A stretch of DNA of 64,000 bases from Dehalococcoidia bacterium UBA6495 (GCA_002435305.1 DJMH01000116.1:23913-87912); one strand, 5' to 3'. Counted from the stretch's first letter, positions 1 through 64,000 are shown. Program-made: numbers and translations. Notes: generated by a model from the letters alone, not told the origin.

Positions 1-1
1 T

Positions 2-694
2 CATAGTTACTTATACGAATGCGTCGAAAGGTTTCCAGGGAAATTTAACATAGTCGTCATTGTAGACTCTGATAAGAAGGATTCATTGAGGAAATTGGAG
101 GAACATAAAGAAAAAGGAGCTGTGGGTGTTCGCCTCACAGCCACCACCCGTTCCCCCGGACCAGACCAATTTGCTATTTGGCGGAAAGCTGCTGAACTTG
201 ACATGGTTGTTAGTTGCATGGGCACCGTTGACGATTTCTCGTCTGATCAATTTGCAGAGCTTGTATCTGAATTTCCCACAATTCCTATAATAATTGAGCA
301 TTTAGCAGGGGGGGGAGAAGGGAGTGCATTCCCACGGAATGGGAAGGCTCCGGTTTCTCCGTTTTCTAAATATAAAAAGGCTATGCAATTGGGTGATTTT
401 GGGAACACATATTTAAAAATTCATGGACTAGGCGAATTTAATATTAGACCAAATGTTTTAAGGGAAAAATTCGACAGGAATTTTTTTGATGATATCCCTC
501 CCCTGTTAGAGATGGCGAAAGATGCTTTTGGGTATAAAAAAATTATGTGGGGTAGTGATTACCCTCCCGTTAGTGGCAGGGAAGGTTATAGAAATGCAAT
601 GAAGACAGGTATGGAGAACTCTGTTTTTGCAGAACCTGCAGAAATTGAATGGATTATGGGCGGAACTGCTCTAACTTTGTTCAATTTTGTATAA
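2..694 (+). CDS. Amidohydrolase-2 family metal-dependent hydrolase, 5' end cut by window edge
   Basis: Frame is open from nt 2 (HSYLYECVERFPGKFNIVVIVD...), upstream of the first Met. The C-terminal half (IIIEHLAGGG...KIMWGSDYPPV) resembles TIM-barrel amidohydrolases. Confidence 0.75.
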   Translation, partial: HSYLYECVERFPGKFNIVVIVDSDKKDSLRKLEEHKEKGAVGVRLTATTRSPGPDQFAIWRKAAELDMVVSCMGTVDDFSSDQFAELVSEFPTIPIIIEHLAGGGEGSAFPRNGKAPVSPFSKYKKAMQLGDFGNTYLKIHGLGEFNIRPNVLREKFDRNFFDDIPPLLEMAKDAFGYKKIMWGSDYPPVSGREGYRNAMKTGMENSVFAEPAEIEWIMGGTALTLFNFV

Positions 695-1889
695 CATTAA
701 TTTTCATCGAGGCTGGGCTATCGCCGCAGCGTGTTTTCTGGCTTCTTCCGTTGCCGTAGGTGGATCCCAATACTCATTTGGCCATTTCGTTGAGCCCCTG
801 GAAAATACTTTCGGTTGGACGCGTACCCAAATAGGGCTGTCCTTATCTTTAATCGCCTTTGGGTCGTTTATATCACCATTGATTGGATCTCTCATAGATA
901 AACACGGATCAAGACGAATAATGGCTTTTTCTATGGCTGTATTTGGTATTAGTTATCTTGTTAGACCATTCATGACGGAACTGTGGCATTGGTATTTCCT
1001 AAGTGTTGTTCAATCTTTTTCGATCGTCGGGGCCTCAATGTTGCCCCCAGGTAAATTGGTTGGGTTGTGGTTTCCTGAAAACCGAGGAAGAGTGATTGGA
1101 ATAACTGCAATGGGAAATAATTTTGGCGGAATGGTGATACAACCAATCATTGCCTTTTTGGTTACTGCCTATAACTGGAAGGTTGGTTATGCAGTTGTGG
1201 GGGTTTTGGGAATTTTAGTATCTATATATTCCTATTTGGTCGTAAAAAATCCGGATTCTGAAAGCAAAGGAATATTAAAGCCAGGAAAGAAAGCTGAAAT
1301 TTTGACTGGATTTACTTTGAAAGAGGCAATTCGGACAAAAACTTTTTACGCTATTACCTTCGCGATACTATGCGGAACATTTACCTATAGTTCACTATTA
1401 CCTCAAGTTTCTTCCCATCTCATTATTAATGGTGTGAGAGAAAGTACCGCATCCATAGCTTTAAGCTTGTTTGCCACCTGTGGAATGGCGGGCAAATTTG
1501 TCTTCGGAAATTTGTCCGATAAATATGGTCCACGCATGGCGCTGGTCCTAGATCTGTGTGGACAAGCAATTTTTGCATCCCTTCTTGTTTACGCAGGAGA
1601 CGGCCTTCCAGTGTGGGTAATTGTTCCCGCTATGGGGTTTTTTCTAGGAGCTTTTGGAGCTCTTTATCAACTAATAGTGATTGACGCATTTGGAGTGAAA
1701 CATTTTGGTGCGATAATGGGGGTTATCTCTATATCCAATGCTGTACCTTCCTTTTTAGGACCCATCATAGCGGGGGTGAGTTTCGATATCACGGGTAGTT
1801 ACGCAGTTGCCTTTGTTATCACGTCTATAATATTTGTTCTTGGGGCGTTATCCTTGAAATTGACACGGGAAAATACCACTAAAGGCTGA
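687..1889 (+). CDS. MFS transporter (oxalate/formate-antiporter-like subfamily)
   Basis: 400 aa with about 12 hydrophobic helices. The N-terminal motif 'GGSQYSFGHFVEPLENTFGWTRTQIG' is typical of OFA-type MFS. TTG start overlaps the upstream stop. Confidence 0.8.
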   Translation: MYNINFHRGWAIAAACFLASSVAVGGSQYSFGHFVEPLENTFGWTRTQIGLSLSLIAFGSFISPLIGSLIDKHGSRRIMAFSMAVFGISYLVRPFMTELWHWYFLSVVQSFSIVGASMLPPGKLVGLWFPENRGRVIGITAMGNNFGGMVIQPIIAFLVTAYNWKVGYAVVGVLGILVSIYSYLVVKNPDSESKGILKPGKKAEILTGFTLKEAIRTKTFYAITFAILCGTFTYSSLLPQVSSHLIINGVRESTASIALSLFATCGMAGKFVFGNLSDKYGPRMALVLDLCGQAIFASLLVYAGDGLPVWVIVPAMGFFLGAFGALYQLIVIDAFGVKHFGAIMGVISISNAVPSFLGPIIAGVSFDITGSYAVAFVITSIIFVLGALSLKLTRENTTKG

Positions 1890-1912
1890 TGCTAAAGTTA
1901 AGTTATCTCGTT

Positions 1913-2668
1913 CTATAATGAGCGCAGATAATTCACTACTGGATATGATTCCCAGTCGTTCGGGGAGGAGTCACTGACGGCGAATGATTCAAAATGGGGA
2001 CCTTCCATTTCAGAAAGGCGGGCTGCGAATTCTTGGGCGTCTTCTTGGCTTTTATAATTTTTTAGGCCCTCTATTTTGTATCTAATGGTGTCATCAATAT
2101 CGATGAGCAAGTCCATTTTTTTTTCTACTGAGCTTAATTGTAGGTTGTACATTTTGGCTATATCTTCTGGAATGGACGGGTAAATCAGGATCGGTGAGTT
2201 TTCACTTGTAGGATTATGATATTTTTTGTAGGCAATCAGAGTGGATTTGTGGATTGCTATATGGTCTGGATGGTTGGATATTCCGCTCGGGCCGAAGGTC
2301 GATACAACATCTGGTTCAACCGTATGCATTATGTCTAGAATTTTTATGGCTAATACCTCAGGGTCTTCTTTTTCCAGCTCCTGGTCCATGTACCGCAACA
2401 TAAAGGGTGGATTTGCTCCGTAGGTGCTCATATTTGCCTTTAATTCGGATTCCCTGACGGAGGCAAGATCCTCTCTTCTGATCTTTATGCCGCCGGTTCC
2501 CAATGTACCTAATTCTCCACCCGTAGCTGTGATAACGTAGACTTGGTGGCCTTCGTCACTTAGTTTCACCATAGTGCCAGCACTGGCAGAGGTTTCATCA
2601 TCCGGGTGTCCATACACCCCCAACCAGACAATGCTATCTTTATTGGTTGGTGTCATTGGTAATTCCAT
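1913..2668 (-). CDS. PIG-L/LmbE family N-acetylglucosaminyl deacetylase
   Basis: 'VYGHPDDETSASAGTM' (AHPDDE zinc motif) and a downstream 'NHPDHIAIH' motif. Confidence 0.8.
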   Translation of the reverse strand: MELPMTPTNKDSIVWLGVYGHPDDETSASAGTMVKLSDEGHQVYVITATGGELGTLGTGGIKIRREDLASVRESELKANMSTYGANPPFMLRYMDQELEKEDPEVLAIKILDIMHTVEPDVVSTFGPSGISNHPDHIAIHKSTLIAYKKYHNPTSENSPILIYPSIPEDIAKMYNLQLSSVEKKMDLLIDIDDTIRYKIEGLKNYKSQEDAQEFAARLSEMEGPHFESFAVSDSSPNDWESYPVVNYLRSL

Positions 2669-3371
2669 AGGTCATTTGCACAATCATTTTATCCAGTCTC
2701 ACACAGTCCCGGCACCTATTTCTTCCTTCCGGGGGTATTTTCATTTTGGACACGGAATGGACTAAATCTAGGATAGGTGGTATCAGCTTTTCTGGCCTTC
2801 TTTCAACTTCAATTATATTGGATTTAAATCCGAGAGCCATTCCCATCTCTGAAATAGCCGAACTAGATGATGCGAACTCTTTTTGACTTTCCGGTTCCAT
2901 GAAAATCAGATAGAGACGACTGATAGGGCTATATCCGGAGGATTCTGCTATCCATGCGTAAGCATTCAGCTGTATTTGATACGACAGTAGGGCATATTTT
3001 CTTTCAGGGTTGTAGCGTGATGTTTTGTAATCGGCAATCACATAGGATCCGTCTGAAAGGCGAAATATGGCGTCTGCTTCCCCTCTCACTCTCACGCCGG
3101 TGTTTTCATCATCTCTGTAAAATTTCCTCCAATTTGGAGGTTTTATGTTCTCAGTGACCTCTCCAATTTCTTCCAACCAATCGGGCAACCGGGAAAATTT
3201 TTCAAAAAATGCAGAAATGACGTTTTTAGTAAAACTGTCTATTGAACTAAATATTGAAGGGAATGTTTGATAGGGAAGATCCTTGACGTGCATCCTTATC
3301 CAGGCACACCTCAAGCACGGGTATCGTGTTGCGTAGTTGCTTAATTCAGTTGCTGAGATTGTAATAGTCAT
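2640..3371 (-). CDS. PD-(D/E)XK nuclease, Cas4/RecB-like, with 4 Cys (CxxC...CxxC)
   Basis: Motifs 'RGEADAIF', 'VIADYKTS' (D-x-K) and 'QIQLNAYAW' (QxxxY). N-terminal 'CLRC' and C-terminal 'CRDC'. The 3' end overlaps the PIG-L start by 17-29 nt. Confidence 0.7.
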   Translation of the reverse strand: MTITISATELSNYATRYPCLRCAWIRMHVKDLPYQTFPSIFSSIDSFTKNVISAFFEKFSRLPDWLEEIGEVTENIKPPNWRKFYRDDENTGVRVRGEADAIFRLSDGSYVIADYKTSRYNPERKYALLSYQIQLNAYAWIAESSGYSPISRLYLIFMEPESQKEFASSSSAISEMGMALGFKSNIIEVERRPEKLIPPILDLVHSVSKMKIPPEGRNRCRDCVRLDKMIVQMTYGITNDTNQ

Positions 3372-3437
3372 TTGATTTATGTGGTTATACTGGAGTAAAT
3401 ATATTTCTGAACATTATTGCAAAAAAAGAGGCTAGTT

Positions 3438-4304
3438 GTGGAGAGACGTCGACTTGGAAGAACTGGACATAGCAGTACAGTAATTACCTTCGGAGCCTAT
3501 TCAATAGGAAAATTGAGTCAGCCAGATGCCGATTCTGCCATCCAAATGTGTTTGGATTACGGGGTTAATCATATAGATATAGCACCTGGGTATTCTGAAT
3601 CGATGGAGCGTGTTGCGCCATGGATGCCGGAGTTACGCTCAAAGATGTTTTTGGGTTGTAAGACTCCAATGAGAACCAGGGATGATGTGTGGAGCAATGT
3701 TAAAGACATAATGGGTCGCATGAATGTGGACTCTTTTGATTTGTTCCAGTTGCATTCGGTAATAGATCTTGAAACTCTAGATCTGGTGACAGGAAAAGGT
3801 GGAGCCTTGGAGGCGTTAGTAGAGATGAGGGAACAAGGGTTAACGAAATGGCTTGGCATTACGGGACATGGTCCTTCAGCACCGTCTACCCATCTTGAGG
3901 CGCTGAGAAGGTTTGATTTCGATACTGTGATGTTTCCGGTGAATGCTTCGATGTATAGAAATCATGAATACCGAAAAGATTCAGATACCTTAATTCAATT
4001 TTGTAATCAAAATGATGTAGGAATTCAGACAATAAAGATGATAGCCAGGGGTGGATGGGCCGATAACCAAAAAGACTGTGCGACCTGGTATGACCCTTAT
4101 AGGGAACAGAAAGAAATAGATGAGGCTTTGTGGTGGCAGTTGTCGCAAAAAATAGATACGGCTCCTAGCTGTGGGGAGTTCTCTTTACTTGAAAAAGTTT
4201 TAGATGCTGGGTCGCGCTTCCAACAGTTATCCACAGAAGAACAGGAAAACATAACGTCAACAAGGGTTTCCATTAAACCAGAGCCCAAATTAGCAATAAT
4301 CTAA
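3438..4304 (+). CDS. Aldo/keto reductase
   Basis: 'ERRRLGRTGHSSTVITFGAYSIG...HIDIAPGYSESMERV'. GTG at 3438 follows AGAGG by 6 nt. The track's TTG at 3417 is an alternative start. Confidence 0.8.
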   Translation: MERRRLGRTGHSSTVITFGAYSIGKLSQPDADSAIQMCLDYGVNHIDIAPGYSESMERVAPWMPELRSKMFLGCKTPMRTRDDVWSNVKDIMGRMNVDSFDLFQLHSVIDLETLDLVTGKGGALEALVEMREQGLTKWLGITGHGPSAPSTHLEALRRFDFDTVMFPVNASMYRNHEYRKDSDTLIQFCNQNDVGIQTIKMIARGGWADNQKDCATWYDPYREQKEIDEALWWQLSQKIDTAPSCGEFSLLEKVLDAGSRFQQLSTEEQENITSTRVSIKPEPKLAII

Positions 4305-5569
4305 GGGTATCTATAATTTCTTAACCCGGCTATTAGACGCCATACAAGAAGAACTACGCAAACTGATACTGTTCCACCTAATAGCATGGTGTTTCCAGCT
4401 CCAATTCGTTCAGACATGAAGCCGACTTCGAATGTTCCTATGTTATTTGCTGCCATCGCGCTAAAAGAATGAAAACTTACAGCCCTACCTCTCATGTGGT
4501 CGGGAGTCGTCAATTGCACTGTAGTTTGTCTGGTGGTCATACCTATGGCATCGGTCGCACCCAGTCCGGAAATTATTCCTCCTCCGATTAACAATAAAAG
4601 CAATGGATGTACGTTGAGAAATTGAATTGAACCGAAGCCGAACAACAGAAGGGAATATATTCCTGTAGCGTATAGAACCAGCATCCCTTTGGAGCGATAA
4701 TTGGCCAAGAAAAGGACAAGGAAACTTCCAGAAACTCCGCCCAGAGAATTGGCGGCGGAAAGAGGTCCTATAGCCCAGGCACCCTGCTTGAATAATTTAT
4801 CGACTATTAAAGGCATGATTTCTCTGTAAAAACTTACGACTGTAACCCCTACGTCCATGATATAGAGGCCAGGAAGTATGGGGTGATTTCTAACAAATGT
4901 GAATCCTTCCCATAATCTTGAAATCATAGAGCCTTCTAAAGGTTTATCAGATCCATCGGTGCCGTATTTGGCATTAATAAACAACGGTATTATTGAGGCT
5001 GGTAGGGAGAAACAGACACCTATTAAAAATACAGCAGGTAGCCCGACTAATTTGTAGGCAACCGAAAATATTAGAGGGGTTAGGATGGAGCTTATTTGAT
5101 ATGTAGCTGTATTAGAAGTGACAGCATGCAGCAGGTGGGAAGTGGGCACTACATTGGCTGTAATTGCCGAACGGGCTGGTCCACCCATTGTGCTGGTCAC
5201 TCCAAGTATTGCGACCATTGCATATATGTGCCACGTCTTCAAAGAATCGCTGATTAATAGAATTGTAGCAAGGGTTATTAAAAAAAAGCTGAAACACTGG
5301 GTGATCGATATCAGCTTCTTACGATCAAACTGGTCAGCGAATGCTCCTCCAAACAATGAGGCCGGCATTTGGACAGCGAGCTGCACCAATCCTAGTAACC
5401 CGAGTTGTATTCCTGAGCCTGTTTCCTCATAAAGCCACACACCAAATCCAAGCAACCGGATCTGCATGGTAACTGAAGCAGACAATCCCGATACCCATAG
5501 CATTCTGAAATCTGGAAACCTGAAAGCAGACCAAGGTTTTATATTGGTAGAGTCTTCTCTATTACGCAA
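4301..5569 (-). CDS. MFS transporter (MFS_3 / EntS-like 'transmembrane secretion effector' type)
   Basis: 422 aa, polytopic. The N-terminal 'FRFPDFRMLWVSGLSAS' is typical of this subfamily. Confidence 0.8.
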   Translation of the reverse strand: MRNREDSTNIKPWSAFRFPDFRMLWVSGLSASVTMQIRLLGFGVWLYEETGSGIQLGLLGLVQLAVQMPASLFGGAFADQFDRKKLISITQCFSFFLITLATILLISDSLKTWHIYAMVAILGVTSTMGGPARSAITANVVPTSHLLHAVTSNTATYQISSILTPLIFSVAYKLVGLPAVFLIGVCFSLPASIIPLFINAKYGTDGSDKPLEGSMISRLWEGFTFVRNHPILPGLYIMDVGVTVVSFYREIMPLIVDKLFKQGAWAIGPLSAANSLGGVSGSFLVLFLANYRSKGMLVLYATGIYSLLLFGFGSIQFLNVHPLLLLLIGGGIISGLGATDAIGMTTRQTTVQLTTPDHMRGRAVSFHSFSAMAANNIGTFEVGFMSERIGAGNTMLLGGTVSVCVVLLVWRLIAGLRNYRYP

Positions 5570-5706
5570 AAAGTGTAAACCCTACTGGCGCATTTGATTC
5601 AGGGGGCTGACTCTGATTTATATATGGTTTCACGGAAAGTTATTATAGACTAAGTAATATTTCAAGGGTTTATAAAAGCGGGGGCTATAAGGTTCTGTTT
5701 ATACAT

Positions 5707-6342
5707 TTGGTATCGTCTTGGAAGCAATCCGTCGGAGTGGTGGTGGCACGATTGTGGGTGTTGTTTCCCATTTGTATTGGCCTGTCGCTAGTAATAGTAG
5801 GGGTTGAGGGACTATATAAACCAGGGTCTGTGAGCTTCGGCATTTATGATTGGGGGCCTAGGTTAGTTGGGCCTAACGATTGGGTGTATTGTTGCTTTAT
5901 TCCTTCAGGGTTACTGATCACGGGATATTTCTTGGTTGGCCTGTCGGCCTTGAAGGACAATCCTCTGGTTCGCATCTTTAAAAAGGTCGTTCTTTACATT
6001 TTTGGATTTTTATTTCTGGGGATCGGAATAGCAGGATATTTTCTGCCCATGTTGCCTGGCACTATATTTCTTATTCTTTCTGCCGTTTGTTTCATGCGGT
6101 CAAATGAAAAGATGTATCGCTGGGTCACAGAGCATAGACTTTTTGGAAGGCATATAAAGCAATTTATGGAAACGGGAGCTATGCCTAAAAGAGCCAAATT
6201 CATCTCTATTAGTTGCATATGGGTTTTCTCAGCCATATCAACATCGCCGATAACGCCTTACGGTTGGCAATTCAAAACTATAGTCATCTCCCTTGCCGTT
6301 ATAGGTACGTTGTATATACTGACGCGTCCAAACTCCAAATAG
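5707..6342 (+). CDS. YbaN/DUF454 family inner-membrane protein with N-terminal extension
   Basis: 'GIAGYFLPMLPGTIFLILSAVCFMRSNEKMYRWVTEHRLFGRHIKQF' matches the DUF454 core. Confidence 0.65.
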   Translation: MVSSWKQSVGVVVARLWVLFPICIGLSLVIVGVEGLYKPGSVSFGIYDWGPRLVGPNDWVYCCFIPSGLLITGYFLVGLSALKDNPLVRIFKKVVLYIFGFLFLGIGIAGYFLPMLPGTIFLILSAVCFMRSNEKMYRWVTEHRLFGRHIKQFMETGAMPKRAKFISISCIWVFSAISTSPITPYGWQFKTIVISLAVIGTLYILTRPNSK

Positions 6343-6352
6343 AAGTTAATTA

Positions 6353-6631
6353 CTACAGAACCGAAACTTGGATTTGTGGGTCAGCTTCTCCTCTCTTAAG
6401 TGCCTCGATTATGGTTTCAGCGAGCCTTTTGGCCGACTGGGGACTTAATTCCACAGCGACTCTCGATCCAACCCCCCGAGATTGGTTCACAAAATCTATG
6501 TTGACACCGTATTCCCAAGGGGCATTGAAGGGATGATCGTAAGATACATTGACCATTTCTAGTGGAAACCAGCCGTCTCTGCCCTTTCCGCTTCCTTCCA
6601 CCTCTGTTCGTTCGCATATCATTGTGCACAT
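6353..6631 (-). CDS. Small hypothetical protein (92 aa)
   Basis: ORF lies 21 nt downstream of the DLH gene on the same strand. 'MCT..ERTEVEGSGKGRDGWF...YDHPFNAPWEYGVNIDF' is reminiscent, from memory only, of DUF6295-type small proteins. Confidence 0.5.
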   Translation of the reverse strand: MCTMICERTEVEGSGKGRDGWFPLEMVNVSYDHPFNAPWEYGVNIDFVNQSRGVGSRVAVELSPQSAKRLAETIIEALKRGEADPQIQVSVL

Positions 6632-6652
6632 AATGAGTATTTCCTTCTAAAT

Positions 6653-7408
6653 TTAACTCAAGTTCTTACCTAAAAACGTTAGCATTTTGTCCCATCCATC
6701 AACTGCGGAACTTTGGTGGTATATAGGTCGGTCGAAATAAAAGAAGCCATGACCAGCTTCTGGATACCTATGAAACTCAATATCTTTTCCGGCGGCTTTC
6801 AACTCTTTTTCGTGTTGGTTTACTTGATCGGGTGTCGGGCTCTGGTCCAGATCCCCGAAGAGGCCTAGCAAAGGTGCGTTCAAATCTTGAGTATACGAGT
6901 TTGGCGATACGGGTTGCTTATCCGTTAGTTGTTCATCAGACATAATAACGTTTCCACCCCAACATTCCACTATGGCATCAAAACAGTCTAGTCGACATCC
7001 GGCTAGAAATACGTGCCTCCCTCCGGAGCATGTTCCAAATGTCCCCACTTTGCCATTTGAATTCGGCAGAGAAAGAACGTATTTGGCTGCAGCCTCCAAA
7101 TCACCCATGACTTGATCGTCTGATACTCCCCCTTCTGCTCTTACTGCTGCTGCAACATCTTCGGGGGTACCGTGTGCCTCTCTGCAATACAGATCTGGGG
7201 AAATCGCGAGGTACCCATGATGCGCCAATTTGCGGGTAAATTCTCGATATAATTCGTCCCATCCTGGCAGATGATGAGCCAAAACTACGGCTGGGAATGG
7301 GCCTGCCCCCATTGGTCTGGCAAAATACGTGTGTATTGCGTCCCCATTTGTACCATTTATAGTGATAGTCTCGGCTATGATGCCTTCAAATTGTTCTGTT
7401 GTGTACAT
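6653..7408 (-). CDS. Dienelactone hydrolase family protein (carboxymethylenebutenolidase-like)
   Basis: 'PAVVLAHHLPGWDE', the nucleophile-elbow-like 'GTFGTCSGG', and C-terminal 'YPEAGHGFF'. Confidence 0.8.
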   Translation of the reverse strand: MYTTEQFEGIIAETITINGTNGDAIHTYFARPMGAGPFPAVVLAHHLPGWDELYREFTRKLAHHGYLAISPDLYCREAHGTPEDVAAAVRAEGGVSDDQVMGDLEAAAKYVLSLPNSNGKVGTFGTCSGGRHVFLAGCRLDCFDAIVECWGGNVIMSDEQLTDKQPVSPNSYTQDLNAPLLGLFGDLDQSPTPDQVNQHEKELKAAGKDIEFHRYPEAGHGFFYFDRPIYHQSSAVDGWDKMLTFLGKNLS

Positions 7409-7442
7409 TTTTACTCCTCTAATTTAGTTTGTGAATTAATTA

Positions 7443-8237
7443 TCAGGAAAACACGGCGGATCCTACACCGCCACCTGCGGCTATTGATTCCCCGGTTATA
7501 GCGGAGGCCCTCGGAGAACATAAAAATACCGCAAGATAGGCTATCTCTTCCGCCTCCACCATTCTTTTTATATCGATAGATTCTGTAGCCTTCTTTTCAA
7601 TATCCTCGACCGTTAAGCCTTGGGCATTCGCGATGTTTTCCTGCATAGGTTGTGTTCTTTCTGTTCTGGTGGCACCCGGATGAATGATATTGGCCGTTAT
7701 ACCAAATTGCCCTAATTCATTGGAAAGAGTCTTTGTTAGGTGGACTAGGGCTAGGTTTCGCAGGCCACTGATAGCTCCTCCACTTCTTGCCGCCAAACCT
7801 CCAATATTTATTATTCTGCCCCATTGTGCTTTTTTCATGTAAGGCACCGACCTTTTTGTCGATCGCAGATACCCAACAACCTTGGTATCTATGTCGTCTA
7901 TAAGTTCTAATGGGTCGGCCTGATCTAGCGGACCCATAACCAATCCACCTGGAGCGGCAGCATTGTTTATTAGAATATCCAGCCCCCCAAGGGCAGAGGC
8001 TGCGCCATCTATGAACATGGAAATTGAGTTATCATCTCGGGTATCTGCCACTGCAGTAAAAACCTTCACATTATAATTGGATGTTATCTCTTCAGAGGTT
8101 GCTATTAAGTCAGATTCGTTTCTGGCGCACAACCCCAAATCAACGCCTTCCTTTGCCAATTCCTTGGCAATAGCTTTACCAATTCCTTTGCTGCCGCCGG
8201 TGATGATCGCTTTTTTCCCACTTATGGAAAGTTCCAT
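7443..8237 (-). CDS. Short-chain dehydrogenase/reductase (SDR)
   Basis: 'KKAIITGGSKGIGKAIAKELAKEG' Rossmann motif, 'NNAA', and 'IHPGATRTE'. Confidence 0.85.
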   Translation of the reverse strand: MELSISGKKAIITGGSKGIGKAIAKELAKEGVDLGLCARNESDLIATSEEITSNYNVKVFTAVADTRDDNSISMFIDGAASALGGLDILINNAAAPGGLVMGPLDQADPLELIDDIDTKVVGYLRSTKRSVPYMKKAQWGRIINIGGLAARSGGAISGLRNLALVHLTKTLSNELGQFGITANIIHPGATRTERTQPMQENIANAQGLTVEDIEKKATESIDIKRMVEAEEIAYLAVFLCSPRASAITGESIAAGGGVGSAVFS

Positions 8238-8246
8238 GACAGTTAA

Positions 8247-9050
8247 CTAGTTGCCTTCCATTGCCCTTAGTACTTTCTCTCCTTCGTTCTTCCAAAATGA
8301 GTAAAGTATTGATATGTCTGTACCTAGCGAGAAATCTCTTACTCCCATATCTAGATACTCTTTCATTTCGTCTGCCGATTGTATTTCAGCCCTTGGAGGA
8401 ACTCCCATTTTTATGCCTAATTCAAAAGTCTTCTTTTTTGCCGCCTGCACTTCCGGGTCGTTCATCTGTCTTGGTTTACCAATGTTCATTGAAAAATCCG
8501 CACCGCCCCATTGGATCATCTCCACACCTGGCTCAGATAAAATTTCTTCCAGATTGTCAACAGCGCCTTTTTTTTCAATCATGAAGGCCAATACCACATC
8601 CCCAAGCATATCTACATATTCCTGTGTGCCGCCATATCCCATGTAGGAGTTCCTCCTTGTAGCAACGCCATAAAGACCCCCATGATCGGGGTGGTCGGGC
8701 CTAGCTGATTTGATGCATTCCCGGACTTCTTCTATGCTTCGTACGTCTGTAAATAGCACGCTTTCGTAACCAGATCCTATTCCTCTTTGAGCGAGGAAGG
8801 GCATAAGGCTTTGATCTATCTTAATCATGCTGCCAAGATTGTAGAGTTCGGATGTTCGGCACATGTTATCAAGGTCGTGCAGGTCTGATGGTCCATACTC
8901 GGCCACGAATTCAACATAGTCATATATGCCTGCATGCCCGATGGCTTCTATTTCTGCGGGCCACACACTGTGTATATGGGTACTAAGTGTGGGTTCCTCC
9001 GACCTTAATTTTTGTCTGATTAAGTTAGGCTTAAGCATCGCATCCTCCAT
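8247..9050 (-). CDS. HpcH/HpaI family aldolase
   Basis: 267 aa. The N-terminal region 'LIRQKLRSEEPTLSTHIHSVWPAEIEAIGHAGIYDYVEFVAEYGP' and overall length fit the HpcH/HpaI/citrate-lyase-beta fold. Confidence 0.65.
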   Translation of the reverse strand: MEDAMLKPNLIRQKLRSEEPTLSTHIHSVWPAEIEAIGHAGIYDYVEFVAEYGPSDLHDLDNMCRTSELYNLGSMIKIDQSLMPFLAQRGIGSGYESVLFTDVRSIEEVRECIKSARPDHPDHGGLYGVATRRNSYMGYGGTQEYVDMLGDVVLAFMIEKKGAVDNLEEILSEPGVEMIQWGGADFSMNIGKPRQMNDPEVQAAKKKTFELGIKMGVPPRAEIQSADEMKEYLDMGVRDFSLGTDISILYSFWKNEGEKVLRAMEGN

Positions 9051-9452
9051 GATATTTATCTTTCTATCGTATCGGTAGGTTATCAGAAAGATTACCTACA
9101 ATTCATCTGTTTCAAATTAAGACTGTAAACACACCATTTTTAACCTAGTCACGGGAGACAGTTACGGAATATAATCCTCACATATATTTCATGAAACTGT
9201 CTTCCATTCTTTTTTACATGTAGTGAGTAATTGTTAAAAAACACTTTTATTTTGGGAATGCCGTTACAATTTGGGCTGGTTGTTTTTTTTGCGGGATTGC
9301 TTGTTATTTATGTGCTAGCGATGTCAGCTTCGGCTCGGATAGAAAAACGGAAAGATGTTCGATATGAAGTAGGGCAAACGGAAATTTACACCTGGGAATC
9401 GGCAGCACTGTGGATGTGTCCTCTTCACTGAGGTTGGAGAATTCTCTCAAAA

Positions 9453-10772
9453 ATGATTCAGGATAATTTAGGCACTTCTGAGCCAAAAACTTTTTACTGG
9501 CATTATGCCTGGATGATAGTTGCCATTATTGCTGGGATGCAGATAGTAGGCTCATCCATCAGAATGGCTTTTGGGGTGTTCATCGATCCATTGCAGACTC
9601 AATTTGGATGGAGTCAGGGTGGTATTGGATTCGCCTATGCAATTTGTAGCATAGTGTCAGCTGTTGTGGCTCCGTGGGCAGGCAATTTGGGTGATAGGTT
9701 TGGGGCAAAAAAATCTATGCTTGTCGGAACCTTTGTTTTTTTAATTGGTATGCTGGCTACCGCTTTTGTAAAAGATCTGTGGCAATTTTGGCTTACATAT
9801 GGGGTCATCCTCGGTATTGCTCAGGCAATTTTTCTTGTACCTCTTATACCCGCAGCTATGATCTGGTTTAGAAGGCACCTAGGTTTGGCTATGGGTCTCA
9901 TTATGGCTTCCTGGGGAGTAGGGCCTGCATTGGCCACGCCTTTTGTGGCCTTTATGATTCAGACATTTGGTTGGACTGTCGCTTTTGTCTCCATAGGGAT
10001 TGCTTCCACATTAATAATGCTGGCCTTGGTTTCTGTATTTAAAAACAGGCCCGCAGATGTAGGCGTTCAGGCGTATGGTACTTTCAAAGGTGATCCACCA
10101 CTTAGTGACAAACTCCCTCCTGCTATTCTTCTCGATGAGTTCAAGGGATACATGAGGAAAACTGCCGCCTTTTGGAATATGAGTTCTATTCATTTCCTTG
10201 GTTGCGTGGGGCATGCAGTGATCTTGATTTGGATAATTCCAATGGCCACTAGTAAAGGTATGAGTGCAATAGATGCTTCGCTAATTTTCACATTGTTTTC
10301 GGCAGTCAGCATAGTCACTAGGTTAACAACTCCGATTTTATGTGAAAGGTTGGGTGTGCGAACTGTAATGACAGTTTTTTACATCTTGCAGGGGGCAACA
10401 GTATTACTTTTGATATTCTCATCGATGGATGGGATGTTCTTAATATTTGCTGTTAGTTTTGGGGTTGGGTACGGAGGAGAAACTGGGGGATTCCCAATTC
10501 TAAATAGGAAATACTTCGGGCATGCGCCTATGGGAGGGGCGCATGGGTTTCAAATGCTGGGAGCTGGCGCAGGCATGGCATTGGGCGGTTGGATTGGAGG
10601 TCCAGTTTTTGATATTTTTGATTCCTATAATCCTGCATTCGCTATCAGTGTGGTAGCGAGTTTTGCAGGCGCCGTGAGTATTATTTTGCTAGAGAATCCT
10701 GCCAAACTATTGATACCGGATTGGCAAAAATCAGAAGAGAAATTCGAACAAAATTTAAAAATCACCACGTGA
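9453..10772 (+). CDS. MFS transporter (OFA-like)
   Basis: 439 aa, 12 predicted helices, 'GVFIDPLQTQFGWSQGGIGFAYAI'. Confidence 0.8.
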   Translation: MIQDNLGTSEPKTFYWHYAWMIVAIIAGMQIVGSSIRMAFGVFIDPLQTQFGWSQGGIGFAYAICSIVSAVVAPWAGNLGDRFGAKKSMLVGTFVFLIGMLATAFVKDLWQFWLTYGVILGIAQAIFLVPLIPAAMIWFRRHLGLAMGLIMASWGVGPALATPFVAFMIQTFGWTVAFVSIGIASTLIMLALVSVFKNRPADVGVQAYGTFKGDPPLSDKLPPAILLDEFKGYMRKTAAFWNMSSIHFLGCVGHAVILIWIIPMATSKGMSAIDASLIFTLFSAVSIVTRLTTPILCERLGVRTVMTVFYILQGATVLLLIFSSMDGMFLIFAVSFGVGYGGETGGFPILNRKYFGHAPMGGAHGFQMLGAGAGMALGGWIGGPVFDIFDSYNPAFAISVVASFAGAVSIILLENPAKLLIPDWQKSEEKFEQNLKITT

Positions 10773-10788
10773 GAATGGAGTTATTGAT

Positions 10789-12207
10789 ATGTCTAAATCA
10801 GAAATAGTTAATATGACTGCCACTGAAATGGTTAGATTAATTAAAACCAAGGGCATTTCAGCATCAGAGGTGATGGATGCCCACCTAAGTCAAATAAATT
10901 CTGTGAATCCTAAAGTAAACGCCATTGTTACCATTCATCCAGAGCTAGGAATAGACGGGGCCAAACTCGCAGATGAAGCAATTGCCAAAGGAGAAAATTT
11001 AGGGATATTACACGGACTTCCCACGGCCCATAAGGATTTAGTTCCGACTAAAGGTATTCGGACGACATACGGTTCTCCTTTGTATGCTGACTACATACCC
11101 GACTACAGTGCATTAATAGTGGAGAGGATGCAGAGAGCTGGGGCTATCACAATTGGCAAGACCAATACGCCGGAGTTCGGAGCAGGTTCCCAAACTTACA
11201 ATGAGGTATTTGGAGAAACTTTGAATCCTTATGACACCAGCACAACCTGTGGCGGCAGCAGTGGCGGTGCAGCTGTGGCCCTCGCTACTAGAATGGTCCC
11301 AATTGCTGATGGAAGTGATACCGGGGGGTCTTTACGTAACCCGGCAAACTTTTGTAATGTTGTCGGATTTAGGACATCTCCTGGTCGAGTACCTACTTAT
11401 CCATCCAAGGTGGGCTGGAGTCCAACATCAGTACAAGGTCCTATGGCCAGAACTGTTTCTGACTGTGCTCTTTTTTTGGCTGCTATAGCGGGGCCTGATT
11501 CTCGTGTTCCCATATCAATAAGTGAAAAGGGTGAAGTTTTTTTGGAATCTTTGGACAGGGATTTTCAGAGTACGAAAATCGCATGGAGTCAAGATTTGGG
11601 AGGATTACCAATCGATCCCCGAACCACCGCCGTAATTGAATCTCAGAGGTCAGTTTTTAAAGATATAGGATGCTTAATTGTGGAAACTGAGCCTGATTTT
11701 TCCGATGTAAATGAGCAGTTTTTGATTTGGCGGGGGTGGGGAAGAGAAATAAATCAGGGAGATAATTTAAGGAACAACAGAGATAAATTGAAAGATACAA
11801 TGATTTGGGATATTGAGCAGGGGGTCAAATTATCTGGACCCGATGTAGGATGGGCCGAAGCTAAAAGAATGGAATTGTTTCAACGCATGAACCAGTTTAT
11901 GAACGAATATGAATTTCTTATATGCCCTGTGAGCCAAAGACCCCCTTTTAATATTGAACAAAGATGGGTTTCTGAGATAAATGGCGTGAAAATGGAAAAC
12001 TTTATTGCTTGGATGAAATCCTGTTATTACATAACAGCCACAGGACATCCTGCGATTTCGGTTCCCTGTGGATTCACCGCTGAAGGCCTTCCAGTCGGAG
12101 TTCAGATCGTCGGTCGATATAGGGATGAATTTGGGGTCTTACAACTTGCTAAAGCTTTTGAAGACGCCACTGGATTCTGGAAATCAATCCCTCCTGTCTG
12201 CACTTAA
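10789..12207 (+). CDS. Amidase (amidase-signature family)
   Basis: 'GGSSGGAAVALA' and 'GSDTGGSLRNPA' AS-family motifs. Confidence 0.9.
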   Translation: MSKSEIVNMTATEMVRLIKTKGISASEVMDAHLSQINSVNPKVNAIVTIHPELGIDGAKLADEAIAKGENLGILHGLPTAHKDLVPTKGIRTTYGSPLYADYIPDYSALIVERMQRAGAITIGKTNTPEFGAGSQTYNEVFGETLNPYDTSTTCGGSSGGAAVALATRMVPIADGSDTGGSLRNPANFCNVVGFRTSPGRVPTYPSKVGWSPTSVQGPMARTVSDCALFLAAIAGPDSRVPISISEKGEVFLESLDRDFQSTKIAWSQDLGGLPIDPRTTAVIESQRSVFKDIGCLIVETEPDFSDVNEQFLIWRGWGREINQGDNLRNNRDKLKDTMIWDIEQGVKLSGPDVGWAEAKRMELFQRMNQFMNEYEFLICPVSQRPPFNIEQRWVSEINGVKMENFIAWMKSCYYITATGHPAISVPCGFTAEGLPVGVQIVGRYRDEFGVLQLAKAFEDATGFWKSIPPVCT

Positions 12208-12213
12208 CATGTT

Positions 12214-12894
12214 TCAACTTATGTCAGATGAGATCTCTCCAAGTGACATCTTTTGGATATCCGGAACTTGAGCTCCTTTCTCTGCGTAGCCTGCGACAAG
12301 GAGTAAAAATGGGCGTTCGTTTTTTGGGCGCTTAAATATTTTGTTCAAAAATCCCATAGGGCTAGGAGTATGCGTGAGAGTGGACAATCCTGCGTTGTGA
12401 AGGGCGGTTATTAGAATACCAGTAGCTATGCCCACCGATTCTGTCGCGTAGTAGTGTTTTACCCGGGAACCGTCCGGCAGCATTCCGTAACTTTTAACAA
12501 ATATGGCGATTAGGAATGGCGCAGTTTCTAGAAAAGGTTTATTGGCATCTGTCCCCAATGGTTCCAAGGCCTTTAACCATTCTGGGGACGCTTTTGTTTC
12601 ATAGAAGTCCCGTTCTTCTTTCTCAGCTTTTTCACGAATGATTTTACGAGCCTCTCCCCGACCTGAAACAGCGAAATGCCAAGGTTGCATATTTGCCCCG
12701 CTTGGAGCTGTTCCCGCGGCTAAAATGCAATTATCGATTATAGATCTGGATACCTCTTCCGAAGAAAAATCTCGCACAGTTCGACGCTGTTTAATGGTCA
12801 TATAGAATTCTTCAGATCTGGATTTCATCTCTTCATTACTAAAATGTTTTGCATTAGGCAATGGAACTAGTCTCGCATTCACTTTGTCCTCCAA
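12214..12894 (-). CDS. Iodotyrosine deiodinase (IYD)-like flavin-dependent dehalogenase, nitroreductase superfamily
   Basis: Near end-to-end by-eye similarity to human IYD recalled from memory (EEFY..RRTVRDFS, AGTAPSGANMQPW, VKHYY, LHNAGLSTLTHTP, VPD). See the corresponding finding. Confidence 0.75.
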   Translation of the reverse strand: MEDKVNARLVPLPNAKHFSNEEMKSRSEEFYMTIKQRRTVRDFSSEEVSRSIIDNCILAAGTAPSGANMQPWHFAVSGRGEARKIIREKAEKEERDFYETKASPEWLKALEPLGTDANKPFLETAPFLIAIFVKSYGMLPDGSRVKHYYATESVGIATGILITALHNAGLSTLTHTPSPMGFLNKIFKRPKNERPFLLLVAGYAEKGAQVPDIQKMSLGEISSDIS

Positions 12895-13008
12895 TAAATT
12901 AGATTATGGCAATTTTCAGATTCTTGGATAATCCTGTACGATTTCTCATCACGCTGATAATATCCTAGGTGAAATAGACGCGAATAATCCAGATGTGAAA
13001 GGTACATT

Positions 13009-14109
13009 ATGAAAATAACGAATGTTAAAGTTGAAATGTTCAATTGGACTACACAAGCTTGGAAGACTGGTGTTGGTACTTCATTTGGTAACACACGCCA
13101 ACTTGGGATCGTTACTGTCGAGACAGATGAAGGTATAAATGGCAATTCATTTTTGGGTTCTTCACGTGTTGGGGCGGATCATTTTGCCCCAGGATTAATA
13201 GAATTTATCAAACCATTGATTATGGGTCGGAATCCTCAGGATATCGGTGCCATTTGGTGGGATATGTGGAAAATGAATCGGTCTGTGTCTACGAATGTCA
13301 TAGGTGCTATCGATATTTGCCTGTGGGATATAAATGGAAAAATAGCCCAGCAGCCAATACACCGGCTATTAGGTACCTGTAAAGAATCAGTTCCTGTTTA
13401 CTCTAGCACCGCATTTCATGACACAAAAGAGGAATATGCGGAAGAGGCAATCAAATTCAAAGAGATGGGTTGGACTGCACACAAGATCCATCCACATGGG
13501 AATCCTGCTTACGATATTGAAATATCGCAGGCAGTGCGGGAAGCGGTAGGAGGTGATATGAAACTTATGTTGGACTCGATGTGGGCCTACCAATATGAAG
13601 ATGCAATGAGAGTAGGGAGGGCCATTGAAGAACTGAATTTCTACTGGTATGAGGACCCTTTGGTCGAAGAAGATATTTATAACTATGTAAAATTGCATGA
13701 TAAATTAGACATACCGATTATGTCTACTGAATATGCTCCGGGAAGATATTACGGAATGACCCAATGGATAACCCAGTATGCAACTGACATACTAAGGGGA
13801 GATGTGGCCGTGACTGGAGGAATTACTCCAATGGTTCGGCTTTGTCATCTTGCTGAAGGTTTCAATATGAAATGTGAGATTCATCATGGTGGTAATTCAT
13901 TAAACAACGTAGCGAATTTGCACATAACCATGGCAGTGCCTAACTGTGAATTTTTTGAATTTTTCCCATGCACAGGGGCCAATATGTTTGGGCTTGTGGA
14001 GGATATTCAATTTGAAGGTGGTGTGGTTCATGCACCGACCAAACCAGGGCTTGGATATGAGATTGACTGGGATATGCTGAAAAACCAATACACAGCTACA
14101 GCTGAATAA
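13009..14109 (+). CDS. Enolase-superfamily enzyme (mandelate racemase/muconate lactonizing enzyme family)
   Basis: 'MKITNV..', candidate metal ligands in 'LMLDSM', 'YEDP' and 'MSTEY', and a His in 'EIHHGG'. Confidence 0.8.
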   Translation: MKITNVKVEMFNWTTQAWKTGVGTSFGNTRQLGIVTVETDEGINGNSFLGSSRVGADHFAPGLIEFIKPLIMGRNPQDIGAIWWDMWKMNRSVSTNVIGAIDICLWDINGKIAQQPIHRLLGTCKESVPVYSSTAFHDTKEEYAEEAIKFKEMGWTAHKIHPHGNPAYDIEISQAVREAVGGDMKLMLDSMWAYQYEDAMRVGRAIEELNFYWYEDPLVEEDIYNYVKLHDKLDIPIMSTEYAPGRYYGMTQWITQYATDILRGDVAVTGGITPMVRLCHLAEGFNMKCEIHHGGNSLNNVANLHITMAVPNCEFFEFFPCTGANMFGLVEDIQFEGGVVHAPTKPGLGYEIDWDMLKNQYTATAE

Positions 14110-14183
14110 AAAAGCCCGTCAGGTCGATTGAAAATCAAGACATCATTTAGTTTGGACAAGTCTTTGATCGTGTTTGAGCGGGT

Positions 14184-15434
14184 ATGAAATTACCCACCAT
14201 ACACACCTTAGATTCATTGCGGGCCTATCCTGATTATCGATATTTGTGGACGGCAAACTTTTGTGCAAATACCGCACAATGGTTGCAGTTACTTACAATA
14301 GGATGGCTAGTAAAATCCCTTACTGAAAATGGTTCTAATTCTGCCTTGCTTGTGGTGGGCATAGGTGGTGCTGTGGCTTTACCTGGGATTATTATTGGTC
14401 CTTGGGGTGGTGTTTTAGGTGACCGGTTAAATCGGAAGAAGCTGGTTATTTGCCTTGAAATATTTATGGTTCTGCTGGCTCTTTCCTTCGCTTTGTTGCT
14501 TCGGACAGGATCCGTCCTTGTGTGGCATGTGTATACATTTGCACTGCTGGCAGGGTGCTGTGAAGCACTAAAAATGCCTATCCGCCAAGCTCTTATCGCT
14601 AATACCGTTCCCTTCCATGCTCTTAGCAACGCATATGCTACTAGTGTTCTTACGATACCTGGTACCAGAATGATTGGCCCATTTATTGGCGGTATCATCG
14701 TTTCAAATGTGGGATTTTTTTGGAATTTCACCATTGAAGCACTCCTGTATCTAGGGGTCATAGTGGCTCTAATCCCAATGTCTACTCCTTATTTCATAAA
14801 ACGAGATTTTGTTACGAGTTTTGGAGTGTCACAGATGTTTACCGATATGGCGGATGGGTTCAAGTATTTGTGGAAACAACAGCGTCCATTGTCATTCATT
14901 TATATGTTGTCTGCGGCACCAAATGTTGTTTTGCATCCCGTCATATTTTTGTTGCCTTTGTTCACTACAGACGTTCTTCATAGAGATGTTGAATATGGTG
15001 GCTACATGATGGCGGTCAACGGAGCCGGTGGATTGCTAATGGTTTTTGTATTTTCTGCATTTGGATTTCCAAAATGGCGGGGCATGCTCTGTATTCTTTC
15101 TGCGCTTTGTGGTGCCATTATGACTCTTTTATTAAGCCAATCCTTGTGGATAACTCCAGCTTTTTTGGCCCTTGCAATTTTTGGTGCTACTCAGACTGCA
15201 TTTAGAACGACAACTGGTGTTTTAACTCAAACATTAGCGGAAGACCAATATAGGGTCCGGGCGATGAGTGCTTATCGAATTGGTATGGGAATGGTCGTTT
15301 TCTTTAGTTTTTTTGTGGGTTGGATGGCAGGGATCACTTCTGTTCGACTAACCTTGTTGTTTATGGGGGCTCTTGGCGTTGCTATTTCAATTATATTTTG
15401 GATCTTCTCCCCGGCAGTGCGAAATCAGGATTAA
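14184..15434 (+). CDS. MFS transporter (MFS_3 type)
   Basis: 416 aa, polytopic. 'YPDYRYLWTANFCANTAQWLQLLTIGWLV' is typical of the subfamily. Confidence 0.8.
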   Translation: MKLPTIHTLDSLRAYPDYRYLWTANFCANTAQWLQLLTIGWLVKSLTENGSNSALLVVGIGGAVALPGIIIGPWGGVLGDRLNRKKLVICLEIFMVLLALSFALLLRTGSVLVWHVYTFALLAGCCEALKMPIRQALIANTVPFHALSNAYATSVLTIPGTRMIGPFIGGIIVSNVGFFWNFTIEALLYLGVIVALIPMSTPYFIKRDFVTSFGVSQMFTDMADGFKYLWKQQRPLSFIYMLSAAPNVVLHPVIFLLPLFTTDVLHRDVEYGGYMMAVNGAGGLLMVFVFSAFGFPKWRGMLCILSALCGAIMTLLLSQSLWITPAFLALAIFGATQTAFRTTTGVLTQTLAEDQYRVRAMSAYRIGMGMVVFFSFFVGWMAGITSVRLTLLFMGALGVAISIIFWIFSPAVRNQD

Positions 15435-15590
15435 ATTATAGAGTATTTCACCCGTGATGCCCGGCCCCATGCTGCGGTTTAGAACTTTACCAGTAAGTAT
15501 TTGTGAGTTAGTATTTGGGAATCTTAATTCCTGTTTTTAATAACATATTCATCTCAATAGACTAATATTCCCATCAAAAAGATTCTGTAA

Positions 15591-16931
15591 TTGGAAAGTA
15601 TCCAAACTTTGTTTCAAAGTGCCAAAAATAAACTAGCCGAAAGACGAAAAAACACGTTCTATGGTTGGTATCTGGTTCCAGTCTTTGGCGCTCTAATGAT
15701 GATAGCTACTACTCCTCTTTTCCATGCCATGGGTATCTGGGCCGTTGCAATGGAAAGGGCCTTTGGGTGGAATAGGACTCAACTGTCTCTAGCATTATCG
15801 TTTACGAGGATTGAAGGTGGTATTTTAGGCCCTGTCGAAGGTTATCTAGTAGATAGGTTTGGCACTAAGCGCATGGTTTTAATAGGTATGATAATCATGG
15901 GGTTTGGGTGGATAGTATTCAGCCGTATAAATCATTTGTTGATTTTCTATTTTTCTTATCTGCTTATTGCTCTTGGTCAAGGTTTAGGTAGTTGGCTGGC
16001 TCTAAATACTATGATGAACAATTGGTTCGTCAGAAGACGATCCTTTGCCATGGGTCTGTCTAATGCCCTCTCGAGGTTTGGATCATTATTCTTTGTACCG
16101 CTGCTAGCCTGGCTTATCGACCCAGATTTTTTAGATAGGCCGGGGTGGAGTTTAACTGCGTTTATCCTAGCTATAGTTACTATATTGCTGGCCTTTCCGT
16201 TGACTAGCCTTCTTAGAGATAGACCCGAAGATTATGGATTGCTTCCTGACGGAGATACAGAAGAAGACATTGAAAGACGGAACAAGGAAGCTTTAATCAG
16301 TGGTGTAAAAATCGAGCAAGAGTATGATTTCACGGTATCACAGGCTTTGAGAGCCCCGGCCTTTTGGTTTATAAGCCTTGGCCATGGATTTACATCGATG
16401 GTTTTGTTGGCATTTATGTTGCATCTTGCGCCTATGATGACAGATCAAGGATACAGTTTGCAGACGGCTGCATTTGTTGTTTCAGCATACACAGCGGTTT
16501 CTATGGTATTCCAATTAATTGGCGGGTATGTTGGGGACCGGATTGCGAAAAATGTGGCACTAATGATGTTTACTTTATGTCAGGCCCTTGGGGTTTTTGT
16601 TTTAACTTTTGGACCTTCCAATCTTTTTTCGGCCTACGGATTTGCTTTGTTGTTCGGGATAGGGTTTGGTGGAAGGAATCCTATTTCATCTTCCATACGA
16701 GGAGATTATTTTGGTAGAAAAAATTATGGCAAGATAATGGGGATATCTCAGGTGCCAATGAACGTGCTGTTGCTGATTGGACCAGTTTTTGCTGGGGTAA
16801 TGCGTGATTCAACTGGCACCTATCAAACAGCGTTCGCTGTACTTGGGGTGTTAGCAGTTGTTGGAGGGTTTTGCTTCCTGTTTGCAAAAAAGCCTATCCC
16901 ATCTGATGCTTATATAGCCAACCCCAATTAA
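15591..16931 (+). CDS. MFS transporter
   Basis: 446 aa, about 12 helices, 'ERAFGWNRTQLSLALSF'. TTG start is uncertain. Confidence 0.75.
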   Translation: MESIQTLFQSAKNKLAERRKNTFYGWYLVPVFGALMMIATTPLFHAMGIWAVAMERAFGWNRTQLSLALSFTRIEGGILGPVEGYLVDRFGTKRMVLIGMIIMGFGWIVFSRINHLLIFYFSYLLIALGQGLGSWLALNTMMNNWFVRRRSFAMGLSNALSRFGSLFFVPLLAWLIDPDFLDRPGWSLTAFILAIVTILLAFPLTSLLRDRPEDYGLLPDGDTEEDIERRNKEALISGVKIEQEYDFTVSQALRAPAFWFISLGHGFTSMVLLAFMLHLAPMMTDQGYSLQTAAFVVSAYTAVSMVFQLIGGYVGDRIAKNVALMMFTLCQALGVFVLTFGPSNLFSAYGFALLFGIGFGGRNPISSSIRGDYFGRKNYGKIMGISQVPMNVLLLIGPVFAGVMRDSTGTYQTAFAVLGVLAVVGGFCFLFAKKPIPSDAYIANPN

Positions 16932-17998
16932 AATTCTGCAGTAGCCACATCGGGTATTGAATTCGGATGCACATCCATAGATTCTGCAACTAGGCGGTAG
17001 GATTTTTTCCTGTCGTCGAAGTAGTAGCAATTGGATACTATTCCTATATCAGGGGTTTGATAGCGTTCTGATGATGAGAGGATTCCTTCTTTTACCTGGT
17101 CGGGGTCACCTTCTATATAGCTTTGAGTAGTTTGTTCCAAATAGGCTCTGACATTTTCGTCTAACGGCCATACGGAAGCTTCTTCCGGGGGTAACAAACC
17201 CTTCGTCTTGAGTCCCATTGTCGATATAATTTTGTTTATGCTTCTTGAAGATCCAACAAATTTAGCTTTCTCTTCTGTATCGGCGCATATCACTTGCAGG
17301 CCCACATTTACTTTGGGTTCCGATAAATAGTCAGACGGTTTGAAGTTATTTCTATATAAATCAGTAACTTGTGGACCGTATTCCGAGGTGTTTCCGAAAA
17401 AATCTGCGAAGCTAAAAGGAAGGCCCATTTCTGCTGCTAATCTAGCACTGTAATCACTTGATCCTAGGAGCCACACTGACGGGTATGTTTCTTTACCTGA
17501 AGATTGAGCCCTAATACCTGAGAGAGGATGATCATCTTCCACCTCATCTTCCAGAAAATTTAACAGGTCCTTGACCATTTGAGGAAAGTCACTGAATACG
17601 TCCATTGTGGGTCTTGGATATGTTAAAGCGGCGGCAGTTCTTCTATCGCTCCCAGGGGCTCTGCCGATGCCGAGGTCAATTCTGTCTGGGTGAAAAGAAT
17701 CCAATACACTGAATTGTTCAGCCACTTTAAGCGCAGAGTAATGGCTTAACATAACACCGCCGCTTCCGACACGAATAGTAGAGGTTTTTGCTGCTATCTG
17801 TCCTATTAGAATTTCTGGACTCGTTCCGGAAAAAGAGTTGGAATTATGGTGTTCCGCTACCCAGTACCTGGAATATCCAAGATTTTCTGTATGTATTGCC
17901 AGTTCAACTGACTCATTTAGCGCATCGGCAGGGGTGCCACCACGTCGAATCGGTGATTGGTCTACCACCGTTAGCTTTATGTCTTTTATAGATGCCAT
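16928..17998 (-). CDS. LLM-class (luciferase-like) flavin-dependent oxidoreductase
   Basis: 'LGYSRYWVAEHHNS..SGTSPEILIGQIAAKTSTIRVGSGGVMLSHYSALKVAEQF..DLGIGRAPG'. Confidence 0.85.
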   Translation of the reverse strand: MASIKDIKLTVVDQSPIRRGGTPADALNESVELAIHTENLGYSRYWVAEHHNSNSFSGTSPEILIGQIAAKTSTIRVGSGGVMLSHYSALKVAEQFSVLDSFHPDRIDLGIGRAPGSDRRTAAALTYPRPTMDVFSDFPQMVKDLLNFLEDEVEDDHPLSGIRAQSSGKETYPSVWLLGSSDYSARLAAEMGLPFSFADFFGNTSEYGPQVTDLYRNNFKPSDYLSEPKVNVGLQVICADTEEKAKFVGSSRSINKIISTMGLKTKGLLPPEEASVWPLDENVRAYLEQTTQSYIEGDPDQVKEGILSSSERYQTPDIGIVSNCYYFDDRKKSYRLVAESMDVHPNSIPDVATAEF

Positions 17999-18102
17999 AT
18001 TTGTAAAGACAGGATAACAAAGTACCTACCTAGCTGTCTCCATTAAGCTAGGTAAGGTAAAATCCTGTTTTATGTTATCCCTGCAACAGGTTCATATAAA
18101 TT

Positions 18103-19050
18103 TTGACCGATTCGGAAGAAAAAGTAGATACGCTTGAAAAAAGAAAGCCGGCGGGGCTGATACCCACTGTCTTTCAGATATTTCTCTCTTTGCTTTGGGG
18201 AGGCAATCACGTAAGTATAAAAGCATCCCTTGAGTATGCGTCACCTTTACAAGTTGGATGGATGAGATTTGTGCTGGGAGGGACGGTAACTTTTGCTTAC
18301 ATGCTCCTCAGAAAAGAGTCTTTTACAGTTAGCAAAAGTGAAATCCGTCCACTTCTAATAGTAGGGGCCCTTTTTACAGTACAGATTATGTTCATGAATG
18401 TAGGTCAACATTTGACTACTGCCGGGCACGCCACCGCGTTAAATTCCACTTACCCTATTTGGGCGGCAGTAATAGCCCATTTCTTGGTTCCAGCCGACAC
18501 TCTTAATCGATGGAAAGTACTGGCAATTGTTCTGTCCTACGTAGGTATACTGACGATAGTTTTTGGGGATGTGGGAATTGTCGTACCCGGTGTTACCATA
18601 GAAGGTGACTTGATGAGTCTTTTGTCAGCCATTTTGTTGGGGTTGCGGCTGGTTTTGATGTCTAATTTTGCCCAAAACATGTCTGAGGCGAAAATTATGT
18701 TTGGGCAACTTGTTATAGGGATAACGTTATTTTTCATAGGCAGTTTGCTTTTCGAATCCCCTCAATACACTATTGAACCAAGATTTTGGTTAGCGCTTGC
18801 CTATCAAGGATTTGTGATCGCCGGATTCGGGTTTCTTGCCAATGCATGGTTGGTAACGAAATATTTACCTTCAACAGTAACATTTTACTCATTTATACAA
18901 CCACCTGCCGGTGTTTTATTGGCCTGGTTGGTTCTTTCAGAGGATCCAGGCCGAGGATTGCTAGGAGGCCTTGTATTTGTAGTTGCGGGTGCTATTACAT
19001 TTGGCTCTGAGTCGTTCATTAAAGCTAAGAGACGGGAGGTTTTAGTCTAA
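18103..19050 (+). CDS. EamA/DMT family transporter
   Basis: 315 aa, 10 predicted helices in two EamA-like halves. TTG start. Confidence 0.7.
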   Translation: MTDSEEKVDTLEKRKPAGLIPTVFQIFLSLLWGGNHVSIKASLEYASPLQVGWMRFVLGGTVTFAYMLLRKESFTVSKSEIRPLLIVGALFTVQIMFMNVGQHLTTAGHATALNSTYPIWAAVIAHFLVPADTLNRWKVLAIVLSYVGILTIVFGDVGIVVPGVTIEGDLMSLLSAILLGLRLVLMSNFAQNMSEAKIMFGQLVIGITLFFIGSLLFESPQYTIEPRFWLALAYQGFVIAGFGFLANAWLVTKYLPSTVTFYSFIQPPAGVLLAWLVLSEDPGRGLLGGLVFVVAGAITFGSESFIKAKRREVLV

Positions 19051-20168
19051 TGAAAATTATTGATGTGATAAGTGACGTTTTTGAATGGGAAAGGCCAGGG
19101 ATTTGGAATGGAGGCCACTTTTACGGCCCAGGCAGGCTCCATAAAGTCACAGTTAAGACGGATGAAGGAATCGATGGGTTTGGTTGGAATGGTGGTACTG
19201 CTGCTGAAAGGCCTTTGAATGTGTTTCCCCCGTTTGTCGATTATTTCCGTGACTTGTTGATTGGAAGAGACCCGCTTGAAACTAGGAAGATAGCGGAAGA
19301 TTTGGGTGAAAAACACATAAAGATATTGGGCCCAGGGGGAGTTAACACACAAGTTTTGGCAGCAATAAACATCGCCTGTTGGGATATAAAAGGTAAAGCC
19401 TTAGGAAAATCAGTTCATGAATTACTAGGAGGGAGCCAAGATCGTATTAGAACATATATTGCTGGAGGTTATTATGCCGAGGGGAAGGGGCTTAAAGAAC
19501 TTCAAGATGAGGTTCTTTTCAATATTAATGAAATGAATGCTGGTGCTGTGAAAATTAAAATCGGTGATCCAAATGAAGGTATTAGGGGTGATATGCTTAG
19601 GGTGGAGGCGGCTAGGAAGGCTGCAGGGGATGATGTGGTTTTGATGGTTGATGCAAATTGTGCTTTAGATCTGAATCAGTCATTAGACTTTGCTTATGAA
19701 CTAGATAAATTTGGAGTGTATTGGTTTGAGGAACCCATGCCAATACATCGATATAGAGAACATGGTGTTTTGAAAGAAAACTCGAAGGTGAAAATTGCTA
19801 CTGGCGAAAACGGATATCATTTTTCCCATTTCGAAACCCTCCTTGATCATCAGGGAGCTGATATTTTGAACGTTGACGTTGCAATTTGCCCTGGGTATGA
19901 CATTGCTAAAGATATAACCGATCTAGCTAAAGAAAAAGGCGTATCGATAGCTCCGCATGGTTGCCAAGAACTTCAATTACCTCTTGCCGCTGGTATATCG
20001 CATGGGGAATTCCTGGAATACTATCCAGTTGCGGTTGACCCACTTAGGGCAGAGATGTTTATGCCACGAATGGTTCCCGATACTGATGGATATGTTACTG
20101 TGCCTGACAGACCCGGTATTGGATTTGAATTAAATATGGAGCTGCTGAATAGATATAAATTGCCATGA
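19050..20168 (+). CDS. Enolase-superfamily enzyme (MR subgroup-like, KxK plus His/Asp)
   Basis: 'AVKIKIG', 'MVDAN', 'FEEP', 'ATGEN', 'ILNVDV', 'APHG'. The start abuts the EamA stop. Confidence 0.8.
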   Translation: MKIIDVISDVFEWERPGIWNGGHFYGPGRLHKVTVKTDEGIDGFGWNGGTAAERPLNVFPPFVDYFRDLLIGRDPLETRKIAEDLGEKHIKILGPGGVNTQVLAAINIACWDIKGKALGKSVHELLGGSQDRIRTYIAGGYYAEGKGLKELQDEVLFNINEMNAGAVKIKIGDPNEGIRGDMLRVEAARKAAGDDVVLMVDANCALDLNQSLDFAYELDKFGVYWFEEPMPIHRYREHGVLKENSKVKIATGENGYHFSHFETLLDHQGADILNVDVAICPGYDIAKDITDLAKEKGVSIAPHGCQELQLPLAAGISHGEFLEYYPVAVDPLRAEMFMPRMVPDTDGYVTVPDRPGIGFELNMELLNRYKLP

Positions 20169-20707
20169 TAGATTTTCCTATGACCGTGCATTATCTAGAA
20201 ATATTTTCACGAGAAAATATCAATCGAAAGCTGGTTGTTCAAACAGATTTGAAAATAACCCGAGTCAGAGAACCAGATCCTGCTTTTGCGCAATGGCTGT
20301 ATAGGACAGTTGGTAGGGAATGGTACTGGGTCGATAGGTATTATTGGAGTTTAAATAAGTGGGAGGAATGGATTTCAGATTCATGCATATCTTTGTGGAT
20401 CATGGAACTCTCAGGTAAACCCATTGGGTTTTATATGTTGGATCCCCAAGATAATAACAATGTGGAAGTATCCTACTTTGGACTACTCCCGGGATACCTT
20501 GGAAGCGGGTTGGGTGGTTACCTTCTGACAAATGCTTTGAACGACGCATTTTCCATGGGGGCATCTAGGGTATGGCTGCATACTTGTAGTCTAGATCATC
20601 CATACGCTTTGTCCAATTACGAGGCGCGCGGAATGAATGTGTACAAGGTAGAAGATGACTTGCAACATATACCCGATGGGTGGCCTATACCTGACCCTCT
20701 GACTTAA
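20165..20707 (+). CDS. GNAT family N-acetyltransferase
   Basis: ATGA start/stop overlap with the enolase gene. 'LLPGYLGSGLGGYLL' Q/RxxGxG/A-like acetyl-CoA motif. Confidence 0.7.
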   Translation: MIDFPMTVHYLEIFSRENINRKLVVQTDLKITRVREPDPAFAQWLYRTVGREWYWVDRYYWSLNKWEEWISDSCISLWIMELSGKPIGFYMLDPQDNNNVEVSYFGLLPGYLGSGLGGYLLTNALNDAFSMGASRVWLHTCSLDHPYALSNYEARGMNVYKVEDDLQHIPDGWPIPDPLT

Positions 20708-20711
20708 GAGG

Positions 20712-21665
20712 TTAAGTTACTTTTCTAAGTTTACTTAGGCTACGAAGTTCCTTTGGTGGATTCATGTGGCTGCCCCTGATCGTATATGAAACTTCACCGA
20801 CATATATATCTCCGTGTGAATCTACACCGATACCATGAGGCGCTATGAATTTACCAGGTTCTTCACCTTCTTCAGGATGCCCAATTCTTCCGAGTTTTTC
20901 ACCGGAAGGACTGATGATACTTATGTTGTGTCCATGGTTGGGAGGAGTAGGATCTGCTTGTGTCATACCTGGTAGCTCGCCAATATATATATTTCCGTCC
21001 GGGCCAATAGTCAATCCATTGGGCATGAATATATTGTTCCAAACGTCTATAACATTGCCATCTGTGTCAAAAACTTGTACTCGATGGGCTTCACGATCCG
21101 CCACTATGACCCTGTCGTCGTCGTCTACAGCTATATTGTGAGGTCTAAGGAATTGGCCAGGCTCTATACCAGGTTCTCCCCATGACTTGATATATTCCCC
21201 CTCAGCTGAATATTTATGAACTCGAAAATTTCCGTATCCGTCGGTTATGAATATATCGCCACTCTTTTTTGATACCGCAGCATGTGTTGGACGGTTAAAA
21301 GGTTCACCTTTCCATATTTCTGAGGATTTACCTGGAGTACCTATTGTCATGAGTAGTTCACCTTCTCTAGTGAACTTAGTTATTGTGTGGATTCCATCAT
21401 CTGCGCAGTAGACAGTATCATCAGGGCCTATCAAAATACCGTGTGTTCTATTGCTAAATATACCCGTCCCAAATCCTCTTAAGAAGTTGCCGTCTCTATT
21501 AAAAACCATTACTGGATGCTCAGTATTACGGCTGAATGTGTATATCTCATCTTGTGAGTCTACTGCCACTCCGGGCGTCTCTATCAGTGTGGCTCCACCA
21601 GGGAGCATTGGCCATGAATCTACGGCTTCATATTTAAAATTACCAGTACCGACTGTAACACTCAT
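20712..21665 (-). CDS. NHL-repeat six-bladed beta-propeller protein (PAL/lactonase-like)
   Basis: Repeated '..P.GI.VD..G.IYV.D...HR...F' NHL units. Start is taken at internal Met 24 (MSVTVGTGNFKYE); the track start at 21734 is possible. Confidence 0.75.
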   Translation of the reverse strand: MSVTVGTGNFKYEAVDSWPMLPGGATLIETPGVAVDSQDEIYTFSRNTEHPVMVFNRDGNFLRGFGTGIFSNRTHGILIGPDDTVYCADDGIHTITKFTREGELLMTIGTPGKSSEIWKGEPFNRPTHAAVSKKSGDIFITDGYGNFRVHKYSAEGEYIKSWGEPGIEPGQFLRPHNIAVDDDDRVIVADREAHRVQVFDTDGNVIDVWNNIFMPNGLTIGPDGNIYIGELPGMTQADPTPPNHGHNISIISPSGEKLGRIGHPEEGEEPGKFIAPHGIGVDSHGDIYVGEVSYTIRGSHMNPPKELRSLSKLRKVT

Positions 21666-21774
21666 TTTGTCCCTCGCTATTGTAAAAATATCTTTCTCTA
21701 TGCTGAACATAACATTAGCTAGAAATACAGTCAATTTTTGTTGAAATACGCAAAAGCAGCCTATTATTTTAATG

Positions 21775-21804
21775 TTGAAAACAGAACATAAGTTCTATTA
21801 TAAT
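21775..21804 (+). promoter_or_regulatory. Sigma-70-like promoter of imuB-dnaE2 (TTGAAA-18 nt-TATAAT)
   Basis: TTGAAA at 21775-21780 and TATAAT at 21799-21804, 45 nt upstream of the imuB ATG. Confidence 0.6.
21783..21796. promoter_or_regulatory. LexA (SOS) box, Gram-positive/Cheo type
   Basis: AGAAC-ATAA-GTTCT, a perfect GAAC-N4-GTTC palindrome, lies inside the promoter spacer. Confidence 0.75.
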
Positions 21805-21848
21805 CACATCCTTAGCTTTATTAGTATATAAAAAATCAATTTAAAAAT

Positions 21849-23318
21849 ATGTCTAACAAAAATTCTAAAATCGGATGTCTTTTAATAACTCATTTTGGGG
21901 TTAAGTCAGAGATTAATAAAAACCCTGAACTCTCTGACAATGAGGTTATTTTGTATTCTCGCGAATCTTCTAAATTACCTGTAGTTGAGGATTTTTCTAA
22001 AACTATAAAGAATATTTCAAAAGGAATTCCACTTTCATCTGCATTGTCCAGATATCCAGATTCCGTAAGATTTGAATTTGATCGTAAAAATTATGAACAA
22101 ATCTTCGCTTCAGTCATCTCAAATATTGCACGAATAACTCCAAAAATTGAGAGATCAAATTTGGGGATTATTTATATAAATATGCATGGGTTGAGTGAAA
22201 TGTATGGAGGCGAAGCTAAATTAGTTACTCATATATTGGATTCAATCCCATATTTTCTAGAACCAAGATTTGGGATATCTGTAAATAAATTTTCTGCATA
22301 TACCGCAGCTTTTTCTTCTACCCCCGGTGGATCTACAAAAATATTGAAAAATATTGATTCTTTCTTAGCTACTTTTAGTGTGGATATATTACCTGTCAAA
22401 AGAAGTACCATTATTAATTTTCATAAATTTGGTATGCATACAATTGGTGATATAGCGGCTCAGGATTATGGATTGATCTATTCTAAATTTGGAGATGAGG
22501 GTTGTAGAGCTTTATTGCTGTCTCGCGCTGAAAATAGTGATTACATTTCTTCTAATAAACCTGCTCAGGATATAACTGAGCACGTATCTTTACCATTTCC
22601 TTCTGATTCTCTTTCGGTTCTTTTTACAACGTTAGAATTTTTGGTACAGAGGGCTTTTATGCGACCTGTTTTGAAAAGTAAATATGTTAGAAAAATATCT
22701 ATTTTACTTGAGCTTGTTGGATCTCAGGGTTGGGCCAAAAGTTTGATCTTAAAAAGGCCGCTTGGTAATTCCAATGACTTATGTTTATTACTTAGATCAG
22801 AGTTAGAAGATTTGGAATTGCCCGGATCAGTTGAAGATATCTCGATTACAATTTCAGATTTTGTTGGAGAGCACGGTATTCAGTATCGTGCTTTTAAAGA
22901 AATTCGAGATCACCTCGATGAAAGGAGAGATCAGCTGGTTAAAGTAGACCGTCACATTCGCAAGAAAATACCTGCCAAGAATGCTCTTTACAAGCTTCTT
23001 ACTGTGAATGCAGAGCATCCGGTTCCTGAGCGAAGGGCACTACAGATTTCTATAGATCCTGATACAAAATTTTCTGTTATGTCTATTAATCTACCCCAAA
23101 AAATCACAGTTCAAGAACTAAATAATATTCCTAAATTTCTATCTTTATCTAATGGAGATAATCTAAAAGTTAAAGTTTTAGACATCTGGAAGATTGACTT
23201 ATGGTGGATCCCGGATCCGATTAGTCGTACTTATTATAATATCAGTACACCTGACCATAAGATTATGACGATATTTAAAGATAGTGTTGGAAAACGTTGG
23301 TATCGTCAAAACTACTGA
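21849..23318 (+). CDS. imuB: ImuB-like Y-family polymerase homolog (catalytically inactive type)
   Basis: 489 aa immediately upstream of, and overlapping, dnaE2. The N-terminus 'IGCLLITHFGVKSE' occupies the place of the Y-family DxD/F motif without the acidic residues. Confidence 0.7.
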   Translation: MSNKNSKIGCLLITHFGVKSEINKNPELSDNEVILYSRESSKLPVVEDFSKTIKNISKGIPLSSALSRYPDSVRFEFDRKNYEQIFASVISNIARITPKIERSNLGIIYINMHGLSEMYGGEAKLVTHILDSIPYFLEPRFGISVNKFSAYTAAFSSTPGGSTKILKNIDSFLATFSVDILPVKRSTIINFHKFGMHTIGDIAAQDYGLIYSKFGDEGCRALLLSRAENSDYISSNKPAQDITEHVSLPFPSDSLSVLFTTLEFLVQRAFMRPVLKSKYVRKISILLELVGSQGWAKSLILKRPLGNSNDLCLLLRSELEDLELPGSVEDISITISDFVGEHGIQYRAFKEIRDHLDERRDQLVKVDRHIRKKIPAKNALYKLLTVNAEHPVPERRALQISIDPDTKFSVMSINLPQKITVQELNNIPKFLSLSNGDNLKVKVLDIWKIDLWWIPDPISRTYYNISTPDHKIMTIFKDSVGKRWYRQNY

Positions 23319-26300
23319 TGTACGTTAACTCTAAATATGTGGAACTACATGCGCATAGTTTTTACTCTTTTGGTGAAGGGGCTTCTCATATAAATGAACT
23401 CCTTACTAGAGCTTATGAACTAGCCTACCCTGCGATGGCTCTTACGGACTACAACATGTGTGGGGCACTAGAATTCTCTAGGCAATCGGATCATTTCGGG
23501 ATAAAACCTATAACGGGTGCTGAAATAATTCTTAAGGACAATTCTCACATAGTTTTACTAGCTAAAAACAGGATCGGATATTCCAACATATCACGATTAC
23601 TCACTTTAGCTAATGGATCGGATCGTAGGGAACCTAGGTTAGATCCTATGCATATACCTGAATATGCCTCTGGAATCATACTACTCACTGGCGCACAGAA
23701 TGGCCTAATCTCAAATGCTATTAAAGAACACAAAATAGAAAGAGCAAAAATTGTGCTTAATAAATACAGGGAGTATTTTGAAGATGATTCCATCTATATA
23801 GAATTAAATCGTAATTTTATGTATGGCGATTCTAACCGTATAAATTCGTTAATTTCTATAGGGTCAGATATGAAACTTCCGTTAGTTGCAACGAACAATG
23901 TTCATTACCATATTGCTGATAGATACAAGTTACAAAATGCGCTCACTTCAATTAGAAGTAATACGAATTTAGATAAATTAACCCACCTTCTTAAGATAAA
24001 TTCCGAGTTTTATCTAAAATCAGAATCACAAATGCAACGGTTGTTTAAATCTATACCCAAAGCCCTTACAAATACACTCGCTATATCTGATATGTGTGAG
24101 TTCAATTTGTCTTCTGATCTTGGTTATGAACTACCATCACCCAGTGTTCCAGATGGATTTACTCCTTTTACGTATCTTAGTCGCCTTTGTTATGAAGCTG
24201 CACAAAGACGCTATGGCGAGGTGAACAATTCTGTAGACAATAGATTGAGAGAGGAGTTGAGACTTATAAAAAAACATAACTTAGCAGGCTTCATGCTTTT
24301 ATACCGGGAAATCGTTCTTATAGCACGAGAAATAAGTGTTGATATGGGTAAGTTGGATTCAGAGGAACCTATAGAAATTAGGTCACCTGGAAGAGGTAGA
24401 GGGTCTTCGGTTGCCATGCTAACTGGATATTTAATAGGTATATCTCATGTCGACCCTCTACTATACAACTTAACATTAGAGAGATTTGTGCCAGAGGATT
24501 TAAAAACATTACCTGATATAGATATAGATTTTCCTAGGTCAATAAGAGAAAAATTAATACCTAGAGTCCATGAGTATTTTGGACCTCAATTTGCAGTACT
24601 CACAGGTATGATAACCAGGTATAAACTAAAGGGAATTTTGAAAGATTTAGGTAAAGTTTTTGGAATACCAGATGGAGATATCAGTAACCTTTCAAAAAAA
24701 ATTCATAATTTAGATCCTACCTCCTTGAAAGATGAGATGTTGTCTATTCCAGAATTTAAAAATGTGGTTGATTTACCAGAATGGAAAAATATTATTTCTC
24801 TTGCCTCTCAGCTTAAAGACGCTCCCAAGACTTTGGGCCAGCATGTAGGGGGAATGATTCTAAGTTCTTCTCCCATTTCAGATATGGTCCCTTTTAGAAA
24901 AAGTGCACTTGAGGGTAGATACATCATTGATTGGGATAAAGATAGTATTGCTGATGCAGGGTTTGCAAAAATAGACATACTCTCTCTTCCTGTTTTGGAC
25001 CAAATAGATGAATCCATATCTTTAATTCAAGATACAACAGGTAAGTTAGTTGATATTAGCCAAGTAGATCCAGAAGATAATGAGGTCTTTGACATGATAA
25101 ACACAGGTTTATCAAAAGGTGTTTTTCTTCTCCAATCGCCTGCGCAGTTAAAGATGGGCCAACGTCTCCTATCAAGAAGTTTAAACGACCTTGCTTATCA
25201 AGTTGCTTTAATAAGGCCTGGAGTAGGTATGCAGGGTAATTCAGTTTCACAGTTTGTGGAGCGCTATAGACATGGAATACCGTGGCAATATGATCATCGT
25301 TTAGAACAACGTGCTCTTGAGCGGACTTGTGGGATTATTGTGTGGCAGGAACAGGTAGTACAGCTAATATCAGATATATCAGGAATAGGCCAGGCTGAAT
25401 CAGATGAGATGCGGAGAGGATTTGCTAAAACTAATAACGAGGGTCTTATTAAAATTTACTGGCAGAAATTTGTAAAAGGTGCCATAAAAAATGGGGTTTC
25501 AGAAGAGATAGCTTACAAAATATTTTCTAAAATAAACGGGCAGTATATGTTTCCGGAGTCTCACTCTCATGCTTTTGCTGTTTCAGCATACCAGTCAGCG
25601 TGGTTAAAAACTCATTATCCATTAGAGTTCTATGTCAGTCTTATGAATAATCAGCCCATGGGATTTTATCCTTTGGAGACTATTAAACAAGATGCGAGGA
25701 AATTTGGAGTCGATTTTTATAACCCTGATATTAATCATAGCCAAAACAAATGTACGATTAATGGTAATTCACTTCTAATTGGGCTGGAATTTGTTAAAGA
25801 TATTGGTATACAGAATTCCAAAAATATTATAGATGAGCGTGATTTGCGAGGTCCTTTTAATTCTGTGGGTGATTTTATTCGCAGGGTTCAAATAAAACCA
25901 GATTCAGTTGAATCATTAATTTTTTCTGGAGCATTTGATTCCCTTATATCTAATCGTAGATTGGCTTTATGGGAATCAGGGCTTTATAAAGGCCCATCTG
26001 GGTCGCAAATAACTTTACCTATTTCGATGAGCGACAATATACCTAGTTTAGCTGACTTTTCCAGCTATGAAAAAATGATATTGGAATATAAGGCCATAAA
26101 TATGTACCCGAAAGGCCACATCATGGATTTTGTTAGGCCTCTTCTGCCTTCGGATGTTTCGAGTACTTACGATGTTTATTCAATGGGAGAGGGTGAATTA
26201 GTATCTGTGTGTGGAATGGGAATTGCTAGACAACATCCAAGAGGGCATAAAGGGACCATTTTTGTTACCGTAGAGGATGAAAGTTCAGATATTCAATTAA

Positions 26301-26467
26301 TACTTTGGCCAGACATACACAAAAAATATATGAGAGTTTTAAAAGACCCTATTATTTTGGCTACAGGAAAAATATCACGACAGGACGGTACTACTAGCGT
26401 GGTTGTATCTCATTTAGAAACCCTAGAACCGAAGATTGGATTACCTTCTGCACATAATTGGCACTAA
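23318..26467 (+). CDS. dnaE2: Error-prone DNA polymerase III alpha-like subunit DnaE2
   Basis: PHP domain 'VELHAHSFYSFGEGAS', a pol III alpha core, and a C-terminal OB region. About 1050 aa with no tau- or beta-binding tail. ATG 23318 overlaps the imuB TGA (TGATG). Confidence 0.9.
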   Translation: MYVNSKYVELHAHSFYSFGEGASHINELLTRAYELAYPAMALTDYNMCGALEFSRQSDHFGIKPITGAEIILKDNSHIVLLAKNRIGYSNISRLLTLANGSDRREPRLDPMHIPEYASGIILLTGAQNGLISNAIKEHKIERAKIVLNKYREYFEDDSIYIELNRNFMYGDSNRINSLISIGSDMKLPLVATNNVHYHIADRYKLQNALTSIRSNTNLDKLTHLLKINSEFYLKSESQMQRLFKSIPKALTNTLAISDMCEFNLSSDLGYELPSPSVPDGFTPFTYLSRLCYEAAQRRYGEVNNSVDNRLREELRLIKKHNLAGFMLLYREIVLIAREISVDMGKLDSEEPIEIRSPGRGRGSSVAMLTGYLIGISHVDPLLYNLTLERFVPEDLKTLPDIDIDFPRSIREKLIPRVHEYFGPQFAVLTGMITRYKLKGILKDLGKVFGIPDGDISNLSKKIHNLDPTSLKDEMLSIPEFKNVVDLPEWKNIISLASQLKDAPKTLGQHVGGMILSSSPISDMVPFRKSALEGRYIIDWDKDSIADAGFAKIDILSLPVLDQIDESISLIQDTTGKLVDISQVDPEDNEVFDMINTGLSKGVFLLQSPAQLKMGQRLLSRSLNDLAYQVALIRPGVGMQGNSVSQFVERYRHGIPWQYDHRLEQRALERTCGIIVWQEQVVQLISDISGIGQAESDEMRRGFAKTNNEGLIKIYWQKFVKGAIKNGVSEEIAYKIFSKINGQYMFPESHSHAFAVSAYQSAWLKTHYPLEFYVSLMNNQPMGFYPLETIKQDARKFGVDFYNPDINHSQNKCTINGNSLLIGLEFVKDIGIQNSKNIIDERDLRGPFNSVGDFIRRVQIKPDSVESLIFSGAFDSLISNRRLALWESGLYKGPSGSQITLPISMSDNIPSLADFSSYEKMILEYKAINMYPKGHIMDFVRPLLPSDVSSTYDVYSMGEGELVSVCGMGIARQHPRGHKGTIFVTVEDESSDIQLILWPDIHKKYMRVLKDPIILATGKISRQDGTTSVVVSHLETLEPKIGLPSAHNWH

Positions 26468-26486
26468 TTTCTAGTTAGACATTTCT

Positions 26487-27140
26487 CTAGCTGGTGGCTA
26501 AAAGTTCTCTCACAATATTTCTTTCAAGCTCCAGACCCAGCATGGTAGTGAGCTCTGTCCTACCATGGTCTCCAATGGTTACTACAAAGGAAACTCCTAA
26601 AAGACGTCCAATTTTGAAATCAATGACAGTCGTGGACAATACTCCCTCCTCACCAGATTGAACTGCTCTTATCCCAACGGATTTGTCGTAAAAATCATCG
26701 ATTTCGAGTTCTTCAACAGCAACTAAAATTTGGTTTTCTCCAACTTCATTACCTACATTATTCCTAAATTGTTCAACAAACGTATCTGTCATCCACTTTT
26801 CAGAGTATTCTTGATCTTTGAAAAGATGAACAACTGTAGCGGCCACAATATCTGAACCATCCTCACTCTGTGGTACGGCAGACGGTGATGCGAATTCCCT
26901 TAAGTACCCAGTAAGTCGACCTGCCTCATCATATTTTTCCTCTGTATTACCAGGGAATCCGTGAGTGGCCATGGTTTTATTATCCAAAATACTCTCTCTG
27001 AGTAGTGAGAACCCGGCCAGCTCATTTGGAAGCTGACTCAAATCCAAGGTCATATTTTGGAGTGGTTCACTTGAAAGTTCATATGTTGCTTGTGCTAATG
27101 AATTTGCCATTTTTATTACTGTTAACTTTTTAGCCCACAT
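26487..27140 (-). CDS. Hypothetical protein
   Basis: 217-aa ORF (207 aa from Met-11 at 27110) with no motif I recognise. It is divergent from the Kelch operon. Confidence 0.5.
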   Translation of the reverse strand: MWAKKLTVIKMANSLAQATYELSSEPLQNMTLDLSQLPNELAGFSLLRESILDNKTMATHGFPGNTEEKYDEAGRLTGYLREFASPSAVPQSEDGSDIVAATVVHLFKDQEYSEKWMTDTFVEQFRNNVGNEVGENQILVAVEELEIDDFYDKSVGIRAVQSGEEGVLSTTVIDFKIGRLLGVSFVVTIGDHGRTELTTMLGLELERNIVRELLATS

Positions 27141-27157
27141 CCTTTTTAGCCCACATC
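27126..27157. repeat. Perfect 16-bp tandem duplication (CTTTTTAGCCCACATC x2)
   Basis: Read directly: 27126-27141 is identical to 27142-27157. Copy 1 contains the track's ATG (27138-27140) of the minus-strand ORF. Confidence 0.95.
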
Positions 27158-27263
27158 AATGTACACCTTAAGTATAAACCGGTTGTCCATATCAGAGGTA
27201 GCTGCTATGCAGATGTTAAAATTCTCGTTAAGTGCTTTGAACATGCACTTGGAGTGCATCGTT

Positions 27264-29660
27264 ATGCTCTATCAGTTAAAACTTCGACACCTGCTTTTAA
27301 CTACAGTTTTATATTTCTTACTCGGCACTCTAGCGTGTGGTGAATTTACGAGACATGATGAACATGATCTTGCGCAGACCTCTAATCCAATCTCTAGCCC
27401 AGGTTCTCCCGTTGCTCCGGGAAGCATATTCAACTCACGAATTTACCACACAGCCACTTTTTTAAGGAGTGGGAAAATTTTGGTCGTGGGAGGTGAATCC
27501 AATAACGGAGGTATAAGTTCCCTTGAAATATATGACACCGAAAATGGTAGCTGGGTTAATGGACAGTCATTGCCAAATCCTAGATTTGGGCATACCGCCA
27601 ATCTCATTGGTAGAGAGTCGGTATTAATCGCAGGAGGGGAGGATGGGGAAAATCCAACGGCATCTACAGTTGTATACAATGCAAATACCGACACGTGGAC
27701 TTCTTCTTTAGATATGCTACAGCCCAGAACGAAACACGCATCCTCCATTCTCACAGATGGGAGAGTAATTGTAGTTGGAGGCACCAATAGTTCGGGAACT
27801 CTTTCTTCCGCAGAAATATATGACCCGGTTCTTCAACACTGGACATCTTCAGGAGAATCTCTTTTGCCAAGAATCGGTCATTCGGTAACTGCATTGAAGA
27901 ATGGGATGATATTAGTGGTTGGTGGCAAGATACCAATAGAGAAATCAAATCAGAATTCCCTATTACTGTGTGAAAATTCAAATGAGGCTCCTCCGTCAGC
28001 TGGGGTAACTAAGGGATATCGTTGTAAGGATGGCGCTGCGGTCTTAACTGAGATTTATGACCCAACTAACAATAGCTGGAAAGAATCCTCCTCTCTGTTG
28101 ACCCCCCGATGGGGACATACTGCTACTTTGCTCGAGGACGGTAGAGTCCTCGTGGCTGGCGGAACAAATAATTATTCGTCTGTTGTCGAGTCTGAAATTT
28201 TTGATCCCAACACTGAAACCTGGGTGTCAGCAGGGGAAATGTTATATGAAAGAACTGGCCATACTGCTTCTTTACTTTCTGATGGAAGGGTTTTGATAGC
28301 TGGTGGTTTTACGTACGTACCGATCAGTTACTCCGAAATTTATGATGCGAAAAAAGGTTGGGTGAAAACTGAAAACCTAATGGGCCCTAGACACTTGCAT
28401 TCCGCTGTTCCTCTAAATGACGGGCAAGTTTTAATAATTGCTGGCAAGGCAGGCCTGTTTACTAATTTAACGAGAATAGAACTCTACGATTCTGACTCAG
28501 GTTCTTGGAGTATAAAAGGAAAAATGCCTGTTGCTTTATGGGGTCACACAGCAATTCCTTTGGACTGTGAAAATGTACTAATAGTTGGAGGCAAACGAAA
28601 TGACGGTAGTTCTTTTAATTTAGCATATTTGTTTGACCCAACCACTGGCGGATACCAAACGACAGGGAAAATGAATGTACCTAGATTTGGCCACTCAGCT
28701 ACCAAAATTACAGATGGGTCCGTGGTAGTAGCTGGCGGATACATTAATCCTTCATTTCAATCAGATTCAGTTGAGATTCTAAAGCCTAATAAATTCGGTT
28801 CTTATGAGTGGGTCCCCGCTAAGTCGATGCCGATACCTCTTGAGCGGCATTCGGCTATTTATATTGGAGGAAGGAAGTTATTTCTCACCGGTGGTTGGAA
28901 CGGTTCAAGTGCTGCCTCAAATACGTGGATTTTCGATTTCGATAACAATTTATGGGATATTGGCCCTCCAATGAAAGATGCGAGATGGGGTCATTCAATG
29001 GTTCGGCTTGATGACAAAACCGTTTTGATCTCGGGTGGTGTGGGCGACGATGGGTCACCGTTGTCGTCGGTTGAAAAATACGATTCAATTAATTCTACTA
29101 TGGAGTTGTTGTCTTCCATGCAAGAAGCTCGTAGTGGCCACAGGCTTCTTAAAGACAAAAATGGGGATGTTTATGCGATTGGTGGATATGGTTCCGAGGG
29201 GACTTCTTTGCCGTCATTCGAAAAATTTCGCGTAAATTTCAATCAATGGAATAAATTACCTGATATGTCAGAAGCCAGGTCACACCATTCCGCGATAATT
29301 CTTAAGGATGAAAATATTCTCATCACTGGGGGAACCCGGGACTATAACAGCCCTTCAGGTACTGCAGAATTATTTGATATGAAATCTGGGCAATGGAAAT
29401 CGGCCGGAAGTATGAGGGAAGCTAGGATGGGTCATGTGTCTTATCAGTTTGATAGTAAAAATGGGTTTAACTGCCCCGATTTTAATACTCATGGCGAGGT
29501 ATTTATCATGGGTGGATATGGCCTCAGTGCAATGGACTCTGTAGAGGTTTATAGGCCAGGTGGGGGAGGTTGGTCCGCCTTTGAGTCTATCGTTCGAGGT
29601 TCTACAAAGGATAATTTCATCAGGTTAGTGAGGGGAATATCGCAAAATTGGCATCGTTAA
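27264..29660 (+). CDS. Exported Kelch-repeat protein (about 14 Kelch motifs, two predicted beta-propellers)
   Basis: Signal peptide 'MLYQLKLRHLLLTTVLYFLLGTLAC'. Fourteen recurrences of 'PR(x)GH(T/S)A..L.DG.VLV.GG'. ATG 27264 is preferred over the track start at 27159. Confidence 0.85.
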   Translation: MLYQLKLRHLLLTTVLYFLLGTLACGEFTRHDEHDLAQTSNPISSPGSPVAPGSIFNSRIYHTATFLRSGKILVVGGESNNGGISSLEIYDTENGSWVNGQSLPNPRFGHTANLIGRESVLIAGGEDGENPTASTVVYNANTDTWTSSLDMLQPRTKHASSILTDGRVIVVGGTNSSGTLSSAEIYDPVLQHWTSSGESLLPRIGHSVTALKNGMILVVGGKIPIEKSNQNSLLLCENSNEAPPSAGVTKGYRCKDGAAVLTEIYDPTNNSWKESSSLLTPRWGHTATLLEDGRVLVAGGTNNYSSVVESEIFDPNTETWVSAGEMLYERTGHTASLLSDGRVLIAGGFTYVPISYSEIYDAKKGWVKTENLMGPRHLHSAVPLNDGQVLIIAGKAGLFTNLTRIELYDSDSGSWSIKGKMPVALWGHTAIPLDCENVLIVGGKRNDGSSFNLAYLFDPTTGGYQTTGKMNVPRFGHSATKITDGSVVVAGGYINPSFQSDSVEILKPNKFGSYEWVPAKSMPIPLERHSAIYIGGRKLFLTGGWNGSSAASNTWIFDFDNNLWDIGPPMKDARWGHSMVRLDDKTVLISGGVGDDGSPLSSVEKYDSINSTMELLSSMQEARSGHRLLKDKNGDVYAIGGYGSEGTSLPSFEKFRVNFNQWNKLPDMSEARSHHSAIILKDENILITGGTRDYNSPSGTAELFDMKSGQWKSAGSMREARMGHVSYQFDSKNGFNCPDFNTHGEVFIMGGYGLSAMDSVEVYRPGGGGWSAFESIVRGSTKDNFIRLVRGISQNWHR

Positions 29661-32600
29661 ACTTTTTCTCCCTAGTTGTAAGGCGATCATTCAATGACCG
29701 CCGTCTCATTTTACCCATATTATCAGGCATGCTCGTGGCTACTACCTTGATGTCTTCCGCACCAATGTATCTGGCCGCTTTGGATCAACAGGGAATAAGG
29801 CAGACAGTAGATTTAACTACCAGAAATGAGTCTGAAAATTATCTGGCACTGGAAATGTTCGTGTCTTCGATGGTTCTGGATGAGGAACGCATTGTTCATT
29901 CAGATGAACTGATACAGCAAGCTGTGAACCTGTATTGGTCAGAAGCGATTGTTGGTTTAAACCGGTACCTGAAAACGGATGGGTTTAGTTTCTACAGGTC
30001 ATCGGGATCGGCAATAAGGGACCTAGAGAATAGCTCCATTAGATCACTTGAGGGGTATTTTCACAGTTTTCAGGATGTGGAGGGAAAGGTTGATTACATC
30101 GTAGGATCATCACCAACTTCCGATTTCCAATACCATCCAGATGGGCCGTTACTAGAGGTTTCGCTCTCTACAGATCTGGCGGAAAAACTGTCAATTGAAC
30201 ACGGGGACGTTTTACTGGGGGTTCCCTATCCTGATAGCAGAATCAAATTGGGCGTTAGAGTGAGCGGAATTTTTGAGCCTCTGGATCCATATGACCCCAT
30301 CTGGAAAGACGATATAGATAGATTCTTAATGCCTGTGATTCCCAAAGAAGAAGGCTCTGAAGTGCCTGAAAATTGGTGGGAGGACCAAACATATTATCTG
30401 GCTTTTTTTATATCTGAAGAAGCTATGATGAATTCAATTCCGCTGGCCTACCCAGGGTCGATGGTCGAGGCACGTTGGGATCAGCAAATCGATAACCTAA
30501 TTTTAAGAGAATGGACTAGGGCTGAAATCGTCAGTTCCATTGATGGTCTTGAAGGATTGCTTACTAAAGAAATACCGGGGTTTCAACTTAGATCTGGGAT
30601 AATTCTGATGTTAAAGGAATTTAAAACCCAAAGTTTTTTTTCCAGCATTCCTCTGTTGTTGCTTTTTGCTGTGATAGGTTCTTCCCTTTTATATTTCGTA
30701 TTTATGATAAGTTCATACCTCATGCCGGCCAGAGAATCAGATATCTCTCTAATAAAGATCCGAGGCGCTTCCCGGTTCGCTGTTTTTAGGCAATATGGGT
30801 TGGAAGGGCTTTTGTTATTTTTGGCCTCAATCATCTTCGCCCCAATTCTTGCCTTCTGCCTCGTATCCTTGTCGGGTATATTGCCTTATTTTCACAATAT
30901 TTCAGATGGTAAATTATTGCCGACAACGTTGTCGTGGACTCCTTTTATACTCTCATTTGGGTTTGGAGGATTATGTCTCATCGCTTTTTTATTACCTCCT
31001 ATTTTACGAACTTCAGGAGGAATAGTTACTAGGCGACGTCATTTAGGCAGGCCTGAATCTGTGACCTTTATTCAAAAGTATTATCTTGATTTGGCCTTTA
31101 TGTTCATTTGTTTTGTTCTCTTGTATGAAATTAAGGCCAGAGGGCAGCTTTCATCAGGAGGGCTAGAAGGAGTTTCCGGTATAAATGAGGCTTTGTTATT
31201 TGCTCCGATTTTGCTGCTCTTTTCTGTGGCTATGTTGTCTTTCAGAATATTTCCTATCCTCGTTAAATTTATGACGGGAGAATCTTCAAGTCTCGTCTTG
31301 TTAATGGGTACTCTTTCTGTAATATCTTTGTTATTAAACATTTTTTACGATCTGTTAACTGATTCAGATAAATTGGGGTTGTTATTACCAGTATTTGTTT
31401 TCCTACTATTTTTAATTGGCATGTTGGCCTGTTTTAAAGTATCAAATAAATACAGCAAACTTATTTCTTTTACTTTTATGCTAGGGGCATCATTGATATA
31501 CGGGTTTTATGCTTCTGAAGGAGATGTCATACCTTTCTCTCTTACAAAATGGATTTTGGTTTTTTCCAGTGCGCTGACAGGCATTTTCTTTTTATTGAGT
31601 AGCATCAAAAAATACTACCCACCTTGGATATCTCTTATGCTGTGGAATATGTCCCGGAACCCTTTACAGTACACGTGGTTAGTCGTTCTTTTGGTATTGT
31701 CATCTGGGGTGGCGGTATTATCGGCTACATTGGGGTCAACCTTAGATCATAGTTATAGGGATAAAATCGCCTACGATGTAGGGTCCGACGCAAGGATAGT
31801 TCTCTCTTCGCTTGGGTCAGCAGGCCGAATTCATTCCGTCCCTAGCCTCTCCAATTTTTTTGACAACCTTTCAGGCGTGCATAAATTTTCAAAAGCGAAG
31901 AGAGGTATTGGAAATATTGGCCAGGGAGCGGGCTCTTTTACATTTGATTATTTAGCTTTTGAAACAGATAAAATTACCTTATGGGGCAGGGAAGATTTTT
32001 CGGCACAGCCGACTGATATTCTGCTCGCTGATATGTCAAGTGAAGTAAAGGTTCCAGCCATTGAGATACCCATCGGTACGACAGAGATAGGTATAAATGT
32101 AAAGCCTGACTCAAATTACCCACTCGTATCTTTATGGTTGATACTAAGAGATGCGAATCTTAAATATAAAGTTATAACACTGGGTACACCTGCTCCCTTC
32201 AGGTGGTCGAAGAACAAAGCCGCGATTCCGGACTCCCTCGCCGAACCTATTCAGTTGGTTTCGGTACAAATAAGCGAGCCAGGCCTAGGCGCATCAGGTA
32301 CCCCCGGGAAGATGCTTTTTGATGATTTGTTTGCTATTTTGAACGGTGAAGAGGTCATATTGGAGGATTTTGAAGATTATTCTGAATGGGTGGTCATTCC
32401 TACCTCCACCGGGCCAGGTGATTCCATTTCCATTCAAGAGGACGCTGCTGTATCAGGAAGGTATGGATTCTCATTCGAGTTTGGAAAAGAGAGGAACAAT
32501 GGGGTAAGAGGTTTATTTTGGGGAACCTATGGATCATATCTGCCTGTCCTTGTGAGTCAAACATTTATTGACAATAGCGGATTTGGATTTGGAGACTATT

Positions 32601-33322
32601 TATTAGTTGATATCTCGCAAACTCTAGTTATCAGCAAAATAACAGGTGTAGTAGATTTTTTCCCAACGCTAAATCCTGGAACCGCGGGATTCTTGATTGC
32701 AGATCTTGATGCTGTTATGTATTTATCTTCCCTGACTAACCTGTATGCTCCGAGCTCTGTGAACGAGATTTTTCTGGACCTAAATGATTCAGTTGATGAC
32801 ACGATGACTGCCATTTCCAACGAAGTTGGGAAAGGAGGACAAGTCTATGCGACCAGAGGGTTATTAGAAAAATTAGACAATGACCCTCTTATCTCAGCAG
32901 GATGGAAATTGATGTCATTAATTTCCATCACAGTTGCTCTTTACGTAGCAGTTCTTGGATATTTTATTCATATGATCTTTTTGTCAGGCCAAATTAAATC
33001 TAGAATGGGTACCTTACGATCCTTAGGCATGACGTTATCGCAAAGTTTTAGAATGATTCTTGTTGAGCAGGTTCTAATAATTCTCTTGGGTGTATGTTTA
33101 GGAAGTTGGACAGGGGTGGGTATGACCCGTCTCATGGTTTCAGCAATTACAACTACGGACAATGCTGCCCCCTTGGTTCCTCCTGCCTTAATCACGATGG
33201 ATTCCTTCTCATTATTGATATGTGCTGGCATATTTTTGATCCTATTTATGTTTATGGTCATATGGATCAGTTTTTATTTTTTCCGATTGAATCTTGGGAC
33301 TTTGTCCAGGTTGGAAAATTAA
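29648..33322 (+). CDS. Giant FtsX-domain (MacB/YbbP-type) permease with two FtsX modules
   Basis: 1224 aa. The N-terminal TM is followed by a large extracytoplasmic domain, then FtsX helices ('ARESDISLIKIRGASRFAVFRQYGLEG'). A second extracytoplasmic domain precedes a C-terminal FtsX module ('MGTLRSLGMTLSQSFRMILVEQ'). TTG start overlaps the Kelch gene by 13 nt. Confidence 0.8.
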   Translation: MASLNFFSLVVRRSFNDRRLILPILSGMLVATTLMSSAPMYLAALDQQGIRQTVDLTTRNESENYLALEMFVSSMVLDEERIVHSDELIQQAVNLYWSEAIVGLNRYLKTDGFSFYRSSGSAIRDLENSSIRSLEGYFHSFQDVEGKVDYIVGSSPTSDFQYHPDGPLLEVSLSTDLAEKLSIEHGDVLLGVPYPDSRIKLGVRVSGIFEPLDPYDPIWKDDIDRFLMPVIPKEEGSEVPENWWEDQTYYLAFFISEEAMMNSIPLAYPGSMVEARWDQQIDNLILREWTRAEIVSSIDGLEGLLTKEIPGFQLRSGIILMLKEFKTQSFFSSIPLLLLFAVIGSSLLYFVFMISSYLMPARESDISLIKIRGASRFAVFRQYGLEGLLLFLASIIFAPILAFCLVSLSGILPYFHNISDGKLLPTTLSWTPFILSFGFGGLCLIAFLLPPILRTSGGIVTRRRHLGRPESVTFIQKYYLDLAFMFICFVLLYEIKARGQLSSGGLEGVSGINEALLFAPILLLFSVAMLSFRIFPILVKFMTGESSSLVLLMGTLSVISLLLNIFYDLLTDSDKLGLLLPVFVFLLFLIGMLACFKVSNKYSKLISFTFMLGASLIYGFYASEGDVIPFSLTKWILVFSSALTGIFFLLSSIKKYYPPWISLMLWNMSRNPLQYTWLVVLLVLSSGVAVLSATLGSTLDHSYRDKIAYDVGSDARIVLSSLGSAGRIHSVPSLSNFFDNLSGVHKFSKAKRGIGNIGQGAGSFTFDYLAFETDKITLWGREDFSAQPTDILLADMSSEVKVPAIEIPIGTTEIGINVKPDSNYPLVSLWLILRDANLKYKVITLGTPAPFRWSKNKAAIPDSLAEPIQLVSVQISEPGLGASGTPGKMLFDDLFAILNGEEVILEDFEDYSEWVVIPTSTGPGDSISIQEDAAVSGRYGFSFEFGKERNNGVRGLFWGTYGSYLPVLVSQTFIDNSGFGFGDYLLVDISQTLVISKITGVVDFFPTLNPGTAGFLIADLDAVMYLSSLTNLYAPSSVNEIFLDLNDSVDDTMTAISNEVGKGGQVYATRGLLEKLDNDPLISAGWKLMSLISITVALYVAVLGYFIHMIFLSGQIKSRMGTLRSLGMTLSQSFRMILVEQVLIILLGVCLGSWTGVGMTRLMVSAITTTDNAAPLVPPALITMDSFSLLICAGIFLILFMFMVIWISFYFFRLNLGTLSRLEN

Positions 33323-36300
33323 GTGATGAAGATGGAGGGGCTTGCGAAAATTATTAGGGTTTGGCCCCTGATAGTAAGACGATTGATAGTTAATTGGAGA
33401 ACCCTGTCTACTGTAATCATTGGGGTAGTTTTGGCTTGTTCGATTATGTCTGGCACCGTGGTATTTTTCGATTCACTTAAAGAGATAGCACTGGATGATG
33501 TTCTTAAATCCCTAGATAAGGAAGAGATAAACATATTGGTGCAGGCTGAAAAAGGTCCAACTAACGCTGACGAAGCCTCAACTTTGAATGAAAGGATCCA
33601 TTCTTTTTCCGAAGGATTGCTTTCTTCTCATGTTAGTGAAATTTTACATGGGGGAAGAACCACAACCCTTTTCTTTAGTTACCCGGGCCAGGAACAAAAT
33701 GCAGGGAAAGATAATTCACGGACATTTTTCGCGTACCTACCAAACTTGCAGCCCCATATAACCATTACGGATGGAATTTTTGGGGGAAATGGGCTCGGGG
33801 AATTAACATCAGAAGAGATTTCTGTTATTAAAGTATTAGTAAATGTCCAGGATGCGGCAAATTTTGGACTTCAGGTCGGTGATCGCATATCAGCAGTGCC
33901 TTATTGGGACGATTCTGTTTCCCATGTGACAGCGGAAGTTGCTGGAACCTTTGAAAAAAATAACCAAGATGATTTGTATTGGTCTATTGAACAAAAAGGA
34001 TTCATGTATTCAGCCAGCGATTCGTTCAAAACTATTCCGTTGTATTTGAATGAGGATGTCTATATGGAACACCTTGCCTCAAAATTCCTTGATTTAGAAA
34101 CCACCTACGTTTGGATGTTTGATATAGACAGGGAAAGTATAAATTCCTCAAATGCCTCGAATTTGGCGTCGAATATAACCTATTTTGGGAACCGATTAGA
34201 ATCAGAGTTAAACAGGTTCGTCATTCGCACTGAGCTAGATAAGTCTTTGCAAAAATACGACACCCGTATTTTGTTCACGAAACTTCAAATGTATGTTGTC
34301 CTGATAATGATCACCTTTGTCGTGCTTTATTACGTGGTGGCACTCTCTTCACTGGTAGTCGAAGAGAGACGTTTTGAGGTTTCCAAGCTCAGGAGTAGAG
34401 GTGCTAGCTCGTCACAAATATTGAGTGTATTTGTAATTGAAGGAGCTACCATCTCATTTTTCGCCACTTTGCTTGGCCCACTAATTGCTGTAGGCGGAAT
34501 CAGCCTGTTGGGATTTTTGCCAGGGTTCCATGAAATTAATGATGGTGCTTTTCTTTCTGCTCGGTTAACTTATCAAGCCTTATTTATGAGTATATTGGGT
34601 GGCATTTTAAGTTTTCTAGCTTTAATGATTCCATCTATCCAAGCATCAAGGTTGACGGTGTCTGACGAAAGAACCAAATCGAACAGGCCTAATCGACTCA
34701 CGTTTATATCTCGATACTACATTGATGTCATAGTCCTAATAGTTTCTTTATTTTTATTTAATCAATTGAATGAGCAGGGTTCGATGGCAGCACGGGGGGT
34801 TTTGGGCGATGTTAAGGTCAATCAAATTATGTTAGCTGTCCCAGCCATTATGTTGATTGCTTCCGCTCTGGTTATATTGAGGATATTTCCACTTGTCATG
34901 AGCATTGCAAGCCGGGTGTTATCTAGGTATTTACCAGTTGGTATTACTTTGATCATGTGGCAAATTTCACGTAACCCTTCTAATTATTCAAGACTGCTTT
35001 TACTTTTAATTTTGATGACAGGGCTTGGTATTTTTGTCTCTAGTTTTGGTGGAACCCTCAATAAGAATTTTGAAGACCGTGTTTACTATTCCCATGGCTC
35101 CGATATCAGGCTAAGTTCAGTTTCACTTAATCCCAGAGGGAGAAGTAAACCCCTCACAAAGGGAATAGAATCTATAAATGGCGTGTCGACCGTTAGCCCG
35201 TCCGTTCGATTGATAGGGACTGATGTAACAAAAACATTTGGATCTGACTCTATAACTGTCCTGGGTATCGATACTGATCAGTTTGAACAAAGCGCGTGGT
35301 ATAGAGACGATTTCTCAGAATCTTCATTATCAAAAATTTCCGATACATTGCAAGATACCGATACCAAAGGAATTGAATTGCCGGATAGGTCCCGATCATT
35401 TGGAGTATTGGTTAAATCCGACAAAAGTAGGCCGACTACGGTGTTGGTAGCTAGAATGAAAGACAAAAATGGCAGATATTTGTCATACGATTTAGGTAGT
35501 TTGGATAGTGGGGGATGGACTCTGAAGCAAGTGGAAATTTTCGGTAATAGAGGAAGATTTCAAGTGTTTCCGGCTCGACCCCTGACATTGATATCGATAG
35601 GTATAGTTGAAACTATTCCTCAAAAAAAATTAACTTCCGGTTCCATTTTGATAGATAGTGTGAGGGTAAGATTGTCAACCGGCGAAGTGGTTAATTTGGA
35701 AGATTTCAGGGATATTAACGGTTGGCAAATAATAGATTCATCAATCTCATCCGCAAATGATAGGTTAGGAATTTCAGAAATAAGTGCGAAATCAGATTCT
35801 TCAGCCTTTTTTACCTGGTCTGAAGGTCCTCCAATTACGATGCGAGGCATTTATCCTTCTACGAAATTTAAACCTATTTCCGCCATTGTTAATTCCGATT
35901 TCTTAATTAACTCCCGATATTCTTTGGGTGATCAGCTAAAGTTATCAATAGGTGGTCTGCGAATTGATGTGGTATTGCGTGATAAAGTCAAGTATTTTCC
36001 TACAATCAATCCTACCGAGGACGATTTTATAGTAGTTGGATTGGACCCACTGATTCACCGGCTTAATATCAGCTCTTTGTTTGGAAGTACCGATCCAAAC
36101 GAGTTTTGGATTGATTACGAGGACGGAATTACAAATGAAACCAAGATGGGCCTTAAAGAGGAGTTGATTAATGATCCTTCTTTTCCCTACGGCAAATTAT
36201 GGGATACAGAATCCATGCTTGAGATCAATCGTGTTGATCCCTTAGTCAAAGCTGGCTGGCATGCAATATTGGTAATCGCCTTTGGTTCAATTTTGCTTTT

Positions 36301-36679
36301 AAGTGCGATCGGATTTTTTTCTCATGCCTATATATCATATAGAAACCGGCGGTTCCAGTTCGCGTTACTTAGAACCCTTGGGTTTTCTACTCGTCAGCTT
36401 ATAACAACTATTTGGGTGGAACAGGTTTTAATAATTACGCTAGGAATGATCGTTGGAACCTGGATGGGAGGAAGGTTATCTGAGGCGGTTATGCCGTTTT
36501 TGAGTAGTGATGATTATGGCAATCAGGTAATTCCACCGTTTGTGATACAAGTAGATTGGGTTAATCTAATGATAACTTATGCGGCGATGATCCTAATTTT
36601 TGCTGCCGTCATAGGATCCCTGATTTTCTTAGCACGGAGACTCGTATTAAACAAAATGTTGAGACTTGGGGATACTTAA
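33323..36679 (+). CDS. Giant FtsX-domain permease, paralog of the preceding gene
   Basis: 1118 aa with the same architecture ('RRFEVSKLRSRGASSSQILSVFVIEG' and 'RFQFALLRTLGFSTRQLITTIWVEQ'). It starts directly after the upstream TAA; GTG 33323, ATG 33326 and ATG 33332 are possible starts. Confidence 0.8.
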   Translation: MMKMEGLAKIIRVWPLIVRRLIVNWRTLSTVIIGVVLACSIMSGTVVFFDSLKEIALDDVLKSLDKEEINILVQAEKGPTNADEASTLNERIHSFSEGLLSSHVSEILHGGRTTTLFFSYPGQEQNAGKDNSRTFFAYLPNLQPHITITDGIFGGNGLGELTSEEISVIKVLVNVQDAANFGLQVGDRISAVPYWDDSVSHVTAEVAGTFEKNNQDDLYWSIEQKGFMYSASDSFKTIPLYLNEDVYMEHLASKFLDLETTYVWMFDIDRESINSSNASNLASNITYFGNRLESELNRFVIRTELDKSLQKYDTRILFTKLQMYVVLIMITFVVLYYVVALSSLVVEERRFEVSKLRSRGASSSQILSVFVIEGATISFFATLLGPLIAVGGISLLGFLPGFHEINDGAFLSARLTYQALFMSILGGILSFLALMIPSIQASRLTVSDERTKSNRPNRLTFISRYYIDVIVLIVSLFLFNQLNEQGSMAARGVLGDVKVNQIMLAVPAIMLIASALVILRIFPLVMSIASRVLSRYLPVGITLIMWQISRNPSNYSRLLLLLILMTGLGIFVSSFGGTLNKNFEDRVYYSHGSDIRLSSVSLNPRGRSKPLTKGIESINGVSTVSPSVRLIGTDVTKTFGSDSITVLGIDTDQFEQSAWYRDDFSESSLSKISDTLQDTDTKGIELPDRSRSFGVLVKSDKSRPTTVLVARMKDKNGRYLSYDLGSLDSGGWTLKQVEIFGNRGRFQVFPARPLTLISIGIVETIPQKKLTSGSILIDSVRVRLSTGEVVNLEDFRDINGWQIIDSSISSANDRLGISEISAKSDSSAFFTWSEGPPITMRGIYPSTKFKPISAIVNSDFLINSRYSLGDQLKLSIGGLRIDVVLRDKVKYFPTINPTEDDFIVVGLDPLIHRLNISSLFGSTDPNEFWIDYEDGITNETKMGLKEELINDPSFPYGKLWDTESMLEINRVDPLVKAGWHAILVIAFGSILLLSAIGFFSHAYISYRNRRFQFALLRTLGFSTRQLITTIWVEQVLIITLGMIVGTWMGGRLSEAVMPFLSSDDYGNQVIPPFVIQVDWVNLMITYAAMILIFAAVIGSLIFLARRLVLNKMLRLGDT

Positions 36680-37602
36680 CTCAGGATGGAATTTTCAAAA
36701 TCCCTGTGACCTCTGGCAAAGTCAGTTGCCGATGTGATTTTTGAACCCTCGCTTTGTAGTTGCGATACGAGTAAGGAACCATCGGAAGTGCCAATATACA
36801 CTGCATTATCATGAATTGAGACACACCCGGGAGGTAATTTGTAATTTTCTGAAATCTTTGCTTCTATGATCTTTAAATTTTTCCCCTTGAAATGGGTGTA
36901 TGAGCCGGGCCAGGGGTGATGCGCCCTGATTTTTCTCCCTATTACGTCAGCTCCATCCTTCCAATCTACCAGACCGTCTTTACGGACTAGTTTTTTCGTA
37001 TACGTCGCATTTTCATCATTCTGTTTTCTGGGTATTATTATTCCTTTAGCCAATTTTGAAATTGTTTCTACAATTAAATCTGCACCTATATAAAATAATT
37101 TCTCTGTTAATTCGTTACACAGTGTCCCTTCACCAACTGGGGTCTTTTTTTGGGCTAGTATAGGGCCTGAATCCATTCCGGAATCTAGTTGGATAATTGT
37201 AATCCCAGTAACTTTTTCCGCTTCAAGAATAGCTGCTGATACGGGTGAAGCTCCTCGGTATTTTGGCAATAGGGAAGGATGGAGATTTATGCAACCATAG
37301 GGAAACATACCCAATATTTCAGAAGGCAGTAGCATTCCATATGCAGCAACCACAGCGATATCGGCCTTAAAATCATCAAGTATAGGAATCAGGGAGAGGT
37401 CCGCTTGGAAATTTTCCGGTTGTAACACCTGGAAATTTTTAGATAAAGCATGCTCCTTTAACGCACTTATGGTGACTTTTCTTCCTCGGCCTGACGTTCT
37501 GTCTGGTTGGGTGTAGACAGCTACTATTTCGTGTCCATCGGCTGAAATTTTGTCTAGAACAGGTATGGCGAAATATGGCGTCCCCATAAATACTATTTTC
37601 AT
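36676..37602 (-). CDS. fmt: Methionyl-tRNA formyltransferase
   Basis: 'MKIVFMGTPYFAIPVL', 'INLHPSLLPKYRGASP'. Confidence 0.95.
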   Translation of the reverse strand: MKIVFMGTPYFAIPVLDKISADGHEIVAVYTQPDRTSGRGRKVTISALKEHALSKNFQVLQPENFQADLSLIPILDDFKADIAVVAAYGMLLPSEILGMFPYGCINLHPSLLPKYRGASPVSAAILEAEKVTGITIIQLDSGMDSGPILAQKKTPVGEGTLCNELTEKLFYIGADLIVETISKLAKGIIIPRKQNDENATYTKKLVRKDGLVDWKDGADVIGRKIRAHHPWPGSYTHFKGKNLKIIEAKISENYKLPPGCVSIHDNAVYIGTSDGSLLVSQLQSEGSKITSATDFARGHRDFENSILS

Positions 37603-37735
37603 AAATAAAGTTAACTCCTCTCGGCAGACTTTTGAATTATAAGACCCTCTATCCTTTTGTTGATATGTTGTGGGATTATTAAAGTAAGACTTTTGCCGAT
37701 GGTTCTTTTCTAGTTTGTCAGGAAATGCCAGTTAA

Positions 37736-40525
37736 TTGAAATTAAATCCAGTTATAGCCAACTTTCTTGCGAATCATCCTTATTTGATTTTAATAATAAC
37801 CTTGTTTCTGACCTTGATTTTGATTTCCCCTTTGTTTTTTGGAGCTCCCACAGAACAAGCTTCTTCTAATCCTCCAGGTGAAGTCTATGAACTTCAAGAA
37901 GAAATTAATGATAAATTTCCCACCCCTTTTCATTTTGCGAGTTTTGTGTTGGAGGCAAAAAAAGGCGATGTTCTGTCTCTGGAAGTGCTTTTGGAGTTGA
38001 AGTTAAATAGGGATCGTTTAATTGCATTAGATATTGAGGGTGAGTTATCTGTCACAGAAGAAGATAAACCAAATGGAACTTTAGAAAAACAATCATATCT
38101 TGCTAGCTATTATGATTTTGATCTAGGAACCCAAGTCAATGGGATCATTTCTGTTCTGGATACCGTTGAGGTTTTTCTTGCGACTCAAGGTTTGAATCTG
38201 GAATCTGCCAATGAGGAGCAGATAAAGATGGTTTTCCATCACATAATGTCTGATTCCCGTGTGGCTAGTGTAAAAGATTTGATTTCGACTCAAGCTTCTT
38301 CTACAAAGAAAGTTGTTTTAGGTCAAGAGATTGACTACTGGGTTGCTCCCGCAATGGTTTTTCATGTCATAGCGGATAATTCCAAACTTGGCGGAGCCGG
38401 TTTGGAGATCGGCCTAGGAGGAGGTCCAGATGTTATCAATAAGGAACATTTGAATCGAAATGTAGGTTTGGTTATGTCGGGTTCCAGCCAAAACTATGAA
38501 ATATGGGGAATCGCAATAGATGCAAATCTGGAATCACTGGACGAAGGAAAAACAGCAGGCATATTCATAATGTTTACAGCGATTGCTGCAGTTTTGGTAG
38601 TTGGGTTTAGCCTTGGTTCTTATTGGGCTACAGCGATCACTGGTGTTGGGATTGCGATATTGATGGTGTGGCTAAAGGGGTTTTCAGCCTTAATAGGTCT
38701 AAAAACCGGCTTGGTTATAGATCTAGTGGTTCCGATCGGAATGATTTCATTAGGCGTTGATTTTGTTGTACATGCAGTTCGCAGATACCGTGAGGAGTTA
38801 CTTCAAGGTAATAATCCTAAAGTTAGTTTCACATTGGGCTATGCCTCAGTTCTCGGGGCTCTTCTTCTGGCTATGGCGAGTGATAGTATCGCTTTCCTCT
38901 CGAATTTATCGTCCAATATTGAAGCTGTTATTCACTTCGGATGTGCTGCTGCCATCGCAGTGATAGCTTCTTTCTGGATTTTAGGTGTAGCCGCCCCACT
39001 TCTAACCATGAAAGTCGATCAACTGATTACTCAAAGTCGGTATGATTTTCAAACTAGAAGATGGTTCTTTTATCGAATCTTAGGTTCAATCCTTGTTGCC
39101 TCTGTATCGGGAACTTCAATAATTATGTTGGTGGCCGTGAGTAAGTCGATAGGGTTGGCACTTCTCGGAGGTTGCATTCTTTTACTCATTCTCTTACCTA
39201 TGTTTATTTTAGGGAGAAGTGGTTCTAATGTAGTTTTCGAAGATATGAAAAATATGGGAACGATAGCACCACGCCAAGACAGATTTGCCCAAATTGTTGC
39301 TAAAATCGTTACATACTCAGCTGCAAATGCGTTAAAAGTAATCATTTTAACCGTGCTGATAACCGCGTATTCTGTCTATTCTGCTTTACAGTTGACGCCT
39401 TCTTTTGATGTAAAAGATTTTTTTGATTCTGAATCAGATTTCGTGGTGGGATTGGATAAATTTGATGAATTCATAGCTGGAGGTGAGCCTGGAGTTACCT
39501 TTGTTAAAGGTGATTTGACAGACCCTACAGTTTATGACGATATAAATAACTATATTGAGAGCCTAAGGGGAATTGATTTTGTCGGTGAAACTCCAAGTGG
39601 AGACGTTACTTTTGGTCTGAATGCTCTTAATGTTTTGACTACGATAATGCATAACCCGTTTTCCGTCGCATCAATTGAGGAGGCTACCGGAGTAACAATT
39701 ACTGATTCCAATTCAAACGGTATTCCCGATACGAAACAACAGATAGCGACTATATTCGAATATTCTCTACTCAACGGTGTGTGGGGTGATGGTCAGAATT
39801 TGATGCTAAGACCTGATCAGATACAGGGTGCAGTATATTTCAGAAGGAATGAAGAAGCATTAACCACTATTCAGTTCCAGATTCCAGGTACTAGGGATCA
39901 GGCTGTTGTGACCGCTGCCCTTAAGGAAATTACTCCCTCAGTTCTGAAATTAGAAAATCACCCATCACTGTCTAAAGTGGCATTGACGGGATCAGCATTC
40001 CAACGAGAGGTTCAATTATCTGAGTCTACCCGCACTTTATACACTTCTCTTCCAATAGCTATAGTGGCTGCCACGATATTACTCTTAATAACCATGCGAT
40101 CGTTTCGGTATGCGATAGTCACAGTAATCCCCATTGGATTGGTTGTAGCTTGGCTTTATGGTGTTATGTATATGTTTGGATTTTCTCTCAATTTCGTGAC
40201 AGCTATGATAGGAGCGATTTCTATAGGAGTTGGAATTGATTATTCTATCCACATGACCATAAGGTTCCGAGAAGAATTGAACCGAAATGAATCAAAAATA
40301 TTAGCGGTTCAAAAAGCGGCGGGTGGAACCGGAGTCGCTTTGGTTGCCTCGGCAGCGTCAAGTATAGTCGGGTTCGCTATAATGGGGTTTGCCCCTATGC
40401 CTATGTTCGCTTCCTACGGTCAGCTGACCTCTCTAATGATATTTTTCGCTTTAATATCTTCCCTGGTGGTACTACCTGCTCTTCTAACGTTGGTCACACC
40501 AGAACAAACCAGAAAAGTAAAATAA
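37736..40525 (+). CDS. MMPL/RND-superfamily (SSD-type) membrane transporter
   Basis: 929 aa with two six-helix bundles (about aa 270-430 and 770-925), each preceded by a large extracytoplasmic domain. 'GVGIDYSIHMTIRFREE' is MMPL-like. Confidence 0.75.
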   Translation: MKLNPVIANFLANHPYLILIITLFLTLILISPLFFGAPTEQASSNPPGEVYELQEEINDKFPTPFHFASFVLEAKKGDVLSLEVLLELKLNRDRLIALDIEGELSVTEEDKPNGTLEKQSYLASYYDFDLGTQVNGIISVLDTVEVFLATQGLNLESANEEQIKMVFHHIMSDSRVASVKDLISTQASSTKKVVLGQEIDYWVAPAMVFHVIADNSKLGGAGLEIGLGGGPDVINKEHLNRNVGLVMSGSSQNYEIWGIAIDANLESLDEGKTAGIFIMFTAIAAVLVVGFSLGSYWATAITGVGIAILMVWLKGFSALIGLKTGLVIDLVVPIGMISLGVDFVVHAVRRYREELLQGNNPKVSFTLGYASVLGALLLAMASDSIAFLSNLSSNIEAVIHFGCAAAIAVIASFWILGVAAPLLTMKVDQLITQSRYDFQTRRWFFYRILGSILVASVSGTSIIMLVAVSKSIGLALLGGCILLLILLPMFILGRSGSNVVFEDMKNMGTIAPRQDRFAQIVAKIVTYSAANALKVIILTVLITAYSVYSALQLTPSFDVKDFFDSESDFVVGLDKFDEFIAGGEPGVTFVKGDLTDPTVYDDINNYIESLRGIDFVGETPSGDVTFGLNALNVLTTIMHNPFSVASIEEATGVTITDSNSNGIPDTKQQIATIFEYSLLNGVWGDGQNLMLRPDQIQGAVYFRRNEEALTTIQFQIPGTRDQAVVTAALKEITPSVLKLENHPSLSKVALTGSAFQREVQLSESTRTLYTSLPIAIVAATILLLITMRSFRYAIVTVIPIGLVVAWLYGVMYMFGFSLNFVTAMIGAISIGVGIDYSIHMTIRFREELNRNESKILAVQKAAGGTGVALVASAASSIVGFAIMGFAPMPMFASYGQLTSLMIFFALISSLVVLPALLTLVTPEQTRKVK

Positions 40526-40537
40526 CCTGGAATAAAA

Positions 40538-42982
40538 TTAGTTCAGTACGACGTATGTAGCTCCATCCTCACCTAATGCATCAGGCTCTGAACCGAAGCT
40601 ATTAACCAGGGGATGCCCTTCCAAAGACTCTCGTATTACTTTTCTTAGAGCACCTGTCCCTTTTCCATGGATAATGAATACTTTACTCAAACCATTTTTC
40701 AGAGATTCGTCTAAGAAGGTTTCCATAATCTGCAATGAAGGCTCTGCTCTCATGCCTCTTATGTCTACTTTATTACTGTATGAATTATGTTCAATAAGAC
40801 TTGTATTGTGGCCTAATCTGGTTGACTCAGCAGGAGCGGGGGCTTTATCTTCAGACGTACCTTTATTTAATCTTGAAATGTCGACATCCATTCTGAGATT
40901 GCCGATTTTCAGTTCTGCGATCTGAGTTAATTGATTGTATTTGGTGATTACACCCGTTAGATTCAACCCTCTCACAGTGACCGAGTCACCGGTCTGGAAT
41001 TCCTCATTGTTGGGTTTCTGGATAGTAGAGTCGGGTTTCTCAATTCGTAGACTCTTTAATTTTTTTTCAGTTTCATCTATGTTTTGCTTAATGCTATCTG
41101 GGTTGTCATTGGTATGTTTCACCCAGGAATAGGCCATTTGAGCTTTTTTCAGAAGAGTTTCAATATCCTTATATTTTTCTTCGGCAGTGTGATGGATTGA
41201 ATCTAATATCCTTTGCCTATTCTGGATTAGGTAATCTATTTGTTCATTTAACTCAGATCTTATAGATTCAACTTCTTTATACTGGCTTTCGATTTCGCCC
41301 ATTGTTTCTGAAATTCTGTTCTTTTCATCGGTTATTGTTGTGATCCAATTTGATATTTCTTTAAACTCCGCAGATAGGTATTTATTTGCCTTCTTAACTA
41401 TTTCGTCTTTTAATCCTAATCTTGTTGCAACCGCCATAGCATAGCTTTGTCCAGGTAAGCCTAGAACCATTTTGTAGGTTGGTTTCAAATCTTTAGGGTC
41501 TAACTGAAAACTTGCATTCCTCATTCTGTCGTCTGATTCGGCCATTAGGGTAACTGTGTTGTGATGAGTGGTAATTAACGCCTGAATTTTGTTCTCCGCT
41601 AAATACTCTAAAACCGCTTTGGCTATTGCGGATCCTTCCTCAGGATCTGTACTGGAGCCTACCTCATCTAAAAGTAGTAGGGACTGGGAAGAACAATTAT
41701 CCAAAATATCATTAATGTTCTTAATGTGGGAACTGAATGTGGATACTGAATTCGTTATACTCTGCTGGTCTCCGATATCTGCATATATACCGTCGAAAAC
41801 CGGAAGTTCGCTGCCTGCAGCAGCGGGTATTTGTATACCAGATTGGTTCATGGCGGCCAGAAGTCCAACGGTCTTGATCGCTACAGTTTTACCGCCAGCG
41901 TTTGGGCCGGTTATGACTAAAACAGTCCAGTTCGGACTCATTTGCAATGATAAGGGGACTCCATTCTCACCCAGCATAGGGTGACGAGCATCAATAAGAT
42001 TTATTGCCTCTTTCTGACCGGAATGCCCACCTATTTCATCATCTGTTTCTAACCCACTTAATGAAATACTGTATTTTGATTTAGCGATAACAAAATCTAA
42101 GTTTGCGGCACTTGTAATGCCTGAATTTATCTCATGCGATAATGATCCGACCTGTGAAGACAAATCGTGGAGAACTTTTTGGACTTCACGCTCTTCTTCC
42201 AATGTGAATTCTCTCCAAGAATTACATAAACTGACTGTTTTGAAAGGTTCGATAAATAAGGTCATACCTGTGTTGGATGCATCATGGACGATGCCAGGTA
42301 CACGGCTTCGCATATTTGATTTTACTTGTACCACCAAGCGATCTCCTCGGACAGATATCACATCATCTTGAATTGTTCCTAACAGTTCTGATTCGGAGAT
42401 AATAGATTCAAGTGCACCGGTGACTCGAGAGTATGATTCTCTGACTTGTCGTCGAATATTACCAAGGTTAGGTGTTGCACTATCCAACACCAAACCGGTG
42501 CCGGCAATTTTTGATGTGATCGAGAATGCGAGATAGGAGAGATCAGGTATTTCTTTTGCCAGCTCCAATAAAACCGGTAATTCCCCTGGGTACTCCATTA
42601 GGGTATTTTTAGCATTGGATAGGGCCTCGATAGTATTTGCGATTATCAGGAGTTCCTGTCCTGTTAAGATGCCTCCCAAGTCGGCTATTTTTATGCTATC
42701 CCCATGGTCTTTAATTCCTCGCAGTGAAAAAACCCCGGTGTTTGAAATCAACCTTATCCCTTCTTCTGTCTCAACTTGCAGTTGAGAAACTGTTGGTTGG
42801 AAATATGAAGGGAACATTCCATTAACTATTTTTCTGGACCCAGAGAAAGTACAGAAATCGCCTAATTTCTGTCTGACGAAGTCATAGTCAACCAAATCTA
42901 GACTTCTGGACAGGATTTGTTTTTTTCTATAGGACTGATCGGGCTCTGTACTTCGTTTTATAGCCAATGGTTTATGCCGCAT
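40538..42982 (-). CDS. mutS2: Endonuclease MutS2 (MutS domain V ATPase plus C-terminal Smr)
   Basis: Walker A 'GPNAGGKT', 'LLLDEVGSSTDPEEG', and Smr 'VDIRGMRAE...IIHGKGTGALR'. Start is moved to Met-77 (42982), which removes the overlap with divergent thrB. Confidence 0.9.
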   Translation of the reverse strand: MRHKPLAIKRSTEPDQSYRKKQILSRSLDLVDYDFVRQKLGDFCTFSGSRKIVNGMFPSYFQPTVSQLQVETEEGIRLISNTGVFSLRGIKDHGDSIKIADLGGILTGQELLIIANTIEALSNAKNTLMEYPGELPVLLELAKEIPDLSYLAFSITSKIAGTGLVLDSATPNLGNIRRQVRESYSRVTGALESIISESELLGTIQDDVISVRGDRLVVQVKSNMRSRVPGIVHDASNTGMTLFIEPFKTVSLCNSWREFTLEEEREVQKVLHDLSSQVGSLSHEINSGITSAANLDFVIAKSKYSISLSGLETDDEIGGHSGQKEAINLIDARHPMLGENGVPLSLQMSPNWTVLVITGPNAGGKTVAIKTVGLLAAMNQSGIQIPAAAGSELPVFDGIYADIGDQQSITNSVSTFSSHIKNINDILDNCSSQSLLLLDEVGSSTDPEEGSAIAKAVLEYLAENKIQALITTHHNTVTLMAESDDRMRNASFQLDPKDLKPTYKMVLGLPGQSYAMAVATRLGLKDEIVKKANKYLSAEFKEISNWITTITDEKNRISETMGEIESQYKEVESIRSELNEQIDYLIQNRQRILDSIHHTAEEKYKDIETLLKKAQMAYSWVKHTNDNPDSIKQNIDETEKKLKSLRIEKPDSTIQKPNNEEFQTGDSVTVRGLNLTGVITKYNQLTQIAELKIGNLRMDVDISRLNKGTSEDKAPAPAESTRLGHNTSLIEHNSYSNKVDIRGMRAEPSLQIMETFLDESLKNGLSKVFIIHGKGTGALRKVIRESLEGHPLVNSFGSEPDALGEDGATYVVLN

Positions 42983-43063
42983 AGGTGTATAGATCGGATC
43001 ATATTCTGCTATTTTATCAGCACTGATATGTATAGTTATGAATGATATAATCTTTGGATTGAA

Positions 43064-43966
43064 ATGAATGAGAACATTGTAGTAAAAGTGCCGGCAACTT
43101 CCGCAAATATGGGACCAGGTTTTGACTGCCTTGGGATCGCCCTTAATGTTTGGAACGAAGTAAAAGTTAGCAAAGGCCCTTTTTCCATTAAAGTAATTGG
43201 GAAAGGGCAAGATGAATTACCTACCGACGATAACAATTTGGTCTATAAAAGTTTCCGCAAGGTATTTGAGAAAATTGGCGAAACTGTCCCTGAAGTCAGG
43301 TTGGAATGCACTAATGGGATACCATTGACCCGTGGCATGGGTAGTAGCTCTGCTGCATTAATAGGTGGTTTGATGAGCGGGAACGCTATGGCAGGATTTC
43401 CACTCTCTACTCCAGAGATGCTGAGAATGGGGGCGGAGATTGAAAAACATCCCGATAATGTTGCGCCTGCCTTGTTGGGTGGAGTTCAAATTGGGATTTA
43501 CGACCAAGGAGAATTAGTCACCGCTAGGGTTCCGTTTCCGGAAGATATTAACGTTGTTTTGTACGTTCCTTGCCAAACAATGCCAACGGACCAGGCAAGA
43601 AATATACTGCCTCCAGAAATACAAAGAAAAGACGCCATTTATAATATCGGAAGAGCAGCTCTGTTAGTCCAATGCTTGATGACAGGAGATTTGGGTAATC
43701 TTAAGTATGCTACCCAAGATATGCTTCATCAACCTGATCGGCAAAAACAATTTTTCCCTATGAAAAATATTATTAGCGCTGCTATGGCATCAGGCGCATT
43801 GGGTGCTTTTTTATCTGGTGCTGGTAGTTCAATAATGGCCCTTACTAAAGGTAGAGAATATACGATCGGCTATGAAATGGCTGATGCTGGTATGAAATCT
43901 GGTCTTGACGGAGAGATTGTTTTCACGTCCCCTACTGCTAGGGGCGCATATATAGAAAAAGATTAA
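43064..43966 (+). CDS. thrB: Homoserine kinase
   Basis: 'VKVPATSANMGPGFDCLGIAL' and 'GMGSSSAALIGG' GHMP kinase motifs. Confidence 0.95.
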   Translation: MNENIVVKVPATSANMGPGFDCLGIALNVWNEVKVSKGPFSIKVIGKGQDELPTDDNNLVYKSFRKVFEKIGETVPEVRLECTNGIPLTRGMGSSSAALIGGLMSGNAMAGFPLSTPEMLRMGAEIEKHPDNVAPALLGGVQIGIYDQGELVTARVPFPEDINVVLYVPCQTMPTDQARNILPPEIQRKDAIYNIGRAALLVQCLMTGDLGNLKYATQDMLHQPDRQKQFFPMKNIISAAMASGALGAFLSGAGSSIMALTKGREYTIGYEMADAGMKSGLDGEIVFTSPTARGAYIEKD

Positions 43967-43975
43967 AGGATTAAC

Positions 43976-45208
43976 TTGTCGCTCGTAGTACAGAAATACG
44001 GTGGATCATCCTTAGCTACCCCTGAGTTGATTAAAAGTGTAGCTGCAAGAATACGATCGGCACATGACACGGAAGGAAATGTGGTTGCAACTGTTTCCGC
44101 CATGGGTGACTCCACGGATAAGCTATTGTCTATTGCTTCCAAGGTATCAGAAATGCCTGATTTGAGGGAGCTCGATGTGTTGCTATCGACGGGGGAACTT
44201 CAATCGTGTGCGTTGGTTGCTATGGCCCTTAAATCTATGGGTAAAAGGGCTGTTAGCCTAAGCGGTGCTCAGGCCGGAATTCGGACTGATTCTTCTTATG
44301 GAAAAGCTAAAATCGCCGGTATAGATACTGGCAGGATTAATGAGGAGTTAGAGAAAGGGAATATAGTAATTGTTGCAGGATTTCAAGGGGTGACCGGTGA
44401 TAGTGACATTACAACATTGGGAAGGGGGGCATCAGATTTAACTGCTGTGGCTTTAGCTGCGGGGCTAAATGCTGATCGTTGTGAGATTTATACTGACGTA
44501 GAGGGAATATATACCGCCGATCCTCGTTTAGTCTCAGATGCTAGGAAAATGACTCAGGTTGGATTTGAAGAAATGCTGGAATTGGCGAGTTATGGTGCCA
44601 AAATGAATCCTCGTTCAATTGAATTGGGTATGGTTTACCAGGTGCCAATATTAGTTGCTTCAAGTTTTAATAATGAACCAGGTACTTTAATTCATGATGG
44701 AGACAATATGGATACTACGGTTGGGGAGATACGAAATAGAGTAAGAGGTATAGCTACAGACAAAGATGTTGCCAAAATAACGGTTTTTTCGGTGGTTGAT
44801 AGACCGGGTATTGCAGCGGCACTATTTGATCCTTTGGCTGAATCTGATATTAGCGTAGATATCATAGTGCAAAACGCTAGTGTATCAGGTACCACAGACT
44901 TGACTTTCACGATAAAACAGTCTGATTTAGATAGAGCTATGAAAGTGGTTGAGGAAGTCGCCCGGGATCTTGGTACGACTAATGTTGGCAAAGCTGAAAA
45001 TCTGGCCAAAATTAGTATAGTTGGGACTGGTATGCAAGATTCTCCTGGGTATGCCTCGACTATGTTTAGGTCTCTTGCCGAGGCTAAGATTAACATCGAA
45101 ATGATTACCACCTCGGAAATTAGGATTACCTGCATAATTGAATCGGATCAGGTAGCAAAAGCAGCGGAGGTACTGCATGCAGCGTTTGAGTTGGAGAAAT
45201 CTGATTAA
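43976..45208 (+). CDS. lysC: Aspartate kinase
   Basis: 'VVQKYGGSSLATPE', 'TLGRGASDLTA', and C-terminal tandem ACT domains. TTG start. Confidence 0.95.
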   Translation: MSLVVQKYGGSSLATPELIKSVAARIRSAHDTEGNVVATVSAMGDSTDKLLSIASKVSEMPDLRELDVLLSTGELQSCALVAMALKSMGKRAVSLSGAQAGIRTDSSYGKAKIAGIDTGRINEELEKGNIVIVAGFQGVTGDSDITTLGRGASDLTAVALAAGLNADRCEIYTDVEGIYTADPRLVSDARKMTQVGFEEMLELASYGAKMNPRSIELGMVYQVPILVASSFNNEPGTLIHDGDNMDTTVGEIRNRVRGIATDKDVAKITVFSVVDRPGIAAALFDPLAESDISVDIIVQNASVSGTTDLTFTIKQSDLDRAMKVVEEVARDLGTTNVGKAENLAKISIVGTGMQDSPGYASTMFRSLAEAKINIEMITTSEIRITCIIESDQVAKAAEVLHAAFELEKSD

Positions 45209-45231
45209 ATCAAAACTTATTTGTTAATGAA

Positions 45232-45954
45232 GTGACTGATATTCATCTTTCCATAGTGATTCCTACCTATAATGAATCCCATGGGATAAAACAGACTCTT
45301 GACGCTATTTATGAATATCTTGGTGATCAAAATTATTCCTATGAAGTTATATTGTGTGACGATGGTAGTTATGATTTAACCACCAGGATAGCGAAGGAAT
45401 TCTTTGGGGGGAAAAGCAATTTTCAAATCCTATCCCTTTCTCATAAAGGAAAAGGATCAGCTGTGAAGACAGGAATGGTGACTGCCCGGGGCCAGTACAG
45501 GTTTATGTGTGATGCTGATCTGGCCATGCCATTGGATCAAATTGAAAGGTTCCTCAAAGAAATAACGAACGGGTGCGATATTGCGATTGGATCAAGAGAA
45601 TTAAGCGACTCAAAAAGATTTGGTGAGCCCATGCTTCGCTATTTTGCAGGCAGGGTTTTTAATTTATTTGTAAAATTTGTCGCTATAAGAAAATATCAAG
45701 ACACTCAATGCGGTTTTAAATGTTTTTCCTCTGAGGCCGCCGATAAAATTTTTCCATTGGTCAGGACTAACGGTTGGGCATTTGATGTGGAGGTTTTATT
45801 GTTGGCTGACAGGTATGGGTTTTCAGTCTCTCAGGTACCAATTGATTGGCGTCATGGAAAAAAAAGTAAAGTCGATCTCAGGTCGGCAGCCCTGCAGATG
45901 ATAAGGGACATATTTCTTACGAGAGTCAGATTATTGATGTCGCATAGGAAGTGA
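45232..45954 (+). CDS. GT2 glycosyltransferase (dolichyl/polyprenyl-phosphate beta-glucosyltransferase-like)
   Basis: 'LSIVIPTYNES', 'CDDGSYD', 'MCDADL'. Confidence 0.8.
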   Translation: MTDIHLSIVIPTYNESHGIKQTLDAIYEYLGDQNYSYEVILCDDGSYDLTTRIAKEFFGGKSNFQILSLSHKGKGSAVKTGMVTARGQYRFMCDADLAMPLDQIERFLKEITNGCDIAIGSRELSDSKRFGEPMLRYFAGRVFNLFVKFVAIRKYQDTQCGFKCFSSEAADKIFPLVRTNGWAFDVEVLLLADRYGFSVSQVPIDWRHGKKSKVDLRSAALQMIRDIFLTRVRLLMSHRK

Positions 45955-45992
45955 AGTTTCACAAATAAATGAAGCTAATTTGGGAATAGAAG

Positions 45993-46757
45993 ATGAATGT
46001 TAATCAAGTTCCTGTTTACGTGGTCATACCCACATACAATGAAGCTCAAAGCATACCGGTCCTGTTGAAGGAAATTCTTGAACTGGGAATAAAAAATATT
46101 AATATCTTAATTGTTGACGATAATTCACCAGACGGCACCGCCAAAGTGGCTCGATGCTATGCCCGTAATAATGAACTTTCTGTTTCAATATTAAGTCGCC
46201 CTACCAAAAAAGGTTTGGGTTCCGCATACGTTGAAGGATTTAAAGAGGTATTGCTGGGACTTTCTGAAGAGGAAGTTTTCGTTGTGCAAATGGATGCAGA
46301 TATGTCTCACAACCCTAGTTATCTACCGGGCATGATTGAACTGCTTGCCAGAAATGATGTCGTAGTAGGGTCCCGCTATTGTCAAGAAGGAGGATCTGAT
46401 GAGAAATGGAGTGTATATCGAAAAGGGTTAAGTGCCGGCGGTAATCGGGCGATTCGGTTTGTCTCTGGGTTGAAAGTGAATGATTGTACTTCTGGGTTTA
46501 AGATTTTTAGAGCTCACGTTCTAAAAGATATTTTTTGGGATGAAATCCGGTGTTCTGGATTTGGATTTCAAATTGAAATTGCCATGCAGTGTGAGAATCA
46601 TGGCTTTAGAATTCAAGAATACCCGATAATTTTTAATGATCGGGTATCTGGGGATTCAAAGATGTCCATTGCAATAGTGTTAGAAGCAATATTTAAGATA
46701 ATTTGTGAAAGATTCAAAATTTTCAAAGTTATTAAGTTCCTGAAACCCAACACATAG
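45993..46757 (+). CDS. GT2 polyprenol-monophosphomannose synthase (Dpm1/Ppm1-like)
   Basis: 'YVVIPTYNEAQSI', 'VDDNSPDGT', 'MDADMSHNP', 'SGFKIFR'. Confidence 0.8.
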   Translation: MNVNQVPVYVVIPTYNEAQSIPVLLKEILELGIKNINILIVDDNSPDGTAKVARCYARNNELSVSILSRPTKKGLGSAYVEGFKEVLLGLSEEEVFVVQMDADMSHNPSYLPGMIELLARNDVVVGSRYCQEGGSDEKWSVYRKGLSAGGNRAIRFVSGLKVNDCTSGFKIFRAHVLKDIFWDEIRCSGFGFQIEIAMQCENHGFRIQEYPIIFNDRVSGDSKMSIAIVLEAIFKIICERFKIFKVIKFLKPNT

Positions 46758-46845
46758 CTCGAAGTTTGCTGCGATTATGGGTTCAAAATATATTGCACTG
46801 ACAAAAACACCCTGATTAGAATGCCCTCATGAAATCAAAAGATGA

Positions 46846-47898
46846 GTGGAAAGGGTGAGTGAAGTGAATGCAAAAGAATTATCTTCTATTTTAAGTCTTA
46901 GAAAAGAAAAATCTAAAGAATCCGATCAACTGATGCATTACGGTCTTTTTCAAGAGGCGGTGGATGTGAATGTAACCATGATTGATATCAATCATGGTGA
47001 TCAAAAGGCATATAACAGACTTGGAGATGCTCTACTCAAGATAGGGAAAAGTGCGGAAGCCCATGATGCTTACCAATCCTCTATTTTCCTAGAAAAGACG
47101 AAGAAGGAAAACACAAAAATCGCGGTAGATAGTGCCATGCGATCTGATTGGAACAAAGCTATTCAAATCAATTCTGACATCATCGACAGATTTCCGTGGG
47201 ATCTAGAACCATATAATCGACTTGGAAAAGCTTTGAGTGAAAAGGGACAAAATAAAAAGGCTATCCAGGCTTTCCGGTGTGCTCTTGTCATTTCCCCTAA
47301 CAGCCCGATAGCCAAAAAAAATATGAAACGCCTAGAGAAAACTTCTGGGTTTAAATCAAGTATGACCATTTCAGCTACAACACCAGAAAGGTCGTTTATT
47401 GAGGAGACAGGTCGCACGGGGGTAACGAAATTAGTAAATATCCCCCGAAGTTTTAATGTGACTGATTTGATTGCGGGACATAGCGTAGATTTGATCTCAG
47501 TAGAAAGAGGTATGAGGATATTGGATAGAAAAGGGGTGGAAATCGGTAGTATAGAACCAAAGCTTGCCCTAAGACTGAAAAAATTAGCGGAGGGAGGGAA
47601 TACTTATTCTGCAAATATAACAAGCGCAGGAGAAGACGGTGTTACTGTTATTATTAGAGAAACGTATAGGCATCCATCTCAATCCAATAAGTCCTCATTT
47701 CCCGCCAAATCCAGCGTTTTGGTAGATGTTCCTATGGCAGCTCTGGGTTATGGACTCAACGACGCAGGCAAACTAGCACACCTCAAGGATTGGTCTGATG
47801 ATGATACAGAATCTGGAGACGACGAGGTGTTTTCACCTTTGATTCCAAAAATTTTGTCTGGTGAGTCACCCTTGGATGGTCAGGGTATATTGGACTGA
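46846..47898 (+). CDS. TPR-repeat protein with uncharacterised C-terminal domain and acidic tail
   Basis: TPR-like units ('AYNRLGDALLKIGKSAEAHDAYQSSI', 'PYNRLGKALSEKGQNKKAIQAFRCAL'). The C-terminal half is unassigned. Confidence 0.6.
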   Translation: MERVSEVNAKELSSILSLRKEKSKESDQLMHYGLFQEAVDVNVTMIDINHGDQKAYNRLGDALLKIGKSAEAHDAYQSSIFLEKTKKENTKIAVDSAMRSDWNKAIQINSDIIDRFPWDLEPYNRLGKALSEKGQNKKAIQAFRCALVISPNSPIAKKNMKRLEKTSGFKSSMTISATTPERSFIEETGRTGVTKLVNIPRSFNVTDLIAGHSVDLISVERGMRILDRKGVEIGSIEPKLALRLKKLAEGGNTYSANITSAGEDGVTVIIRETYRHPSQSNKSSFPAKSSVLVDVPMAALGYGLNDAGKLAHLKDWSDDDTESGDDEVFSPLIPKILSGESPLDGQGILD

Positions 47899-47912
47899 AT
47901 TTAGACACACCA

Positions 47913-48161
47913 TTATTCGATAACATCCAGTGTTCGATAATAAAGTCCCCACTTTTGCATTAGTGCCGCTATCTGTGTGTTTTCTATGCTGGTAAGATCC
48001 TCAAAAAAACCAGAGATTGCATGAGCGTCTATATTTTCCTTGCTACACACCCAACTTGACTCACTAGGGACTATGTATATTACTCCACCGTGGTGCTCGC
48101 ATGTGAGGGTGATACGTTTTCCTTCGGAGGCATCCTTTATTGTGATTCCATATGTGCTCAT
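47913..48161 (-). CDS. Small hypothetical protein (82 aa)
   Basis: ORF only, with no recognisable motif. Convergent with the TPR gene. Confidence 0.35.
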   Translation of the reverse strand: MSTYGITIKDASEGKRITLTCEHHGGVIYIVPSESSWVCSKENIDAHAISGFFEDLTSIENTQIAALMQKWGLYYRTLDVIE

Positions 48162-48226
48162 CTTCCTTCCTTACGGCTTTGTTTCTGCTGTTTAGCAGGC
48201 CCACTTAAGTAATTAAAAAAACTGAC

Positions 48227-48235
48227 TGATATAAT
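48227..48235 (+). promoter_or_regulatory. Extended -10 element (TGATATAAT) upstream of the MBL gene
   Basis: TG-n-TATAAT read at 48227-48235, 58 nt upstream of ATG 48293. AGGAGG precedes the start codon. Confidence 0.4.
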
Positions 48236-48292
48236 CCTATTGCCTACTAAGGCACCGTAAATTTTAATATAAAAAAAATCTAGGAGGGAATA

Positions 48293-48934
48293 ATGAAACC
48301 ACATTACACCGGCTCCCAGTTTACTATTCATAAAATTACGTGCGGACCATACGATAATAATGCCTATATAGTCATATGTAATCGAACCAACGAAAGTCTT
48401 TTGATAGACACTCCAGCTGAACCTTCCGTTTTGGTTGCGCTGGCATCTACTACCCAAGTTAAATATATCGCAATTACTCATAATCATATGGATCATTTGC
48501 TTGGATTTGAAGAGGTTACAGAAGCTTTTCAAGCTAAAATTGCGATTGGAGAATCTGATTCTAATGAACTTTCGGTGGCGCCTGATTTGTTCTTAGAGGA
48601 TGGTAAAGAGATAAGCGTAGGAGATTTATCGGTTAGGGCAATTCACACCCCTGGTCATACTAAGGGGTCTACATGTTTACTTCTGGACGGGCATCTGTTT
48701 ACTGGAGATACTCTTTTCCCTGGTGGTCCAGGCAAAACTAAAACGTCTGATAACCTAAAAGAGATAATTGAGAGCATAACAAGCAGGCTATTTATTTTAG
48801 GAGACGACGTTTCTTTCTACCCAGGACATGGGGATGATGGCTTGTTGGGCACAGCTAGAAAGGAATATGAAATCTATTCCTCTAAAACCCACCCGGACGA
48901 TTTGTTTGGCGATGTTGAGTGGCTAAAAAGCTAG
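48293..48934 (+). CDS. MBL-fold metallo-hydrolase (glyoxalase II-like)
   Basis: 'ITHNHMDH' (HxHxDH), 'HTPGHT', 'GDTLF', 'PGHG'. Confidence 0.85.
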   Translation: MKPHYTGSQFTIHKITCGPYDNNAYIVICNRTNESLLIDTPAEPSVLVALASTTQVKYIAITHNHMDHLLGFEEVTEAFQAKIAIGESDSNELSVAPDLFLEDGKEISVGDLSVRAIHTPGHTKGSTCLLLDGHLFTGDTLFPGGPGKTKTSDNLKEIIESITSRLFILGDDVSFYPGHGDDGLLGTARKEYEIYSSKTHPDDLFGDVEWLKS

Positions 48935-49626
48935 AATTCCACTTGCCGCTTTTAGGGAAATTGCTCTTTTTACCCAATTTGAATTTAATTGCTCTGCTTG
49001 TTCTATTGGCGACGCTAACCCTTACAATTTTGTTAAAGATAGCCTTTGGTTCCACCACTCCATATTTACCGGTTGCTTGGTATTATCCATGGGTATTAGC
49101 TGTACCTCAATTGATTCTGTTGTTGTTCATAGTTTCAATTTCCGGAGATGATCGTAAACCAATAAGAGCTGTTCTTCACATACCACATAGCGAAGGATGG
49201 ATTCGCCTCTCAATAATGACGGTTTCGGCTAGCATTGTCGCGATATTTTTATACTCATTCGCTATCTACAAAATAGATGTTTCTTATTTGATGCCGCCTC
49301 AAGTTCCCAAAAATATATTGGGTGAGGGGGGATTTACGTTGATTAATTTATTCGCAATAGTGGTTTGGGTTCCTTTTGTGGAGGAACTTTTCTTTAGAGG
49401 TTTTTTGTTAACCTCCTGGATTCCCAAGTATGGCCATGCGAAATCGATATTGCTTGTTTCATTGGTATTTATGTTTGTACATTCGCACCCGGGATTGTAT
49501 TTTCCAGTATTCACGAGTTCCCTATTGATCTCATATCTTTTCATAAAGACTAAGTCTTTGTGGCCAGCCTTTCTATCACATGCTGCCCTGAATTTGTTAG
49601 TTGTGATAGTTGCGGCTTCTGCTTGA
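48919..49626 (+). CDS. CPBP-family intramembrane glutamic endopeptidase (CAAX protease/Abi)
   Basis: 'VPFVEELFFRGFLL' (EExxxR), 'FMFVHS', 'SHAALNL'. Overlaps the MBL gene by 16 nt. Confidence 0.8.
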   Translation: MAKKLEFHLPLLGKLLFLPNLNLIALLVLLATLTLTILLKIAFGSTTPYLPVAWYYPWVLAVPQLILLLFIVSISGDDRKPIRAVLHIPHSEGWIRLSIMTVSASIVAIFLYSFAIYKIDVSYLMPPQVPKNILGEGGFTLINLFAIVVWVPFVEELFFRGFLLTSWIPKYGHAKSILLVSLVFMFVHSHPGLYFPVFTSSLLISYLFIKTKSLWPAFLSHAALNLLVVIVAASA

Positions 49627-49666
49627 ATTGGGCAGAATGTTGTGCACGTAATCCTATATTGATCAG

Positions 49667-50470
49667 GTGGGTAACCAAGTGGAAAATAGAATCGACTTAA
49701 AACTCCTCGAGGTGAAATCAGAGAATAGGCCGGCTTTAGTGCCTTATCTAACTGTTGGATATCCCTCGATAAAACTGTCAGCGGAAATAGCCTTGAAGAC
49801 CCTTGTGTCCGGGGCTGATATGTTGGAATTAGGAATACCTTTTAGTGATCCCATAGCTGACGGGCCAACTATTCAGAAAACTGGTTTCAAGGCTCTCGAA
49901 AACGGTGTCAGTCTTTCGGTATGTATGGATGTTTTAACTAAGGTTCGGGAAGAAAACAATGATTCTCCTATTATATTCATGGGATATTTCAACCCGTTTC
50001 TTCAATATGGGCTGGAACGTTTTATGGGAGACGCATCGGACCGTGGTCTTGATGGTTTGATAATCCCTGATCTACCGATGGAAGAATCGGTAGTTATATC
50101 TGAGCAGTGCAGGAAAAATGGAATACACCATATCCCTTTATTGGCTCCGACCAGTACCAAGGAAAGAATAAAATCTTCTTGTGAACAGGCGGGGGGGTTC
50201 ATATATTGTGTCAGCCTTACAGGTGTAACTGGAGCCCGTGACGGTTTATCTAAGGGTGTAGAAAATTTGGTTGAGAGAATCAGAGTTCATACGAATTTGC
50301 CTGTGTTGGTTGGATTTGGAGTTTCTCAGAAAAAAGATGTTGAGATGATATCTAAATTTGCAGACGGTGCGGTCGTTGGAAGTGCGTTTTTGGATCATAT
50401 AGCGAATTCCAGCGAGGGGAGTGAGATATCGTCGGCTGGAGAATTCATCGAGAGCATATCGGTGAAATAA
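49667..50470 (+). CDS. trpA: Tryptophan synthase alpha chain
   Basis: 'ALVPYLTVGYPS', 'LELGIPFSDPIADGPTIQ', 'YCVSLTGVTGAR', 'VGFGVS'. Confidence 0.95.
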   Translation: MGNQVENRIDLKLLEVKSENRPALVPYLTVGYPSIKLSAEIALKTLVSGADMLELGIPFSDPIADGPTIQKTGFKALENGVSLSVCMDVLTKVREENNDSPIIFMGYFNPFLQYGLERFMGDASDRGLDGLIIPDLPMEESVVISEQCRKNGIHHIPLLAPTSTKERIKSSCEQAGGFIYCVSLTGVTGARDGLSKGVENLVERIRVHTNLPVLVGFGVSQKKDVEMISKFADGAVVGSAFLDHIANSSEGSEISSAGEFIESISVK

Positions 50471-50485
50471 AACAGAGAGGTTGTA

Positions 50486-50857
50486 ATGTCTGAAGTACGG
50501 GCCATAAGAGGTGCAACAACATCCCCCAGTAATAGTTCGGAGGAAATTCTTGCTGCTACCACCGAAATGTTGGATTTGATAACAAAAGAAAACTCACTGA
50601 AAGTTGATGACATTATTAGTGCATTTTTTACAACCACTCAAGACTTAAATGCTGAATTTCCTCCAGTGGCTGCTAGGAAAATGGGATGGGTAAATGTAGC
50701 TCTAATGTGTTCTCACGAAATGAAAGTCCCTGGGGCATTGCAGAAATGCATCCGTGTTATGGTGCACGTGAATACTGACAAAAATCCTTCTGATATTGTG
50801 AATATTTATCTTCGAGATGCTGTTAATCTTAGGAAGCGAGGATTTGAGAATGGTTAG
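50486..50857 (+). CDS. aroH: Chorismate mutase, AroH class
   Basis: 'VRAIRGATT' start, 123 aa, 'FFTTTQDLNAEFPPVAAR', 'IRVMVHVN'. Confidence 0.85.
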   Translation: MSEVRAIRGATTSPSNSSEEILAATTEMLDLITKENSLKVDDIISAFFTTTQDLNAEFPPVAARKMGWVNVALMCSHEMKVPGALQKCIRVMVHVNTDKNPSDIVNIYLRDAVNLRKRGFENG

Positions 50858-51213
50858 TGATCGGGTTGTTGAAGAAGTTGGATGGTATTTCCGTCTGGGT
50901 CTTGAAATGTACAGACCCACCCGCCCCAATGTTCTTTTTCGGGTTCCCTAAGAAACTTTATACCGTTACTTTTAAGGCCATTGGTGAACTTTTTGATATC
51001 TTTGACATCAAAATTCAACATTATTCTTAGAGGTTCTATGGAATTATCTGTTATCTCTGAATGGGATCCGATGCTAAACCTGAGGTTCTCCCATCTGTAG
51101 GCAATGAAATGGTCTCTCACAGAGTGGGGTTTAAGACCTAGGATATCCTCATAAAAATGCCTTAGACGAGCTAAGTCATATGTCCATATGATTGCCCCTG
51201 AAAATCTGACCAT
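50854..51213 (-). CDS. VOC/glyoxalase-bleomycin-resistance family protein
   Basis: 119 aa, 'LARLRHFYEDILGLKP', 'FQDPDGNTIQL'. Confidence 0.75.
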   Translation of the reverse strand: MVRFSGAIIWTYDLARLRHFYEDILGLKPHSVRDHFIAYRWENLRFSIGSHSEITDNSIEPLRIMLNFDVKDIKKFTNGLKSNGIKFLREPEKEHWGGWVCTFQDPDGNTIQLLQQPDH

Positions 51214-51288
51214 GATTCCTCTATTTTACTTTAAATTTGGTTAATAATCGGTTTCCAATTTTATTATGTCCATGTATATAATGATCAT

Positions 51289-51458
51289 GGAAGACAGAAA
51301 CGCATGGGTGGATGAAAGTTTACAGAGGGTCTTCTAAAAGGAGGTAAGTAGCGTTGGATAGTAGTAGTAGGAGGTCGACCAGGTAGGTGTTCTCTGGAAC
51401 GCCTCCACATGTAAAGCGCTCGGAGTAGGTTTACTGCTTCGGGCGCTTTTAGTTTTTT
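51289..51458 (+). ncRNA. Candidate small structured RNA (unclassified)
   Basis: TATAAT at 51277-51282 is followed by three consecutive hairpins (51288-51336, 51370-51406, 51413-51449) and a T-run on the plus strand. No ORF longer than 18 aa is present. See the corresponding finding. Confidence 0.25.
51413..51449. terminator. Intrinsic-terminator-like hairpin (13-bp stem, 11-nt loop)
   Basis: AAAGCGCTCGGAG / CTTCGGGCGCTTT. On the plus strand it is followed by TTTTAGTTTTTT, and the two G.U pairs exist only on that strand. On the minus strand it lies directly after the PTE stop codon. Confidence 0.6.
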
Positions 51459-52405
51459 CCCTCAAAAAACCTTCTTGGGTTATCAACCATAATGTTTTGT
51501 ATGTCCTCTTCTGATGCGCCCAAGTCTTTAAGTCTAGGTAGAACTTGCCGGCTTATGAATAAATATCCGTCCGGGTTATACTTCGACCGACTCGTTTGTC
51601 CTTCTTTTGAATCTATGCTGAGTCGGACTGACCAGTCGTGCCCCAGCATGATTCTTTTTCCATATCCGTCCGCTATTAGTCTCATCGCGGTGTCGGTTCT
51701 TTGCTTCCAATTTGGAGTTCCCACAGTTCTGCCTCCTGGGTACCTATCTAGTCCTATCCAAACACCTTTATCGAGTAGACTTTCTAGATAATGTATGTCC
51801 ATGGTGTCGTTACTGTGTCCGACGTAAACCCTATTTAAGTCAACTTTTTCATCTTCAAAAATTCTGACCTGTTGCTCGCCGACGCGATCAGGGGCCCAAG
51901 TATGGGTGGATATTGGAACCCCGGTTTCTTTCTGGGCCCGTGCTGCTGCCCTAAGTATGACTTCTCCCTCTCTGGTAACTCCCCCAACATCATTAGCCAC
52001 TTTAATTATCCCAGCTTTTATATTGGTATCTTCAATTCCTGTTGTTATTTCTCTCTTGTACAGGGTCGCAACACTATCTATCGAAGCATTCCAAAATACT
52101 CTAGGTATATCCCTCCATGTTCCAGTCGCACATATTATGTTCACTCCCGATTCTTTTGACACTTTCGCCAGCATATGGATATCCCTGCCGAGGTCGAGTG
52201 TCGTCACATCAATTATCGAATCAAGGCCTTCATCCTTTGCTTCGGAGAGAACCTTTATTGCCTCAGTTATTGAATCTTCTCGTTGTATGAATTCCGGATA
52301 TATTTGAGGTATTCCAGCAGAACTAACGACGATATGTTCGTGCGACAAGGTGAAACCTAAATCAGAAGTCTCCATCGGGCCCAAAACTGATTCTATATTG
52401 CTCAT
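51449..52405 (-). CDS. Phosphotriesterase-family (PTE/PLL) amidohydrolase
   Basis: 'LGFTLSHEHI' (HxH), 'GIIKVA', 'THT', 'GHSN', 'LGHDW'. Confidence 0.85.
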   Translation of the reverse strand: MSNIESVLGPMETSDLGFTLSHEHIVVSSAGIPQIYPEFIQREDSITEAIKVLSEAKDEGLDSIIDVTTLDLGRDIHMLAKVSKESGVNIICATGTWRDIPRVFWNASIDSVATLYKREITTGIEDTNIKAGIIKVANDVGGVTREGEVILRAAARAQKETGVPISTHTWAPDRVGEQQVRIFEDEKVDLNRVYVGHSNDTMDIHYLESLLDKGVWIGLDRYPGGRTVGTPNWKQRTDTAMRLIADGYGKRIMLGHDWSVRLSIDSKEGQTSRSKYNPDGYLFISRQVLPRLKDLGASEEDIQNIMVDNPRRFFEGKN

Positions 52406-52442
52406 AGTACCTTCTTCATAAGTAGCATTTTTTGACTGTGGC

Positions 52443-53225
52443 CTAACTATCCTTGATGACGGGATTACTAAGTGTGCCTACACCTGAAATCTCAATTTCA
52501 CAGGTATCTCCATTTTTCATATCCTTGGACGTACCATCGGTTCCCATCCAGATTACGTCTCCAGGGTGTAAAGTTAGGTACCTGGTAATTTCCGATATGT
52601 ATTTTTCTACTCCAAAAATCATGTCGTTAGTTTCAAACGAAATGGTTTCCTTACCATTAAGTCTGACGGTTGTCACCATGTCATCGAGGGTTGCGTCAGT
52701 TTCAATCCAAGGTCCCATAGGCTTAAACGTGTCAGTATTTTTGGCACGCCATAAAGTTCTATCAGAGGCTTGCCATGTTCTCTCGCTGACGTCATTACCC
52801 ACCGTATACCCCAAAACATAATCTAGGGAATCCTCCATTGAAACATTTTTGGCGACTTTGCCGATAACCACTACCAGCTCAGCTTCGTAATGAATTTTAT
52901 CTGTTGCATCCTTGGGTATGACTATGGGATCTCCATGGCCTATGATTGCATTATTGGCTCTATATCCTATATCGGCCTTTTCAGGTAAATTGGGTTCCCT
53001 GTTCAGTAGAGACGCTGCCTCTAAGACATGTTTTTTGTAATTTACCCCCGCGGCGTAGAAAGTTTTCGGTATAACTGGAGGTAATATTTTCACCTCTTCA
53101 ATCGGGATTTTTTGATTGGTTTGCTCATACCCGTCAAATGGTGACCCATGAACTTTGGATACGGTATTATCGTTCAAGAAACCGTAGAACGGCTCATCTT
53201 TTGTCTGGCACCTCAGCCATCTCAT
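52443..53225 (-). CDS. Fumarylacetoacetate hydrolase (FAH) family protein
   Basis: 'YEAELVVVIGK', 'GYTVGNDVSER', 'KNTDTFKPMGP'. Confidence 0.85.
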   Translation of the reverse strand: MRWLRCQTKDEPFYGFLNDNTVSKVHGSPFDGYEQTNQKIPIEEVKILPPVIPKTFYAAGVNYKKHVLEAASLLNREPNLPEKADIGYRANNAIIGHGDPIVIPKDATDKIHYEAELVVVIGKVAKNVSMEDSLDYVLGYTVGNDVSERTWQASDRTLWRAKNTDTFKPMGPWIETDATLDDMVTTVRLNGKETISFETNDMIFGVEKYISEITRYLTLHPGDVIWMGTDGTSKDMKNGDTCEIEISGVGTLSNPVIKDS

Positions 53226-54337
53226 ACGCTTAACTCCTCGTCTATTTTGTCTTTAAGGACAGGCAATAATTGCTCTGAAACTATGTTGCATTCAGTAACA
53301 TGAGGGAATCCGGACAATATAAACTCATCTATTCCAAGCCGCCAGTAGCTGAGCAGTTCTTCTGAGACCTGTTCCACATTTCCGACAATGGCTGTCCCGC
53401 AATTCACTCGAACATTGGATATGCCATTCCATAAATGTCTGCCCATTTTGTCATTTTCATATTGTTGGGTTTGAGATCTTTGACCTACCATACTGGTGTT
53501 TTTGGAGGACTTAGCCCTTTGTCTCAAAACAGATTCAGAAGTTTGAGATAGTAGTTCATCGGCAATTTCCCATGCTTCTCTTTCGGATTGTCTGACTATT
53601 AAGTGAGTTCTTAAACCGAAACGAGGAGATCGTCCTTTATCCATATACTTCTTTCGCGCTTTTTTCAGATGGGGCTCCAAGGTCTCCTGGGGAAGAATCC
53701 ATGCCAAATATGTATCAGCCTTATCGGCCGATAAATTCAGCGCAGCCTCCGATGCCCCGCCCAGATAAAATGCTGGGTTACCCTTTGGGCCAGGAGAACA
53801 AACTGCTCCGTTCAGATGAATGAATTCACCATTAAATTTAATTGCCTCTGGTTTCTCCCATAGTTTTTTGCAGGCAGATATGAATTCAGAAGCTCTTTCG
53901 TATCTAGTGTCGTGATCGGTCTTTTCTCCCAATCTTTCCATATCCCCCTCTATTCCACCTGGAACTATATTCAGATCTAACCTTCCACCTGAAATTTGAT
54001 CCAGCGTGGCTGCCATTTGTGCGAATAACCCTACCGATATGAATCCAGGTCTTACCGCAACTAGGAATCTTATTTTTTCTGTGACTGAAGCTAAAGCGGC
54101 AACTGTTGTCCAGGTCTCTGCAAGAGGAGCGTTTTCGTCAAAGAGACCGTTTGAAAATCTGGTAGGCACAAGGAGGGAGTAAAATCCGCTTTTTTCTGCC
54201 GTGAGCGCCACTTTTTTGAGGTAATCAAATGTTGGAGGGATTTCTGCCTTGTCTGTGCCTATATGCTCCCCATCTCCATCGATAGGTATGAACCAATCAA
54301 ACTTAGGTTTGCCGCGCGGTTCAAATATCTCTGACAA
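53222..54337 (-). CDS. LLM-class flavin-dependent monooxygenase (SsuD/SfnG-like)
   Basis: 'FDWFIPIDGDGEHIG', 'FLVAVRPG', 'ISGGRLDLNIVPGG'. TTG start. 4-nt overlap with the FAH gene. Confidence 0.8.
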   Translation of the reverse strand: MSEIFEPRGKPKFDWFIPIDGDGEHIGTDKAEIPPTFDYLKKVALTAEKSGFYSLLVPTRFSNGLFDENAPLAETWTTVAALASVTEKIRFLVAVRPGFISVGLFAQMAATLDQISGGRLDLNIVPGGIEGDMERLGEKTDHDTRYERASEFISACKKLWEKPEAIKFNGEFIHLNGAVCSPGPKGNPAFYLGGASEAALNLSADKADTYLAWILPQETLEPHLKKARKKYMDKGRSPRFGLRTHLIVRQSEREAWEIADELLSQTSESVLRQRAKSSKNTSMVGQRSQTQQYENDKMGRHLWNGISNVRVNCGTAIVGNVEQVSEELLSYWRLGIDEFILSGFPHVTECNIVSEQLLPVLKDKIDEELSV

Positions 54338-54420
54338 CTGTACGTTCTCCCTACTACGGTGGGTTTATTACATTATGGAACAAAACAGGACCAAGACCCC
54401 TAATTAAAATACGGGGCCAA

Positions 54421-55221
54421 TTAAACTTTGGAGTATTCTGGATATGTTATCTGGGTGCCATCCTCTAGGTCCTCAATTAGAAAATCACCAAATAATAATG
54501 GAGCTTCGACCTGAAGTAATTTAAGTATTTCAATTGCGAGGAACCTTATTTCCCAATCAGCAAAATCGGCACCCCTCAATTCGATGAAGTGCCTTAATGC
54601 CCTCACATTTGCGGTAATAAAAATTTTCGTTTCAGTTGCATTTGGCAAAACCGATCTGGCTGCTTGTCTTATGGCTTTTCTTCTATCGGTGTTGCTATTA
54701 AATATTGATTTTGGTAATGATTTTTCTAAGGCAGCCACTAATTCAGTGTAGCTTTCAGCTGCTTGTACCAACGCGTTGTCTAATACTTTTCTCGCTTCTT
54801 TCGTGAATTCTCTTTCTGACGACAGGGCTGGAGGAATAACAAATGTCCCCTCTGTTTCATCCACGTATCTTTGAGATCTTTGACTGTAAGCAAATCCTGC
54901 TCGATGCCGAACCAATTCGTGAGTAAGGCTTCTGGAAACGCCGGTCACGATGAAACCGTAATTTACGTGTTCAAAAACACTCCCATCTTTAGAGCTTAAT
55001 AGATTGTTTATAAAATCGGTGATGTCTCTACGGCCCCTGCCGTAGCTCATGTAACACATTCTTGCCGATATCTCTATAACAGCAGCTGATTCGTCGTCAC
55101 CAGCCCTCACCGAGTCAGGAATGGGAGGCACATTTTCCTCTTCAAAGAAATTAGCGATTTGGGACCAATTAATAGCTGGTTTAGTGACCAGATAAACGCT
55201 AGGATTTTCTTTGAAGGCCAT
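54421..55221 (-). CDS. thyX: Flavin-dependent thymidylate synthase
   Basis: ThyX signature 'RHRAGFAYSQRSQRY' (RHRxxSxxxxSxR). Confidence 0.95.
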   Translation of the reverse strand: MAFKENPSVYLVTKPAINWSQIANFFEEENVPPIPDSVRAGDDESAAVIEISARMCYMSYGRGRRDITDFINNLLSSKDGSVFEHVNYGFIVTGVSRSLTHELVRHRAGFAYSQRSQRYVDETEGTFVIPPALSSEREFTKEARKVLDNALVQAAESYTELVAALEKSLPKSIFNSNTDRRKAIRQAARSVLPNATETKIFITANVRALRHFIELRGADFADWEIRFLAIEILKLLQVEAPLLFGDFLIEDLEDGTQITYPEYSKV

Positions 55222-55394
55222 TAATATCTCCAGGAACTCTTAGTTTCATAGAATCTTATCACTTAGCCTTAGAATTTTGCATTCTCCGGGTATGAAATAG
55301 ACGCGAATTGTTGCTGGAATTGAAATTGTTGAGCGTGCCTTCAGCGTGCTATACTGAAGTTTGGCTAAAAAATAATCATTGGAGTGTTTTGGCT

Positions 55395-55688
55395 TTGGCT
55401 GAGAGAAAACGAAAATATGAGTTGATTATGGCCCTGTCCCCGGTTTCAACCGAGGCTGAGGCTACAGTAATTGTGGACAGTGTTGCCGATGTTATTACCT
55501 CGTCGGGTGGAGAGGTTACAGGTCGGGAAGAATGGGGTGTGAAAAGACTTGCCTATTTGGTAAACAACTTTCAGGAAGGAAGCTATTACAAAGCTGATAT
55601 TTCAATGGATTCCTCTAACGTCAAAGAGTTGGATAGGACTTTGAACGCAAATCAAGATGTACTGGTACATTTGATATCAAAAGTGTAA
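55395..55688 (+). CDS. rpsF: 30S ribosomal protein S6
   Basis: 'RKYELIMALSP...EEWGVKRLAY'. TTG 55395 (or 55389) follows GGAG at 55381. The track start at 55308 is probably too long. Confidence 0.85.
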   Translation: MAERKRKYELIMALSPVSTEAEATVIVDSVADVITSSGGEVTGREEWGVKRLAYLVNNFQEGSYYKADISMDSSNVKELDRTLNANQDVLVHLISKV

Positions 55689-55712
55689 TTCTCGTTAGAG
55701 GCGGGGTTTGAT

Positions 55713-56165
55713 ATGACTATGAATAAAATACTCATAATTGGGAATTTAGGATCTGATCCTGAAATGAGGTACACGCCTAACGGAAACCCGGTAACCTCAT
55801 TCACTGTCGCAACAAATCGCCGATACAGGGCGTCTGATGGGGAGAATAGAGAAGAAACTGAATGGTTTCGGATTAGTGCTTGGAATAGGTTGGCAGAAAC
55901 ATGCAATCAATATCTGCAACGGGGGAGTAAGGTGTACGTAGAAGGCCGTCTCAGTAGCCGGACATATGTAGGAAATGATGGAGAAACTAGGGTGTCCCTT
56001 GACGTGAATGCCTCTGAGGTTCGATTCATCGATAGTAGGGGCGCCAATACGAGTTCATCAGGAGGATTTTCGGAAGGAGGATCCAATCCCGATTCTACAG
56101 GGTCTTCCTCTTCAGCCGCTTCAATTGAAGATGAAGGGGAAATCGAAGATGATTTGCCTTGGTGA
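55713..56165 (+). CDS. ssb: Single-stranded DNA-binding protein
   Basis: 'MNKILIIGNLGSDPEMRYTPNG', 'TEWFRISAWNRLAE', and the acidic tail 'EDDLPW'. Confidence 0.95.
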   Translation: MTMNKILIIGNLGSDPEMRYTPNGNPVTSFTVATNRRYRASDGENREETEWFRISAWNRLAETCNQYLQRGSKVYVEGRLSSRTYVGNDGETRVSLDVNASEVRFIDSRGANTSSSGGFSEGGSNPDSTGSSSSAASIEDEGEIEDDLPW

Positions 56166-56219
56166 TCGATAGGAATTTATAACTTTTCGGAAGTGTAGTA
56201 ACTAAATCGGAGTCCATTG

Positions 56220-56522
56220 ATGACAACAGAAAGAGAAAGCACCCCACAAAGAAGGCCTGGAGGTCGCCCACGTTTTTATTCTCGTCGAAAGGTTTGCCAA
56301 CCTTGCGTGGATAAAAAAGAATTGGACTATAAGGATGTTGATTATCTTAAGAAATTTCTTTCTGAAAGGTACATGATAGAGGCTCGTCGAAAAAGTGGCA
56401 TGTGTGCGAAATGTCAAAGGTCTTTGGCAAAAGCCGTGAAGAAGGCCCGCCACTTGGCTTTACTTCCTTTTTCCCCCTCCCAGAAAGGTGCTTTGCCTGT
56501 TCATTACAGGCCTAGGTCATAG
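56220..56522 (+). CDS. rpsR: 30S ribosomal protein S18
   Basis: 'DYKDVDYLKKFLSERYMIEARRKSGMCAKCQRSLAKAVKKARHLALLPF'. ATG 56220 lies 7 nt after GGAG. Confidence 0.9.
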   Translation: MTTERESTPQRRPGGRPRFYSRRKVCQPCVDKKELDYKDVDYLKKFLSERYMIEARRKSGMCAKCQRSLAKAVKKARHLALLPFSPSQKGALPVHYRPRS

Positions 56523-56582
56523 CCAACCTGTATGTTCTCCCTCGTGTAAATAATTAATCATTCCAGGAAAGTCTCAAATCAA

Positions 56583-57692
56583 GTGAGTTCTGGTCGTTCC
56601 CTACGCGTAGATAAAAGAAGGGTTGCTATGCAGCAACCTGTGCTAAGACGTCGTCAAAAATTAACTATAGGCCTCTTAGGAATATCTTTTCTGTTAGTGA
56701 TTTCAATATTCATAGCCGGTTACATTGTGGTGTTTGTAATGCCACATAGGGAGTTAGTAGTTAAAGTGGATGGTGTCGAGTACACAAGAGGAGATCTGGT
56801 TGAGTTAGTGAGAATAAAACAAAAAAGTTCTGAATTTCTGGGAGGTACATTTGATGCGAGCTCCGGAATATTTGAGTCTCTCCAATTGGTGGTAGAAAAT
56901 GAGGTTTTGATGCAAATGGGCCCATCTCAGGGTATTTTTGTTTCTGACGAGGAAATAGATGGGCAAATCGCTGTCATAATGCGGCCTGAGAAGCAAATGG
57001 CTTTAGGTAAATCGGAGGAACAGATTGTACGAGAAACCTCTGAGCGATATTTGAACTATTTGAATACTATTCAGATAGATGAGTCAACACATAGGTCGTT
57101 AGTGCGGAAGGCGATCCTTAGGGAAAAATTTAGACAGCAGGTTGGAGAATCGGTTCCATTTGTAGCGGAGCAAGTTCACCTTTTCCGGATTGTGATGCCA
57201 CAAACTGGTGAAATGGACATAATGCAAGTCAAATATGAGGATGCGGTGAGGGATATCACAGATTCAAACCAATTTCAGTTAGCTTATATTGAAATAGCAC
57301 GAGAATTTTCGGTAGATATACCAGAAAAAGTCAGGTTGGGAGGAGACATGGGTTGGATTGCCAAAGGAGTTATCCCAGATTACGAGCGGGACTTTTTCTT
57401 ACTACAGCCTGGAGAATTAAGTGAGCCTGTCAAAAACAAAGACAACCTCACTCAGACTTTCTTTTTTATGATCTCCGAACGTCAACCGGCGAAAGAATTG
57501 TCATCTGAAGTTCGCAATGAACTAAAATCGAAGGCTCTACAAGATTGGGTTAATGACGAAAGAAGCAACCATGACGTCTATGCGATTTTCAATTCAGAAA
57601 TTTACGATTGGATCTTTCAACAGCTGCGGCTGTCATCTCGTGCCCCAACTCCGACACCGGACCCATTTGAAGCAATATTGAATTCTAGGTAA
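56583..57692 (+). CDS. Membrane-anchored parvulin-type peptidyl-prolyl isomerase (PrsA/SurA-like)
   Basis: N-terminal TM 'LTIGLLGISFLLVISIFIAGYIVVFV' and a PpiC-like 'GGDMGWIAKGVIPDYERDFFLLQPGELSEPV'. Confidence 0.7.
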   Translation: MSSGRSLRVDKRRVAMQQPVLRRRQKLTIGLLGISFLLVISIFIAGYIVVFVMPHRELVVKVDGVEYTRGDLVELVRIKQKSSEFLGGTFDASSGIFESLQLVVENEVLMQMGPSQGIFVSDEEIDGQIAVIMRPEKQMALGKSEEQIVRETSERYLNYLNTIQIDESTHRSLVRKAILREKFRQQVGESVPFVAEQVHLFRIVMPQTGEMDIMQVKYEDAVRDITDSNQFQLAYIEIAREFSVDIPEKVRLGGDMGWIAKGVIPDYERDFFLLQPGELSEPVKNKDNLTQTFFFMISERQPAKELSSEVRNELKSKALQDWVNDERSNHDVYAIFNSEIYDWIFQQLRLSSRAPTPTPDPFEAILNSR

Positions 57693-57701
57693 AGGCGCTT
57701 T

Positions 57702-58994
57702 ATGAGAAGCTCTATAGGGGTTGGACTTATTGGAATGGGAGTAGTTGGATCAGGGGTAGCAAGGGTAATAACTGAAAACTCTACCGCATTGCATAGTCAC
57801 GTAGGTTTGCCATTAAAGCTAATGAAAGTAGCAGTTCGTGATACCTCGAAGCAAAGAGAATTCATGGGTGCTCAAAATATTTTAGGAGATAATCCTGAAG
57901 AATTAATAAATGATGAATCAGTAAATATTGTGGTGGAATTGATGGGTGGTGAACATCCAGCATTGGAATTGATTCTGGCAGCGGTAAAAAATGGGAAACA
58001 TGTAGTAACTGCGAACAAAGAAGTGATATCAAAACATGGCGCTGATATATTTTCCTTGGCTAGAGAGAATAACGTCAGAGTACTTTTCGAAGCAAGTGTG
58101 GGTGGGGGAATACCAATAATTTCTCCCTTGATGCGTGACTTGGTGGCTAATGACATCAAATCTATTAAAGCAATCATCAATGGAACTACCAATTATATTC
58201 TGACTCGAATGGCGAACGAACAAGCTGATTATCAGCAAGTGCTACAGGAGGCCCAAAAATTGGGCTATGCTGAATCAGATCCAACCAGTGATGTAGAGGG
58301 AATAGATGCGGGATATAAATTATCGATATTGTCTACCTTAGCCTTCAGGGCTAGCGTGAAAAACACTGATATATATACGGAAGGGATAACTAACCTTACT
58401 GATAAGGATTTTTTATATGCTAAAGAATTAGGATATTCGATAAAGCTGTTAGCTATAGCTACCCGAACCGGTTCTAGTGTACTAGGAAGAGTTCATCCTG
58501 CTTTGATCCCAGAGGATCAAATGCTGGCCAAGGTCGATGATGCTCTGAATGCCGTGGAAGTAGAGACAGATTTGGTAGATAAAGTATTGTTTCATGGCCC
58601 AGGCGCAGGCTCTATGCCGACGAGTAGTGCCGTAGTGGCGGATATCGTCAATATTGCCCGAACCATTGCTGGTGGTACTGATTTACTAGACCCGGTCCAG
58701 TTATCTGAGGAGATAGAGATAAGATCAATAGATACGTTGATAACCAAATACTATTTTAGACTTGAAGCTGAGGATCAACCAGGAGTACTTGCTAGAATTG
58801 CTGCTGTTTTCGGAGATTGCGGGATCAGCATTTCATCTTTTATCCAAAAGGGATTGGGTGATCAATCTACAAATGCTGAACTGGTCATTATGACTCACGA
58901 GGCCAATGAAAGTTCTGTAACGCGGGCTGTATCGAGCTTAAGGGAATTAGATGTCGTGAGAATGATAGGTAATGTGATCCGGGTGGTCGAATAA
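57702..58994 (+). CDS. hom: Homoserine dehydrogenase
   Basis: 'GVGLIGMGVVGSGV', 'VVTANK', 'FEASVGGGIPII', 'GYAESDPTSDVEG', and a C-terminal ACT domain. Confidence 0.95.
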   Translation: MRSSIGVGLIGMGVVGSGVARVITENSTALHSHVGLPLKLMKVAVRDTSKQREFMGAQNILGDNPEELINDESVNIVVELMGGEHPALELILAAVKNGKHVVTANKEVISKHGADIFSLARENNVRVLFEASVGGGIPIISPLMRDLVANDIKSIKAIINGTTNYILTRMANEQADYQQVLQEAQKLGYAESDPTSDVEGIDAGYKLSILSTLAFRASVKNTDIYTEGITNLTDKDFLYAKELGYSIKLLAIATRTGSSVLGRVHPALIPEDQMLAKVDDALNAVEVETDLVDKVLFHGPGAGSMPTSSAVVADIVNIARTIAGGTDLLDPVQLSEEIEIRSIDTLITKYYFRLEAEDQPGVLARIAAVFGDCGISISSFIQKGLGDQSTNAELVIMTHEANESSVTRAVSSLRELDVVRMIGNVIRVVE

Positions 58995-59019
58995 TCGCTT
59001 TTTATCGTTGGAGGTTTGC

Positions 59020-59364
59020 ATGCAGCATTTGTTGTTTTACGGGTGGAATCGTTGAAGTAGCTGTACAAAAGCGAAGGCGGAGCTTTCGCAGGCTGGATTT
59101 GACTGTGAAATAAGAGATTTTTTCAAGGATCCCTTTTCTTTGGATGAACTTCAGGATGGTTTATTAGGAGATGATCCATCTGAGCTATTTTCTTGGAGAA
59201 GCCCCTCTTTTAAAAAGTTAGGTTTGGAAAAATCAAATATGTCTGTCTCTGAAATGTTGGATCTAATGATCGCAGAACCTAGGTTAATCAAAAGACCTAT
59301 CGTAATGTATCAGGGCAAAAGATTTGTAACTTCGGAATGGAAAAAGATTTTGAGGTCGGACTAA
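59020..59364 (+). CDS. ArsC/Spx/YffB-family thioredoxin-fold protein, predicted selenoprotein (UxxC; UGA at 59053-59055 read as Sec)
   Basis: GGAGG (59010-59014), 5 nt, ATG 59020. The sequence reads MQHLLFYGWNR-[TGA]-SSCTKAKAELSQAGFDCEIRDFFKDPFSLDEL..LIKRPIV with no other stop. The TGA aligns with the first Cys of the family CxxC motif, and a hairpin follows 15 nt downstream. Confidence 0.7.
59059..59094 (+). promoter_or_regulatory. SECIS-like stem-loop downstream of the in-frame UGA
   Basis: The upper stem 59071-59078/59082-59089 has 8 bp including one G.U, with a GGA apical loop. The lower stem is 59059-59062/59091-94. The loop starts 23 nt after the UGA. Confidence 0.5.
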
Positions 59365-59366
59365 AT

Positions 59367-60173
59367 ATGATTAATTTGTCTGGGAAAGAAGCTATAGTCA
59401 CGGGTGCAGGGAGCGGTATAGGTAGGGGTATATGCTCGGTTTTGGCCTTGGCAGGGGCAAATGTGTTAGTGACAGATATATCTGGGAAAGGCGCAGAGGA
59501 TACACTAAAACATTGTGGTTACGGTGATAAATTTAGAGCAAGGCAAATGGATGTTACTAATGAAAATTCAATTGATGAAATTATTTCAGAACACATCAAG
59601 GATAGAAAAAAAATTGATATATTGGTCAACAATGCCGGAATAATCGGATCTGAAGGTTGGTCGAATAGAGAAATTCCGAATAGTCAAGACTGGACCGAAG
59701 TATATGAGGTTAATGTAAGAGGGGTTGTAAAGGTTTCCGAAAGGGTTAGCAAAGAGTTTCAGAACCAGAAACGCGGCAAAATTATTAACATTGCTTCAAT
59801 AGCCGCTCGGCAGGGAAGTCCAGATTCACCACATTACAGTACTTCAAAGGCGGCAGTTGTGAGTTGGACACAATCGCATGCTTTACAAATGGCTGCATAT
59901 AATGTGAATGTAAATGCCGTTTGTCCAGGGCTCATATGGACTCCAATATGGGAATCGATCGCAAGAAAAAGATCCCAATTTGGAGGCAGTCTTGAGACCA
60001 AAGGTCTTGAAGGTAAAAAGCTTTTCGATCAAACTGTTAAAGCTTGGGTCCCGCTTCAAAGAGAGCAGACTCCGGAAGATATCGGAAATATGGTGGCCTT
60101 TTTAGCATCCGATCTCGCCGAAAATATTACAGGTCAGTCTATTAACGTGGATGGGGGTCGGTTTACCAATTAA
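59367..60173 (+). CDS. Short-chain dehydrogenase/reductase (SDR)
   Basis: 'KEAIVTGAGSGIGRG', 'NNAG', 'YSTSKAA', 'VCPGLIWTP'. ATG 59367 is preferred to the track start at 59337, which would overlap the preceding gene. Confidence 0.85.
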   Translation: MINLSGKEAIVTGAGSGIGRGICSVLALAGANVLVTDISGKGAEDTLKHCGYGDKFRARQMDVTNENSIDEIISEHIKDRKKIDILVNNAGIIGSEGWSNREIPNSQDWTEVYEVNVRGVVKVSERVSKEFQNQKRGKIINIASIAARQGSPDSPHYSTSKAAVVSWTQSHALQMAAYNVNVNAVCPGLIWTPIWESIARKRSQFGGSLETKGLEGKKLFDQTVKAWVPLQREQTPEDIGNMVAFLASDLAENITGQSINVDGGRFTN

Positions 60174-60187
60174 AATGATTGCTCGTG

Positions 60188-61723
60188 CTATTCCATAGGA
60201 TCCTTGGCCATTCTGGGTTTCACCAATAAAAGGCATGGAAATATTCCAATTAAGCAGAGTATTGCACCAATCATAAAAAAATCATGGAATAAATTTATTC
60301 CTGCTTGGATTAATAGATTTTCAAATTCCAACGTGGGGGTGCCAAAAATTCCAGTTCCAGGAATTTTTAAACCTATACCTAGTAGTAAATCTTGGAATCT
60401 TTGAGATCCCCAAGCTGATAGCGCAGCGATTCCAAAAGTCATTCCAAGGAATCGTGAAGAGCTGATTATTCCAGCTGCCGAGCCTTGGTATTGTGTACTA
60501 GAGCTGTTGATAGCGGATGTTGTAATCGGGGCTATCATCAACCCAAAGCCAAACCCTGCCACTAATAAATGATATGACATCAGTGGGTCCCCAATTAATT
60601 CGTTCCAGCGGCTCATAAACAGTAGAGCTACAAAACAAAATATAAGCCCGGAAATCGCTGGTATCCTGAGATCAAAATGTTTGCTAAGCCATCCCCCCAT
60701 CACCGCCCCTATTGGGATAGCGATTGTCATCCTCATTAGGATTAAGCCCCCTTCGAGAGAGGTGCCGGATAGGACGGTATTTACCATTAGTGGTATTGTC
60801 ACCATACTTATGATAAGGGCTGCCCCGTAGAATAAATGTAAGGTGTTCGCGGCTAGGAATGGGACGTTTTTAAATAGGTCAATTGGTACGACGGAATTAT
60901 CGTTCTGCTTTGATAGCAGGTAGTAACCGATTAACAAAGATACCCCCACAGATACAAAAATTACCAAAAATGATGTGTTACTTCCAGATTGTGAGCATCC
61001 CAATGTGATAAAGCAGATCGCGGCGACTATTATGCCTGAGCCAAGGTAATCTATTTTATGCGCGATGCCCTTAGAGTTAGGGACAAGAAATAAAATCCCC
61101 GCTATTACGAGTAACCCGATTGGTATGTTTAACCAAAATACCCACTGCCATGAAAAAAACTGAGTGATTATTCCTCCCCATAAAGGACCTGTAACTGCGC
61201 CTGCTTCTGCGGATGCCCCGGTCAATCCCAAAGGGATAGCTCTTTCCTTGCCTGAATAAAAATCACTAATGATTGCTATCGTAATTGGGATTAAGGCGCC
61301 AGCCCCGACAGCTTGGATTATTCGAGTGCCAATAACCCAGTTTATGGAGCTTGTGACTTCTAAAATGCCGGATACACAGCTTCTGATTAAAGTACTGTCA
61401 TGGTAGGAATAAGATTCCAAGAACCCCATGGAATTAGTCAATCCTGTACCAACCGATCCCAGCATAAAAACCGACATAGAAGCTACGTAGATAAATTTGC
61501 GTCCATATATGTCGGAAATTCTGCCCATAATAGGCATTACAGATACGTATCCTAATAGGTAACCTGTAACTGTCCACATGGCCTTATCCAGTTCTGCCAC
61601 ATCCACCATTAAATCCGACATTATCTGGGGAAGTATCGTTACGATTACAGTTTGATCGTCGGCAGCAAAAAATATACCTGCAAAAACAGGGATCAGAGCT
61701 ACGGTTTTGTTGGAAATTTTCAT
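60188..61723 (-). CDS. MFS transporter, DHA2 (14-helix, EmrB/P55-like)
   Basis: 511 aa, 'AADDQTVIVTILPQIMSDL', about 14 helices. It lies immediately downstream of the LprG-like gene. Confidence 0.8.
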   Translation of the reverse strand: MKISNKTVALIPVFAGIFFAADDQTVIVTILPQIMSDLMVDVAELDKAMWTVTGYLLGYVSVMPIMGRISDIYGRKFIYVASMSVFMLGSVGTGLTNSMGFLESYSYHDSTLIRSCVSGILEVTSSINWVIGTRIIQAVGAGALIPITIAIISDFYSGKERAIPLGLTGASAEAGAVTGPLWGGIITQFFSWQWVFWLNIPIGLLVIAGILFLVPNSKGIAHKIDYLGSGIIVAAICFITLGCSQSGSNTSFLVIFVSVGVSLLIGYYLLSKQNDNSVVPIDLFKNVPFLAANTLHLFYGAALIISMVTIPLMVNTVLSGTSLEGGLILMRMTIAIPIGAVMGGWLSKHFDLRIPAISGLIFCFVALLFMSRWNELIGDPLMSYHLLVAGFGFGLMIAPITTSAINSSSTQYQGSAAGIISSSRFLGMTFGIAALSAWGSQRFQDLLLGIGLKIPGTGIFGTPTLEFENLLIQAGINLFHDFFMIGAILCLIGIFPCLLLVKPRMAKDPME

Positions 61724-61743
61724 TATGTATTTAGCTGTAAATA

Positions 61744-62457
61744 CTAGTTTAAAGGGTTCTCAATAACTATTGCCTCATTAAATCTGGATATGTCAATTAT
61801 TCTTTGGATTTCGTCTATATTTTCTGAATCATCATATCCATTCAATTGACCAAAAATAATTGCTCTGGTTAGGTAGAGGGAGTCTTTGTCTATCCACACA
61901 ATTATTTCAACGTTATTATCACTTGTGTCTCCGACCAAATTAGAAAGTGATGAAGCCGGCATAGATCCTTCTATGTTCCAATATTTCTCGCTAGTGGATC
62001 TGAATTTTGGGGAAGTAATGCTGGATAGTATTTTCTCAATTCCTTTCTCGGGATCAAAAAAGGAAAGAGGGGTTACGGAATCTTCGGTCACCTCCCATTT
62101 TTGAGTAAGTGGGTTTAAGAAAAAAGTAGTATTGCCGATCGTTGAAAAACCGCCAGAAAGGGTCAAATTGCCAAACAAGAATTTGGCTTCAATAAGCATT
62201 GAATTCCTATCAGATATTAACCCGGTTGCGCTCGAGAAAACCAAATCACCAATTCGGGTGCCACTAATATTCTTGTGCGATAATCGAAATTCAAAAGACG
62301 AGACAGACTTCATTATTGTTCCGCTCTGGTCTAATATTTGCTTTGCCGTCCTGGTTTGGCTTTCGGAGGAAAGTGGGTTATCTGATGTACAAGATAGATT
62401 TAATAGACTAACTAGATAAATGACTACTAGAATAATGTAGAAATTATTTTTTATCAT
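61744..62457 (-). CDS. LppX/LprAFG (DUF1396)-like lipid-binding lipoprotein
   Basis: The signal peptide ends 'LLNLSC'. Size, beta-rich pattern and 'VEIIVWIDKDSLYLTR' resemble the LprG family. Synteny with a DHA2 MFS supports the call. Confidence 0.55.
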   Translation of the reverse strand: MIKNNFYIILVVIYLVSLLNLSCTSDNPLSSESQTRTAKQILDQSGTIMKSVSSFEFRLSHKNISGTRIGDLVFSSATGLISDRNSMLIEAKFLFGNLTLSGGFSTIGNTTFFLNPLTQKWEVTEDSVTPLSFFDPEKGIEKILSSITSPKFRSTSEKYWNIEGSMPASSLSNLVGDTSDNNVEIIVWIDKDSLYLTRAIIFGQLNGYDDSENIDEIQRIIDISRFNEAIVIENPLN

Positions 62458-62477
62458 TATTACTCACTACGGCAGGC

Positions 62478-62513
62478 AAAAAAAAACCCCGTTCGAGCGA
62501 GCGGGGTTTTTTT
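62478..62513 (-). terminator. Rho-independent terminator (bidirectional in shape)
   Basis: A9-CCCCG..loop..CGGGG-T7, located between the 62538-63638 gene and the LprG-like gene. Confidence 0.75.
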
Positions 62514-62537
62514 ATCCAAAGGAATTTTATATCTGAA

Positions 62538-63638
62538 TTATGTTCTGTTCCTCGAAAGGATAACAGAGCCAACTCCTACCATCGCGATGCCAAGTAGGCA
62601 TGACAGTAACATAAGATCTCTAATTATTTTTTCCCCAACGCTTGGTAGCCCAAGCCCTAATACACTACCGCCGCCGCCAGCACCTGCCACGGTTGCTATT
62701 TTACTTCCTGGGAGATCCTTAGCTTCTAAGGTTAGAGTGGCCATTTGCTGAGCGCTAGCTCTAGCCTGCGCAACCCCTCCCTCTCCGGTAGAGGAAGAAA
62801 TGGATCCATCTGTATTTGCATCCCAGCCATTCCTGGCTGCCGAAAGTTCGTTGAAAATTTTCCCAGCAAAAATATTTGCCACGGATGCACTGGTTTGGGA
62901 GGCGATGTCGTTGTCCGCAGTAGCTTTTGCAGCATTAACCCACGATGAAATGTTAGCTGCAGAGGCTATTACCCCAGCAGCCCCTTCAGCCAGATTGCTA
63001 TCTTCAACATCTTCAGCAGCTGCGGCGGTGACGTTAGCTCCTAAGCCGTCGGCGAGACCGCTAATCGTGGAGGCATCCGCAACGGCACTAGCTATCTCAG
63101 TTTTTACCTCATCAATGTCGGATGACGATTGTGCGGAGAAAGCGCTAGCTATTGCTGCTGCTAAATGCGCGTCTATGCTGTTTATATCAGCCATTGCGTT
63201 ATTGATATAAACGGCAGCATTTACTGGTACGTTATCACTATAGGCCGTAGATCCACCCGACCCGTTCGTTAATTTAATCCGGCTATAGCTTACTAAAAGA
63301 TCTTGGCCGTCATATCCTGCCGAAGTACTGTCGTAAACGAAATTTATGTTTCCAGTTGCTTGGATAACACCTTGAATAACTGGTTGGACTACAGATAGCT
63401 CTCCTAAATCCAGAGACTTAGTACCATCTGATGATACGAGCACTGCATTATATGCACTACCTTCGGCAGGAGGAGCAACCCCCGACATTGAAACGACTAA
63501 GGAGTCGTTAACAGCCTGATCATTCGTTACTACGGCTGTACCGTAAGTCACAGCATCGGATTCTGCAAAGACTACTGTCGGTATTAGAAACGACACCATC
63601 AATGCGGTTATGATTATTAATGTCTTGGTCCTGAACAT
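62538..63638 (-). CDS. Ala/Ser-rich secreted protein with C-terminal membrane anchor or sorting-signal-like tail
   Basis: Signal peptide 'MFRTKTLIIITALMVSFLIPTVVFA', a low-complexity Ala-rich core, and the C-terminus 'LPSVGEKIIRDLMLLSCLLGIAMVGVGSVILSRNRT'. Confidence 0.6.
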   Translation of the reverse strand: MFRTKTLIIITALMVSFLIPTVVFAESDAVTYGTAVVTNDQAVNDSLVVSMSGVAPPAEGSAYNAVLVSSDGTKSLDLGELSVVQPVIQGVIQATGNINFVYDSTSAGYDGQDLLVSYSRIKLTNGSGGSTAYSDNVPVNAAVYINNAMADINSIDAHLAAAIASAFSAQSSSDIDEVKTEIASAVADASTISGLADGLGANVTAAAAEDVEDSNLAEGAAGVIASAANISSWVNAAKATADNDIASQTSASVANIFAGKIFNELSAARNGWDANTDGSISSSTGEGGVAQARASAQQMATLTLEAKDLPGSKIATVAGAGGGGSVLGLGLPSVGEKIIRDLMLLSCLLGIAMVGVGSVILSRNRT

Positions 63639-63901
63639 AGCTTAAACAATGCCTCCTTGACCAATGATTTGACTGAATCAGTCTTAGTTATTTAGTTACG
63701 CGTAGTTATAACACTACCACAAACATGTTCCGCATAGTAGCACTTCACGGGAGAAGATTCCAATAGAAATTGCTGCAATAATACTGGAAATACCGGTTTA
63801 GGCACATCGTACAATATGTTTAGATATTCTTACTGTTGGTTAAATTTGGTTGAAAAGAGACGATTCTTGTTTCATAAATAATTAAGGGGTAGGAGGAATA
63901 G

Positions 63902-64000
63902 TTGTTTTCGTATTCCAGACAACATGGTTCAAAACCTCCTGAGATTAGGAATCTAAGAAGACTCTATTCTGGTCTCTCTTCATTAGGGATAATCCCTCAG
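63902..64000 (+). CDS. Possible 5' end of a CDS running off the window
   Basis: AGGAGG (63891-63896), 5 nt, TTG 63902, then 33 open codons to the window edge. Too short to classify. Confidence 0.3.
   Translation, partial: MFSYSRQHGSKPPEIRNLRRLYSGLSSLGIIPQ

Follow-up and report, generated by a model that had tools for sequence, protein, structure and literature searches.

Does the UGA codon that interrupts an ArsC/Spx-type reading frame in Dehalococcoidia bacterium UBA6495 end a gene, or is it decoded as selenocysteine (Sec)? The codon lies in a window of 64 kb, by which we mean the whole stretch of DNA that was analysed (64,000 nucleotides). An earlier reading made from this DNA alone (the sequence-only reading) had proposed a hidden selenoprotein gene, in which the UGA takes the place of the first cysteine of a CxxC motif. 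Comparison with related genomes leads us to conclude that this is very probably a genuine Sec-decoding selenoprotein gene. The features of the gene itself are the following.

59010-59014, + strand: Shine-Dalgarno (SD) sequence GGAGG, with a 5-nt spacer to the start codon
59020-59364, + strand: full coding sequence (CDS) of the predicted ArsC/Spx-family selenoprotein, 114 aa, from the start ATG at 59020 to the stop TAA at 59362-59364
59053-59055, + strand: in-frame UGA, predicted selenocysteine codon U12, at the first-Cys position of CxxC
59062-59064, + strand: TGT encoding Cys15, the putative resolving Cys of the U-S-S-C motif, invariant in alignment A3 and aligned with Spx Cys13
59140-59364, + strand: TTG-initiated fragment of 74 aa, the gene callers' substitute for the real gene and the sole call in the mechanical ORF list

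The reading frame and its product

The coordinates that the sequence-only reading had given for these features and for the core hairpin described below are all correct, base for base. From the ATG at 59020 the frame passes through eleven codons (MQHLLFYGWNR), meets the TGA at 59053-59055 and goes on as SSCTKAKAELSQ, the next stop being the TAA at 59362-59364; the 102 sense codons that lead from the TGA up to this TAA read SSCTKAKAELSQAGF...LIKRPIV.... When U is replaced by C, the product (114 aa) matches the Pfam family ArsC (PF03960) over residues 7-101 with E=5.9e-16, scoring 59 bits vs a gathering cut-off of 24, which bears out the ArsC/Spx-type product of this length that had been proposed. 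A PDB search returned B. subtilis Spx as the best match among solved structures (E~1e-10). In the alignment to these Spx structures U12 falls on Cys10 and C15 on Cys13, and the TGA is thus located exactly on the first Cys of the Spx CxxC, as had been claimed from an alignment by eye.

The CDS including its TGA is base-identical across four independent ocean metagenome assemblies, one of them from TARA, and the TGA is therefore not a sequencing error. In the window 14 of the 54 long reading frames terminate at TGA; since TGA serves these frames as an ordinary stop, the genetic code is standard and has not been reassigned.

Conservation of the UGA and its flanks

Scanning one genome from each species gave 426 relatives; the analysis covers the best 80. 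All of these 80 are Dehalococcoidia, SAR202 or Chloroflexota MAGs, with identities of 43-93%. TGA occupies the Sec column in 80/80 orthologous loci, while TAA, TAG, a sense codon or a Cys codon was found in 0/80. The sequence is conserved on both sides of the TGA, with the consensus (F/Y)Y.W.(R/K)-U-(S/T/N).C(R/K)K across the 80 loci, and the Trp codon upstream of the TGA is invariant in the orthologous loci. An ATG or GTG start is situated 10-13 codons 5' of the TGA, preceded in nearly all 80 loci by an SD-like GGAGG or GAGGTG, and coding conservation in the 80 loci extends over the full length of the gene. Two full-length Cys homologues were also recovered, with TGT (L081) and TGC (L082) at the Sec column.

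One database protein, P0032 (L083:243-587), displays a W at the Sec column (FYCWVKWNTC). The DNA at this position is TGA and the hairpin stem is present in the locus, and a Trp at the Sec column of P0032 was therefore rejected as a translation-table artefact. Evidently a translation table that assigns TGA to Trp had been used for the gene call; on look-up, the L083 locus does not translate to the P0032 query.

If the TGA were a nonsense mutation or an assembly error, the locus would be a pseudogene or a truncated gene that yields no more than the C-terminal 74 aa, and this fragment is all that gene callers report. The identity of the four independent assemblies and the presence of TGA in 80/80 species speak against such decay, as does the purifying conservation of the 11-13 upstream codons, of the Trp codon and of the SD and start; the upstream segments of the orthologues are free of frameshifts and random stops. 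Moreover, a fragment that begins at residue 41 would be devoid of strand beta1, the redox motif and helix alpha1. We regard a pseudogene as exceedingly improbable.

A conserved hairpin downstream of the UGA

A stem-loop follows the UGA within the coding sequence, and comprises two parts.

59071-59089, + strand: predicted bacterial SECIS core, an 8-bp stem (59071-59078 with 59082-59089) and a GGA loop (59079-59081)
59058-59095, + strand: extended stem-loop with a weak lower stem (59058-59062 with 59091-59095), MFE -11.8 kcal/mol in the window

The core hairpin has the sequence GCGAAGGC-GGA-GCUUUCGC (59071-59089), with a gap of 15 nt from the UGA to the stem and 23 nt from the UGA to the loop. 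Published rules for bacterial SECIS (bSECIS) elements specify a loop of 3-9 nt, a stem of 4-16 bp, a G in the first two loop positions, a UGA-loop distance of 16-37 nt and an MFE <= -7.5 kcal/mol (PMC13188914). With a 3-nt loop, an 8-bp stem, a distance of 23 nt and a hairpin-alone energy of -9.8 kcal/mol, the window hairpin satisfies every one of these constraints (PMC13188914), in agreement with the earlier proposal that its position and G-containing loop fit the bacterial model. Across the relatives the hairpin-alone energy has a median of -8.6 kcal/mol and is <= -7.5 kcal/mol in 74/80 loci.

The single-sequence folding statistic is not unusual (z = -1.08 for 61 nt of the window), and it is on account of the comparative evidence, not of the single-sequence fold, that the hairpin is considered more than chance. 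In the ungapped alignment A2 (80 loci, 77 distinct sequences), 98.1% of the upper-stem cells are paired, as against 31-56% in a slid control in which the 3' partners were moved by 1-3 columns. Compensatory double changes occur in 4/8 stem pairs (e.g. U-A in 39 vs C-G in 30 sequences, A-U in 52 vs G-C in 24), and RNAalifold independently predicts the same helix. The hairpin stands at a fixed distance from the TGA in 80/80 loci, and its apical loops (GGA, GUC, GUU, GGC, GUG and GGG) have G first and G or U second in 80/80. Kept with covariation in the TGA orthologues and present in the TGA-bearing L083 (-8.3 kcal/mol), the stem is missing from the same stretch of the Cys-codon homologues (L081 0.0 and L082 -1.9 kcal/mol; n=2 Cys genes). 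The lower stem is a different matter: the sequence-only reading had placed it at 59059-59062/59091-59094, and while the upper stem stands as described, the lower one forms one base wider (59058-59062/59091-59095). Across the relatives 63.9% of its cells are paired and its inner pairs fail in most sequences. A conserved lower stem was rejected on this ground (~64% paired); the structure is confined to the window and to sequences closely related to it.

Could the hairpin be something other than a SECIS element? It might be the by-product of a conserved peptide, or else an attenuator, terminator or ribosome pause, with an 11-aa leader terminated by the UGA and separate translation of what follows. 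The stem does overlap strongly conserved codons, and no Rfam family reached E = 10 at the hairpin, a null result which says little about SECIS identity because bacterial SECIS sequences vary from gene to gene (PMC13188914). However, no terminator call, T-run or promoter was found at the hairpin or, in the case of T-runs, 3' of the stem, and no start codon preceded by an SD lies between the UGA and residue 41. The compensatory double changes keep the pairing while the loop codon switches amino acid (E vs S), and the Cys forms retain a similar peptide but lose the stem. A role of the hairpin other than as a SECIS element is highly improbable, and as an invariant, covarying predicted SECIS it would constitute a clean example for the Chloroflexota.

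The peptide that the stem encodes, K(A/V)(K/R)A(E/S)LSQ (A2 columns 28-46, window 59071-59089), is unusually conserved in the Sec forms, and the corresponding region drifts in the Cys homologues (KAKKYLQQ, QAKAFLGQ). This difference suggests that RNA structure constrains the protein sequence over the stem-encoded segment. Part of the nucleotide conservation of the hairpin could in turn stem from constraint on the protein, although both the compensatory changes and the comparison with the Cys forms speak against such an origin.

Genomic context and the decoding machinery

The gene is flanked on the same strand by two genes assigned with Pfam.

57702-58994, + strand: homoserine dehydrogenase (hom), upstream neighbour, its stop 25 nt before the ATG at 59020
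59367-60173, + strand: short-chain dehydrogenase/reductase (SDR), downstream neighbour, its ATG 2 nt after the TAA, syntenic in 41 loci

Given this 2-nt distance on the same strand, the selenoprotein gene and SDR are probably co-transcribed. Neither a terminator-like site nor a + strand promoter-like site was found between hom, the selenoprotein gene and SDR; one antisense promoter-like match falls within the last part of hom. About 45/80 loci retain the block rpsF-ssb-rpsR-(SurA-like)-hom-(selenoprotein gene)-SDR, and in another group of loci the selenoprotein gene directly follows rpsR. Judging from the retained block, Dehalococcoidia/SAR202 seem to have inherited the gene vertically, as a core gene within a housekeeping block and not as part of an island.

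The search for the Sec machinery around the gene gave negative results. ARAGORN detected no tRNA-Sec, either in the window itself or in the DNA around the 80 loci (~1.4 Mb in total), and phmmer, run over both sets with a hand-entered E. coli SelD sequence as query, detected no SelD. Nor did selA or selB turn up in either set. A Pfam scan of 29 window ORFs revealed no sel gene, and no window ORF has the size of SelB. No second Sec candidate stands out among the TGA-interrupted genes of the window, and a crude scan of the flanks of the loci for other conserved Sec genes, a weak negative, returned antisense artefacts only. In BSepDB, the ten bacteria richest in selenoproteins include Dehalococcoidia MAGs (PMC13326102).

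These results have to be weighed against the possibility that read-through or recoding places Trp, Cys or Gly at the UGA, by way of a suppressor tRNA, a code change in the lineage or near-cognate read-through stimulated by the hairpin. The lack of Sec machinery in the window and in the flanks of the 80 loci would be in line with recoding, and so would the W of P0032 if it were not a translation-table artefact at a TGA codon. Yet TGA stops 14/54 long frames of the window, and the position in question is that of the nucleophilic Cys of CxxC, so that the redox site would be lost with Trp or Gly. Recoding is equally at odds with the hairpin, which fits the rules of a SelB-type SECIS with its invariant G followed by G/U and its fixed 23-nt spacing, and with the wealth of selenoproteins in this class (PMC13326102). 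We consider recoding very unlikely; Sec is the residue that we infer to be inserted at codon 12.

Systematic mis-annotation

An in-frame UGA that is very probably read as Sec leads gene callers to shorten the gene to a fragment, and the expectation of the sequence-only reading that it would be annotated in this way is borne out in the databases. A protein search retrieved 148 homologues, about 145 of which are shortened to 74-99 aa and start just past the CxxC. The exact 74-aa fragment recurs in public assemblies, TARA among them (271 blocks), and it is always called as a fragment (loci L084-L087), with a 145-nt uncalled gap between hom and the fragment call. The organism is thus widespread and the mis-call systematic. 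Since no NCBIfam model reaches its cut-off for the clade, annotation pipelines will go on mis-calling the gene. The model NF041106 describes a different subfamily, and annotation that relies on it will therefore not rescue the gene.

Other features of the window

The gene content of the window is that of a SAR202 genome, with many MFS transporters, luciferase-like monooxygenases, an enolase-superfamily enzyme and an amidase, a set which is presumably typical of SAR202 paralogue expansions. Six MFS transporters are encoded at 687-1889, 4301-5569, 9453-10772, 14184-15434, 15591-16931 and 60188-61723, two luciferase-like monooxygenases at 16928-17998 and 53222-54337, the enolase-superfamily enzyme at 13009-14109 and the amidase at 10789-12207.

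A 57-aa ORF with a hydrophobic N-terminus (9258-9431, + strand) lies in a 400-nt gap directly before the MFS gene at 9453-10772; it ends in ...WMCPLH followed by TGA and has no Pfam match. The TGA looks like an ordinary stop because an SD and an ATG come after it. The TGA-joined pair at 9231-10772 was accordingly rejected as a Sec gene, the small ORF ending normally before the MFS gene, of whose transporter it may encode a small membrane partner.

An ImuB-like ORF (impB/mucB/samB; 21849-23318, + strand) runs into the 5' end of a DnaE-type polymerase III alpha ORF (23297-26467, + strand), and together they look like an imuB-dnaE2 error-prone polymerase cassette. Further downstream, a Kelch-repeat protein of 833 aa (27159-29660, + strand) is followed by proteins of 1224 aa (29648-33322, + strand) and 1118 aa (33323-36679, + strand), whose only Pfam matches are FtsX-like permease domains. 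A 366-aa ORF at 62538-63638 (- strand) has no Pfam match; its position downstream of LprG-like and MFS genes is kept in 15 related loci.

Fold, family placement and proposed mechanism

The fold was assessed on an AF2 model of the Cys homologue P0030, which is 43% identical to the window protein (pLDDT 92.1). The model superimposes on Spx, YffB and ArsC with TM scores of 0.77-0.84. Strand beta1 comprises residues 4-9 and helix alpha1 residues 14-25; the Sec-equivalent Cys is located between them, and the first helix begins one residue after this equivalent of U12. As modelled, the product has a thioredoxin-like fold and belongs to the ArsC/Spx/YffB superfamily.

Within the superfamily, hhalign of the family profile gives a probability of 99.4 over 113 columns for Spx and of 98.4 over 98 columns for R773 ArsC. 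None of the curated models is reached: TIGR01617 (Spx/MgsR) scores 58.9 bits vs a cut-off of 75.05, TIGR00014 (ArsC) 47.3 bits vs 106.05 and NF041106 14.5 bits vs 85. Membership of NF041106 was rejected on this score; the best E-value to that model among 21 members of the family is 2.4e-9. The window protein is hence a predicted UxxC selenoprotein of the ArsC/Spx superfamily that we file neither as Spx nor as arsenate reductase, because the Gly52 and the C-terminal tail of Spx are missing and all curated NCBIfam cut-offs are missed.

The proposed mechanism is as follows. Translation would start at the ATG at 59020, and the UGA at 59053 would be decoded as selenocysteine by SelB.GTP.Sec-tRNA(Sec), the SelB complex being recruited by the predicted SECIS hairpin at 59071-59089, in the coding sequence just 3' of the UGA. 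The product would act as a selenol/thiol oxidoreductase, in which Sec12 attacks an oxidised substrate and Cys15 resolves the intermediate via a selenenylsulfide, which a thioredoxin-type reductant would then reduce. This chemistry of Sec12 and Cys15 is put forward by analogy with the CxxC paradigm of thioredoxin-fold proteins.

Comparison with known systems

Spx/MgsR (TIGR01617; PDB 1Z3E, 7F75) is the closest characterised relative by sequence and fold (TM 0.77-0.83). The Spx redox pair C10-T-S-C13 and U12-S-S-C15 of the window protein occupy matching positions, and both proteins have an R-S motif at residue 60 as well as an RRP motif. Spx uses Cys where the window protein has a predicted Sec; Spx is found in Firmicutes whereas the window protein belongs to the Chloroflexota. 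In B. subtilis, Gly52 of Spx is required for alpha-CTD binding, and the C-terminal tail is used by YjbH/ClpXP. The window protein has Asp52, in a variable stretch, at the position of Gly52, and with 114 aa compared to the 131 aa of Spx it is missing the 15-17 residues of the tail. The closeness to Spx in sequence and fold, with the U/C pair exactly at the Spx switch, is the basis of a reading in which the protein is not an enzyme at all: it might be a Sec-containing, Spx-like redox sensor that binds RNA polymerase, i.e. a selenoprotein transcription regulator that is Sec-fixed in Dehalococcoidia/SAR202, with its gene beside the rpsF-ssb-rpsR housekeeping block. Since neither the Gly52 contact nor the tail is present, the protein would have to engage RNA polymerase in another way than Spx does. 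We deem such a regulator possible but unlikely.

A comparably unlikely function is that of a Sec-containing arsenate reductase, as the published label 'Arsenate reductase 2' would have it, in place of a general selenol/thiol oxidoreductase. The membership in Pfam ArsC is in its favour. R773 ArsC (TIGR00014; PDB 1I9D) has the same fold, and, in an alignment with a hand-entered ArsC sequence, its nucleophile Cys12 falls on U12 and its Arg94 on R92, with Arg60 two residues out of register. However, this alignment ends before Arg107, a position at which the family consensus reads G-x-D-K-K. Where ArsC has C-x-x-S, the family of the window protein has an invariant second Cys as in Spx. TIGR00014 stays at 47 bits vs its cut-off of 106, and the family profile is nearer to Spx (99.4, 113 columns) than to ArsC (98.4, 98 columns). 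No ars genes are found nearby, and the gene is situated in a housekeeping block. The general selenol/thiol oxidoreductase remains our preferred function.

Sec-containing ArsC-like proteins have been reported from marine metagenomes before, as the sequence-only reading had stated. The Sargasso Sea survey described Sec-containing arsenate reductase homologues with a UxxS motif (PMC1088965). This 'Arsenate reductase 1, UxxS' (PMC1088965) differs from the window protein in having UxxS where the latter has UxxC, and the UxxS sequences of the GOS survey (HNP-U-GSS...) are clearly unlike it in motif. NF041106, the 'ArsC family (seleno)protein', shares UxxC and the ArsC superfamily with the window protein but forms a separate subfamily; it appears as 'Arsenate reductase-like protein, UxxC' in the literature (PMC13188914).

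The closest precedent is found in the GOS survey of Zhang and Gladyshev (2008), which lists 42 sequences of 'Arsenate reductase 2, cd03032, UxxC' as predicted selenoproteins (PMC2398784), and whose supplement holds a matching sequence. JCVI_READ_1318105 (MIYYTWNK-U-STCKK...EPRLIRRP) is 41% identical to the window protein over 108 aa, gapless and at full length, with E=3e-31 and U on U. The 'Arsenate reductase 2' family and the window protein, both marine, have the common motif YYTW.K-U-STCKK ... RSPS ... EPRLIRRP; the former was assigned to cd03032, and the closest family found for the latter is Spx. 'Arsenate reductase 2' is heterogeneous, with members such as JCVI_READ_17177 showing no real similarity to the window protein; these unrelated members probably represent NF041106.

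The window gene is an added member of this published family of predicted selenoproteins, and its novelty is low, the 2008 study of ocean metagenomes having described the family already. The gain for biology is correspondingly modest, namely one more selenoprotein gene, with strong comparative evidence, in an abundant deep-ocean lineage. The GOS publication is based on reads only, without taxonomy, synteny or SECIS covariation (PMC2398784). What the present analysis adds to it is the assignment to SAR202/Dehalococcoidia, a predicted Sec codon that is fixed in 80/80 species and accompanied by a covarying SECIS, and a measure of how far the mis-annotation reaches. The Spx-like UxxC protein thereby emerges as the predicted product of a core, Sec-only gene in 80/80 of the Dehalococcoidia/SAR202 species sampled, with Spx as its nearest characterised counterpart and the GOS 'Arsenate reductase 2' sequences as its nearest published kin.
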